Below, in pieces: positions 1-64,000 of a DNA stretch of 64,000 bases. The notes under the pieces are model-generated. The model was not told the origin of the DNA. It saw only the letters and a list, made by a program, of their open reading frames with translations, and ran no database searches. Where the stretch lies: positions 12,462,001 to 12,526,000 of the forward strand of contig NC_043003.1 in assembly GCF_006345805.1 (NCBI RefSeq). Reading direction: 5' to 3'. Source of the DNA: Octopus sinensis. Lineage: Eukaryota. Position numbers and translations under genes: made by a program. The stretch's first letter is position 1, and every line of letters begins with the position of its first letter.

Positions 1-322
1 TGATCACTCCAAACACCATGATGTTCACTGGATGTTTGATTTTTATCACTCTCGGTACAAGTCCTCAGATTGCACTGTTCTCAGATTGACACCCAAACAC
101 TCTGAAACGTTCATATTGGAGCTTCTGGTGCAAATGCCAAGCAGTACAGTATGTTGTTTCCAAATTTCTGGCAGAGTGAATTGCACTATGGTGTTGTTTT
201 TGTCACAGTCAGTGCCCAACTGACCTTACTATACTGTGTACTTGACAAAATCAGTAACAAACAATGTTACATGCCCGAAATTAAAAGTATATAATGGCAA
301 CAATTTACCTGTCATACCCTAA
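1..322 (-). mobile_element. Internally deleted Tc1/mariner-superfamily (maT/DD37D-like) transposon relic, truncated by the window edge
   Basis: The minus strand reads IVQFTLPEIWKQHTVLLGICTRSSNMNVSECLGVNLRTVQ (HTH-like), joined out of frame to VPRVIKIKHPVNIMVFGVI (catalytic-domain KHP..MVWG-type motif). TIR-like end agggtatgacaggtaaattg near 320. Confidence 0.7.
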
Positions 323-888
323 TATCCATGATATTATTATGGGATAATATTAATAATATCACAGTCTAGCTTTTCATGGTGTTAAATTTATATGTGTGTG
401 TGTGTATATATAGGTGATTTTTGTTGTAAGTGCTCAAGTTATTAGTTAACATTGCATCTAGTCTAATCAAATATATTGGCAATTCAGATCTTACATGTAT
501 AATTGTTCTACAAACCATGATGTTATTATGGGATGATATTAATAATATCACAGTGTAATTTTTCATGGTGTTAAGGTTTAAGAAACAATTTATTTTTTGG
601 ATAAGAGCTTTCCATCTATTGATTTTTAACTTGCTTCACCGACCAACAAAGTAAGCTGGACAAATAAAATTGTTTCTGGTTTCAGATCAGTCATAAAAGA
701 ATATTTCAAGGTAATTCGGGTTAATGACCCATGTAATTGGCAAATCTCTATCTATTAGGAATTAACTTGGTAATTGTATATACATCTGTTTGCCTGTAGC
801 CTAAACTTTAAATACTGTTACTACTGCTGTCATTGTTGCTTTTGTAAGGTAAGAAGTTGAAGCTAAATCATAGATATTCATAAGAGTG

Positions 889-920
<32 letters not shown>

Positions 921-1231
921 GGAAGCTGGTGGTAATGCTTTTTTTTTTTTTTTTTTTTTTTTGGCTGGTGTAAAATGCAATGTGAGATAGTTATAAATGC
1001 AAAAGTGATTTAGCCTGATCACTTATGATTCAGTGTGCTAACTCATGTTATTTTCAACCAATGCATAAAAGATATGTTATTTTAATGCAGTTTGGTGGTT
1101 TTATGAGAAATAAAATTGTATGAACACTACTACAGCTGAACCTCTTTTCTGCACTCTTCTCCCGGCATTTACTAACATCTTTCTCCTTATGAGTGTATTT
1201 CCTTGATAGGAAATCAAACCATTCTTCCATA

Positions 1232-1627
1232 TCTTTATATATAAAACTAAAGTTGTGTGTCTGTCTCCTACGATTTAGATTCCTAACTACACCCACATTT
1301 TGCGATGCAGTGTAACCAAAAGCGGTTATCTTAAAGTCGTGATTCATATCGAGCTCTTCTGGGTATTAGTGCGCGTCTACGATGAGTCTATGATTTAAAA
1401 GAAAATTTACCATCATTTTTTCCCATTTTTTAATGCATTTTTTTGCTATTATATAAGGGAAGTAACTCTCTAAAAATGTATTATTAAATCTCAGAACGTA
1501 AAAAGCTACAGTAACACCCCCCTTTGTGGTTAGCCATATTGAGATAGCTATTATACTTTACATCTCTAAAAATGCTTATATAGTTATTTCCCTTACAAAC
1601 CCGAGCAACGCCGGGCGATACTGCTAG
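1232..1627 (+). mobile_element. Non-autonomous Helitron
   Basis: 5' TC, 3' CTAG, inserted between A(1231) and T(1628) with no TSD. Subterminal hairpin cccgagcaacgccggg at 1600-1615. Confidence 0.8.
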
Positions 1628-2806
1628 TAATACATAAGAATATTTTAGAAGCTGGTAATATATTTATAATGTGCTACTGATATTAGTATGATGTTTTTTA
1701 TCCTTCTCAAAAGCATCAGCAACATGCAAAATCTCTATCAAACAATGAACGGTGCATAAAACATGAAATAATAATGATAAGCCATCAGTTAAGTGCATCA
1801 AGATATCAGACATTTCATGTGGCAGATGAGATGGATATAAAGTAACCGGTTGTTATATTAACACTTTACTGGTACTGTTTTGAGTGGAAAGGGTATGCCT
1901 CATCATTTTGATGCAAGGCTAGCACAGCTGTTTGTATTATATGACAGCCATGTAGGTTAGGTCTTGTGTGCATTTGTGTTACTAGTGCTGCCGGACTGGC
2001 TCCTGTGCCGGTGGTGTGTAAAAAGCACCATTCGAGTGTGCTCGATGCCAGTACTACCTGACTGGCGCTCATGCTGGTGACACGTAAAAAGCACCCACTG
2101 CACTCTTGGAGTGGTTGGCGTTAGGAAGGGCATCCAGCTGTAGAAACCTTGCCAGATCAGATTAGAGCCTTGTGCAACCTTCTGGCTTGCCAGTCCTCAG
2201 TCAAACCATCCAACCCGTGCCAGCGTGGAAAGCAGACGTTAAATTATTAATTTATCAACCTTGGAAGGCTGAACACGTTGTTGATTACAGCAAATAATAC
2301 ATGTCTATTGTTTGTTCTATGGTATCCAACCATTGCACACTATACTCTTAATGTAAGCTATGCCAACATGATGAAGGGAATCATCAGAAGGAAAAGTTTG
2401 AGAACTCATTTAATATCTTCATCTTCTACTTAACGTTAAGCATTATCTCTGGCCCTGAAATAATAATCCTTTCAGCTATAGACACAGAGTCTGGAATTTG
2501 GGGGTAGCAGTCTAGTTGGTTACATAGACCCTAGTACTTGACTGGTACTTATTTCATTGACCATAAAAAAAAAAATGAAAGACAAAGTTGATGCTGGTGG
2601 AATTTGAACTCAGAACATAAAGCTAGAAGAAATGCCACAAAGTATTTGGTCCAGTGTGCTAACAATTCTGCTAATCCACCGTCTTAACCCTGAAATAATA
2701 ATAAAACTGATTTAAAAGGGAGAGAGAAAAAAACGGAAGAAATAACTTTACTATCAGTAGAAAGAAGGAAATGGTAAATAAATGATAAAGATAGCATTGT
2801 TACTAG

Positions 2807-2946
2807 TTTACGATTTTATTTTTTGACTGTTTTTTATGTTAATATATTCTATATCCTTTCCTTTTTGTTTTCTTTTCAGGTAAGTTATCCATCATTTTCG
2901 TAATGTATTGAACAATCATTGATTATTATTGCCAGATATCGTGAGT
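2807..2946 (+). promoter_or_regulatory. Candidate recursive splice site (3'ss directly abutting a 5'ss) with a cryptic RS-exon
   Basis: AG-free stretch 2807-2877 ending cctttcctttttgttttcttttCAG (2877-2879), then GTAAGT (2880-2885); second donor ATC|GTGAGT at 2941. Confidence 0.6.
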
Positions 2947-3043
2947 ACTGTCTATGGTTTTCTGTCTTTGATTCTTCATTATCTTTTGCAGTTCAACAGA
3001 AATCTTTATCCTTTCAAAATTTTATTTTCATATCATTTATCAA

Positions 3044-3083
3044 TCTCTCTCTCTCTCTCTCTCTCTCCCTCTCTCTCTCTCTC

Positions 3084-3144
<61 letters not shown>
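3044..3144. repeat. Compound (CT)n(CA)n microsatellite
   Basis: Direct reading. Confidence 0.95.
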
Positions 3145-3148
<4 letters not shown>

Positions 3149-3725
3149 GACCAAAAGGGGTAACATTTGATCTCCTGTCCTATAAGGTGCATCTTACTTC
3201 AACTACTCACGTGTCCCAGAGACTCAAGATAATATAATGAACAGAATAATCCTTTCTACTAAAGGCACAAGGCCTGAAATTTGGAGGAGGTGGGGCAGTC
3301 AATTGCATTGACCCCAATACTCAACTAGTACTTATTGAGTATAAATGAACAGAATAATGACAATGGTCAGTGCAGCTGGAGGACAAAATATACGATATTT
3401 AGTTTAGTCACACGGTTCCATGTTCAAATCCTGCTTTTCTTTATTTTTTTTTATCCTTCTTAGGCTAATGAAATAGCTGGATATTACTGTCTTGAGTCCT
3501 AGACTCCTACAACTGATTTCCTAGTTTCCATGATGTATAAATGACCAAGAGCATAACATTTTCCTTGAATGGGGCATCAGTCCATCACAGGGTTATTCAT
3601 TTACAGCTAAGTGGACAAGAATAACATAAAATGAAGTGTCTTACTCAAGAACGCAACACACTCCCCAGTCAGGGAACTGAAACTATGATCTTACAATCAT
3701 GAGTGTAACACCCTATCCACTAGGC

Positions 3726-3793
3726 CAGCATTTTTCAAACCTCTTCATCACAACCAAACTGAAGGGTCGGGACCCACAGCTTGAAAAACGCTG
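3726..3793. mobile_element. 68-bp hAT-type mini-MITE
   Basis: TIRs CAGCATTTTTCAA / TTGAAAAACGCTG; 8-bp TSD CACTAGGC / CACTTGGC. Confidence 0.65.
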
Positions 3794-3915
3794 CACTTGG
3801 CTATGTACCTTCACAATGAAACAGTTGCACATTATGTAATGCAACTGCTGCACTTGGCTTCACACTGCTTTTATAAAACATTACTATATCAGACGTTCAT
3901 ACTAAGATATTTTAT

Positions 3916-4490
3916 TCTTGTTTCAGTCATTGGACTGTGGCTATGCTGGGATACCATTTGAAGGGTTAGTCACCCCAGTACTTAACTTTAAGTCTGATAC
4001 CTATTTGGTCTGTCTCTTTTGCTGAACTGCTGTGTTACAGGAATGTAAACAAACCAATGTAGGTTGTCAAGTAGTGGTGGGGAGCAACACATAAACATTA
4101 ATAATGGGCTTTCTCACAGTTTCTTATTTCTTTATTGCCCACAAGGGGATAAACATAGAGGAGACAAACAAGGACAGACAAAGGGATTAAGTCGATTACA
4201 TCGACTCCAGTGCATAACTGGTACTTAATTTATCGACCCCAAAAGGATGAAAGACAAAGTCGACCTCGGCGGAATTTGAACTCAGGACGTAACGGCAGAC
4301 GAAATACCACTAAGTATTTTGCCCAGTGTGCTAACGTTTCTGCCAGCTTGCCGCCTTACACACAGTTTCTGCCTATCAAATTCACTCACAGGATCTTTGG
4401 TAGAAGACAGTTGCCCAAAGTGCTGCATAGTGGGCTTGAACCCGCGATCCACATGGTAGCAAAGTGAGCTCCTTAAACACACACACACAT
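3916..4490 (-). mobile_element. Decayed SINE family A copy, hosting a nested family C SINE
   Basis: Tail ttgtttcagtcattggactgtggc and head segment cccaaagtgctgcatagtggg match other family A copies in the window. Confidence 0.7.
4124..4360 (-). mobile_element. tRNA-head SINE family C (aaggcggcaagctggcagaaacgttagcac...)
   Basis: Full head-to-tail copy flanked by TSD CACAGTTTC (4115-4123, 4361-4369); homologous to 56843-57058. Confidence 0.8.
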
Positions 4491-7002
4491 TTAAAGTAAG
4501 AGACAAAAATAAAGTGAGAAATTTTTCTTTTACTTCAAGAATTTTACCTCATGTAAAATGGAAGTGATAACTTTACTGTCAGTGACAATTTCTTTTGCAA
4601 CATCTAAATTCTAAGGGATCTTCTTTTGAAGAGGAAAAAAAAATCTGATTTTAATGTCATCTTTTTTTCTTCAGAAAATTACATAACAAAAAATTGCTTG
4701 GTCACATTTTAGCAAAAAAGCAGCAGTTAGCATTTCATGTGTTTAGAAATATAATTACTGACAGTAGAAAGAGTTTGGAAGTAATGGACATGTTTTCTAA
4801 GGCTTTCTTAGGCATGGTTATCTTTAACTACATTAATTTAAAGATAAAATGAAAGAGAAACAATAATTTTGAATGATTTAATGATTTCTGTGAATCCTCA
4901 GTAATATTCTTGTCACCAAGTTTTATTCATTAACATCAAATGTCTCCATTTAATTTAAGATTTCCCCAAAAAAAGAAGAAGAAAAATATTTATTCCAATG
5001 CTATGCAAATTGTTTTTTTTTTCTTTTTCTTTTCTTTTTCCCCCCCTACTGAATGGAGTTCAGCCTTGACCATTTGCTCTTCCTTGGATTCAGATCTTGG
5101 GATTTTGAGGCTTGTTGAAGGCCTTTCACTGTTTCATTAAATTCTTTAATGACTAACTCCTTGTTTGTCATTGCTTTGCAAACTTTGCCCAAAATACGAA
5201 TGAAAAGATTTTTGAATTGCTTCCCAAATGAAAAAAAATTCTTCAGTTGCCACCCAATCGAAAAAATAAAAGTGTGAGAAGAAAAATTAGTTGTGATCAT
5301 TGTCACATTAAGTTTAATCTCCCCCTCTCTCTCTCTCTCTTTCTCTCTCAATCTCTTTCTCACACTCTCACTTTTTCTTCATCAGTTAATTTTTTGGGTG
5401 GTGGTGGGGGGGGGAGTTAGACACCATATGGTTTCAGGTTCATTCCCAATGCACAACAGCTTGATCAAGTGTCTTCTACTACACCCCTAGACCAGCCAAT
5501 ATGTATGTCATTGACAACCAGTATTTGCTTACATCCCTGTAATTTAGTGGTTTAGCAAAAGAGACAGACACGAATGCCAGATTTTAAAAATAAGTATTGG
5601 AGTTGATCTGTTCAACTAAATCCCTTCAAGAATGTGCCCCAACATAGTCACAGTCTAATGAATGAAACCTGTAGAAAAGAGAAGATACATGTTTAAAGAC
5701 TATGGAAAGATACATAAGACAATGAAGGATTTGAAACTGTAATTCCTCTAATTACTTTGTTCATGTATAAAATAATTAAAATATCATGAATTGGGGCTTA
5801 CTTAGAAATCTATATTTTATTTCTACAAAGAAAAGTTGGGTCATTGATAATTGTGTTTTACTCTCATGGAAGTTGTGTCCTTTATTCCTAATCTTCCATG
5901 ACATGTCTGGTCATGGGAAAATATTAATCTTTCTTGGAATCAGATGAGGGTTGCCGACAGGAAAGGCATCTATCCATAGAAAATTCACCACAACAAAATC
6001 CATCCGACCCATGCAAGTGTAGAAAAGTGTACATTAAATAACGATGATTATGATATTATTACAAAATAGCAAAAACCAAAGGAGCGGGGTGGAAAATAGC
6101 CAAAAACCAAAAGTGGGGAAGGAATAAAAGAAACATCCTACTATACCTCCAATTAGAAATGGAATGAGATAAAAAATTTTGTAAACTACTCCTTTCTTTA
6201 CTGTGCTTGGCAACTTCCCTTTCACATCATATTTATCTTTAACAAACAAAATGCTGTTATTTATGATCTCTTTAGACATTACAGCATGTGTAACTTGTAT
6301 CAACTTAAAAGTTCTTTTATTAAATTCAGTAATTTTGTAAATAATAGTGTAAACTTTTACATGATACTTTGTTGAAATGAAATATAAATTTTCGTGCAAG
6401 CCAAAAATGACTGTGTAAGAAGTCAATTAGATATTTTTGTTACTGTTGTAGTTATAATGCAGAGTAAGATGTCTGGGTCAGATAGAGAAGTGAGTTTACT
6501 GTATAGTATATCTATCGTCTAATACTCTCTGGAGGGAGATTGCCATAAATATAATTTTAATATCTTTGTTTTCTTTTTTTTTATTAATTTTTCAAATTGA
6601 AATGGACAAATACAATTAACTGAGATGGAAAACTATATTCATATTGAAGCAGTTTTTTTTCCCCTCTGTATATGTTTTATTACTTGGCTTAGAGCAGAAA
6701 ACTGGTTATGTCTCAAATAAATCAAATTTATTGTCAAAAAAAAAAATAAAATAACTGTTGTTGTTGTTGTCATCGTCGTCGTCATCATCATCATCACTAT
6801 TAATAATGATGATGATGATAATAGTAACAATGCTTAACAGCATTTCTTCCGACTTTTTGTTCTGAGTTCAGATTCTACTGAGGATAATTTTGCCTTTCGT
6901 CCTTTTGGGGCTGATAAAATAAGTACCAGTTGAGCCCTGGAAGTGATGTAATCAGCTTGCCCCCTTTCCCCAAAATTGCTGGCTTTGTGCCAAAATTTGA
7001 AA

Positions 7003-7320
7003 TCATTATTGTTATCAAGTGAGAGAGCAGTGCATGCCATCAAAGTGACACTAGGGTAAAATATATGAAGGCCAGTATACCCATCATGACTGCTCATCTG
7101 ATAAGGGTACACCAGGCACATGCATCACAACCATATGTGCATGACCTTGCAGGTGAGGCCCAGATAAAATTTTCTTTGGGTCGAGTAGCCCATCCTGCTC
7201 AAATGGTTCTTGAATATGGGTTGTTTAAGAATGTTGAACGAAACACCCATGTTTCCTGAGATGAATTATTCAAACTCCAAAAAGTTCTTCTCAACACATG
7301 GCTATGATGTTCCCCCAACT
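7003..7320 (-). mobile_element. Partial copy of the (AAT)n-tailed repeat also found at 23773-24288
   Basis: Reverse-complement similarity over about 300 bp to 23940-24290. Confidence 0.7.
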
Positions 7321-7447
7321 AATTATGGAATATAAACTGGAGCTATTTCGTGTTGCTTTCTCCAAAAGAGGAGGAAATGAAAATGCAATTCCTTATTTTT
7401 GAGATGGGGAGTTTATATAATGTATTCTGTTTATATTAATCAGCCTA

Positions 7448-7739
7448 ATGTCCTCATCTTGATTGTTGCTTTCACTATGTTTTGGCTGTTGTGCAGTCAC
7501 TTAGAAGTTTGGAGTTTAATCCCCAGGCAAGGCTCTGAGGTAATTCACAAAAGATCTCTCGAAGCAAAAATGCCATGAACCACAGAGGGCAGAATGAGAA
7601 CAGTGTACCACCATGAATCAAATAATGGGTTAGGTTCAAAATTCCAATTCAACAGCCAAGTTCAACACAAAACACCTGCAGAAGGCTGGAGGAAGCAACA
7701 GCCAAAACATAATGAAAGCAGCAACCAAGACAAGGACAC
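7448..7739. mobile_element. Foldback/MITE-like element with ~44-bp terminal inverted repeats
   Basis: cttgattgttgctttcactatgttttggctgttg (7458-7491) is a near reverse complement of caacagccaaaacataatgaaagcagcaaccaag (7696-7729). Confidence 0.55.
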
Positions 7740-10690
7740 CATCAGTATACATAATGAAATGAAAATGGTGTCTGACATGAATTTCACAGGGGCATTAGGG
7801 ATAGGGTAGGTACCAAGCTGGCAGAATCATTAGCATGTCTGTCAAAATGCTTAGCAGCATTTCTCCCTGCTCTTTATGTTCTGAGTTCAAATCCCATCAA
7901 AGTGAACATTGCTTTGAATCCCTTTGAAGTTGATAAAATAAAGTAGCAGTCAAGTACAGGGGATGATGTAACTGACATGTCCCCTCCCTACCCTTTAAGA
8001 CTGCTGGCCTTAAACCCTGCAGTGGACCAGCATTTTATTTTCAGGAATGTTATAATCTGTTACTTATATGTCAGGAAAATGGGGTAACCAGCCTTATAAA
8101 TTCAAGGGCCCCGAAAGAAAAGAAGTAAAAAGGGATAGGTGTATATGCAATGAAGCAGTTACAAGAGAGACTGAAAACTGTTTTTTGACTTGGCTTACTG
8201 AAAGCTTGCTTACCTTCTATTCTGTCATACTTAACCTTTTGTTATTATTAGTCATATGAAATAAAAACTAATATTTATTTAGTCTCTTTTACCATGTCAT
8301 TTTTTTTTATAGGTGAAATATAGGTGAAAATGTTAAATTGTATGTGAAAATTGTATTTCTTTTGTTTAAATACATTTTCTAAAACTTCCTTATGACTAAT
8401 TCCGAAATAGTAACTGTCATATGTGTGTAACAGTTCTTATTATTAAATATAGCGCACCCCAATCATCGCATCTATTTTATTTGTTTTCCTTTTTGCTCTA
8501 TTTATGTACCCATAATAATGAGTTAGTACTAAGTAGATGGTAGTTTCAACATAAGCAGGTCTATGGAAACCTAGATATATCAGTAAACTGAACTGACCTG
8601 AAATATTTAAGCTGAACAGAGTTAGGGGACAGATAGGTAGACAGTTATTTTTCAGATCTGTCCAACATAACAGCATGAGGAAATAGTCAAAATATGTGAA
8701 TGATGTTGATCATAAAGCAAGAGGTATTTTTCTTATAAGACTACTTGACTGCTAGTAATTACAATAGAAGCTAATCTAACATTTATTTATTTTTACCATC
8801 CCAACATTGATGTTATAAGTGTTGGTATTGAATAAAAGAAGGCTGGAGACTTACATTTACCAAGAAGCTAAAACAATGGACATGTGTTGTTTTAAACCCT
8901 CTGACTTCAAATTCAAACATGTAAGGTGATTTTTGTCCTATCATTATTATAAATACTTTCTTGACTTTTTATTGATCTTTAAGTTCACCCTGTATAGAAT
9001 GTATCTTGACTAAATAATGTTAAAGTGTTATTTATCTGCTCCTACATTTTTATTCATTGTTAGCTAAGTTACCTATAGCCAGAAGCTGTCCTTCATAATA
9101 AAGCAATATTCTCAAAAAAACTGATTTTTGCTAGAATTAAAATTTGTGCAACAGTAACTATAGGCCCTTTAACTATTTCACCTTTCATGTGCGATTTTGA
9201 TTTGCTTAGCAATTAGCTCACACACTTCATAAATTACTTGCATTACGGAAGTAGTTTCTATAATGTATTTTGAAATTTGATAGCATAAAAATACTTTTTA
9301 GAATGCTAACTCATTTTTTGGATTTTGTTATTATGCGTGGTTAAATAATGGCTTTCATAGTTGTGTTTTTTTAGGAACTGCAACTAAATCTTTATAAATA
9401 TGACATGCATATAACACTGTGTATGCATGTCTTATTTGTAAAAATATGTATCTTGTCATTAAAAATTAGACAAACTTTTAGTATGGCTCCTCTGCAAGGC
9501 TTATGAAAACATCAGTTATTCTTCATTTGCATAAATAAAACTCATGATGCAAAAATATATTGAGTCAAAACTTCACTCAATCTTCCGGAGTCTTAATTCC
9601 ACTGATTTTTAGTGATTTGTAAGTCTAAAATTTTACTCAGTTATGTTGAGTCAAAACTGCACCTATCCACAGGGGTTTGTTATTCTGTTTTTAGTTTTCT
9701 CTCTCTTTCTCTCCCCAATATATCATTTCTTCTGTCTTCTGGCATTGTTTTGTCACCTTTGGAGCATGATCCAGTACCTCGACTCATTGGATCCTTGTCA
9801 AACTGCCCAACCGATGCAAACATGGATGTTAAATAAAGATGATGATGGTAATGGTGATGATGATGATGAATTACAACTTTTCTAACTTGCTTTAATGAAA
9901 ACTAATACAATTTTTACTGTTCATGGACTCTGGTTTGACTTTTAAAAACCATTTAAAAGGGAAGTTAATTTGGTTCATGCTATAAAAGAACTTTTACTTC
10001 TTGGAGAATGGACTCAATGTAAGGAAACTGACTATCACTTCATGCTCCATAGAATTTGTTTGGAGAGAAACGATTTGATCAATAACAAAATTGCTACTCT
10101 AAGGCATCTTAGCCCCAGACCAACAGCCAATGTAGATGTAAAAGTTTCAAAAATGTTAATTATTCTCACTGCTCGTTATCTAATTTCTTCATAGGTTAAA
10201 TAGAATTCTTCAACCAATATCCAGCTTTTTTTGCTCTCTATAGTACTCTTTCCATTGTTATACGTTTTACTTCACATTTTTACTTGTCTTAAGAAGTAAA
10301 GGTGTTAGGGTTAGGAGAGAGGGGGGGCTTCTGAGTTTACACTGTTGGCCAGTGGAACTACTTTGATGCTAAATTTCTGCCGTTTGTGGGGGAAGACACC
10401 TGCAGGGGCTGAATCAATAAGCCATGAAGTTATGTGGATACATACAGAGAAATTCAAATTTATTAGTATAGGTGTAAATATTGTCTCTTTTTTTCTTTTT
10501 TTAACAAATGAAGATAATCTCAAACACAGGTGAAAATGGCTTAGTGTATCGGATAAAATACCATTTTAGAAAAAAATGGCCAGCTAAGAGTCTGTTCTCC
10601 CATTTTCCTTTTTTTCTGGGAGTTAACTACTTGTCTGTAAACCAAAAAGCCATGATACATGTATAATATATGGTATTTATTAGTATAGAT

Positions 10691-10891
10691 TAGTGGTTTT
10701 CAACCAGGGTTCCGCCAGTACAGTCCAGGGGTTCCACAAGAAGTTACAAAACTGCTAAAATCGGCAGTAATTTTTAATTCTCCTGTGCAGATATGTGTGT
10801 ATAAGACTATTAAATTATTGCACAGGGGTTCCTCGAGCCAGTGGAATGTTTCCTTGGGGTTCCGCTCCAGCAAAAAGTTTTAAAAGCACTG
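10691..10891. mobile_element. hAT (Charlie/MER5-like) MITE
   Basis: Ends TAGTGGTTTTCAA...TTAAAAGCACTG; perfect 8-bp TSD GTATAGAT (10683-10690, 10892-10899). Confidence 0.8.
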
Positions 10892-11503
10892 GTATAGATA
10901 TACATGCGAATGTGTGTAAGAAACTCTTTTATCTGTTAATAGCTTCAGTCATTGAACTGCTGCCATGCTGGAGTACTGTCTTGAAAGGTTATGTCAAACA
11001 AATGGACCCTAGCACTTATTTAGGTCTGGTGTGCTATCTGTCTCTTTTAACGAACTGCTAAGTAACAGGGATGTAAACAAACCAATACCAGTTGTCAAGT
11101 AGTGGATTGGAGAACAGACATACATATATATATATATATGTACTCTCCCATATACATACATGGCAGACTTCCACACGGTTTTCAATTGCCAAATTCACTC
11201 ACAAGGCATTATTGATCATCCCAGGACTAAATTAGAAGACACTTGCAAAGTTGTTGCACAGTGGGACTGAACCTGAAACCACATGGTTACATAGTGTTAT
11301 GTCCCGCATTATGACGGCATATATCGTCATCTCTGTGGGACTGGCCCGAACAGCATACCTCGCTGACTCACATTACTGACTGTGTCAGTCCACTATTTAT
11401 TAGTAGTGGACCAGCCCACTTCTCACCCGGGGGCATCTTCCACAACGCAAAGCAAGTTTCTTAACCTCACAGACATGCTTACACCTGTTCTGTTTCAACA
11501 ATA

Positions 11504-11886
11504 AGGTGCAGGAGTGGCTGTGTGGTAAGTAGCTTGCTTACCAACCACATGGTTCCGGGTTCAGTCCCACTGCATGGCACCTTGGGCAAGTGTCTTCTAC
11601 TTTAGCCTCGGGCCGACCAAAACCTTGTGAGTGGATTTGGTAGACGGAAACTGAAAGAAACCCATCATATATATGTATATATATATGTGTGTCTGTGTTT
11701 GTCCCCCCAACATCGCTTGACAACTGATATTGGTGTGTTTACGTCCCCATAACTTAGCGGTTCAGTAAAAGAGACTGATAGAATAAGTACTAGGCTTACA
11801 AAGAATAAGTCCTGGGGTCGATTTGTTCAACTAAAGGCGGTGCTCCAGCATGGCCGCAATCAAATGACTGGAACAAGTAAAAGAGT
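11504..11886 (+). mobile_element. Full-length tRNA-head SINE family A (aggtgcaggagtggctgtgtggtaag...gaaacaagtaaaagag)
   Basis: A-box/B-box-like head, central (TA/TG)n, conserved tail. Many further full, partial or decayed copies (roughly 20 or more) occur in both orientations across the window. Confidence 0.85.
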
Positions 11887-14879
11887 ATTCTCCTGTAAGT
11901 AAATGCCTCATACTTCAGCAGATGTATGTGTACTAATAGGATGAAAAATTACTTGAAAAGCAAATGAGTGTTGGTGATTGGAAGAGCACACAGTTGTAGA
12001 AAACCTGCCTCGGTAAATTTTCTCTAATCCTTGCCAACATAGAAGAATGATAATGCTGGTGATAGTAGCAGTAGCAGTAGTAGTGGTTACCAGTATTTCT
12101 TCAACTAAGCTAGTAATTTCTATTTGTTAAACAATTTATCTTTGAAAGTAAGACCGGTTTGATTTTGTGAAATAAAAATCATTAAAAAGAAAAATAATTT
12201 CAAATATAAACATTTGTCTAGCAAAAATCTTTGACAACTGAAGAATTCCTGTCAATATATGAGATGACTCTTGCCACATTGGGGTTTTGTGTCATCATAA
12301 AAAAATACTGATATTTATTTTAATGACGTTTAAATGGATTAAATAATAACTTTTTTTTAAATTTTATGTTTGGTAGTAAATCTATATCTTAAATCTCTCT
12401 CATAGATTATTTTTTATTGATATTGGAAAGAGCCATTTTTATGTTACCTTTTCCATTTTAATGACTAGATTATAGATACTTTTTAAAAAATTTATTTTAG
12501 AGAGAGAGAGAAGAGAAAGTGTATGTATGTGTGTGTATATATGTGTATGTATATATGTATACGTGTGTATGTATATATATGTGTGTGTGAATTTTTAATA
12601 GATGTGATATAGCTGAAATGCTTGTCTTAGTGCCCTGTACTTTGGATTCTGCCAAATTTTTTTTTTTTTTTTCATATTTAAGTAATTGGCTTGATCTAAT
12701 TTATTGTAGTATTTCTAATTAATTAGTTGGTGTGATTGACTCTTTTCACTTGCCATGTCTTCTATCAATTCTGGCATTAAACTATTTTTTTATAAATCCT
12801 TCTAAATAGTTTGTTAAGGGAATTAATTAAAAAATGCTGTTGCCATGAATATGGCATTAGTGATTACAAAAGCCTACTTTTCTACTTTTCACTCATGTGA
12901 CAGCCCTAATAATGCTGATACACATTTCTAATAATAGTTTCATTTTCTTCTCATATGTTAATGCCACAGTAAACCTCAACCTATTTTTATTCCTTGCTTG
13001 TTAATTCACTCCATTCAGTCCAAAAGGCACATAATTTCCTTTTTAGAGAGCTGCATAGTCTCTAAATTATTAAATCAGAGGAATTACTATTGGGAATCAT
13101 TCAAATTTGAGGCATTAAACCTGTTATAAATCACTTTCTGTAATGTCTATCTTTTCTATACTTGCAATAGTCATATGGAATTTGTTGGCAAATTTCTATG
13201 GCCAGATGCTCTTCCTGTTGCCAACCCTCACCTGTTTTCAAATAAGATAATATTTCCTCTTGGCCAGACATGTTTTCATGAAAGACTGGAAATGAATGGC
13301 ATTTGCATAAAACTATCATGCAAACGTTGTCTTGATTGGTTTAGTTAGAGGTGATAAGGCTGTGTCCTTGTGCCCATGATCTTTGCTGGGCCCTCAGGAT
13401 TGATGGAGAAAGGGAGAAAGAAACCATAACTTAGGGATTGTTACAGTAGGAAGTAGCATATCAAGATATAAAGTTATTCTTAGACCAGAGAGGTCAAGTT
13501 TGAATCCTTGTGACAAAAGCATCCATGGGAGAGGTGATGGTGGCATTAAACCAATTAACATTAGATTTATCAACCAAAAAATGGCACAGTCCATGTAGTT
13601 TACATGTAACCAATTTCACTCACAAGTTTGAAGTTAATTTGTGGTTATGACAGAAAACACTAAACTAGGATGTCACAAAGTGTGATTCAACTTAAAAAAA
13701 CTATGTCATTGTGAAGCAAACCTCTTAGCCACACTGTCAACATTTTGTATCCGTCCCCCAAGTTGTCTCTTCAAATTCTGTAATAATGATTTCTAATGAC
13801 ACCATGAAAGTGTTTATATATCACTAGTTTTGAAAATGAATTGGTACCATATAAGTATCTAAACACCTGCTCTTTCTGTTCTTTAAAACGTCTACAAATA
13901 TTGTTATTGTTTTAAACCCATAACTTTAGGACTTGTTTCTATATACTTTTTTGTTTTGGAGTAAATATTGATATAACTGAATCGCTGGTTGAATATTTTA
14001 ATAGAAATTACATTCTATTTTCATTGGCATGAGGTGTAGTTCTGATGATCTAAGCGAGAACTTGTAAACCAGCTTTGCTATGATAGTTTCAGTAATTGGC
14101 TTAGTGCTTTAGTAACCATCATAAAAATAAAAATGATAATATTAAAGCAGTTCCAGGTACCTTCAGTAATCTTTATATATTTATTTGTGTTTCATTAATG
14201 GTTAGATTAGTGGTGGCAGTTATTATTTTCTTACTTTGGTACAAGGCCAGAAAATACATCAATTATATCTGACTCCAGTTCTTGACTGGTGCTTGATTTC
14301 TTTGATCCAAGAGGGGTGGAAGGCTAAGTTGACATTAATGGTATTTGAACATAAAGAGCCAAAACAAATACTGCCAAGTACTCTGTCCAAACTAACAATT
14401 CTGCTAATTCAATTCAATTTCTATCAAGAACACAGAGCCACATTTAATAAGAAAGAAGTTTGCTGATTAATTTAGCCATAGTACTTGACTGGCACTTTAT
14501 TTTATCTAGTCTAGAAAGATGAAAGGTAATGTTGATCCCAATGGAGTTTGAGCTTGGAATATAAAGGGCCTAAATACCACAAGGCATTTTATTGGATGTT
14601 CTAATGAATCTGCCAATCTGTCACCGTTTATTATAATTGTATTATAATCCTTTATTTAGCCACTGAAGGCAATTGCTATCAATTCCATTCTTTCATGAAG
14701 TGTTACTATTAGGACAGTAGGGATTACAAGCATGTAAGGATGAAAGCTAATAAAAATCTAACACTAAAAAGACATTTGTTTATAAAGCCATATAATGACT
14801 ATATAAATCTATTCATATATATATATAAGAATACAATAAATAAAATAAGATGCTTTTTTTTAAATATGCAGAAGCATTT

Positions 14880-15500
14880 CGGGTTATTTTCCCATTGTCA
14901 TGAGATGATGGTGGGGTAATACTGTTGGAGGAGAAAAGGTCTTCTGCTCATCAGTTTCCGGGTTGAGGGTAAGGGCAAATTCTTTGACTCCTTGAAGTGC
15001 TGGAATCAGTGTTATTTGTTGTTGTAACTGCTGTTGACCACTTTCCTCTTCCTCCATTTCCCCTCTCTGTTACCACTCCTTATGGTTGAGAAAAGGAGTC
15101 TTTCTCCTGGACAGCTTCAGGCACTGTGGACAAGGTGATCTCTAATTCAGAATTATGACTCCTGTTATACTGGAGACTGGGGTTGCTCACTACTATTTTG
15201 TTCCTTTTATCTCCAGTATTTCTGGCCAAAAGTCCCCTGGTGACCTTTGTTTCCACAGCTGTAGCAACTAGGCTTTTTGCTCTGCACCAAAAATCTCATG
15301 CTCATCACTATTGTGCCTGCACCAGCACACAACTTTGAGGTTCTGTGGTTTTTAGAATTCATTCAAACTTTTTTGAAATTTGCTCACAAATCACCTGTCA
15401 CTACCTTTACACTAACCACCCACCTATATTTTGATATGTCTGTGACAATGTGTAAGGGGTCAGCAGTTGTACTGAGGCCATTGACCTTCGCCTTTATCTT
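14880..15500 (-). mobile_element. Decayed retrotransposon ORF1/gag-like relic with a zinc knuckle
   Basis: Minus strand MRFLVQSKKPSCYSCGNKGHQ (CX2CX4H at 15240-15266; last Cys lost) in a GC-richer block with stops. Confidence 0.55.
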
Positions 15501-16247
15501 TCTCTATCACAAGTACAGAGGCACATTATTAGTAAAGTGATGAGCTGGCTCTGTATGCTCTGAGTTCAAATTTCCCTGAGGTCAACTTTACCTTTCATCC
15601 TTTCAAGGTCGAGGAAATAAATACCAATTGAGCACTTTGTTGATGTAATCAACTAATTCCCTCTAAAATTCTGGCCTTTTTTGGTAAAATTTGAAACTTA
15701 TTATTTGCAGTAGTAGTAAGCAACAAAACGGTAGAATCATTAGAGTGTTGGACAAAATACTTAGCAATGTTTCTTCAGACTCTTCAGGTTCCGAGTTCAA
15801 ATTCCACCATGATTATCTTTGCCTTTCATCCTTTTTAAATCAATAAAATAAGTACCAGTTGAACACTAGGGTCAATGTAATCGACTTACCCCCTCCCCAG
15901 AAATTGCTGGCCTTGTGCCAAAATTTGAAATTATTATCATCATTATATATACATATAATATATATATATATATCATCATTTAATGCCCATTTCCCACGAT
16001 ACCATGGGCCAGATGGTTTGACAGTAGCTGGCAATATTGTTAGTGCACTGGATGAAATGCTCAGCAGGATTTCACCTGTTGCTACATTCTGAGTTCAAAT
16101 TCTGCCAAGGTCGACTTTGTCTTTCATCCTTTTTGGGGTTGATAAATTAAGTACCAGTTGAATGCTGGGGTCGATGTAATTGACACATCTCCCCTCCCAA
16201 AATGGCTGCTCTTGTGGAAAAATTTGAAACGATTATTATTATTATTA

Positions 16248-16279
<32 letters not shown>

Positions 16280-16717
16280 GGTTGGTGAGTTTGGGAGAAA
16301 GAATAGATAAATTTTGTTTCTACTGTACATGTTATTATCACCAAAAATTATCTTATTTTTCTTTTGAAAGTGATCTCTACTTTTACTGCTTTATTTTATT
16401 TTTCATACATTTTTGTCTTTTATATGGTTTTGTAGTATTTATCTTCCAGTAAGCTGTTTTAGCATCTTTTCTTTTTGTTTTTTCTTGTAAGATTATGGCA
16501 CTGTGATGCTATATTTATAATAGTAACACATAGTAATCTTAATATTTACCTTAAGATAGTGCACATATCTTTCTGTAAGTTCTAATCTTTGATACTAAAG
16601 GCATTAGTCATGTTTTTTTTTTGTTTGTGAGTGAATAATTGAGTGGACTGATCCCACAATGTTATTTGTCCTTATTTTGTAGACCCACTCCTCTGCACCT
16701 TGAGAAACAGGTTTTGA

Positions 16718-16982
16718 ATCATCATCATCATTATCGTCATCATCATCATTTAATGTCTACTTTCCATGCTGGCATAGGTTGGACGGTTTGACTGAGGACT
16801 GGTGAACCAGATGGCTGCACCAGGCTCCAATCTGATCTGGCAGAGTTTCTACAGCTGGATGTCCTTCCTAATGCCAACCACTCCGAGAGTGTAGTGGGTG
16901 CTTTTACGTGCCACCGGCATGAGCGCCAGTCAGGCAGTACTGGCAACGGCCACGTTCAAATGGTGTTGCCAGTACCACCTGA
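16718..16982 (-). mobile_element. RTE-tail-type SINE/LINE 3' end with (GAT)n tail
   Basis: (CAT)n followed by ttccatgctggcataggttggacgg...ttttacgtgccaccggc; related copies near 1930-2245, 29330-29655 and 35398-35860. Confidence 0.7.
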
Positions 16983-19062
16983 GGAAAAAAGAAAAACAAC
17001 CTAAATACTGTAAAACATTTAATTCTACATTACCATTTTTGTCACAAATGAACAACTCTTAATTACGGAACATTACAACAATAACAAGTATCAATAATGG
17101 AATCTCTATATGGCTCTTCAACCTACTTGAAATAGCAACTAAAATTTTTCAAATGTTGATAAGAGAAGGATGTATTGAGTAATATAGCCCTGGATAAACT
17201 TTGAAAACCGATGGAATGGTGATAGGCGAAGTGACTTTCATCATTGGTCTGCTTGATCAGAGCTGACATAGAACTAAGTAACTATAGGAAATAGCATTCC
17301 ATTTTTTATCTTTTATCTTTTATCATTTACTTGTTTCAGTTATTGGACTGTGGCCAAGCTGGGGCATCACCTTGAAGAGCTTTAGACCAACAAATCAACC
17401 ACAGTACTTTTTCTGTTTTTTTTTTAAGTCTGTTACTTATTCTATTGGTCTCTTTTGAACCACAAAGTTACAAGGATATAAACAAACCAACATTGTTCAT
17501 CAAACAATGTTGGGTACAGACGCAAACATAAAGACAAACAGACATGTACATGTATACCCTCATGCAAACTTCTTACCATCTACCGAATCTACTCACAAGC
17601 TAGGAGCCAAAGTAGAAGACAGTTGTCCAAGGTGCCATGCAGTGGGGCTGAACCCAAAATCATGTGGTTGGGAAGCAAACTTCTTATCACACAGCCATGC
17701 TTGAGCCTACCTGAAACCATTGGTCAGTTCTCTGAAGGTTATTTATACAAGTAAAAACCAAATGACCCAGAAATAGTTAATAAGCAAAATTAATGTTCAG
17801 TAGGACTTCCATGAAATAATTTTAGCAAGTCATACATAGTTCTTGTCATAATTTTATTTATTTGTATTTAAATTCATTTTGTATGTGTTAACAACATATT
17901 TAAGTACTTAAGCTGTTGTTACATCACCTCAGTGTATTTTATTTTTCCCAAAAGGATTTCCTGTAGGAAAGAGTAATAATAATAATTTTGGAATTGCAGA
18001 CATTATTTGAAAGGAGAGTTGAAAATCGCTTTCAAATCAGTTGACTCTATTTAGTTACATATTTGTTATTTAGACTGTTTGATAATAGAATAATGGCCTT
18101 TTATAATGGCTTTTAACATCGGTACAAGTATAACTTTTTGAGGAAGGACAGAAATTATTAAATAAATCTGGCACTTTATATTCTATTGTTAAAATTTTTT
18201 AGAAGTTAATCAGAGAAGTAGAAGCAGTGACTATGACTTTCGCAAGACTTGAAATTCTGCATGAGAAAAGCAAATAGGGTGAGTTAGTGGAGTGCTGCCC
18301 AAATGCTTGCAACCAAATGAACTTGTCCAAGAACCAAGTGAAATTAAAGTGTGTGGTGTGTTAAGAGCAACTCTTTTATACTTACGCCATTGTTTCTTTT
18401 GCTTTAGCACTTTTTCTCACCTTTTCACTATCAAAGTTTCAGACCACAAACACAGACACAAACACACACACACACACACACACACATATACGACGGGCTT
18501 CTTTCAGTTTCCGTCTACCAAATCCACTCTCAAGGCTTTGGTCGGCCTGAGGCTATAGTGGAAGACACCCGGGGTACCACACAGTGGGACTGAACCCAGA
18601 ATCATGTGGCTCATAAGCAAGCTACTTACCACACAGCCACTCCTACTCCTTCAATAACTATAGTTTTGTAAGTCTTTCATAACCAATGATTACTGAAGTT
18701 TTAAGGACTATCTAGTATTTATAGAGTAGGAAAAAAAAACTTTTTATAGTTCACTCAAAGTATCTACTATTAATACTTAAATTTTCTTTTTGATTGTTTA
18801 TTTTCAATATTAATGTAGAGACTTTTATCTCTATCTTTATTTTTCTATTGATCTGATCATCAGACAAAAATTTATTCACAAGAGATTTCAGCAACTTTTA
18901 TTAAATTAGGGAAGGAGAAATTAAGTTTTATAGAAGAAATATCATTTCCTTAGACTTCTAAATTATTTATCCCTTTTAGTCCTTGCTATATATTTATCAT
19001 AAGCCTATGTTTGTATTTTTTCATGAATTACCAACACTAACATTTTAATTTAGTACACTACT

Positions 19063-19415
19063 AGGTGCAGAAGTGGCTGTGTGGTAAGTAGCTTGCTTAC
19101 CAACCACATGGTTCTGGGTTAAGTACCACTGTGTGGCACCTTGGGCAAGTGTCTTCTACTATAGCTTCAAGCCGACCAAAGCCTTGTGAGTGAATTTCAT
19201 AGATGGAAACTGAAAGAAGCCCGTCGTATATATGTATATATATATGTGTGTGTTTGTGTGTCTGTGTTTACATCCCTGTAACTTAGCAGCTCGCCAAAAG
19301 ACACCGATAGAATAAGTACTAAGCTTACAAAGAATAAGTCCTGGGGTCGATTTGCTCGACTAAAGGCAGTGCTCCTGCATGGCCACAGTGAAATGACTGA
19401 AACAAGTAAAAGAGA
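19063..19415 (+). mobile_element. SINE family A, full length
   Basis: Colinear with 11504-11886. Confidence 0.85.
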
Positions 19416-19711
19416 ATACTTGATCAGTAAAATACCCAGTACTGATTTCTAACTGTAATTTCCTTACTTACAATTGTCATTAGGTTTAGCTTCATAGCCT
19501 TTGTTGGATTAAAGAAATATCACTGTGAAATTTTAACATGTTCATCATATAACTGTATTTGTAAATATCACCTCACTTAATAGAATATTTCTCATAAGGT
19601 AGGAGGAAGTAGCCCCCCACCCCCTGGAGAGCAGTGGAGATTAAAATGGATGAGGATAAATTGCCATGATTAAAATTAAGATTGTACTGGAGTACCTCTG
19701 CTTTTGAACAC

Positions 19712-19760
<49 letters not shown>

Positions 19761-20781
19761 CACGATTTATTTGTGATCAGAGGCATTTGTAAACTGAGAT
19801 ACTACTGTATTAAATGAATATGAGAAAGACAGGAGATAAAGCATGAAAACCAAGGTACTACTGTATTTAAACTTGTTCAACACCTTGGAGAAGAAAGAAG
19901 AATTATATGGTATATAAACTCTCTTGTCTCACTAATTGCTAACATTCTGTTGGAAATGTTTTGTGTCAAAAACTCAGTTCTGTAATGATTTTGTTACAGA
20001 ACAGAAATGAATAGTAGAAGAAGGGAGTCTCGGGATAAAAATCTGCTTTTCCCATATTTTCTATCCTCCATTTATGACTGATTCGTTTAACACAGTGTAT
20101 TTATGCAACCAAGCACTTTTGATAAATGAGGATAACATGTATCATAAGTTTGAGGAGTGACTGACCATTGTAGCCTATGTTGTATATGTCATACAGTAAA
20201 TAGAGAAAGGAAGAAGGCTATAATGAGAATCACTGACTTGATGTTTACTTACCTTTTTTTTACCAGTTCTATCCTTGTACTGTGTGGAGATTGGCATGTC
20301 AAAGAACAGACCCAACATTTCCTTTGTGTGTTGCAGAAGGCAATTAAAAGAGGTTGAGGTATGACTTGCCCTCTGACTTTGTAAAAACCTTTACCAGCAA
20401 TGATTCCTCAAACAGACCCATGAGTTGGAGGGTTGTTACCTGAGTGTTGCTATGGTGTCATCAGCCAGGAGTAAGGGAATCACCAACAAATGGTGGATGC
20501 ACAGCAATGTGCTGTTACAACACATGCCCCCTTATTACTTACCTATACAAAATGATTTACACTCTTGCCTTTTACAATATTGTTGCATGGGTTGAATGGA
20601 GTTTATTAAAGCTGGTTTTCTATGGTCTGATAAGCCTGTTTCCAAGCAAAGTAATATTTCCACATGGCCAGACATATTCTCACAGAACATTGAAAATGAA
20701 TGACACTGCTTGTATGACTGTGTTAGTTATAAATAATTATCAATGTCAAAACCAGGAGACACACACACACTCTCACTCTCC

Positions 20782-20820
<39 letters not shown>

Positions 20821-23772
20821 TCTCTCACCCACATTATGTGTGTGTGTGTGTGATGGGTTTCTTTGTTTCTGTTTAACAAATCCACTCACAAGGATTTGGT
20901 CAGTCTGGGACTATAGCAGAAGGCTCTTGCCCAAGATGCCATGCAGTGGGACTGAACCTGAAACCATGTGGTCGGGAAGCAAACTTCTTTACAACACTTG
21001 TATTTATATCCCTTTCTTCTGTGCGTATCTCATTTTATCACTCTTATTGGTAACTTCTAAGAAGTGGTTAGTCTCATTCCAATCACAAACAAACTTAACT
21101 TGAAACTTTTGATACATTTGATCTTAGTTTATTTATTCTACATCCACACACTACCTCATTATTTTCACTTAACTTCAGTTTCTACATCATTTTTGTTTTA
21201 TAAACAAATCTACATATTTGTCCTTTCTTCTAATTATTTGAACTGAGTCACATACTTATTGTCTTATATTGGAAAGACACTTTAATCTTTTTTTGCTATG
21301 TATTATCTTAATTACTTCTCTGTCCTTCACTTAATGTGATTTTTCAAGAAATATATCATTATTTTGTTGAGAATCAATCTAATAAACAAAGCTTTCGTCA
21401 ACTCCAATTAATGTCACATAGTTGCTTTATATTTTTATTGCCTTAAGAAATGTATTCCAGGACAATGTCATTTTGTCTGTATAAATTCAGATAATTCACT
21501 CTGTTGTAATACCTAGTGCTAGAAATCCAAATTGTAATTTCGCTATATGAAAATCTGACTTCAGAGGTAAATTGTTTTGTGTCATTTAATATATAACAAC
21601 AGGCAGAGGCACGGCTGTGTGGTAAGAAGTTTGCTTCTCAACCATAGGTTTCAGGTTCAGTCCCATTGCGTGGCACTTTGGGCATGTGTCTTCTAGTACA
21701 GCTCAGGGCTGACCAAAGCATTGCGAATGGAGTTGGTAGATAAGAAATGAACGAAGTCTGTCGTACATCTTACTGTCTTCTTGCTTTGACATCACATGAT
21801 AGCTGTAGACAGGTATCACTATTATGTGAGCAGTGTCCTTCGTTTCTAAGCTTCCATGAAAACATGCTTGGTTATGGTAAGATATTACCTCACTTGGAAA
21901 CAAGTGAGGGTTAGCAACAGGAAGGGCATCTAACCATAGAAAATGTACCTCAATAAATTCCGTCCAACCCATGCAAGGATAGAAAAGGGGATGATAAAAC
22001 GATGATGATGATGATGCATTGCAGCAGTATCAAAAGTAAAAAAAATAGAAAAATGTGTTGATTTTGTTAATTTTTAATAGTAATAATAAAAAAAAAAATT
22101 AAGTCTTTTCTGAGTTTACATAGACATTTTATTCTATCTACTAGTAGTGTAGTTTCACTTGTAATTTGAAAGTTGTAAGTTCTCCCATCCTCTCGCTTAT
22201 TTTGGCAAATGGTCTGTAAGAGCTAACTGTTTCCATGGTTACTTACAAAATAAAGCATCTAACATAAACTTCAACTTAAATAACAATAAAATGTGTCAGC
22301 AAGCAGCTTTCATTTAAACACCATTACTTCTTCAAATTGTGGTTTTAGTCTTAGAAGAAGTATATACACACACACACACACACTCACTCACACACAATAA
22401 AACAAATAAAAGCCATGAATTGCAGAAGTCATAGGAAAACTTGTATCTCAAAGCTGTGTAATTTAGTAAACTCACAGAATGTTTTGATTAAATACATTTT
22501 AAAGGCTATTCAAAACAAGTTCCTTTTGTGATAGAAATCATCAACATTGGAACTGTCATCCTTTTCACTACCACCACCACCACCACACCACTCTTCTTTT
22601 CTCCTCTTCCTCCTCCTCTCCATTGTAATGATGGTAGCGGTGATGTTGATGATGTAACTGGGGCTGTATCCAGGACCAAATGACCAAGAAACAATCATGG
22701 ACTACTTGACCTATATAGAGACTCTGTAATGGGAGCTGTACTCAATTGTTATAATCAGTGGCAGCACTGTAGCATGAGCAAATGTTTCTTTGGCTTTAAT
22801 ATTATAAGAGTCAGCTGTAGGTTGTTTTTGTTGTTGTTATGTTTTGTATTTTATAATTTAGCTTGATTTTGGGACATTTTAGTTACTAGCCAGGTCTGCT
22901 ATAACTTGAAAACTTCCAATCTTTGAGGTTTACAATTTTAACTTTCCAACCTGACCTGAGTGTTCACCTTTGACACCGGCTGTCAGTCTGAACTCCTTTG
23001 ATCCCAACCTACTTGAGATTGCAAATATACATTTTTAAAATATTCAAATTTAAATTGAAACATTCCATTCCATCATAAATATTTTTCTTGTTTGGGTTAC
23101 AGTAGTGCCCTATCAAAAAGAGATAATTTACCACATCTGCTATGCAAGGTTTAAAAGAAAGAAAGAAAAAACAAAAAGAAATAGCAAAACAATAAGTTCC
23201 TTTGTCTTAATGGGTGCAGAACTATTTACCAAGAGGCTTGGAATTCAAACCCTGCCAAAAGCAACATATTTTGTTTCTAACCCAAGTGCAATATTTAACT
23301 TTTTTTAGTACCCAAGTTAATGTATCACATAAATATTTATTTGATGCTAAAGGCAGTGTTGTATGTAACCTTTGCACAAGAAATATTTCATATAATGAGA
23401 TTTGTGTGAAAGTATGGCTCTTGCTAATGTTCCTTCTTGTTCACTTATGTTTTATTTTCATTTTTTTTTATTTTTCTGTTACATTGCCTTAACACTAAGA
23501 AACACACATACATACCCTAAAAGCTATGTGTAAAACTTTTATACCTGTTTAGTGTGCAATATGATGAGAATCCCAGAATCAAGTGCTAAAGACTCCGACA
23601 GGCTAAATGTTATGAAATTACAAAGATCTGAATGTTACTGAATATGTATTGAATTACTAGTTTTCTTTTTCTTTTTTATTGTTTGACAGAAATGTTGAAA
23701 ACTTAAAGCTTCTGACATTGACTACATTATGAAGTGAGAGCACTGAAGAAGTAACATAATAATAATAATAAT

Positions 23773-24287
23773 CATGGCTTCTGATTGGAAGTGTTATCAT
23801 GTACATTGTTTTGTCTTGGTATAAAAGATGGGCTACAGCAAATATTCTGCTCAATACCACAGATTTGCTTGTCAGTTGTTCGACCTTAACCAGTTGATCA
23901 TGTCCCTTAGTGGCTGACAATATGTGCATCTCTGATCACGAGCAGAAATAGTGGGGGAGCATCATAGCCATGTGTTGAGAGGGATTCTTTGGGGTTTGAA
24001 TAATTCACCTCTGGAAACATGGGTGGTTCTTTCAACATCCTTAAACAACCCTTATTCAGGGACCTTTTGAGCGGGATGGGCTACTCAACCTGAAGAAAAT
24101 TCTAACTGGGCCCCACCTGCAAGGTCATGTGCTATTTATCTTGATATGAGATCACCATGTCACACACATATGGTTGTGATGCATGTGCCTGGTGTACCCT
24201 TATCAGACGGGTAGTCATGATGGGTATACTGGGCTTCGTATATTTTACCCCAGTGTCACTTTGATGGCATGACCTGCTCTCTCACTC

Positions 24288-24288
<1 letters not shown>
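23773..24288 (+). mobile_element. Retroelement-derived repeat flanked on both sides by (AAT)n
   Basis: (AAT)n at about 23757-23772 and 24288-24322; inverted partial copy at 7003-7320. Confidence 0.65.
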
Positions 24289-24324
<36 letters not shown>

Positions 24325-25689
24325 GTTCATAATAGCAAACACCTTTTACTGTCTCACCTTATACTTTTAAAACAAACTTCTAATTTTCTTATAGTTTGAC
24401 AATACTATGTGCAAAACCAAATATATGGTATCCAAGTCATAACACCAATTTGAACTTCTTACTTGTCTCTTGAGGTCTCTGGGTGAGACTTGGAGTCAAC
24501 TTGGTACAATTACAAAGCAAAATAATAATGATAATTTCTACTATAGTTACAAGGACTTATATTTTGGGATGACAGGCTGGTCAATTACATTGACCCCGGT
24601 GCTTTACTGGTATTGACCCTGAAAGGATTGAAAGGCAAAGTCGATTTTGGAGGAATTTGAAGTCAGGAGAAATGCTGCTAAGCATTTTGCTGAGCTTGTT
24701 AATGATCCTGCAACAACAGCATCATCATCATCACCATCCTTTCTAGGCACAAGGCCTGAAATTTTTTGGGGAGGGATTACATTGATGACATCAGCTCTAA
24801 CGTTTAACTGGTGCTTATTTAATCAAGCTGAAAAAAGAAGAAAAAAAAATGAAAGTCAAAAGTTGACCGTGGCAGAATTTGAACACAGAATGTAGAGTTG
24901 GAAGAAATGCCATTAAGCATCATGTCTAGCATGGTAATGATTCTGCCAGTTCAATAATAATAATAATTCCAGTAAATTTGCTAAGTTCCTTAATGAGCTT
25001 TTTTTTCTTTTTCCCTTCTGTCTCTTTGCTTTCTGAGTTCTGGTCTCACCCTGGTTTTCAAAGAAGGTAGACTTAGTCTGTCACCCAGTTTAACACCTCA
25101 CCCTAGCACATTGGCTGTTGTTAGTGGAATCCACTGTATTCTGCAAAACAAACAAGGTTGGGTCTCCAATTTATGGATAACTTCCTCCCACCTGTCTTGG
25201 AAACTCTGGAAAGAGTTTTGGGCACTGCTTTACCCTCTGATTTGAAGATAATAAAAAAAAAATATTGGGAACTATAAAGTATAAATAACACTTTTCCATT
25301 CTTTATAAGAGGACCACTAAGCTGATGGAGTGATAAAAAATATCTCTAAAAAAATACTCTATGTATGTGTGCTAACACTTGCCTGCTCCCTTTTCTTTCC
25401 CTGTTTCTGTCATTCTCAGTCTCATTCACTCTAGAGAAACAATTATACCATGTCTATTTTTATAGTTATCCTACTTACAGAGACATGATATTACATACAA
25501 AAAGCCATCATAGTTTATCTTTTGAAATAACTAATTCTAGAAATAACTAATTCTAGAAATGTTTCTTGAGGTCATACAGAGTTCACATTGAGCAAAGAAA
25601 AGATTAAAACTCATTTTCATCTTGCTTTGTGATATTTTTTAGATTGTCTGTCACTCTTCTCATATGTTTCATACACACACACACACATG

Positions 25690-26316
<627 letters not shown>

Positions 26317-26752
26317 ATTGAGCATCAGCAATGAAATTAAAGAGGGGAGCAATGTAGGAAGCTGAAACTATTACTGCTCTCTGAATTAAATTTCACCTTG
26401 CCTTCCTCAGTGATATTCAAATCGATGTGTCAGGTTTCCATCTTGATCTTTATCTTTTAATCTCTTTCTTTAATATATTCTTTTATCTTTTCCATATCTG
26501 TATTTTTGCTATCTATTTCTACCCTTCCCCCTTGCTGACATATTTACATAGTTATATTCCTCGCTTTCTATATATAAACAACAATGAACAGTCTGAACCA
26601 AAGAGAGAGAGCTGCTCCAGAGTGGGTCGTCCTACTAGAAATAACAACCATGTTTTCCTCAGATACAGCCTACCATCTTAAATGAAGAGCATATTTGATA
26701 TTAAATTTGATAATGTTACAGGGAGTGTGTTTGTTTCTGCATGTGTAATATA

Positions 26753-27095
26753 TACTCTTACTCTCTTTTGACTCTTTTACTTGTTTCAGTCATTTGACTT
26801 TGGCCATGCTGGAGCACCGCCTTTAGTCAAGCAAATCGACCCCAGGACTTATTCTTTCTAAGCCTAGTACTTATTCTATCGGTCACTTTTGCCAAACTGC
26901 TAAGTTACGGCGATGTTGGGGGGACAAACACAAACACATAAACACACACATACATATATATATATACATATATACGACAGGTTTCTTTCAGTTTCCGTCT
27001 ATCAAATCCACTCACAAAGTGCCACGCAGTGGGACTGAACCCGGAAACATGTGGTTGGTAAGCAAGTTACTTACCACACAGCCACTCCTGCGCCT
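26753..27095 (-). mobile_element. SINE family A with internal deletions
   Basis: Reverse complement of the 11504-11886 family. Confidence 0.8.
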
Positions 27096-27393
27096 ATGAC
27101 ATATATAATGTCATCATTATCATTAATACTTGCATTCCATGCTGGTATGTGTTAGCTTAACAGGTTCCAATGAGAGGGCCACATCTTGCTCCAGTGTCCC
27201 TGATTTAGCATGGTTTCTATGGTTGGACACCTTACACCAATCACCTTACAAGTGCACTATGTGAATTTTTCTTCTCTTTTGTGGCACTAGCACTGTAGAG
27301 GCTGACTTGCCATCAGCAAACCTGAAAAGTTCTCTCAAGCCCTAAGCTGTTACTGCTTAAATCAATTACCAATCACTTAAAGAGTCTACTGGA

Positions 27394-27553
27394 TACTCTT
27401 TTACTCTTTTTTCAGTCATTTGACTGTGGCCATGCTGGAGCACCACCTTTAGTCGGGCAAATCGACCCCAGGACTTATTCTTTGTAAGCTTAGTACTTAT
27501 TCTATCGGTCTCTTTTGCCGAACCGCTAAGTTAAGGGGACATTAACTCACACT

Positions 27554-27638
<85 letters not shown>

Positions 27639-27806
27639 TATATATATATACGACGAGCTTCTTTCAGTTTCCATCTACCAAATCCACTCACAAGGCTTGG
27701 GTCAGCCCGAGGCTATAATAGAAGACACTTGCCCATGGTTCCACGCAGTGGGACTGAACCCAGAACCACGTGGTTGGTAAGCAAGCTACTTACCACACAG
27801 CCACTC
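27394..27806 (-). mobile_element. SINE family A with an expanded internal (TA)n
   Basis: Reverse complement of the family A consensus. Confidence 0.8.
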
Positions 27807-28735
27807 GTTTTTTTTTTTTATGGCACGATCACTGTTGGAGTCACCTTGTAGCTTGCAAAGTGAAAGAAGGCTTCCATGATGGATGAGACCAATTTATTGA
27901 TGTGAAAGCATGGTTATGGAGAGAATAACAGAGGGTACAGTTTTGGAGTGGGAGTAATGAAAGAGACAGGCAAGCAAGGGAAAATTTATGACTTGGATTG
28001 GTGTGGGTGACAGTGGGAACAGTGTGCTAATTACTGACAAGGTGTGTTGACTTGGTGGAGACACACCCACATACAAGTATAAAATATACCAATTTTATGC
28101 TCACTGGCTTTCTCAAAATTGTACTTTGAGAAACTCACTGACTGAAACAACTAGTTTCTTTGTCATTACAAAATAATTTTGGTATTCACCAATTTATTAT
28201 ACAACTACTAATCCTAGACATAACGTTGACCTGGAGCTAAACAATGACATATTTTAGAATTTCTTTATAAAATTTATTATGTATGATTCAATTTTTCCCT
28301 TTTGTATACCAAACTGATTTTCTTCTTAAATTGCACATCTTTCACTTCATAAAAATACTTGGAAACTGGAACAATATCTTCTTTGTCAAGGCTTAAATAT
28401 TTTTTTCTCTTTTCTCTTGCCATTTTCTCTTCTGTTAGTATTGTAGTTATTTGTAAACTAGTTACTAACCTAGAAACATAGATTCACTTATATATATATG
28501 TCTCCCTCTTTATTTGTTTATTTTTCCTTGAGGTCTTGCCAAAATCTTTGACACTCCAATTTAAAACAAAACAGCACTACTTTCTATATAATACATGTGT
28601 ATGCTCTTGTGTGTGTGTGTGTATATATATATTGATAGAAATGGTAAGACAACAAAAGAATGAAAGATACCTCGATATTATGTAAATAGAGGAACTCATC
28701 TGTAAATATAATATGTGACAATTATTTGGTTGCCA

Positions 28736-28803
28736 TAATAAAACTCCGAGTTTTGGATGTCGGGATGGAAAACCACACCATACCACCATCTCTTCAGTTA
28801 TCA
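28736..28803 (-). ncRNA. Decayed minimal type I hammerhead-ribozyme-like motif
   Basis: Minus strand: UGAUAA-CUGAAGA-stem II region-(G>A)AAA-CUC G GAG-UU-UUAUUA. Stem I has 6 bp and stem III is near-palindromic. Confidence 0.45.
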
Positions 28804-28937
28804 GGCCACCGAAATATATATATATATATATGTTTGTTTTTGTGTGAAACTATCTTAAAAACAATAGAACATTAAACTGAAGAATTACTCAATATTTTTG
28901 GAAAAGTACATATCTATTATCCTTTTACAATAAGAGG

Positions 28938-29026
28938 GATGACAGTGACTTCGAAGTTTCAACCTGCTACTCTTCGTCAGAGTCTAACAAAAGTTAGCAG
29001 GCCAAAACTTCAAAGTCATTGTCATC
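28938..29026. repeat. Palindrome (44-bp arms, centre 28982); each arm is a hammerhead-like motif
   Basis: gatgacagtgacttcgaagtttcaacctgcta...tagcaggccaaaacttcaaagtcattgtcatc. The minus arm reads CUGACGA...GAAACUUCGAAGUC. Confidence 0.75.
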
Positions 29027-29059
29027 ACTCCTCTTTTTGCCTCTGTGAGGCCCAACGTT

Positions 29060-29190
29060 TGAAGGCCATGTTGGATGAGGTGGTGAAGCATGATCTTCAA
29101 ACATTGGGCCTCACAGAGCTAATGATGAAAGACCGAGACCTCTGGAGATATGCTGTGACTGAGAAAACCTGGCAAGTAAAGTGAGATCAC
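29060..29190 (+). mobile_element. RTE-clade LINE ORF2 C-terminal fragment
   Basis: DEVVKHDLQTLGLTELMMKDRDLWRYAVTEKT, typical of an RTE C-terminus. Confidence 0.7.
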
Positions 29191-32100
29191 AGCTGAAGCC
29201 TACACCAGTGTCGCATAACCAGTCCCCTAAAAAAAAAGTACCTTAGGATTATCAGGTGACATGCCATGCTTGAGGCGACCTATTGAGTCAAGTACATCAA
29301 AATCAAAATCAAATCAAACCACAATCAAATGGAAATTGTTGTTGTGGTTGATGCCAGTGACGCCTGACTGATTCCCATGTTAGTGGCATGCAATAAGCAC
29401 CATTCATGCGTCATGCCGGTGGCACATAAAAAGCACCATCCAAACATGGTTGATGCCAGCCACATTACCCTGGCCAGTGGCACGTAAAAAGTACCCACTA
29501 CACTCTTGGAGTGGTTGGCATTAGGTAGGGCACCCAGCTGTAGAAACACTGCCAGATCAGCTTAGTGTGGCCTCCTGGTTTCCCAGACCCCAGTCAAATC
29601 GTCCAACCATGCCAGTGTGGAAAATGAACATTAAACGATGATGATGATGATGATTTATTTATTTATTTATTTATGCTTAGTGAACTTCTCAAACTATTGT
29701 GTACTTTGAAAAGCCCACTGAGTGAAACAATCAGTTCCATTGTCACTGCAAAATGAATTTATAAAGCACTACTAAATTCGTAGTGACTTCTTTATGGAAG
29801 TTTGTGGCTCCACTTCCTAATATGTATGTGTGTATCTATTTTATATATGAGTATATCAAGAAGCTATAACAGACACTTGACTAAGGTACTGCACAAGAGG
29901 ATTGAACCTGGAGCCATGTGATAGTGACATAAGATTCTTCATGATTTTGCCCATCTACAACATATGTGTATATATGTTTGTGTTTGTCTCCCATTATCAC
30001 TTGACAACTGGTGTTGGTTTGTTTACATCCCTGTTGAAAGAGACCAGTAGATTAAGTACCAGACTTAAAACTAATGACGAGAATCAGTTTGCTTGCCTAA
30101 ACCATTCAAGGTGATGCCCTCGCATGGCCACAGTCCAGTGACTGAAACAAGTAATAGATAGAAAATAGTCACATTCAACAATACTAACAAGCATAGAGCA
30201 TTGAAACAAGAACCAAATCTGCAAATTTTTATTTCCTTTTCTCATGAATAAAACATAGATCAATGTATTACATCCCTTGCAAATTCTTCGATTAAATATG
30301 AATGTGTGAAAGAACACATCCTTGGAAAAAAAAACATGAAAAAATCTTTTGCTTGGCAGGCAGAATCACATTTTGTACTATTCTACAAGTAGAGATCCCT
30401 TTCTATGTTATACCTCCTCTGTATTACTTCTATCACAGCAATACTATGGATCTTAAAACCTTGTTTAATTTGTGCTGCTGTCCACACGTCATTCTCTCTT
30501 TGAAGAATGTATCTCGAAGTGTTGTTTATTTATTGTTTAGTTTTTGTTTACTTTATAGTTTATTATCTTTTAAATCTACTTCAAATATTAATAATGCTTA
30601 TACTTTTAGAATTAGAATTACGTAAATTTTCTTCCCATTTATTGAATTGTACTTTTGCCAAATATTTTTGCTCGTCATAAAATAAAAATGGCTCTTTAGA
30701 AAAACAAAACTAAGTTATAAAACTTTTGTTCTGTGTTTTTCTTCTTTTTTTTCTGTTTATAATACAACCATTTGGATATTTAAAATGCCTTTTTATTAGT
30801 TCTATTTCCTTCTCCACAAAGATCCTATCTTAATTGCTAAACTGCTCTCTCTCACACACACACATGCACACATCACCATATACTTTGCTGTTTCTTCACA
30901 GCTTACATAATTCTGAAATATTCTGGTAATAGAATTTTAATTTAACTTTATACTTTAAAGTATTTTAAAACAGCACTTGGGCATTCACAATCGCCCAGAT
31001 TAGTTTTACTTTCTTTTTCTTTTCTTCATTTGTCTGGAACTCCCATATATGGATAAACCCTTCTAAATCTTATCTCTTCGTGATGTTTTAAAATATCATT
31101 TCTCTTCATATGTATGTATGTATGTATTCGATTTTAAATATTCTACATTTTTCTATGTATTTTCCTATTCTTTCATACCTATTCTTTACAGAGCTGTCAT
31201 TGATACACACAGTAATTCTTCACTTTCATACAAATGATCCATTAAAGTCCCCTTATATGAAGTCATGCAGCTTCTTCTACATAACCATGTTTGCAGCCTA
31301 TTTTAAGAAAAAAGTTACAAATTCTCTGAACAAAATTGAATAGCTTTGAAATGCATTTGCAAAACTATCCACATATGATGAATTGCTTATTCACATCTTC
31401 ATTTTTCCTCATGTCTTTTAGTGGGTTTTTTTTCTCCGTGTGTGTATGTGTTGGATTATTAAAATTCATGAAAGTGAAGTCTGATAAATAAATTGCATCA
31501 TTAATTGTAATTAATCTGTATTTAATTTTAATTATATTAAAGCATTTATTTTAAGTTTTTTTTTTGAGAAAAATATATCAGATAAAAGCATGAAGTCAAT
31601 TTACAAACCAGATTTCTCTCACGTGTGGCAACTTTTTAAATTTATGTATATTTTTTTTCTTGAATTATAAATTGCTTTAAACTGGAGGCTTAATTTGATT
31701 TCTTTACAATTCATATTTCTTGGTTTTCATTTAAAGGAAAAGAATGACTGACTCATAGATGTTTAATATTACAAATATCTATTCTAATGCAATTATAGTT
31801 TCTTTTGTGCGCTTTGTTTTTGTCCACTTATCAAATCATTTAGTGTGAAGTGTGTCATGTTCATATATTAAGATGAATGCATAATTTTATAAGTATTTCT
31901 ATAATTGAAAATACTTGTTGCACATAATTTAGGATCATTTTTAGAACCTTCAGCTACAAATTTTCATCTTGGAAGTGACAGTCTGGTTCTGTCCTTCCAC
32001 AATGTGATAGTGAGTTGATTTGATAAGCAAGCTCTATTCACATTTTGTAGTATGATAAATGTGTAAGTTTGAAAGTATATCTCAACATAGGCATTTGCTG

Positions 32101-35100
32101 AATGGGCAGAAATAAATAACAAAAATTATTGTTGAATGCAGCACAATTTTAGGGTTGGATGCATATTAGTTTTATCTCAGAAACTCCTACTTTCTTGGCC
32201 ATTTGTCAAATGCTCTTGAAGGATTTTGTAAAAATCAAAATAAGAGAATATAAAAGAATTGAGTAGGTATGAAAAACTGTGAGGCAAAAATGAAAAATTT
32301 AAGCTGAATTTGCAAAAAAATATTTATACAAATGACAAACGTGGAGGTGTATAACTTAGTTCCTGAATAAGCTTATCGATCTTTATAAAAATCAGTTAGC
32401 TTATTGAGAGTGGATTTGTCATTAACTTTAAATATCTGCAAGAAATATCATACATGGCAACAAGTGTATGTATATAAAGATATTACGTATATTTCTTTAG
32501 ATGTTTTCACAACCGTGCATTGAAGCATGTATACCTTGCTTCTCAGAATGTAGCACTATTTAATTTGGGTGTATAAATCTCCAGGTAGGATATCTAGACT
32601 TATCAAAACATCTTTGATATCATATTGAGTAAGATTAATAGTAATGTAAATATGAGTGTATGGCTGGGTTTTCGAGCTACAAAGGAAATTGCAGTACCAT
32701 TTTCACCAGCATAGATAAACTATCACCCCTTTGGAATATTTTTGATATATTGCCAAATAAATACTCAAAGGAATAAATAATGGGCTTCTTCAGATTTACT
32801 TTCTTAAAAAAAAAATCCTTTAGTAGGTGAAAGATGGATGTACCAAGTAAAGAGGTTACTAATTGTAATATCCATGTATGTGTGGGTTGCTATACAAATT
32901 ATTAATAGTAATTGTTCTTGAGAGAGAGGAAGTTTTATCTTTTAATGGATATCACATGTATTATATGCTAACCCATCTGTTGATTTATAACACACTGCTA
33001 TATATATATATATATATTTATTTATTATTTATCCATCAAGTTTTCCTGTTTTAACCACTTCAACTTGAAACAGTTTATCTACTTACAACTTTGACTCTCA
33101 CTGATCCTTCTTATTCAGGAACTCCACTCCAGCTTGTTTTGGCTACCCCCACCCCCACTTTTTTTATTTATTTTTGAAGTACAATGTGGTGAATTTATTA
33201 TATTTCATGAAAATGTATTTTATATTACTGCCTAACTTCACATCCTGGGGTGGGAGGGAAACAGACATCATACGTACTGTTTTATGAGGAGTGTCAGTAA
33301 ATGAATAAGTTAGGGTGTCAGCAACTAGATGAAGGAGCTGCAATGTTGATATCTGTCCCATTATTGGCATTATGCCTGGTATAGGGCATTGAACCTCTCT
33401 CATCCTTCATTTACCTGTCAGCAATGCAGATGAGAAAAATATAATACACAGGTGTAACCAAAGAAACTGATGGAACACCAAAGAGGCTTCTTTTTTGACT
33501 TAATTTTAAGGTTGTAGAACAATATTATGATATCTGCCACTTGTAATAGATATATAGGTTGTGATTTAGACAAGTTACTAAATTATCAATTATGTCTTTC
33601 ACTTGTATGTATGGTGTATGTATATATATATCTTTTACTTTGTCGGTCATTGAGTTGTGCTCATGCTGGGGCACTGCTTTGGAAGGTTTTGTCAAACAAA
33701 ACAACTCCACTACTTATTTTTCAAGGGTGGTACTTATTCTTTTGGTCTCTTTCGCCAAACCACTAGGTTGTGAGGACATAAAGAAACCAACACCAGTTGC
33801 CAGGCAGTAGTGGACGGGGACACACACACACAGAGTGAGATTCTACATAGTTTTCCATCCATCAAATTCACTTACAAAGCATTGGTCAGCCCAAGGATAT
33901 AGTAGAAAGCATTTACCCAAGGTGCCATGCAATGGGACTGAACTCAAAATCATGTGATTGCAAAGCAAACTTCTTAGCCACTAACTCATGCTTGCACCTA
34001 TGAGTCTTTTTTTTTTTTAAATGACCAACTGTGATCTGAGGAAGATCTTGCTGCTATTTCTAACACATTGAATGACTGCAGAGGCTTCTTCAGTGGTTTC
34101 ATTTTATGGCTGTAGAACGATATTATGTTGCTTTGCTTTTTCTTTTTGCCAAGGATCCCTATATCTTGTGGTTTGAAAGTTTCTCTGGTGTGTTATTGGA
34201 AATTTACATCCTAGAAAAAGAAAAGATGTCAAATCATCATTTAACCTCCACTTTTCCATACTTGCATAGACAGAATTTATTGGGGCAGATTTTTCTATGG
34301 CTGGATGCTCTTTTGTTGCCAATCCTCACTTGTTTCCACGTAAGGTAATATTCCCCATGACCAGACGTGTTTTCATGAAAGATTCGAAAAGGACACTGCT
34401 TAAATGATGGTGACATTTGTTTACCACTATCACATGAAGTCAAGGCAAAGATACAGTAACACAAATACACACAATAGGCTTCTTTCAGTTTTTGTCTACT
34501 GAATCCTCTCACAAGACTTTGGTTGACCTGAGGCTTATAGTAGAAGACACTTGCCCAAGGTGCCACACAGTGGGACTGAACCCAAGAGTATGTGGTTGGG
34601 AAGTAAACTTCTTACCGCACAGCCACACCTGCACCTAAAATCATTGTGCAAAATAATTCAATGATGAGGGTAGAAAGTTAACTATAGACACATGTTTATA
34701 TCAAAAGAATATTGTTGCAATGACATTATTTTTAACATGTAGTCACAGATGCCATGATGCTTTCTTATATTTTGTTATAACTTATTTGCAGAAGTTTTGA
34801 CACCATTTACCATATTCCACAACCCCATACATAATTAGATCTTTTGTTTTGACTATCTATCCTTGCTTCCACTATCACGAAGTAGACCTACCTAATTCCA
34901 GTAGGTAGGCTGAAATAAACAGAGCAGTATACCTTACTCTAAACAGCATCTTGCACACATGACTCATTGGCTTCTGTGAGTTAGCACTCAGATAACACAG
35001 GCTTCTCATTGCTTTCATTAGCTTCAATCTGTCTACACACGTACTTATGTACATGCACACATCTACATTCATGTAGTTTGTTAATCTCTCACTGTTACGA

Positions 35101-35394
35101 TTCTATTCTTCATTTGTGCCAGGTTTGACTCAGAATGTTGTTAAAAATTTGTGTTTATTTAAAGTTCACTCAAAAAACCATTGAGAAAGTGCCAAATGCT
35201 TTCTCAATATTTTTTTTTATTTCATTTTATTTTATTTTTAAAGGTAAAAGTCATCTAAATAAAGTTCTTTGCTTTTTTCCCGAAATAACTCGTCTACTAG
35301 AATAATTATATATTTCATTGGGTGGCTTCTGCAGTATTGATGCGGATGTGTTAAGAACTGTGGTGATGCCAATTCTACTTAGTAAATTAATTTT

Positions 35395-35397
<3 letters not shown>

Positions 35398-35428
<31 letters not shown>

Positions 35429-35860
35429 TTAGCGTCCGCTTTCCATGCTAGCATGGGTTGGACGGTTCAACTGGGGTCTGGGAACCCAGAAGGCTGCACC
35501 AGGCCCAGTCTGATCTGGCAGTATTACTATGGCTGGATGCCCTTCCTAACGCCAACCACTCCGTGAGTGTAGTGGGTGCTTTTTACGTGCCACCTGCACA
35601 GGTGCCAGACGGAGCTGGCAAACGGCCACGGACGGATGGTGGTTTTTACGTGCCACCGGCACGGGGGCCAGGCAAGGCTGGCAACGGCCACGATCGAATG
35701 GTGCTTTTACATGCCACCGGCACGGAGGCCGGTCGGGGCGGCACTGGCAATAGACACGGTCTGGTGGTGCTTTTTACGTGCCACCGGCACAGGGACCAGG
35801 TGAGGCTGGCAACGGCCACGATCAGATGGTGCTTTTTACATGCCACCGGCACGGAGGCCA
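35398..35860 (-). mobile_element. RTE-tail-type SINE carrying a GC-rich ~60-bp internal tandem array (5 units)
   Basis: (CAT)n tail; repeated core tgcttttacgtgccaccggcac. Confidence 0.75.
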
Positions 35861-36221
35861 ATATATATATATATATATTATCTTTTACTTGTTTCAGTCG
35901 TTAGACTGTGGCCATGCTGGGGCACCACCTTGAAGAAATTTTAGTCAAATGAATTTATCCCAGTACATTTTCTGTTAAAGCCTGATACTTATTCTATCAG
36001 TGTCTGTTGTTGAACAGCTAAGTTACATAACACACCAACACTGATTGTCAAGTGATAGTGGGAGCAAACACACACATTCTTTTATATATATATATATATG
36101 TATATATACAGTTTAAAAATAGGATAAAATTTTTATAAGAATTTATCAAGTAGTTAGCGTGAAAAACCTCATAAGAGAAAAAAATCCACCAATTCTTTCA
36201 CTTAAATATATTTATTTATAC

Positions 36222-36465
36222 TATATAGAGGGCATTACTATACATAAATGCCACATGCTAGGAGGGACTCTTAAAGTCAAAACTACCAAAATAAATAAAC
36301 ACATCGTACAGAATGAAACTCTTGAAGCAAGTCATTTAAAAATGTTTTTAAATGACTTGCTTCAAGAGTTGCATTCTGTACGATGTGTTTATTTATTTTG
36401 GTAGTTTTGACTTTAAGAGTCCCTCCTAGCGTGTGACATTTATGTATAGTAATGCCCTCTATATA
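36222..36465. repeat. Near-perfect foldback: 121-bp arms, 2-nt spacer, 3 mismatches
   Basis: Arm 36222-36342 is the reverse complement of 36345-36465. Confidence 0.9.
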
Positions 36466-37542
36466 ATATATATATATATATAAGCACTCCATTGGTTACA
36501 ACAAGAGTCCCAGCTGATACGATCAACGGAACAGCTTGCTTATGAAATTAATGTGTAAGTGGCTCATCACTTCACAGACACGTGTACCCCTTAATGTAGT
36601 TTTCAGGGAGATTTAGTGTGACACAGAATGTGACAAGGCTGGCCTTTTGAAATACAGATACTACTCACTTTTGCCAGCTGAGTGGACTGGAGCAACATGC
36701 AATAAAGTGTCTTGCTCAGCGATGCAACACGTCACCAAGAATTGAACTCACAACCTTACAATCATGAGCCAAATGCCCTAACCACTAGGCCACAACAGAC
36801 TTTTAAAAATTTCTCTCTACCAAATCCTCTCCTAAGGTTTTGGTTGGCCTGAAGCTTTAGAAGACATTTGCCCCAGGTGTTATGCAGTGAGACTGAATTT
36901 GGAACCATGTGGTTGGGAAGCAACTTCTTACCACACCCACACTTGTGCCTATATATATCTTATACATTTTTCAAAAAAAAATTTTAAATGAAAAATATCT
37001 TTTGTCAAATGGTATTATGTTTTAGGTAAAATTTGATGAATTATTTGATAGATGCTTGGTAAGATTTTATAAAATGATAAAAAAAAATGAAAAAGATGAC
37101 AAAAGATCTTGCTGAGTGTCAAAATATTGTCCCGGAGAAGCATTACTAACCCATACCAGCTTGGCAAAATGGATGTAAAAAATGGTAGTGGTTGTGATGG
37201 AGGGTGGAATATGTAATGTCTTACATTTAGATAACTCTTAACTATTATGTACATACTTAATCTATGGTTCCTGCTTACTCTACTTCATTACTCTGCTATT
37301 ACTGTGCTTCCCTACAATCCGTCTAACAATTTCCCATTAATCTGTCCATATTCAGTCCCTCCTACCAGCTATCTCTTTCTTTCCTTCCTCCATTCCTCTA
37401 GTCTCATTCATTATTGAGATCTCTCCTTCACCATCATCCATCTTTATTGTTATGGATAGATAAGAACTGATTAGAGCTGTAACTACCAATCTAATCCAGA
37501 CCAGTATAAGAAAAGTGGTGGTGGTGGTGCAAAGTTTTTCGC

Positions 37543-38331
37543 TCTCTTTTACTCTTTTACTTGTTTCAGTCATTTGACTGTGGCCATGCTGGAGCACTGC
37601 CTTTAGTCAAGCAAATCAACTCCAGGACTTATTCTTTGGAAGCCTAGTACTTATTCTATTGGTCTCTTTTGCCAAACTGCTAAGTTATGGGGATGTAAAC
37701 ACACCACCATCGGTTGTCAAGCGATGTTGGGGGGGACAAACACAAACATATACACACACATACATACATATATATATATATACTAGCAGTATCGCCCGGC
37801 GTTGCTCAGGTTTGTAAGGGAAATAACTATAAAGCATTTTTAGAGAGTTATAGCCAAAAAATAGCAAAAAAATGGAAAAAAAATGATGGTAAATTTTTTT
37901 GAGAGTTAAAACAGGTGAGTTGCGTCCCCTAGACGGTCTGTGGTTTGGGTTTCATTCTCGACCCCATGTCGATACGATTTTTTCAGAACTGGGGGAACTT
38001 TTCAAATTTTCGCTGCGGAGTTTTGAATTATGACTTGGGCTATGTGTGTGTCAAGTTTCATCAGAATCGTTGAAAGCCGTGGTCAGGGTGAGGGTACGGA
38101 AAACAGACACACAGAAACACGCACAGACAAACTGCCGTTTATATATAGAGAGATATATATATATACACATACACAACAGGCTTCTTTCAGTTTCCGTCTA
38201 CCAAATCCACTCACAAGGCTTTGGTTGGCCCGAGGCTATAGTAGAAGACACTTGCCCAAGGTCCATGCAGTGAGAATGAACCCAGAACCATGTGGTTGGT
38301 AAGCAAGCTACTTACCACACAGCCACTCCTG
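37543..38331 (-). mobile_element. SINE family A interrupted by a Helitron in its (TA)n
   Basis: Family A tail at 37543-37780 and head at 38160-38331. Confidence 0.8.
37783..38153 (-). mobile_element. Non-autonomous Helitron (same 3' end as 1232-1627)
   Basis: The minus strand starts TC and ends cctgagcaacgccgggcgatactgCTAG; A|T insertion site. Confidence 0.8.
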
Positions 38332-40429
38332 TGTGTACAAGTTGTATTTTTCAAACTGTTTTATCAAAGCATTATTTCTGGTGATAGTCGAATTTGCCTA
38401 TCATTCTTTTGGTATTGACGAAATAAAGCACCAATCAATTACTGGGATCAATGGGATTCACCAACACCCTCCCCTCAAAATTTTCTGGTCTTATGCCTAA
38501 ATCAAGAAACATTATTTTGGGGGTAATATTGAGAAACCTGATAGTAGCAAGCTGGCTGAATCGTTAGCATGCCGGGCAAAATGCTTAACGGCATTTCATC
38601 CATCTTTACATTCTGAGTTCAAATTCTGTCAAGTTTGACTTTACCTTTCTTTCTTTCGGGGTTCGATAAAATACTGGTTTCAATGTAATCAACTTACCTT
38701 GCTCCTCTGAAATTGCTGGCCTTGTGTGAAAATTTGAAGCCAATATTTAGAAACCTTTGGTGCAAATTGTGATGAACTCGAAAAAACTCTGTGTACATGA
38801 AATAAAATTTCTCAAATTGGAAATTAGTATCAGATTGTTGTTTTGATTTTTTTGAGAGATTAGTGTCACATCACTCTACTAAATAATAGTAATAATTCAG
38901 TTTGTTGTAATATTATTTGTGAACATCTAGTTCTGTTCGTTATTTACATCTCAGTGTCCATCTTCCTGGAATTATCTAGGATTTTCATCTTTTAAATAAG
39001 TTTATCATTTTTATTTTACCAAAAAAAAAATAAATTCAGGAAAGACTTGTTAAAATAAGATGTTCTTCTTTTAGAAATTGTTTAGAAATTGTCCGTTAAA
39101 TTTGTTTCCAATGAAAAGTTGTTTACTGTTAGTCAACTTCTAATCAACTAAAATCTTCAGGAGAAAGAAATCCATGAATTTATTCCTTGATTCTTATCTC
39201 AATGTCAGATTTCTACTGTGTTGCTTTCTCTCTAATTTGTATAGGACTAACTCTAGTCATGAATTTAAATATTTGGGATATTTTTATTCTCTATAATTAA
39301 CAACATCAATATATTTCCAAATCGTTGTAAAAATGGTATATAAGGTACATACTGTTACATATTGCTGAATCTATTGAATATTACTTGTTCAATACAAATT
39401 TACCTTACCATTTAGCTAGTTATCTTGTTATTAATGTAAACAACTCTTCAGTAACAATTGTGCTCACACACAGTTTGAAATCTTTTCCAAGTTCTACTTT
39501 GAAGTTTGTGTTTATAGCAATAATTTTAAATCTCTTGTCAGGTGATTAAAAAGATGATTATGATATTCATGTTAATTAACGACTAATAGCTTGTTTAAAA
39601 TTCTTTATATATATACATATATATATATATTTATTTATTTTATTTAATGCTATTCAATTATAAATCTGACTTATTTACCGATTCCTTCCAATACACCTCT
39701 TTTGGTGAGATGATATTGCATGATGACAAAAGTGAAAATAAATTTGTAATGGTTTAAATTTTTTCTTTTTTTAGTGACTCTATAAGTTGATCGATTAAAT
39801 GAATATATTCACAATAATTCAAATTGTAACGACAATGATATAAAATGGAGCAAACAAAAACAATTTTGTTATGTCAAATTAAAAATAGTCATGCAAGATG
39901 TTTTGAGAATAAAAATATTTAGATTAAATTAGATTTTGTTGAAGCGTCTGGAGTAGGAGATGAATACTTCATCTGAGATAAACTATAATCAATTTATTTA
40001 TTCAAGATAAGTCTTTTTAGATGTCACTAATTTTAAGTTCTAAATCAGAGATGTCTGTCTTTTTAGAGATGAATGAATGACATAGATGTAAAAAGACATA
40101 TGAAAAAATAAAAGGATTACTACTTAACAAAATTTATAGTAACTTTTAGATTATACTATTTAAGCTAAATTATATATAGAGATGTGTGTGTGTGTGTATA
40201 CATACATATTTACTTCTGATATAAGGATAAAATTTTTCAAAAAAATCTTATCAATGGCCAGCATATTAAAATACCTTTTAAGGTGAAAATTATAAACAAT
40301 TATAAGGGCAAAAAAAAAAAATTTTCTATGCCAATATGCTGAAAGATAGACTTTAGACCATCTAACCACATACAATATTTTTCTTTTGCGCTTATTTATA
40401 ATTTTGTGTGTGTGTGTGTGTGTGTGTGT

Positions 40430-40740
40430 CTGATGATGGCCATCCACTTGTGACCGAGGAAGACCACTGCTGACCTTTAGAAACATTGTACGTTCTAAGA
40501 CTAACTTATATTTTGCATTTGCTGCTCCATTGCTAATGAGCCTTGGTCTTGACAAGCATACATGGCTACAAACATTGCAAACCAAGCTTTCCCCATTCAC
40601 TATGCTAGCAGTGCGCTTTCGAGCAGCATGCTTAAACTCTTCATGCAAGATTCGTGCACTTTCAAACCTGTCGACCCCCTCCTTAAAGGTATCCAAGGGC
40701 CATGTGATAGTGTTATGATGGATTAGGCATGTCACCCTAC
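40430..40740 (-). mobile_element. RTE-clade LINE 3' fragment (ORF2 C-terminal Cys/His region)
   Basis: KEGVDRFESARILHEEFKHAARK...LVCNVCSHVCLSRPRLIS, an RTE C-terminal CxxC...LS..GL.SH-type motif, followed by (CA)n. Confidence 0.7.
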
Positions 40741-42040
40741 AAGTAAAGTTTATTTAACAAACATCTGCACAATTTTGTGTACCCAGCTTCATTTGCAGCC
40801 CTTGGGTTGACTCAATGTTATAACAGAAGACCTGTATGATAGAACCAGGTGATTGGAAAACAAACTTCTTAACTGCACATCTATCCCTATGCTAACCTTA
40901 TTAATATCTAGGAAGCCAGGTTTTTTTTATATGTTGTTTTCTTATTACCAATGATATGAACATGATATCTGTCAGAGTAGTTTACCTCCAATCTCATCTA
41001 TGTTAAGGAATTTCATCTCATTCACACACCTTTCAAGAAAAGTGAAATCTATTGTCTTGTATCAGTTCACTGTTGCCACTTCTCTCAAGATGTGTTTTTG
41101 TTCAGATATGATATAAATTTATATTTGGCTTTGATTGTATTTGATTTGAAATGTCAAAGTTTGATCATTGTTGGAAATATTGAAATAAATTAACAGTTGC
41201 GTGCTATTGGGAAATCCACATTGGACAATGTGGTTTATAATCCTTAAAACACACATACACACAACTGGAACAGGTTTGATTATAAGTCTTCTTGATCATG
41301 AGAAAACACTAGTAATATAGACATACCAAACTCGGAGAAATCAAACAATACTAATAAAAAAAACTAAAACATCTCTATTACATCCTCAGCACACATTACC
41401 CACACTTACAGATCAAGTATAGAATGAATGAAAACACTTGAAATGAAAGACCATTTGCATCTGAAGCAAACAGAACGTTGCTGCATCAAGCTGTGAAGCA
41501 TATAACTTCTGCCATTGCAAGGGTAGTCACCCTCATAAAAAAAATTATTCATGTCAATAGTACTTCAGGACACTACTGACATAAAAGCATTAGTTCTCTC
41601 TCTTACTCAAACCCATAAAGCATATTGACATTAAAATAACAGTAACATTAATAATTTTATTAGTGTCAATCACTGTGCTGAGATGTAATAGTTGTTGTTC
41701 GTTTGAAGTGCAAAGGTACAGAAACTACTGTTTTCTGATTGAGTCTATGTTGCTAGCCTCTGCTTTGGTCAGTATCAGGTATACAAGAACAGAGTAGGTA
41801 GTGGAGGAAATGCTACATGCTTAGACTTCCACACTACATCACATGTGATAAACCACTTGCTCTGTGTATTGGTGGCCCTCAACTAGCAAAAGCATGATAC
41901 AACTGGAGGTTATAGACCTGTATAGGTTGTTCCTGGTTGTGTAAATGAGTACATACAATCACAGGTTTCCTTGAATAAGAATGACAAGGGTTACAACACT
42001 TACTGGTAAAGCAAATGGTTAGAACTCTAACCAAGAGGCA

Positions 42041-42300
42041 GTGGAGGCACGTGGCTTAGTGGTTAGGGTGTTAGACTCATGATCACAAGACTGTGGTTTC
42101 AATTCCTGGACTGGGTGACGCAGTGTGTTCTTGATCAAAACACTTTATTTCACATTGCTCCAGTCCACTCAGCTGGCAAAAATGAGTAATCCTGTAACTG
42201 ACCAGCACCCAATCCAGATGAGGAATATTATAAATGCCATGAAACTGGGAAAGTGGTCCTTATGAGTTACCTCAAGAAGGTAACTTTACTCTTTACTTAC
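42041..42300 (+). mobile_element. tRNA-head SINE family D (gtggaggcacgtggcttagtggttagg...gctccagtccactcagctggc)
   Basis: A/B-box-like head; related copies near 3480-3720, 36480-36795, 58430-58690 and 59650-59985. Confidence 0.7.
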
Positions 42301-43192
42301 TAACCAAGGGGCTTATACCATTAGCCCATTAAGCTTTCAGGTTACTCTCTCAAATATAATGCTTAATGCTTATGTATTCACATTGTTCTGCATTAATCAT
42401 GCTTTATCTCATAGCTTTGAGATTCCAATGATGTGATTGTTTATTTTCAGAATGACATTGTAGGGTAGGTGTGAGAGGCCAGATCTAGCCAGTTTGAATG
42501 AAAAACAAGTAAAACATTTAGGCCATAGGCTTGATAGCAAGAGGAACACTTTATCAACACTTTGTCCAACAGATGAAAGCAATTCCTTAAAGGCTGGTAG
42601 CGAAAAGAAGGCTCAGTAACAAAGAAGACACAACCAAGTTACCCACAACTATAGCATTGTATTTGCACAAGAATTAAATCATTTTATACAACAATAGGGA
42701 AAATTTTAGTTTCTCTCTTTACACATAGTTATATTTTTCTTAGAAGAATGATGCCAGTCACCAATTTCCAATATAATACACTGCCCACATGCCACTTTAC
42801 TACTCTCTGTTTATACCTCTTGGTATAACATGAAAGAGGACATGCTATCTGTATAAATTGCTTTTTTTGGTTGGAACTTGTTTTGTTCATGTGCATGTAT
42901 GCAACTGTAAGTGCAGACGCATGCACACACAGAGACACACATTATTGGATGATCGTGTCTATGGAAGCTATTGAGTTTTGATTTCAATTAATTATTTGAT
43001 TCTGAGAGTCAGCTGCTGTGGTTAGACATTTTTTTTTTAATTGTTTGTTGTTGTTTTTTCGTTTCAGTTCTCATTACTGATTAATGTATTTTTCTTTCTT
43101 TCTTGGTTTCTTTATTTGAACAATAATGAGCTGTTGGACCTTTATTCTCATCTTTTGTGTTATTTCTGCCCACCAGTTTATTAAACTTTCAC

Positions 43193-43195
<3 letters not shown>

Positions 43196-43273
<78 letters not shown>

Positions 43274-43279
43274 CATATA
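43196..43279. repeat. (TA)n microsatellite ending ~40 nt upstream of the exon acceptor
   Basis: Direct reading. Confidence 0.95.
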
Positions 43280-43321
43280 CTTGGATTAATATTCATATAT
43301 TTTCTTTTCTGTCTTTGCTAG

Positions 43322-43453
43322 GAGTTACTGACCAGAGCATCACTGGAAACAGACAAGCAGGACTTGATGGCAGAGGTTACCAGCCTGAAAATCAAGCTAA
43401 CAACTGCTGAAAGAGAGCGGCATGAACTAGAGGAACAATTAAAGTCAGCACAT
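43322..43453 (+). CDS. PPFIBP1: Internal coding exon (phase 0-0, 44 aa) of a liprin-beta ortholog: ELLTRASLETDKQDLMAEVTSLKIKLTTAERERHELEEQLKSAH
   Basis: Acceptor tttcttttctgtctttgctag|GAG and donor CAT|gtaagt; open for 132 nt. The peptide aligns without gaps to the liprin-beta coiled-coil segment I recall from human PPFIBP1 (ELLSRTSLETQKLDLMAEISNLKLKLTAVEKDR...). The symbol denotes the PPFIBP1/2 family; no database search was run. Confidence 0.9.
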
Positions 43454-43474
43454 GTAAGTATATACTTGTTGCTA

Positions 43475-44040
43475 TTGGGTTGTCCGGAAAGTTTGTGCCG
43501 ATTTATAGTAGCTTACCTTTCAACTTATTTTAGAACATGGTTGAGTCCATAAAATAGGATTTGACTACACCTCCATTTAGAGCACAGTTGAAGCTATCTT
43601 TTCAAGGAAGAAGGTATATGTTTCTATAACCTGTGTTAATTCTGTAACCCTTTAAAATAGAAGATAAGAAAGTCCATTTTTGGCACTTCATGCTTTGAGA
43701 ACCTGACAAAAATTGCTACAGCTCGGCTGAGATGTGTTACCCCACCCTCCATATTCACTAGATATTGCTCCTTCGGATTTCCACTTATTCAGGTCTCTGC
43801 AGAATAGTCTTAATGGTAAAAATTTCAATTCGTTGGATGACATAAAAAGATACCTTGATGAATGCTTTGCTATGAAACCACCTCAGTTCTGGGAAGAGGG
43901 TATTTTCAAGTTAAAGTTAAGATGGAGACGCATTGCGCAACAAAATGGTTCATATTTGGTTGATTAAAAATGTAATGGCAAGTATTTATTAACCTTTTTC
44001 TTTCCTTTAAAAATCGGCACGGACTTTCTGGACAACCCAA
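43475..44040 (+). mobile_element. Internally deleted mariner (DD34D) transposon
   Basis: ~30-bp TIRs TTGGGTTGTCC(G/A)GAAAGT..GTGCCGATTT with TA TSDs (43473-74, 44041-42). Remnant start (I)EDKKVHF joined to the C-terminal LPHPPYSLDIAPSDFHLFRSLQ...NGSYLVD* (YSPDLAP motif). Confidence 0.92.
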
Positions 44041-45780
44041 TACATTTATGACAATGACAAGGAAGATTTACTTCAAGAGTGGGAAGACTTTGTTTTATCA
44101 GTTCAACATATTAAATATGCCCATATCTCTGCGATATCAATTTAATTGTAAAAAAAACATTGTTGGAATATACAGCTTATAGGCATATAAGTAGATTGTG
44201 TAGTTTAGTAGTGTGTGTTTTGTCATGTAATTAGATATGGTTGTGCAGATATAGAGTTTATTTTGTGACCACTTCGTCTCAAGTTCTACCTCACTGCTCA
44301 GTACTTTGGGCAAAAAGACTTCTACTGCAGTCTTGGGCCAACCAATGCGTTGTGAGTAGGATTGCTACACAGAAACTGTGTGGAAGTTTGTCATATCTAT
44401 GGATGTGTGAGTATGTATAAATTAACTTTTATTTAGTAAAGTGTGTCATAGCTTTTTAGTCTTGGTTTAACTCTGACCAAGCTGATCTATGGTCAAAAGG
44501 GTTTTAATTATGACCAGCTTGTCTTATTTTCCAGACATAGTCAATCGAGGTGGTTTACATTATCCAATGTGTTGTTTTCTTGCCTGCAGGGTATTATTTA
44601 AAGGATTTCTGTTCACTATTTTGAGCAACCATATGAAGGATCCCCCATTGGCTCTAAATGAAATGTGTGTGTGTGTGTTGCCAGATTAATGCATTCCTTT
44701 ATCTTTTTTTATCATATTGTGCACTATATCACATCCAAAATCTGTGACTAGTTATAGACACAGGAATAGACTTCAACAGAAAATCTGGAAAACACATTGC
44801 TTTTATAACAGATCACTTATATTTAGAACTGTGTTATATTTGATAGTCTGATGTAGTTCTCCAGTATGAATTTAGCCATGATGGTTAAAATGAAATAAAG
44901 AACATTAGCAGTGCCCCAGCATGGCCACAGTTCAATAAGTGAAGAAAGGAAAAGAAATATTTGACACAATTCTTAAAGTTAAATGCATAAGTAATAGTGT
45001 AATTGTAAATATGAAAACAAAATTGAAAATTTGGCATTAGAATCAATAAATTTCAAATATACCAATTTTACTTATTCCACCCTTAATTCTGTGTTAAATT
45101 TTGGTACAAAATTTTTTGTTTGTAATTTTAGCTTTGCTGTATCTATAAGTTATGCCCCATTTTTTTTTTAAATTAAAATCAATCATAAAATAGAATGAAA
45201 TCCTCAAACGAAAAAAAAAGATTTATTATTATTCATTTTTCAAGGTTTGTTTTGTTGCATTGCTAGGTCACTCACAAATATTCACTCACTTTTATAGGTT
45301 TATTCATCCTTACCCTTTTACACACAAGTATGTACTTATTGAAAAGGATAATAATATACAGATGGTTTCATCCTGAATTGATCCAAATTTAGAATAACGC
45401 TAAATACCATTTATCTTTTTTTTTTCTTCTTCTTCATAGTTGTATATATTTTTATCGAAATAAAATAAAATATAGGAATACATTAAAAGAAAGAATGGAA
45501 CATAAAAAATAGTTATTAATACCAAATACTAATAGAAAGGTTATTTGTGTGTGTTCCCGGGAATGGCAAGTTCAAAAAGAAACTATATCTGGCCACTTAA
45601 AATAAAGTGCTCAAAGACAAGTCTAAGTGTGAATAATATATATATACATATATATTCACATATATATATTTACACACACATATATATATATATATATACA
45701 AATACATATATACATAAATGTATACATAATACACACACACACTTAGAAAAAGAGGTGTGGATGTGATTAACTTTCAACTG

Positions 45781-45822
45781 GCAGTCTGATGAAAGCTAAC
45801 AAGGCAAAACTTCAAAGTCAAT
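45781..45822 (+). ncRNA. Decayed minimal hammerhead-like motif, same family as the 28938-29026 arms
   Basis: GCAGU-CUGAUGA-aagcuaacaaggc-(G>A)AAAC-UUC(G>A)AA-GUC, lying between (TA)n tracts. Confidence 0.45.
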
Positions 45823-45830
45823 ATATATAC

Positions 45831-45863
<33 letters not shown>

Positions 45864-46199
45864 GTGGTGGTAGTGGTGGTGAACTTTGCTAGTTAGAAGC
45901 AGAGTTTGTTATGGCTAAAAGGTCACTTAGTAACCACATGGTTTTGGGTTCAGTGCTAAGGTCTTTTACTATAGCCCTGGGTTGACCAGTGCCTTGCTAG
46001 TGAATTTAGTAGATGGAAACTGTGTGGAATCTTGTCATGTTTGTGCGTGCATGTGTGTCTTAGTGTTTGTCCACCCCTACTTGACAATCAGTGTTGCCTT
46101 GTTTACATTCTTATAACCTAGCCACTTGGCAAAAGAGGCCGATAGAACAAGTACCAGGCTTATAAAAATATGTACTGGAGTTGATTTGTTTACCTAGAC

Positions 46200-46889
46200 C
46201 AGGGCTGGCCAACCTGAGGCCCATGGGTTGCATGCAGCCCGCATACTTTTATCTTGCAGCCTACTTGATACTTTCTTGAAATGGGTTTATTTAAACAAAC
46301 ATTTAAAAAATTTTATCAAAAATTAAAGATTTTAATAAAAAGTAAAAAAAGAAAGATAGCACTGTTTTTGCAACAACAATATTTCATGTTGAACCAATGA
46401 TCATTCCTTCATTATCGTAATAATAGCATGAGAAAGCAAAGTGCTTTCAATTCTGTCAGCATTGATTATTTGACTAAAAAAACGATAAACATCGCCCTTT
46501 TCAAGCCTAGCCAGGCTCATGGGCCCAGTTTCCCGGTTTCTGTGACGTATGTGTTCCCCCCAGCTGGACAGGACACCAGTCCAATGCAGCGTTACTCAAG
46601 AAACAGGAAGATAGTGTGAGAGAGAGTTGTGGTGAAAGAGTAAAACGGGTCGCCACCACCCCTGCTGGAGTCTCATGGAGCTTTTAGGTGTTTTCGCTCA
46701 ATAAACACACATAACGCCCGCTCTGGGAATCAAAACCACAATCCTCTGACCGCGAGTCTGCTGCCCTAACCACTGAGCCATTGCGCCTCCACGATTATTT
46801 GACTATTAGTGCATAAAGTATACAAGCAGCCCTCAAAAAATTTCTGTGATTAATGTGGCCTGCAATATAATTCAAGTTGGCCAGGCCTG
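46200..46889. mobile_element. hAT-type MITE inserted in a family A SINE and containing a family B SINE
   Basis: TIRs CAGGGCTGGCCAAC / GTTGGCCAGGCCTG; degenerate 8-bp TSD acctagac / gtgtagac. Confidence 0.7.
46477..46792 (-). mobile_element. tRNA-head SINE family B (gtggaggcgcaatggc...)
   Basis: Perfect 13-bp TSD GATTATTTGACTA (46464-46476, 46793-46805). Confidence 0.85.
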
Positions 46890-47846
46890 GTGTAGACCCT
46901 TCAAGGCAGTGACCCAGCATAGCTGCGGTCCAGTGACTGCAGCAATTAAAAGATAGAAGATAAAAACTATTTGTAGATAAAATCAAATGCATTGATTAAA
47001 TTTATTTTAGAATATAAAATGGTCGTTTTTAGTGTTGAGTTAAATCTGAATTTTTTTTTGCTTTAAAATAAATTTTCTGGGAGGGACAGAAACCATGACA
47101 TTCTTATGCTCTCCCACACTTTTGAAACTGATGCAGCCATTGCCCAGCCTGAATATCCGTAGGTTCATGTCTGAACTCAGACATGCTTGTTGTGGTTAAA
47201 GCAGGTTGCATTGCAATTATGGGATTCTGGATTTTGACATGGCATAGGTGCAAGCATGGCTGTGTGGTTAAGGAGCTTTGCAACCATATGATTTCAGGTT
47301 CAGTCCCACTGCATGACACCTTGACCAAAAGCTCTTTATAGTCCTAGACTGACCAATGCCTTGTGAGTGAATTTGGTGGACGGAAACTGTGTGAAGCCTG
47401 TCTTGTGTCTGTGTGCATGTGTTTGTCCTTCACCACTGCTTGAAAACCCATTTTGGTTTGTTTATGTCCTTGTAACTTAGCAGTTTGACTAAAAAAACTA
47501 ATAGAATAAGTACCAGAATTAAAAATAAGTTTAAGGGTTAATTTGATCACATACACATGACAGGCTTCATACAGTTTCCATCTGCCAAATTCACTCACAA
47601 GTTCTATAGAAGAATAAACTTAGTCAAGGTGCCATGCAGTGGGACTGAACCTGAAACCACACCATGGACACAGTACAACTGAAACAAGTAAGAAATGAAA
47701 GATAAAAGACCTTGGAAGTATTCTCTGCCACAGTATTAGGCTGTGTGAAAACCTGTTGTGAGGACTACTGGGTGATAGATTTGATCTACCTTCCAGTTTC
47801 ACACAACTACCTCCCTATTTCATGTGCACCATTTTGTTTCTTACAG

Positions 47847-47955
47847 AAACGTATTACTGAATTGGAAAAGAAACTATTATTAAGAGATGCTGAACTTCAT
47901 GAACTTAAACAGAGACTCACAAAAAATGGTACCATTTTATCAACAGACAGTGCAG
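47847..47955 (+). CDS. PPFIBP1: Internal coding exon (phase 0-1) of liprin-beta: KRITELEKKLLLRDAELHELKQRLTKNGTILSTDSA(G)
   Basis: Acceptor attttgtttcttacag|AAA and donor GCAG|gtaaga. Heptad-rich coiled-coil peptide in frame with the previous exon. Confidence 0.8.
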
Positions 47956-48168
47956 GTAAGAAAAGAACTGGCAATTATTTTACTTGTATAAATCTGAGTA
48001 ATTCAAAATATTCCATTCACTTGCTCTTCATATTAGCAGTTTTAAGAAAAAAAAAGACTCCTTTTTTTTTTTTTTTTTTAAATAATTATTTTAATATCCA
48101 TCAGGGGAAAAAATTTATAACAATATTGTGATCACCAAAAAGTCATATATATACATATACATATATAT

Positions 48169-48466
48169 CACCATAACCGACCAGGCTATCAGATGTTGCT
48201 ACACATCGCTGGTCACAATGCGCTTCGCATTGTTTTAGCCTTCAAATGATGCCACCCCGCAGGCTAAGCGAGCAGACCAACAGAAGAAAGAGAGAAAGTT
48301 GTGGCAAAAGAGTACAGCAGGGATCGCCACCACCCCTTGCTGGAGCCTCGTGGAGCTTTAGGTGTTTTCACTCAATAAACACTCACAACGCCCGGTCTGG
48401 GAATCGAAACTGTGATCCTACGACCGTGAGTCCACTGCCCTAACCACTGGGCCATTGTGCCTCCAC
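48169..48466 (-). mobile_element. SINE family B head with an alternative 3' half
   Basis: The head matches 54392 and 63204, but the 3' ~110 nt are unrelated to their tails; inserted in (TA)n. Confidence 0.75.
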
Positions 48467-51400
48467 ATATATATATGTATCTAAAAGTATCAATCATCAT
48501 TTAAGGTCCATGTTCCATGCTGGCATGGGTTAGACAGTTTGATGGGATCCATTGGGCCCAAGGACTACTTTGTGCTCCAGTGTCTATTTTGGCATGATTT
48601 TTATGGTTGGACACCCTTCCTAATGCTGTCACATTACAGCATGAACAGGGTGCTTCTTTTTATTCCAATAGCTTTCCTTCCCCCAAATTTCAGGTCTAGT
48701 GCCTATAGTGAAAAGGGTTGTTGTTATTATCATTTCTAGGGTTGGCAAACTGGCAGAATCATTAGCACGCTGGGCAAAATGCTTAGTGTCATTTCGTCTG
48801 TCTTCACATTTGGAGTTCAAATTCTGCCACGATTAACTTTACATTTCAAGGTCGATAAAATAAGTACCAGTTGAGTATTTGGGTTGACGTTTTCAATTAG
48901 CCCCCTGCCTGAGACTTACTGGTCTTGTACCAGAATTAGAAACCATTTTTATTATTTAATTAAAATATTGGTTTCAAATTTTGGCACAAGACCAGTAATT
49001 TTGGGGGAGTGTGCAAATTGATTACATCGACCCCCAGTGCTCAAATGGTACTTATTTTATTGACCCCAAAAGAATGAAAGGCTAAGTCAACCTCAGTGGA
49101 ATTTGAACTCAAAATATAAAGACAGATGAAATGCCATTAAGCATCTTGTTTGGTGTGCTAACAACTCTGCCAGCTCGCTGCCTTATAGTTACCTTAGAAT
49201 ATTAAGTGTTTAAATATAAGAGATTAGATGCTGTTGGTAAGATTATAATCTTTCACGCTATTAACTCCAACTTTGGAAATGAAAACTTCTTAATACTTAA
49301 ATCCACATTACACTTTAATCAGTTTAATCACCAGTTCCCATCAGGTGTTTTATTCTTTCGGATATATGCAAATAACCAGGGTGGATTCAAATTTTATTTC
49401 TAAACTTAGATAAAGTTTACTATTCAAATCTTGGTTAGTACCACACACACACATGCTCACGCACGTGCGCATGCACACACACATACACACCCTGGAATAA
49501 GACACCTGATAACATTTGAAATGTATGGTAGATGTTTCTTAAAGATGAGCTTATTATCCAAAAATTCAAAGAAATTTAATTCTGTTTGTCCTTCAATGAT
49601 CTTACTTTACTAATTATTAATATGGATCTATCTCATCATTGATAATGATATTTGTTGCTTATATTTTCATTAATAGGATGTATACTGTTTAATTTATCTG
49701 ATAAATAATACTACTTGTTTCTGATAGATCACCAAAGACTTGTGTTTATTTGTTCTGTAATTTTTCCTTTTCTGTACTGACATAAAAAAAAATTTGTAAA
49801 TCTCAAACTTGATAAATGTACAATATTAAATAGGTTTTTCACCTTGTTTTTTGGTACATATTTACATACATATATACACACACTAAACATGTGCACATAT
49901 ATACTCACTCTCACACACTCACAAACACATGATATAGATATATGGTACCTTAACAGATTAAGGTGTACATAGAATATTGGCCGGTAAATATAGCTTTTAT
50001 AATCAGATGGCTGGAAAGTAGTGTATCAAAAGCAGCTGTGAAATAAATCAAAGAAGTCTCCTGCTCAGAACCTGTTATTTTTGGCTTACTCTCAAGTTTA
50101 TGCCTATATTTTAAAGAAGAAATTTGAAACTTTTTAACCAGTTTTTATAGTTATGTTACACCTTTAGCTTAACTATCAACAGTAGGCATGTGTTACTTTA
50201 GGAACAGTTTAAAAAAATCTAAGGTGGAAATAGTCTTTTTAGTTAACTAGGTTCACTAATTGAAAATTAAAAAAAAAAAGGCTTTTTACAAGTAAAAATA
50301 TCTTTTTAGCAGGTAAAACCCAAATAATACAGTATCATTTACCTTAATGACTCTTAGATAGAGCCATCAAATAAATGTCTCTATCATTTATGTGTTTCTC
50401 TGAAAAGTTTTGAAACTCTTTCACATTATCCTGTCAGTTTTAGCTATTATTTTTAGTTGAACATATGTAGAGACTTCCTCATAGGCTCCAGTCTTCCCTG
50501 TATTCTGCTAGGGTGGGGCATCTCACTAAAAAAGCTTTGACAGAGCTAGCTATGATGATGAGGCCCATAGTTATCATATGTATCACCTATCATATGTATC
50601 CTGTACATTTCATCATCCCAATCCATTGTACATCAAGTTTAATATTGTAATAGCTAATGTAACCATTGCAACCAACCTTTCCTTTTTTGATGATGATCAG
50701 GTGAACTGGTCTGAAATTCAGTTCACCAAAGTTTTGATGACCATTATTTAACTATGTTGTCTGTGTGCATCATATTTGTTCTCTGCCTGTTTCTTTAGGC
50801 TTTGCATTTTACCAGCTTATGATTGCAAAAAAAAAATATATATATATATACTGTTGTATTTAACATATCCTTTGAATTCCTCAGCTTTCATACTTACCTC
50901 CATCACTTTCTATTCTTTGAAGATGAATGCTTGAGGTAGCTCAATTTGATTACATCTATTTTCCAAGTACATTTGTGTCAAAATGTCTTGAAAACTGTTG
51001 TGGTGAAAGGATCCTGACCACCCCCACGTGACTGAAAGTGGACTAATGCATTTCACTGAAATGAAGAAACTGTGAACTGTCTAGTAGTTGACAGCATTGA
51101 TCATCTGTATTGGTTACTGTGTTAGTTAAATATCATAACTACATTGGGAGTAGTATGGAGTGCGTTCTATGTGAATATATTAATTCTACGAAAAGTTATT
51201 CTAGATAAATATATCCAAATATTTATTTGAATAATACTGTTCTTACACCCTTGTGCACAATTCTTGTCATAATAAAAACTAAGCCATTTCTCAAATGCAA
51301 ATGTTGCATTGTTTTTTGCCTCCACCTCCAAGTACAACTCTACGAGACATAAAAAGAAACTGCAGTCCAGGATAGAGTTTAAATTTTTGGCATCAGGCCT

Positions 51401-51611
51401 TATAAAGCTTCCCTGCCAACTTTGTCATGTTAATGATGGTCTGTCTGTTGTATCATTTGTTATGTTGTACCATTTGCCCAGATTCTTTTACAGTAGGTAA
51501 TAACAGAATCAAGTAATGAGAAGTATTATCTGTATATCTCCTTTTCACAAAAAAAAAGGAAGAAAAAGATTTTTTAATTCTTGACATCTGTCACTACATA
51601 AAACATTTTAA

Positions 51612-51787
51612 CCCTTTAGTATTTAAACTAGCCAGATCTGGCTTCTCACACCTGCCCTACACTGTCATTTTAAAAATAAACAATCACATCATTGAAATCT
51701 CAAAGCTACAAGATAATGTATGATTAATTCAGAACAACATGAATGAATAAGTGGTACATTTGACAGAAAAATCTGAACGCTAAAGAG
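51612..51787. mobile_element. piggyBac-like MITE (TTAA site, CCCTTTAG terminus)
   Basis: TTAA|CCCTTTAG...ctaaagag|ataa; homologous inverted copies near 42320-42520 and 58900-59309. Confidence 0.6.
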
Positions 51788-54391
51788 ATAATCTTTTAAA
51801 GATGTCACCAGTTGTATCATCTTACTTCACAAATACTATCATCATCATCTGTGAATGGTCTCTAAAGTTTTAACACAAGGATGAATTAGGATGGTGTATT
51901 GGAAGAATAGTTAGAACATTGGGCAAAATGCCTTGCATTACTTGACTCTGTACATTTGTGTATTCAGAGTTGAAATTTCTCCAAGGTCAACTTAGTCATC
52001 TTTCAAAGGATTGATAAAATAAATAACCAGTCAACTACTGAAATGTATTTGATCCACTGATTCTCTTCCATTGAATATATGGCTGTGTGTTTATGTTAAA
52101 AACAATTATCACACAGGTAAATCAAGTCCTTGTTATTAATAAATGTTTGTTGCAGAATACACCCAGACACTGGTGGATTTATGGCATTACCATAGCACAT
52201 ACAAATTTTGGCAGTGAAATGTTCTGTTAATACTTTTAACAGAAAATGTGTGACTGAATATGAGGTTTTGCTAAATTCAGTCCTTGGTTTTTCAATCAAA
52301 TCCAGCTTTTATTCATCTACATCCAAATTGCAAACGCAAACCCTATGTGTCCAGGGATACCAGGAAACTCAGCCTTGTGCTCCAGTTGATTCACTTAGCT
52401 ATTACTTTAGGGAAACTGTTTCACCCTTTTTGTTATTATACCAAACATGACTTTATCTTTAAAATGTTCAGTGACTTGTGCAATAGGGAATTCTATGCAG
52501 GGAATAAAGCGGCAACAGTTAAAATAAGCATGGCAGGCTAATTTTTGAAAGAATCCTCTAAGTGAAATTTTATTTATTTTATGTGTGAGAGAGATAGAGA
52601 GAATCTGAAATAAATGGAAATTGCTAGTAGATATAGTAGGAATCCACAGATAATAACAGTGAAATAGTTGCTGATAACATTAGAAGAAAGTTATGGCAGT
52701 TTTATGTAGGTGAATCAGAAGAAAACTTTGAAGCCAACCCATTGTGAACCCAAGCATGAAACATTGATAAGATTTATTTTATCATGATTCACTTGGTTTA
52801 CAGACTTTGATGAAAAAAACACTATATGTAACTACTTTTTATTTCTGATATTATTGTAAATACTAAGAAACTAAAATGATCGATTCATTTCTCATAGTTA
52901 CAATCGAATGTGAAGTTTCAATTTATTTATCTTTATTGACAAGCTGCTAATCTTGATTTACTAAAAAAAGTAGAGTGAAGTTTATATGTCTATTTAATTC
53001 ACTGTTTGATGCTATGATAAGAGGTCAATTCATCATCTAAAAATACACATCCACTCTGCTTCATCTTGAGAAATTTTATAATCAAATTAATTTGCTCTTT
53101 TTTGCTTCATTTAATTCACAATTCTCAAACATATTGAGAAAGAAGGTCAGATAACTGTAACAGTAATAATTGCCATATTTTTATTTGAGTGTAATATGCA
53201 CTCATATTTAATGTGTAGACTTAACTATGGGCAATAAAATGCTGGTAAAAAGAAATCTTTTGTGTATGCACACAATATATGGGAAAAAGGATTTAATTTA
53301 GATTATTATGATTTGCTGTAAAAGCACATTGAAACAGCTCACTTTTCTTAAATGAAACAAAAAACAGAAGTGCATGTATTGTAAGGTCAACATTACACAA
53401 TCAGTGTTATTCAGTATATTCAAAGTTGTTTACTGAAAACTATCTGATTTTCTGCACATAATACAAACATGACAGAATGAGGTTAAACATCCAAAACAAT
53501 AAACCAGTAAAACTGAAAGAAATTTTCATGGCTGTGTAGTTAAGAAGCTTTGCTTTGCAACAATGTTTTGGCTTAAATTCCACTGCATGGCACCTTGGGG
53601 AAATGTCTTCTACTATAGCAACCAATGCCTTGTAAGTGAATTTGGCTGATGGAAACTATGTAGAAGCCCTTCATGTGTTTGTGTTTGTCCCCCACTGCCA
53701 CCAATGCTTGATAAATGCTGTTGGTTTGTTTATGTTCCCTAAAACTTAACAGTTTGGCTGAAGAGACCAATAGAATAAATACCAGACTTGAAAGTATGTA
53801 CTGGGATTGATTTATTTAAGAAAACACTTCAAGGCAATGCCCCGGTATGGCCACAGTCCAATGACTGAAACCGGTAAAAGATACAACCTGGATTAGCAAC
53901 TCTGGTTCCAATTATTGAACCCCTTAAATATGAAATTACATAAATAGCAACAATAAATGATGCATGTCTATGCTCTGAAGATCTTAAAAATGGCGTCATA
54001 CTAACAGAAGTCTCCTTTTAATTAATAATGTAATGCCTGAACTGCACTTAGTGTACCGATCAACAGGCAGCCAACTTTTCTCCAGACATCAACCTACTGG
54101 CTTGTGTGTGTATTTATGTGTGAACCAACAAGCAAGACTGTTATCATGTAGCTAGACTTGTTACGAATGGCAGCTGAATCTTCTTTAGCTGCAATGTTCT
54201 GTCTCAGATCTGTGTATGTATGTGTGTGTATATATATATATTTCAGTATGAACCAACATGTAAGACCTCTATGTGGTACCTCAACTTATTTCAAACAGCA
54301 ACTAAATCTACCTTAAATCACTACTACCTCTCTTATGTACGTATATGTGCACTAGCAGAAGAGACCATTATTTAAAAGGGCACATTTATTT

Positions 54392-54695
54392 GTGGAGGCG
54401 CAATGGCCCAGTGGTTAGGGCAGCTGACTCGCAGTCGGAGGATCACAGTTTTGATTCCCAGACTGGGCGTTGTATGTGTTTATTGAGCGAAAGCACCTAA
54501 AAGCTCCATGAAGCTCCGGCAGGGGGTGGTGGCAACCCGTTCTACTCTTTCTCCACAACTTTCTCTCACTCTCTCTTCCTGTTTCTTGGGTAATGCTGTG
54601 ATGGACTGGCATCCCATCCAGCTGGGGGAAACACATACACCACAGAAACCGGGCCTATGAGCCTGATTAGGTTTGAAAAGGGCAACGTTTTTATC
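54392..54695 (+). mobile_element. SINE family B
   Basis: Colinear with 63203-63507. Confidence 0.85.
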
Positions 54696-56252
54696 GTTAA
54701 AGAACACTTTAACTCTTTAGATGGTTTATGTGAGAGGTTATAACAAGCTCAGGTGTGGCTTTCTGGTAAGAAGCTTGTTTCCCAACCACATGGGTCCAGG
54801 TTCAGCCTCACTGCATGGAACCTTGGGCAAGTGTCTTCTACTATAGCCATTGGCCAATCAAAACCTTGTGAAGGGATTTGGTTGACCAAAACTGAAAGTA
54901 GCCTTTTTGTGTGTGTGTGTCACTGCCACTTGACAACCAACATTGGTTTGTGTATATCCCTGTAACTTAGTGATTCAGCAAAAGAGACCAATAGAATAAG
55001 TAAGAAAGTTTTTTTTTTTTAAAAGTGCTGGGGTTGATTCATTTAACTGAAACCCCTTCAAGGTAGTGCCCCAGCATGGCCGCAATCCAATGACTGAAAT
55101 GAGTAAAATTGTACATGTAGTAGAAAACATGTACAATTTCGTAATTCCTACTAGCAAATGAAACATGTGTAATGATGAATAAATAATAACAAAAATTTTT
55201 CCAATCTCCTGTGCGTGTGTGTGTAAATAGTTTTTAGCTCCAGGTTTCATAGAGCTAAGAGAGGATAAGAATGGATAGTCTATTACAATATTCTCAGGTT
55301 TGTAACTATTCCTCATAGTGTACCTATGAAGATGTAGCATTAAGCAATTTACCTGGAAACATGTCAAAAATACCTGCAGTAGATATGATTTTTGAGCACA
55401 AGAGCTGATAGCCCAATACTTTATCCATCCAGCCAGTTTGCCTCCACACTTTGTAGATTATATACCTGATAATAATATCTGATATTTGAAGTGTGTCTGG
55501 ATTTTCTTACTTCAAAGCATTTTAGATTTCTTGGTGTTTTATCCTTTTGCAGATTATGTTAGTTTCATTGCATTTTTTTTTTATGAATTTATCTTATGTC
55601 AGGTGCATAAAACTGAAAACTTTAATCTGTAGATAGATCACACCCAAGTTTGGTACATATAAATATATATTTACTTCTTATATGTTATCCATCAATGCAG
55701 GTGTGTAGAATTATTTGGTTTATCTATTCTGTTATTCATTTTAAATCTCAAAATTTGAATCTGAAATTTGAATATAAAATCTAAAACTTACATATTAAAA
55801 ATTAATGAGGACATAAAGGCTTTTAATTTGCAATATTTAAATTATGCATTATGAATGAATTATTGTCTAAGGCAAGTATAAAATGTATATGTGCACTAAC
55901 ATTATAAGTGCAGTAACCATTATAAGCATCGTCATATGCATTGACAAGCAAGGACGGTTAGTTGTGGCTCTTTTCTGTCTCTGCTGTCTATAAAATATAT
56001 TTCTTGTCATTGAAATAATGCTTGACTGAAGTTAAGTATCCAGCCTGAATAGTTCCAATTTATAACTCCCTGGGATGATGTTTAAAAAAAAATAGAAAAG
56101 AAAAGAAAGAGCATGGCTGTATAGTTAGGAAGCTCACTTTGTAATCACATGGTTTTAGGTTCAATCTCACTGTGTGGCACCTTGGGCAAGTTTCTTCTGC
56201 TATAGCCCCAGGTCAACTACTACCTTGTGAATGAATTTGGTAGATGAAAAGT

Positions 56253-56283
<31 letters not shown>

Positions 56284-56842
56284 GCAGTGAGTTGGCAGAA
56301 TTCTTAGCATGCTGGGTTAATTGTATAGTAGCTTTTCATTCAACTTTACATTTTGAGTTCAAATTCCACGAAGGTTTGCCTTTCATCTTTTTGGAATTGA
56401 TGAAATAAGTACCAGGTCAATGCAATCGACTAAACCTAAACCCCTCTCCTTAGATCTCAGGCCTTGTACCTATAGTAGAAAAAAATTATAATTAAAAACC
56501 ACAAAAAAACCTTGTGAAATAGAGCTATCCAGGGTTTCCTGGTCAAAATATTAAATTTATTTTGCCATTTATCAAGCTGATAGAAACATTTTACATGTGT
56601 GTATGCTTATCTGCCATAAACCACTATCACTTGTCAACTGGTGTTGGTTTGTTTACATCCTCATAAGTTAGTTCAGCAACAGACTATAGAAGTACCAGAC
56701 ATAAAAAAATAAGCACTGGTGTGGATTTGTTTGACTAAATCTATCAAGGTGGTGCCCCTGCATGGCTGCAGTCCAATGACTGAAACAAGTAAAAAATAAA
56801 CAGTTACACCTCATTCAATCTGTATTTTTTTTGTCTTCATAA

Positions 56843-57058
56843 GGCGGTGAGCTGGCAGAAATGTTAGCATGTTGGGTGAAACGCTTAGCGGTATTTCGTC
56901 TATCTTTACATTCTGAGTTCAAATTCTGCTGAGGTCAACTTTACCTTTCATCCTTTCAGGGTCGATAAATTAAGTACCAGTTGTATACTGGGGTCGATCT
57001 AATCGACTGGCTCCGTCCTCAAAAATTCCGGGTTTTGTGCCTTGAGTAGAAAAGATTC
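56843..57058 (+). mobile_element. SINE family C
   Basis: 14-bp TSD TTTTGTCTTCATAA on both sides. Confidence 0.85.
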
Positions 57059-59082
57059 TTTTGTCTTCATAAAGAAATTCATCATTTATCATTTATCACT
57101 GGTGGCCAAGAAAGTTTTTGTGGATCCACCAAGTGGCTCTTAATTTAGAAACAGCATGAAGGTGAGGGGTACATTTCAATACTAAGTATATTTACATTTA
57201 TTTAATGCAGGTCTCACTTCACTTAAGCCTTCTGCTTGGATTATAGTCAGTCAACAACTTTTTCTCCACTCTCCTCAATTAGAAGCTGTCATTTCTGCTT
57301 TTTTGCTTTTCCTGACAGATTCCTTTCAGATTTTGCTGTCCTGCATCATATGGTTTCTTGAGTGAAGGCCTTCTTCTCCCAGATCTTGTTAGTTTTGAAT
57401 CGTCAGTGATGCTTCTGTTACTTAGCATTTTTCTAGATTGGGGTATTGGCCCTACACTGACCCATTTTTACTTCTGGAAGAGGTGGTCCATGTTTTGGCC
57501 TCTATCCTCTGACCTGTCCAACATGGGAGGCCATACTAAGAGCTTGCACTTTGCTGGCATAGCTCCCAATGTCATTGAGACACACAATTCACAACACCAC
57601 AACAAGGACAGGACCTTGTGGTGGATCAAATACAGGTAACATTCCAAAATTGAACTGGTACTCATTTCTGTGTCGCCCACTATAGGTACACTGAACTTAA
57701 GAGAGTTAAAACACTTTTCTGAAGACATTCAAAGTCATTTGTAATTGATATCAATTCATAATATCTTTTTGCTTTAATGTATATATTTTCTATCGAAAAG
57801 TAGTTTTATTTTTAGGTTTTGACTTCAGTGAATTAAATTGACAAAGACATTATTTATCACAACTTATTACAAGATTCCTTCAATCGTTTATTTAAAAAAT
57901 GATATAATAAAATTGAGTGAAATACTACTAATCTACTTATTTTTCTTTAAAATCTGTGATGAGTGAAGTTGAAATATCGTCATGTGTGCCTATATGTGTT
58001 TGTACACATACATTCACTGACATAAATAACTCACATATTCACGCAAATACATTATTTATAATTTAGTGATAAATCAATACTATTTAAAATTTTATAGGAG
58101 ACATCACTAAAAGTCAGATAAGATAAGCTTAAAACAGCAGCCAATCAGTAAAATTAAGGCTGCTTTTAAATATCGCACAATTTATAAATATCATAGAGTA
58201 TTGACAGGTGATGATTCATAATGATAGAGTTTTCTGAGGAGGAACCAAAAGAGGGAAGGAGAGAGAGAGAGAGAGGCAGACAGACAGACAGAATGTGTAT
58301 GCGTGTGTTTATTTAGATGACGGCTCTTACTCGACTAGTCATGTTACATTCATTTTCACATTCATCCTAGTGCAAATATAATGAAGAAAGTGAAGAGCGA
58401 GTGTGCGTGCATGTGTGTGAAAGAGGGAGAGGTGGAGTGCAGATTAGTGATTACAATGCTGCACTCATGTAAGATTGTGGTTTTGATTCCCCGGCCAGGC
58501 ACTGCGATGTGCTCTTAAGCAAAGCACTTCATTTCATGTTGCTCCAGTCCACTCAGCTGGAAATGGGTTCCAGCCACAGCCAGGAAATTACCCCTGCAAT
58601 GGACTAGCATCCCATTCAGGAGGGAGTGTTGTAATCTCAGTCACTTATACACCATGGAGACCAAGTTTATACCCTTTGGCATTCAGATTACTCTGTCGAA
58701 TGTAATGCTTTTTTATTCAGATGCAGCACGGAATTTTGTCAGTGAACAGGTCATGGTCTCAAAGCAGCGAAAATATTTTGACAAATTAAATTTAAATGTT
58801 GAAGTGAATCTAACAGTTTTTGTGTGTTTCTTAAACACCTTCCATGCTGCAACTGTTTTCGTTCCAGCACACGCTCTCAGATCGGGTCACTTGCTATGCA
58901 AGTACATCTCCGTAATTTATTCATATTGTTGTGAATTAATCATACATTATTTTGTAGCTTTGAGATTTTTGATGATGCATTTATTTTTTAGAATGATATT
59001 TTAGAGAAGATATGAGGGGCTTGATCTGGCCAGATTTAACATAAAACAAGTAGAATATTTGGGCCTAATATGACCAGTTTAA

Positions 59083-59290
59083 CCCTTTCGTTTCTGTATT
59101 TATTTTGAGATGTTGTGTTTCTTTCAATTACTTTAAATATAACAAAGAATTTAGTAAAATAACTAAGTTATCATTCAGCTAGTGTTAGGAACATAAATTG
59201 TGACTAAGGTTTGGTGGAAGATTTTAATTCCAAACTTATGAAAACAAGACATTTGTACTCAGAGCTAGAGCCGGGTTGGTAACGAAAGGG
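59083..59290. mobile_element. piggyBac-like MITE nested in another MITE
   Basis: TTAA|CCCTTTCGTT...AACGAAAGGG|TTAA. Confidence 0.8.
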
Positions 59291-60667
59291 TTAAATACTA
59301 AAGGGGTAAACTCTGGCCTTATGAGACCCAGGGATCATAATAGATTCACTAGAATAGTGGGGAAGTGATGTAGAAGCCAGGTTTTGAATAATATTTGTTT
59401 ATCAGATAGCTGGTCAGTATATATTGTGCCATTTGTGTGAGACCAGTATCTGCCGCAACTGCAATTTTGCTCAGATTGGTGGGTCTTCTTCTCAAGCACA
59501 ACATAATGGCCAAAGGTCTCAGACATTGCCTCCGTGAAGCCCAACACACAAAAGGAACTCAACCACTTTGCCTTCCTGAGACCCAAAGATACTTGCTCAA
59601 AGTACCAGGCAATAGGAAAGGAACTGAAATCATTTGGTTGTGAAATGAATTTCTTAACCTATGCAGGCACTCTGTCAGTCATGATGACAACGGTTCCAGT
59701 GGATCAGATCAATGGATCATTCTGTTTGTGAAATTAACATACAAGTGTCTGATCATTTTGCAGGACACACATACCCTTCCTGTAATTCTCAAGGAAACTC
59801 ACCATTACACAGAATGTGACAAGGCTGTCCCTTACATATACAGGGACAACTCATTTTTGCCAGCTGAGTGGACTGGAGTGACATGAAATAAAGTGTCTTG
59901 CTCTCAAGAACACAACATGCTGCCAAGACTTGAACTCATGACCTTATGATGATCCGAAAACCCTAATCACTTAGCCACATGCATTACATTTATGCATGGG
60001 CCTCTCCCCCACCTCATGCGTGTAACTTTAAAAAACACCTACAGGAATTAACTAAACATGGCAGCAGGTTATAACATTCTTTTTGTATGGAAACAATGTT
60101 ATCGATAGGATGACCATATGTGCTCCCTCATGGTGATATGCATAATACATTTAATATTTTGCTTATGGAAAAACTATATTTTGTCGAAAAATACTACTGA
60201 TATGACATCATGACAATTTTAACCAATAAGTGTCATTGTATTGTTTTTTTTTCTTCATTTCTGTTTATTTAAAAGTGTTATATATCATTTTATATGCATA
60301 TACTTACATCAGGCGTATTATAGTAATAATAACTCTGTCTGTGCAAGAGAAATGGATGGTGGGAGATATTATGTGATATTTTCCAAAATGTTAGTGAACA
60401 TTGTATGACGATAATCTTGAAACACCTTATCTGGGGTTTTTTTTCTCTGCCAAATTTTTATCTTGTCATGTTAAAAAAAATACTATTTTTCATTATTTAT
60501 ATATAAGGAAATTACTGGTAACTTTCAAAAAAATTCTTGTTTTTAACAGAATAAGAACTCTTTATTTATACTTTATTTCTCTTATAAGTGTTTTTTTTTT
60601 TCCCCTCGATTCTATTTATTCTTGTTTTAGAGTGAATTTCACTTGTTTGTTGTTTGTTTTGTTTCAG

Positions 60668-60730
60668 GGGACGTCAGCAATAACCGCCCTCTAGAACGAG
60701 AGCGTACCTTAGATAGACTTAAGAAAAAAC
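60668..60730 (+). CDS. PPFIBP1: 63-nt symmetric (phase 1-1) exon, probably of liprin-beta: (G)DVSNNRPLERERTLDRLKKK
   Basis: Long U/G-rich tract ttgtttgttgtttgttttgtttcag|GG and donor AAAC|gtaaga. Open only as needed for a phase-1 join to the 47955 donor; frame 0 has a TAG. CpG-rich relative to its flanks, which lack recognisable transposons. Confidence 0.65.
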
Positions 60731-61159
60731 GTAAGAAATAACGTCTTCCTCCTCATCCTCCTCCACTTCCTCTTCCTCTTCATCCTCCTTTCACTATCCT
60801 ATTTAATCAAACTCTTGTTATTTTTAATATTGCTGCCTGCTCTTCACGTCAGCCATTAATCCATTTAATTTACTAATCTGTTTGTTTGTAATCTAAATGT
60901 AGATATAGTCTACATATTCATTAATTGATTTATTTTTAATTTGAAAGAATTTTTTAATTTGCTGATTCCAGAAAAGAAAAAGAAAAAAGTTATTTTTCAA
61001 TTTTGTTTATTCCCTTCATTTAATTATTGTTTTAAAATAGATATTTAAAAAACACTTAAATAATTTTAATATATATTATCATCAACAATTTAAATAGTTT
61101 CTTTTTAGCTTTTTTTCCCTTTTTTTGGCTTTGATTAGATGGATTTGCTGTACAGTAAT

Positions 61160-61400
61160 TTGCTATGTGTCTTGATCATTTGTTACCTTGTCTGTAAGGC
61201 ATTGCATTCTAAGATCTGACCTCATCATTTCTGTCCCCATATCCCACCTTGGTCTTCTTTCACTAATACATTCCACTGACAGCACACAACACTTTGCACC
61301 TATCATGTGTTGTCCATTCATGTTATATGTCCATACCAGCATGGCCATCTCTCCTGCATCCATTGTTCACTACATTTCACAGCCAGCTGTTTCTCTCACT
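61160..61400 (-). mobile_element. Decayed RTE LINE ORF2 C-terminal fragment
   Basis: Minus strand ...KCCVLSVECISERRPRWD...MRSDLRMQCLTDKVTNDQD resembles the RTE GRPRKTW...DLR motif. Confidence 0.55.
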
Positions 61401-61833
61401 TCATTTCTGCTCTGGCTTTTATGCATACTTAAATTACACATCCAAAGGATCATACCTGGCCCGTTTCGCTCCAGCTTCTGCTGATCTACTTTAAATGACA
61501 AAAACTTTCTGCTACACAGCATCACATTCTTCAAACATGCTTCTTGATTTTTACATGATGAGAGAAAGCCTTTGTTTCCAATACCTTTGCAGAAGCCCAA
61601 ACTATAATTATTTCTCTAATATATCTTTATCATTGTCACTGTTGATTATGGTACTATTACGTCAGACAGTCATAAGGCTATCACACCTTCCTCTCATTCT
61701 AAAAGAGTTTACTACATAATCTACTACTTTCAAGCAATACTTTCCAATACATAATTGCCCACAGGCATATGGCATAGTGGTTAAGAGCACGGGCTACTAA
61801 CCTCAAGATTCCGAGTTCGATTCCAAGCAGTGA

Positions 61834-61865
<32 letters not shown>

Positions 61866-61866
<1 letters not shown>

Positions 61867-62329
61867 CCATACTCTGGGATATGCCAATACACATAGATAG
61901 AGAAATTAAGGCCAACAGACCAGATATAGTTGTCAGAGATCATGAAAAAAAAAATGTTTTCTAATTGATGTATCAATACCAGCGGATGACAACGTGTCTC
62001 TAAAAGAAATGGAGAAACTCTCAAAATACAAAGACCTGGAAATAGAGGTAACCAGAATGTGGAATCTAAAAACAGAAACAATTCCTATCATAATAGGTGC
62101 ATTAGGCATGATAAAAGAATATTCAGACAAATACATAACAAAAACACCAGGACTTACAAACACATATAACATACAGAAAATTGCACTACTGGGCACTGCA
62201 CACATCCTACGCAGAACACTTTCCATACAATAACCATCAGAGCATCACAACAAATCACAGCACATACCCAAGGCACACAGAGCTGCGCTCGGTAGTGAAG
62301 TGAAAGCACGATATAAAAAATATACTACT
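61866..62329 (+). mobile_element. 5'-truncated R4/Dong-type (restriction-like endonuclease) non-LTR retrotransposon
   Basis: TILWDMPIHIDREIKANRPDIVVRD [frameshift in an A-run] CFLIDVSIPADDNVSLKEMEKLSKYKDL...LLGTAHILRRTLSIQ*, containing the RPD...D...K..KY RLE motif. Confidence 0.8.
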
Positions 62330-62402
62330 GAATAATAATAATAATAGCAACAACATCAGAAAATACCTTAGGAATGAGAACCCAGATTCGAAATTTCCCC
62401 AA

Positions 62403-62446
62403 GACACCTGATGAAGGCTTGGAGAGTATATCAGCCGAAATGTGTT
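62403..62446 (+). ncRNA. Hammerhead-like motif lacking stem III
   Basis: GACAC-CUGAUGA-A-GGCU(U)G loop CAGCC-GAAA-U-GUGUU. Stems I and II pair; stem III is missing in this copy. Confidence 0.55.
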
Positions 62447-63202
62447 AACAACAAAAACGATGAGGACAAATATCCATCAAATGTAAATAATGTACAAATA
62501 CTTTCCTTGTCTTCATCTTATCTTTTATTTTTTTACTTGTTTCAGTCATTAGACTGTGACCATGCTGGAGCACTGCCTTGAAGGGTGATTGACCCTGTAC
62601 TTTTTTTTAAAAAAAGAAGTCTTGTACTTATTCTACTGGGCTCTGTTGCTGAATCACTAGGTGATGAGGATATAAACAAACCAACACCAATAGTCAAGTG
62701 ATGGGGAGAGGAAACACAAACACACATATGCACACACACATACACACACACATACACACACACCTAATATATATATATATATGATGGGCTTCCACATAGT
62801 CTCCTTTACCTAATTTACTCAGAAGGCACTGGTCAGCCCAGAGCTATAGTAAAAGACACTTGCCAAAGATGTTGCACAGTGGAACTGAACCTGAAGCCAC
62901 TTGGTTACAAAATGAGCTTCATAAACACACAGCCATACCTTATTAATAATTTTATGCACTAAAATTTAAGTCGCTGGACTCTCTTTTGTCAGCTCCACTC
63001 TTGGTAGTTTCTGACTATCTTTCTCATAATATTTTCATCAATCTTCAACTGTTACTGAAGAAAAGCACAGAGATGTCACTCTGAATACTTTTCTCTCTAA
63101 TAACACACAAACTTGAAATTCAAAAGTGGTCTTCCTATCATCCTTAAAGCAATGCTAAATCTCCTTTACTTAGCTTCTTTACTGTTTAGGTATACATTAT
63201 AT

Positions 63203-63507
63203 TGTGGAGGCGCAATGGCCCAATAGTTAGGGCAGTGGACTCCTGGTCGGAGGATCACGGTTTCAATTCCCAGACTGGGTGTTGTGTGCATTTATTGAGC
63301 GAAAACACCTAAAGCTCCACGAGGCTCTGGCAGGGGGTGGTGGTGACCCCTGTTGTACTCTTTTGCCCCAACTTTCTCTCACTCTTTCTTCCTGTTTCTT
63401 GAGTAACGCTGCGATGGACTGGCGTTCCGTCCAGCTAGGGGGAACACATACGCCACAGAAACCGGGCCCATGAACCTGGCTAAGCTTGAAAAGGGCACAT
63501 AAATAAA
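63203..63507 (+). mobile_element. SINE family B
   Basis: 11-bp TSD ATACATTATAT (63192-63202, 63508-63518). Confidence 0.85.
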
Positions 63508-64000
63508 ATACATTATATCTTGTTTTCCCCCATCCACCCAGTTTCTTCAACTCTATCAGTACTTGTCACTTTAGCCTATCAGGATTATCCTTGTTTCCTT
63601 CATCCATCTATTGGTTCTCCATTCATCACTGTTTCTCCTATTTAGCTCAGTTATATTACCTCGAATGAACATACAAATCTTAGGCCAGCGAGAACTCTTT
63701 ATTTTTACTCTGTACAAAGCAACTATTTTTGTCATTGTTGAGTAAATATTTAGTATATTGAGTTATAATTCCAGCTTATAGTATTCAGTTTTATTTCCCC
63801 TTCCACTCTTAGATCCCTCAACATTTCTATAAATTCTGTTGTCCAATGCCTTATATCTTATGAATTTATTTTGTGTCTACTTTTACAGCATTCTTCATTC
63901 TTGGAGAATGTGCACATAAATTTTGTTGATCAACAAGGCAACAAAGCACTATTAACATATCCAGTTGAGGATTCTTTAATAATTTCTTGGTTAAATTAAA

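What the first reader, a model, noticed from the sequence alone, without database searches (positions are those of the whole stretch)
2807..2946. Consensus recursive splice site with a poison RS-exon in a very long cephalopod intron
Seen: 71 nt without AG, a branch-like TTAAT near 2839-2843, a strong pyrimidine tract, and CAG immediately followed by a perfect donor GTAAGT. A second perfect donor GTGAGT lies 61 nt downstream. The 61-nt cryptic exon is frameshifting and has TAA in frame 0. Established: this AG|GT plus RS-exon layout defines ratchet points in Drosophila and recursive sites in long vertebrate neuronal genes. It is on the same strand as the liprin-beta exons, about 40 kb upstream of the first one seen. 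Inference: stepwise intron removal in a mollusc; I am not aware of this being described in cephalopods.
Basis: partly seen in the sequence, partly recalled or inferred. Interest (0 to 1): 0.85.

Follow-up and report, generated by a model that had tools for sequence, protein, structure and literature searches.

The report
Candidate recursive splice site, octopus liprin-beta
Deep inside a very long intron of an octopus liprin-beta gene sits a textbook "acceptor fused to donor" signal with a short stop-containing cryptic exon, the layout that flies and vertebrates use to remove long introns in steps. Here only the sequence supports it; no RNA or cross-species evidence could be obtained.

Summary
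It has a 71-nt AG-free stretch, a 19/20 pyrimidine tract, CAG|GTAAGT at 2879/2880 and GTGAGT at 2941. The 61-nt interval has stops in all three frames.

It is the best AG|GT site of 405 on both strands. The pattern Y10-AGGTRAGT occurs once, against none in 100 shuffles. I estimate about 0.002 such sites per window by chance.

The gene context holds. The window carries three exons of Octopus liprin-beta-1 on the + strand (43322-43453, 47847-47955, 60668-60730). No exon for residues 1-203 lies in the window, so the site sits in the sense strand of a phase-0 intron longer than 43 kb. The gene spans 431 kb in O. sinensis.

Every sequence-level defining feature of a ratchet point with a cryptic RS-exon is met. 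The two decisive features, conservation and RNA intermediates, could not be tested with these tools.

Recursive splicing is the best explanation (about 0.45). The rivals are a chance pseudo-exon and an ordinary alternative or poison exon. If real, it is a new member of a known kind in a new phylum. Interest is moderate.

The parts
2807..2877 (+). AG-exclusion zone (71 nt) upstream of the candidate acceptor. It holds branch-like TTGAC (2823-2827) and TTAAT (2839-2843).
   Evidence: The AG-free length of 71 nt compares with 143, 48 and 33 nt at the three real acceptors in the window.
2855..2877 (+). Polypyrimidine tract, 22/23 Y (19/20 in the scored 20-mer), ending in C at -3.
   Evidence: It is stronger than the tracts of the three real acceptors here (17, 14 and 15 of 20).
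2877..2885 (+). CAG|GTAAGT: juxtaposed consensus acceptor and donor, with the junction at 2879/2880 (candidate ratchet point).
   Evidence: It is the only CAGGTAAGT on either strand and the top-ranked of 405 AGGT sites.
2880..2940 (+). Putative cryptic RS-exon of 61 nt. It shifts the frame, has stops in all three frames, and has an in-frame TAA at 2901-2903 (...MLQN-VSYPSFS-stop).
   Evidence: The intron is phase 0 because exon 43322 starts with the full codon GAG.
2941..2946 (+). Downstream donor GTGAGT (context ATC|GTGAGTACT), which could define the RS-exon.
2459..2704 (-). SINE copy (tRNA-like head towards 2704) flanking the unique island 2705-3037 that holds the site.
   Evidence: more than 10 related copies elsewhere in the window. 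Nothing in 2705-3037 matches elsewhere in the window.
3038..3146 (.). (CT)n(CA)n microsatellite, followed by a second SINE fragment at 3232-3336. This is the right-hand boundary of the unique island.
8876..8920 (+). Alternative first coding exon of liprin-beta-1 isoform X16 (MDMCCFKPSDFKFKH). Its donor is CAT|GTAAGG at 8921 and it joins exon 43322. The upstream end of the exon is unknown; 8876 is the ATG.
   Evidence: 15/15 residues identical to XP_036360423 (P0169).
43322..43453 (+). Liprin-beta-1 coding exon, residues 204-247 (ELLTRASLE...LKSAH). Acceptor ...ttgctAG|, donor CAT|GTAAGT. This is the expected target of the second recursive step.
47847..47955 (+). Liprin-beta-1 coding exon, residues 248-284.
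60668..60730 (+). Liprin-beta-1 coding exon, residues 284/285-304 (DVSNNRPLERERTLDRLKKK).

Best explanation
The site is an intronic recursive splice site (ratchet point) with a cryptic RS-exon in the intron (>43 kb, phase 0) that precedes the exon for residues 204-247 of an Octopus liprin-beta-1 gene.

Proposed mechanism. Every step below is inferred.
1. As the region is transcribed, U2AF and U2 bind the 23-nt pyrimidine tract, the CAG, and a branch point at TTAAT (2839-2843) or TTGAC (2823-2827).
2. U1 on GTGAGT (2941) defines a 61-nt exon.
3. The upstream exon, which ends ...CAR AAY for Gln-Asn, is spliced to 2880. This removes the 5' part of the intron as its own lariat.
4. The junction AAY|GTAAGT recreates a donor.
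5. That donor outcompetes or matches ATC|GTGAGT and is spliced to the acceptor at 43321. This removes the remaining 40.4 kb together with the 61-nt exon, so the mRNA is the same as after one-step splicing.
6. If the 2941 donor wins instead, the 61-nt exon is included. The frame then reads VSYPSFS-stop and the transcript should be degraded by NMD.

Transcripts that start at the internal X16 exon (8876-8920) bypass the site.

Shown here: the motifs, their rarity, the strand, the intron context and the stop codons.
For: - Motif: exact CAG|GTAAGT with 19/20 Y and a 71-nt AG-free zone. It ranks best of 405 AGGT sites on both strands.
- Its pyrimidine tract is better than those of the three real acceptors of the same gene.
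- The four real donors in the window are all GTAAG-type, so the consensus applies in this animal.
- Rarity: Y10-AGGTRAGT gives 1 hit and 0/100 shuffles with any hit. About 7 top-grade acceptors x about 3e-4 gives about 0.002 expected per window.
- Context: sense strand of liprin-beta-1, with no exon for residues 1-203 in 1-43321. The gene spans 431 kb in O. sinensis.
- Recursive sites in flies and mice concentrate in introns longer than about 40-50 kb (bioRxiv 10.1101/2024.12.11.627982).
- The site lies in a 333-bp island with no other copy in the window, not inside the flanking SINEs.
- Argument by inference: a strongly defined frameshifting exon in a coding intron would be harmful unless its own 5' end is a donor.
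Against: - There is no RNA evidence of any kind: no junction reads, sawtooth coverage or lariat reads.
- There is no conservation evidence. Orthologous intron DNA could not be reached.
- Genome-wide, the same arithmetic allows about 1-40 equally good sites by chance in sense intronic DNA. The site was also picked out because it looks like this.
- Lenient pseudo-exons are common in the window: 5 on + and 7 on -.
- After the first step the recreated donor is AAY|GTAAGT, with no G at -1. It is only modestly better matched to U1 than ATC|GTGAGTA, so complete skipping of the 61-nt exon is not assured.
- It is the only strong candidate in at least 43 kb of intron.
- Whether the 2705-3037 island is a low-copy repeat elsewhere in the genome is unknown.
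Confidence: 0.45

Rival explanations
1. Chance pseudo-exon. A T-rich stretch of AT-rich intronic DNA happens to end in CAG|GTAAGT with another GTGAGT nearby. It is ignored, or used only as splicing noise, and is not under selection.
For: - AGGTAAGT alone is at chance frequency: expected about 0.8-1.2 per strand, observed 1 on + and 4 on -.
- 0.4% of + strand 20-mers are >=19/20 Y.
- Extrapolated to about 1 Gb of sense intronic DNA, this gives tens of PPT+YAGGTAAGT sites, and about one with a GTRAGT 30-100 nt downstream.
- Lenient pseudo-exons are frequent on both strands.
- The features were chosen after looking at the sequence.
- No conservation or RNA support was obtained.
Against: - Joint rarity in this window is about 0.002, or about 1e-4 with the second donor.
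- The acceptor is stronger than every real acceptor of the gene in the window. Signals this close to consensus would be hard for the spliceosome to ignore.
- Even a chance-born site would probably be spliced, and it would then behave recursively.
Confidence: 0.3
2. Ordinary alternative exon. 2880-2940 is a real 61-nt cassette exon that is included in stable transcripts, and the GTAAGT at its 5' end is incidental. It could be a regulated poison exon that lowers liprin-beta output through NMD, or a non-coding 5'-UTR exon of transcripts such as isoform X16, whose coding start lies 6 kb downstream.
For: - Strong acceptor and donor spaced 61 nt apart.
- Stops in all frames are compatible with a UTR or poison exon.
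- The gene has at least 16 predicted isoforms with several alternative 5' ends. One of them (X16) starts translation at 8876 and could have upstream UTR exons.
Against: - An exon that begins with the perfect hexamer GTAAGT is expected in only about 3e-4 of exons by composition. If the exon is real, the recursive layout is unlikely to be incidental.
- None of the five listed O. sinensis isoforms that were fetched and read shows an insertion at the MLQN|ELLTR junction.
- The sequence upstream of the X16 ATG has no convincing acceptor, which suggests a true first exon (inference).
- No transcript containing it could be retrieved.
Confidence: 0.15
3. A splicing-factor landing site without splicing. 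The 9-nt U1-complementary CAGGTAAGT and the nearby GTGAGT would act as intronic U1 sites, for example to protect the long intron from premature cleavage and polyadenylation, or as a decoy exon that modulates intron excision. No catalysis would occur at 2880.
For: - In the unspliced RNA, CAG|GTAAGT offers 9 contiguous matches to the U1 5' end (sequence; U1 pairing from established knowledge).
- There are two consensus donors within 61 nt.
- Decoy exons in long introns are described (PMC7373989, listed).
Against: - This does not explain the exceptional pyrimidine tract, the C at -3 or the 71-nt AG-free zone immediately upstream.
- GTRAGT is not enriched on the sense strand of this window: 30 observed against about 32 expected.
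Confidence: 0.05

Closest known systems
Drosophila intronic ratchet points with cryptic RS-exons (Burnette 2005; Duff 2015; Joseph 2018; summarised in PMC8605326)
   Same: - Tandem consensus acceptor|donor, (Y)n-CAG|GTAAGT.
- Location in a very long intron on the sense strand.
- A downstream donor that defines a short cryptic exon (61 nt here, about 50 nt in flies).
- Exon content out of frame with premature stops.
- The ratchet-point donor matches consensus at least as well as the RS-exon donor.
   Different: - Fly sites are supported by sawtooth coverage, junction and lariat reads, and by ultraconservation of the motif. None of these is available here.
- The host is a mollusc.
- An annotated alternative first exon lies between the site and the 3' exon.
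Vertebrate recursive splice sites in long neuronal genes (Sibley 2015; EJC-controlled RS-exons, PMC6224609)
   Same: - The RS-exon model: exon definition by a downstream 5' splice site.
- Competition between the reconstituted donor and the RS-exon donor.
- Inclusion of the RS-exon introduces a premature stop.
- The host gene is a very long synaptic-scaffold gene (431 kb in O. sinensis).
- Outcome may depend on which upstream or promoter exon is joined.
   Different: - Liprin-beta is not among the genes for which I found recursive splicing reported: no paper in the library holds both terms.
- The vertebrate motif is usually less close to consensus than this one.
Expressed RS-exons such as the Ubx m1/m2 microexons (Hatton 1998, as described in PMC8605326)
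   Same: A short exon that begins with a functional donor, so that inclusion or skipping is decided after the first splice.
   Different: The Ubx microexons are 51 nt, keep the frame and are translated. The 61-nt interval here cannot be translated in any frame.
NMD-coupled poison cassette exons
   Same: A short, frameshifting, stop-containing exon with strong splice sites inside a coding intron.
   Different: Poison exons do not normally begin with a consensus donor. They are typically highly conserved, and that was not testable here.

Membership tests
Recursive splice site / ratchet point with cryptic RS-exon | [quoted passage not shown] | tested here: met
   19/20 Y, CAG|GTAAGT at 2879/2880
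Recursive splice site / ratchet point with cryptic RS-exon | Lies on the sense strand inside a long intron of a transcribed gene | tested here: met
   - Liprin-beta-1 exons on + at 43322, 47847 and 60668.
- No exon for residues 1-203 in 1-43321, so the intron is >43 kb.
- The gene spans 431 kb in O. sinensis.
- Inference: no unannotated gene boundary lies in between.
Recursive splice site / ratchet point with cryptic RS-exon | Downstream 5' splice site that defines a short cryptic exon (about 50 nt) | tested here: met
   GTGAGT at 2941, giving a 61-nt exon. A GTRAGT in a 70-nt span has a chance probability of about 0.035.
Recursive splice site / ratchet point with cryptic RS-exon | Cryptic exon out of frame or carrying premature stops, absent from mRNA | tested here: met
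   - 61 nt, stops in all three frames, in-frame TAA at 2901-2903.
- None of the Octopus isoforms read has an insert at MLQN|ELLTR.
Recursive splice site / ratchet point with cryptic RS-exon | Ratchet-point donor stronger than the RS-exon donor | tested here: inconclusive
   - By consensus, GTAAGT is above GTGAGT.
- After the first splice the contexts are AAY|GTAAGTTAT and ATC|GTGAGTACT, which have similar U1 complementarity (counted by hand).
- No MaxEnt model and no octopus-trained model was available.
Recursive splice site / ratchet point with cryptic RS-exon | Evolutionary conservation of the acceptor|donor core above the flanking intron | not testable with these tools
   - The gene range is too long to fetch.
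- Exact and homology look-ups of overlapping ORFs found nothing.
- The only comparator DNA (L001, about 79% identity) covers exon 43322, not the site.
Recursive splice site / ratchet point with cryptic RS-exon | RNA intermediates: upstream-exon-to-site junction reads, sawtooth coverage, lariats from the site | not testable with these tools
   No read-level RNA data can be reached. Transcript look-ups for isoforms X15 and X16 returned nothing.
Ordinary cassette / poison exon | Inclusion in detectable mRNA isoforms | tested here: inconclusive
   It is absent from the protein isoforms read. UTR content and NMD-sensitive isoforms cannot be seen from proteins.
Transposon-derived sequence | Other copies of the same sequence | tested here: not met
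   2705-3037 has no other match in the 64-kb window, whereas the flanking SINEs have many. Genome-wide copy number was not testable.

The most novel reading that the evidence does not exclude
This is a working recursive splice site of the RS-exon type in a cephalopod. It would be the first in any lophotrochozoan. It would imply that stepwise removal of long introns through cryptic out-of-frame exons goes back to the bilaterian ancestor, or arose repeatedly wherever introns became very long. It would also imply that octopus long neuronal genes depend on it.
Probability: 0.45. Interest if true: 0.55.

Novelty: new member of a known kind. Interest (0 to 1): 0.4.

Why it matters
Recursive splicing has been demonstrated only in flies and vertebrates (fruit flies, mice and humans, and tested in lungfish). 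Cephalopods independently evolved large, repeat-rich genomes, very long neuronal genes and heavy RNA processing.

A validated site would give a third, distant lineage. That would help decide whether the RS-exon mechanism is ancestral or convergent. It would also supply a concrete motif for a genome-wide search in molluscs.

For annotation, it warns that a 61-nt exon at 2880-2940 seen in RNA-seq would be a recursive intermediate or a poison product, not a coding exon.

Taken alone, a single unvalidated motif is a lead, not a discovery.

Tried and rejected
1. Fetching the whole gene from an annotated Octopus genome. Isoform X3 is not on record. Isoform X1 was found, but its 431-kb range is too long for DNA to be returned.

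2. Exact look-up of the two window ORFs next to the site, 2929-3237 and 2919-3170. Neither is on record.

3. Homology search with the unique part of ORF 2929-3237. There were 2 word-sharing candidates and none scored.
   - Afterwards I reasoned that this route cannot work. The unique island has no stop-free stretch longer than 43 aa.
   - The collection seems to hold ORFs of about 59 aa or more.
   - Short-read contigs would break at the flanking SINE and microsatellite.
   - I therefore left the third search unused. A hit in a very close species would also have been weak evidence.

4. Transcript contigs for isoforms X16 and X15, to see their 5' UTRs. Neither is on record.

5. The idea that the site is part of the adjacent SINE was rejected. 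SINE similarity ends at about 2704, and its tRNA-like head faces the site.

6. Rfam scan of the window: no family reached threshold.

7. Sense-strand depletion of cryptic donors as indirect evidence: not seen. GTRAGT is 30 on +, about as expected, and 50 on -.

8. Other recursive candidates on the + strand were not credible. AGGTGAGT at 37913, AGGTAAGA at 847 and others all lack a comparable pyrimidine tract or donor.

9. Pfam on seven long ORFs elsewhere in the window: nothing.

Full report
**1. The observation**

The sequence is exactly as described.
- The last AG before the site is at 2805-2806, so 2807-2877 is a 71-nt AG-free zone.
- It contains TTAAT (2839-2843) and a second branch-like TTGAC (2823-2827).
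- The tract 2855-2877 is 22/23 pyrimidines.
- CAG (2877-2879) abuts GTAAGT (2880-2885), and GTGAGT lies at 2941-2946.
- The 61 nt between the two donors carry stops in all three frames. In the frame set by the host intron they read GTA AGT TAT CCA TCA TTT TCG TAA.

**2. Is it more than chance?**

AGGTAAGT by itself is not. Markov models of order 0-3 predict 0.8-1.2 per 64-kb strand. There is 1 on the + strand and 4 on the - strand.

The combination is rare.
- Of 405 AGGT sites on both strands, this one has the best pyrimidine tract (19/20), C at -3, and the only perfect donor among sites with a good tract.
- Of 7,441 AG dinucleotides, only 7 have >=18/20 Y, Y at -3 and >=20 nt without AG. Multiplying by the GTAAGT frequency of about 2.4-3.4e-4 gives about 0.002 expected per window.
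- The tool's own shuffles agree: Y10-AGGTRAGT occurs once, and in 0 of 100 dinucleotide shuffles. With two mismatches it falls to background, 4 against 2.7 expected.
- A GTRAGT within the next 30-100 nt adds a factor of about 0.035.

Two cautions apply. The features were selected after inspection. Scaled to roughly 1 Gb of sense-strand intronic DNA, the numbers still allow between about one (all features) and a few tens (tract plus YAGGTAAGT) of chance sites per genome. Lenient pseudo-exons (>=15/20 Y followed by GTRAGT within 250 nt) are common: 5 on + and 7 on -.

**3. Gene context**

The 44-residue exon at 43322-43453 was searched against the representative library. It hit molluscan liprin-beta proteins. 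A follow-up search found Octopus sinensis and O. bimaculoides liprin-beta-1.

tblastn places three exons on the + strand with 100% identity inside the exon bounds:

| Exon | Residues |
|---|---|
| 43322-43453 | 204-247 |
| 47847-47955 | 248-284 |
| 60668-60730 | up to 304 |

- Nothing for residues 1-203 is found in 1-43321, even at very permissive thresholds.
- The intron that ends at 43321 therefore extends beyond the window. It is longer than 43.3 kb and is phase 0 (...MLQN|ELLTR...).
- In O. sinensis the gene spans 431 kb.
- The candidate is thus on the sense strand, 40,442 nt upstream of the acceptor it would finally feed.

**4.

Isoform X16 (XP_036360423) starts MDMCCFKPSDFKFKH and then joins ELLTR. 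That peptide is encoded exactly at 8876-8920 on the + strand, followed by GTAAGG.
- So there is an internal alternative first coding exon 6 kb downstream of the candidate. It probably has its own promoter, because no convincing acceptor precedes it. That last point is an inference.
- Transcripts from that start never contain the site.
- The N-terminal exons of isoforms X15, X14, X12 and X1 are not in the window.

**5. Local surroundings**

The site sits in a 333-bp island (2705-3037) that has no other copy in the window.
- On the left is a SINE (2459-2704, minus strand, tRNA-like head towards the site) with more than ten relatives in the window.
- On the right are a (CT)n(CA)n microsatellite (3038-3146) and another SINE fragment at 3232-3336.
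- The site is therefore not part of the abundant repeat. Whether the island is repeated elsewhere in the genome is unknown.
- No Rfam family matches the window.

**6. Mechanism proposed**

The layout meets, point for point, the published description of a fly intronic ratchet point. [quoted passage not shown] It also fits the vertebrate RS-exon model (PMC6224609, listed).

I therefore propose the following.
1. The 61-nt exon is defined by exon definition.
2. The upstream exon is spliced to 2880.
3. A donor AAY|GTAAGT is recreated.
4. That donor is spliced to 43322, which discards the 61-nt exon.
5. Use of the 2941 donor instead gives VSYPSFS-stop and NMD.

The real donors in this window are all GTAAG-type (CAT|GTAAGT, CAG|GTAAGA, AAC|GTAAGA, CAT|GTAAGG), so the consensus applies here. 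The candidate's acceptor is stronger than the three real ones, which score 17, 14 and 15 of 20 Y.

One weak point is the missing G at -1 in the recreated donor. Its advantage over ATC|GTGAGTA is modest, so some inclusion of the exon might occur.

All catalytic steps are inferred. Nothing here shows that the site is used.

**7. Tests that could not be done**

Conservation and RNA intermediates are the two criteria that separate real recursive sites from motif matches. Validated fly sites show about twice the conservation of control AGGT motifs (PMC6110457).

I could not reach orthologous intron DNA or reads.
- The annotated gene is too long to fetch.
- Exact and homology look-ups through overlapping ORFs failed, and on reflection could not have succeeded.
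- Isoform transcript look-ups failed.
- One short-read contig from another octopod (L001, SRR11869394) aligns to the exon-43322 region at about 79% identity, with a Ser-to-Thr change in the exon (LKSAH becomes LKTAH). This shows that species at a useful distance exist in public data, but the contig does not cover the site.

**8. Comparison with what is known, and novelty**

Recursive splicing is established in Drosophila and in vertebrates.
- In the searchable library, no paper combines recursive splicing with octopus or with liprin.
- Cephalopod or mollusc co-occur with it only incidentally.
- If the site is real, it is a new member of a known kind in a new phylum. It is not a new mechanism.

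**9. Verdict**

| Explanation | Probability |
|---|---|
| Functional recursive site | about 0.45 |
| Unused chance pseudo-exon | about 0.30 |
| Ordinary alternative or poison exon | about 0.15 |
| U1/decoy site without splicing | about 0.05 |

Interest is 0.4. It is a good, cheaply testable lead: public octopus total RNA-seq and a multi-species alignment would settle it.

Noticed in passing
window 8876-8920 (+): First coding exon of liprin-beta-1 isoform X16 (MDMCCFKPSDFKFKH, donor GTAAGG at 8921) lies inside the long intron. This implies an internal alternative promoter about 34 kb upstream of exon 43322.
   Followed up: partly
window 2459-2704, 3232-3336, 4190-4343, 15749-15940, 48997-49170, 56840-57060 and others: Many diverged copies (67-77% identity) of one tRNA-like SINE in both orientations. 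Several have (CT)n/(CA)n microsatellite tails.
   Followed up: partly
window 43196-43275 versus L001 579-632: A long (TA)n microsatellite lies about 45 nt upstream of the acceptor of exon 43322. In the related octopod contig the same position holds a (CA)n run. This is microsatellite turnover right next to a constitutive branch/acceptor region.
   Followed up: no
L001 (Logan SRR11869394), 1021 bp: Contig from another octopod that aligns to window 42587-43474 at about 79% identity and to 44041-44197 at about 75%. About 570 bp of the window's intron (43475-44040) is missing between these two blocks, which points to an indel or TE difference. The exon differs by one residue (LKSAH becomes LKTAH).
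   Followed up: partly
window 25608-26269 (+): About 650 bp of TA-rich low-complexity repeat. It produces the longest 'ORFs' in the window (YIYIYI...).
   Followed up: no
whole window, both strands: Consensus donors GTRAGT are commoner on the antisense strand (50) than on the sense strand (30). Composition predicts about 35 and about 32. The antisense excess is unexplained and may come from repeat content.
   Followed up: partly
window 61946-62230 (+), 28876-29181 (+), 40163-40753 (-): Open frames of about 95-200 aa that resemble, from memory, the C-terminal tails of retrotransposon ORF2 proteins. Pfam found nothing, so this is unverified.
   Followed up: partly
window 34000-36000: Locally GC-richer segment (0.405 against about 0.34 for the window). 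It has an ORF containing a run of eleven histidines (35306-35563) and a 150-aa Gly/Pro/Ala-rich ORF (35452-35901). The nature of the segment is unknown.
   Followed up: no
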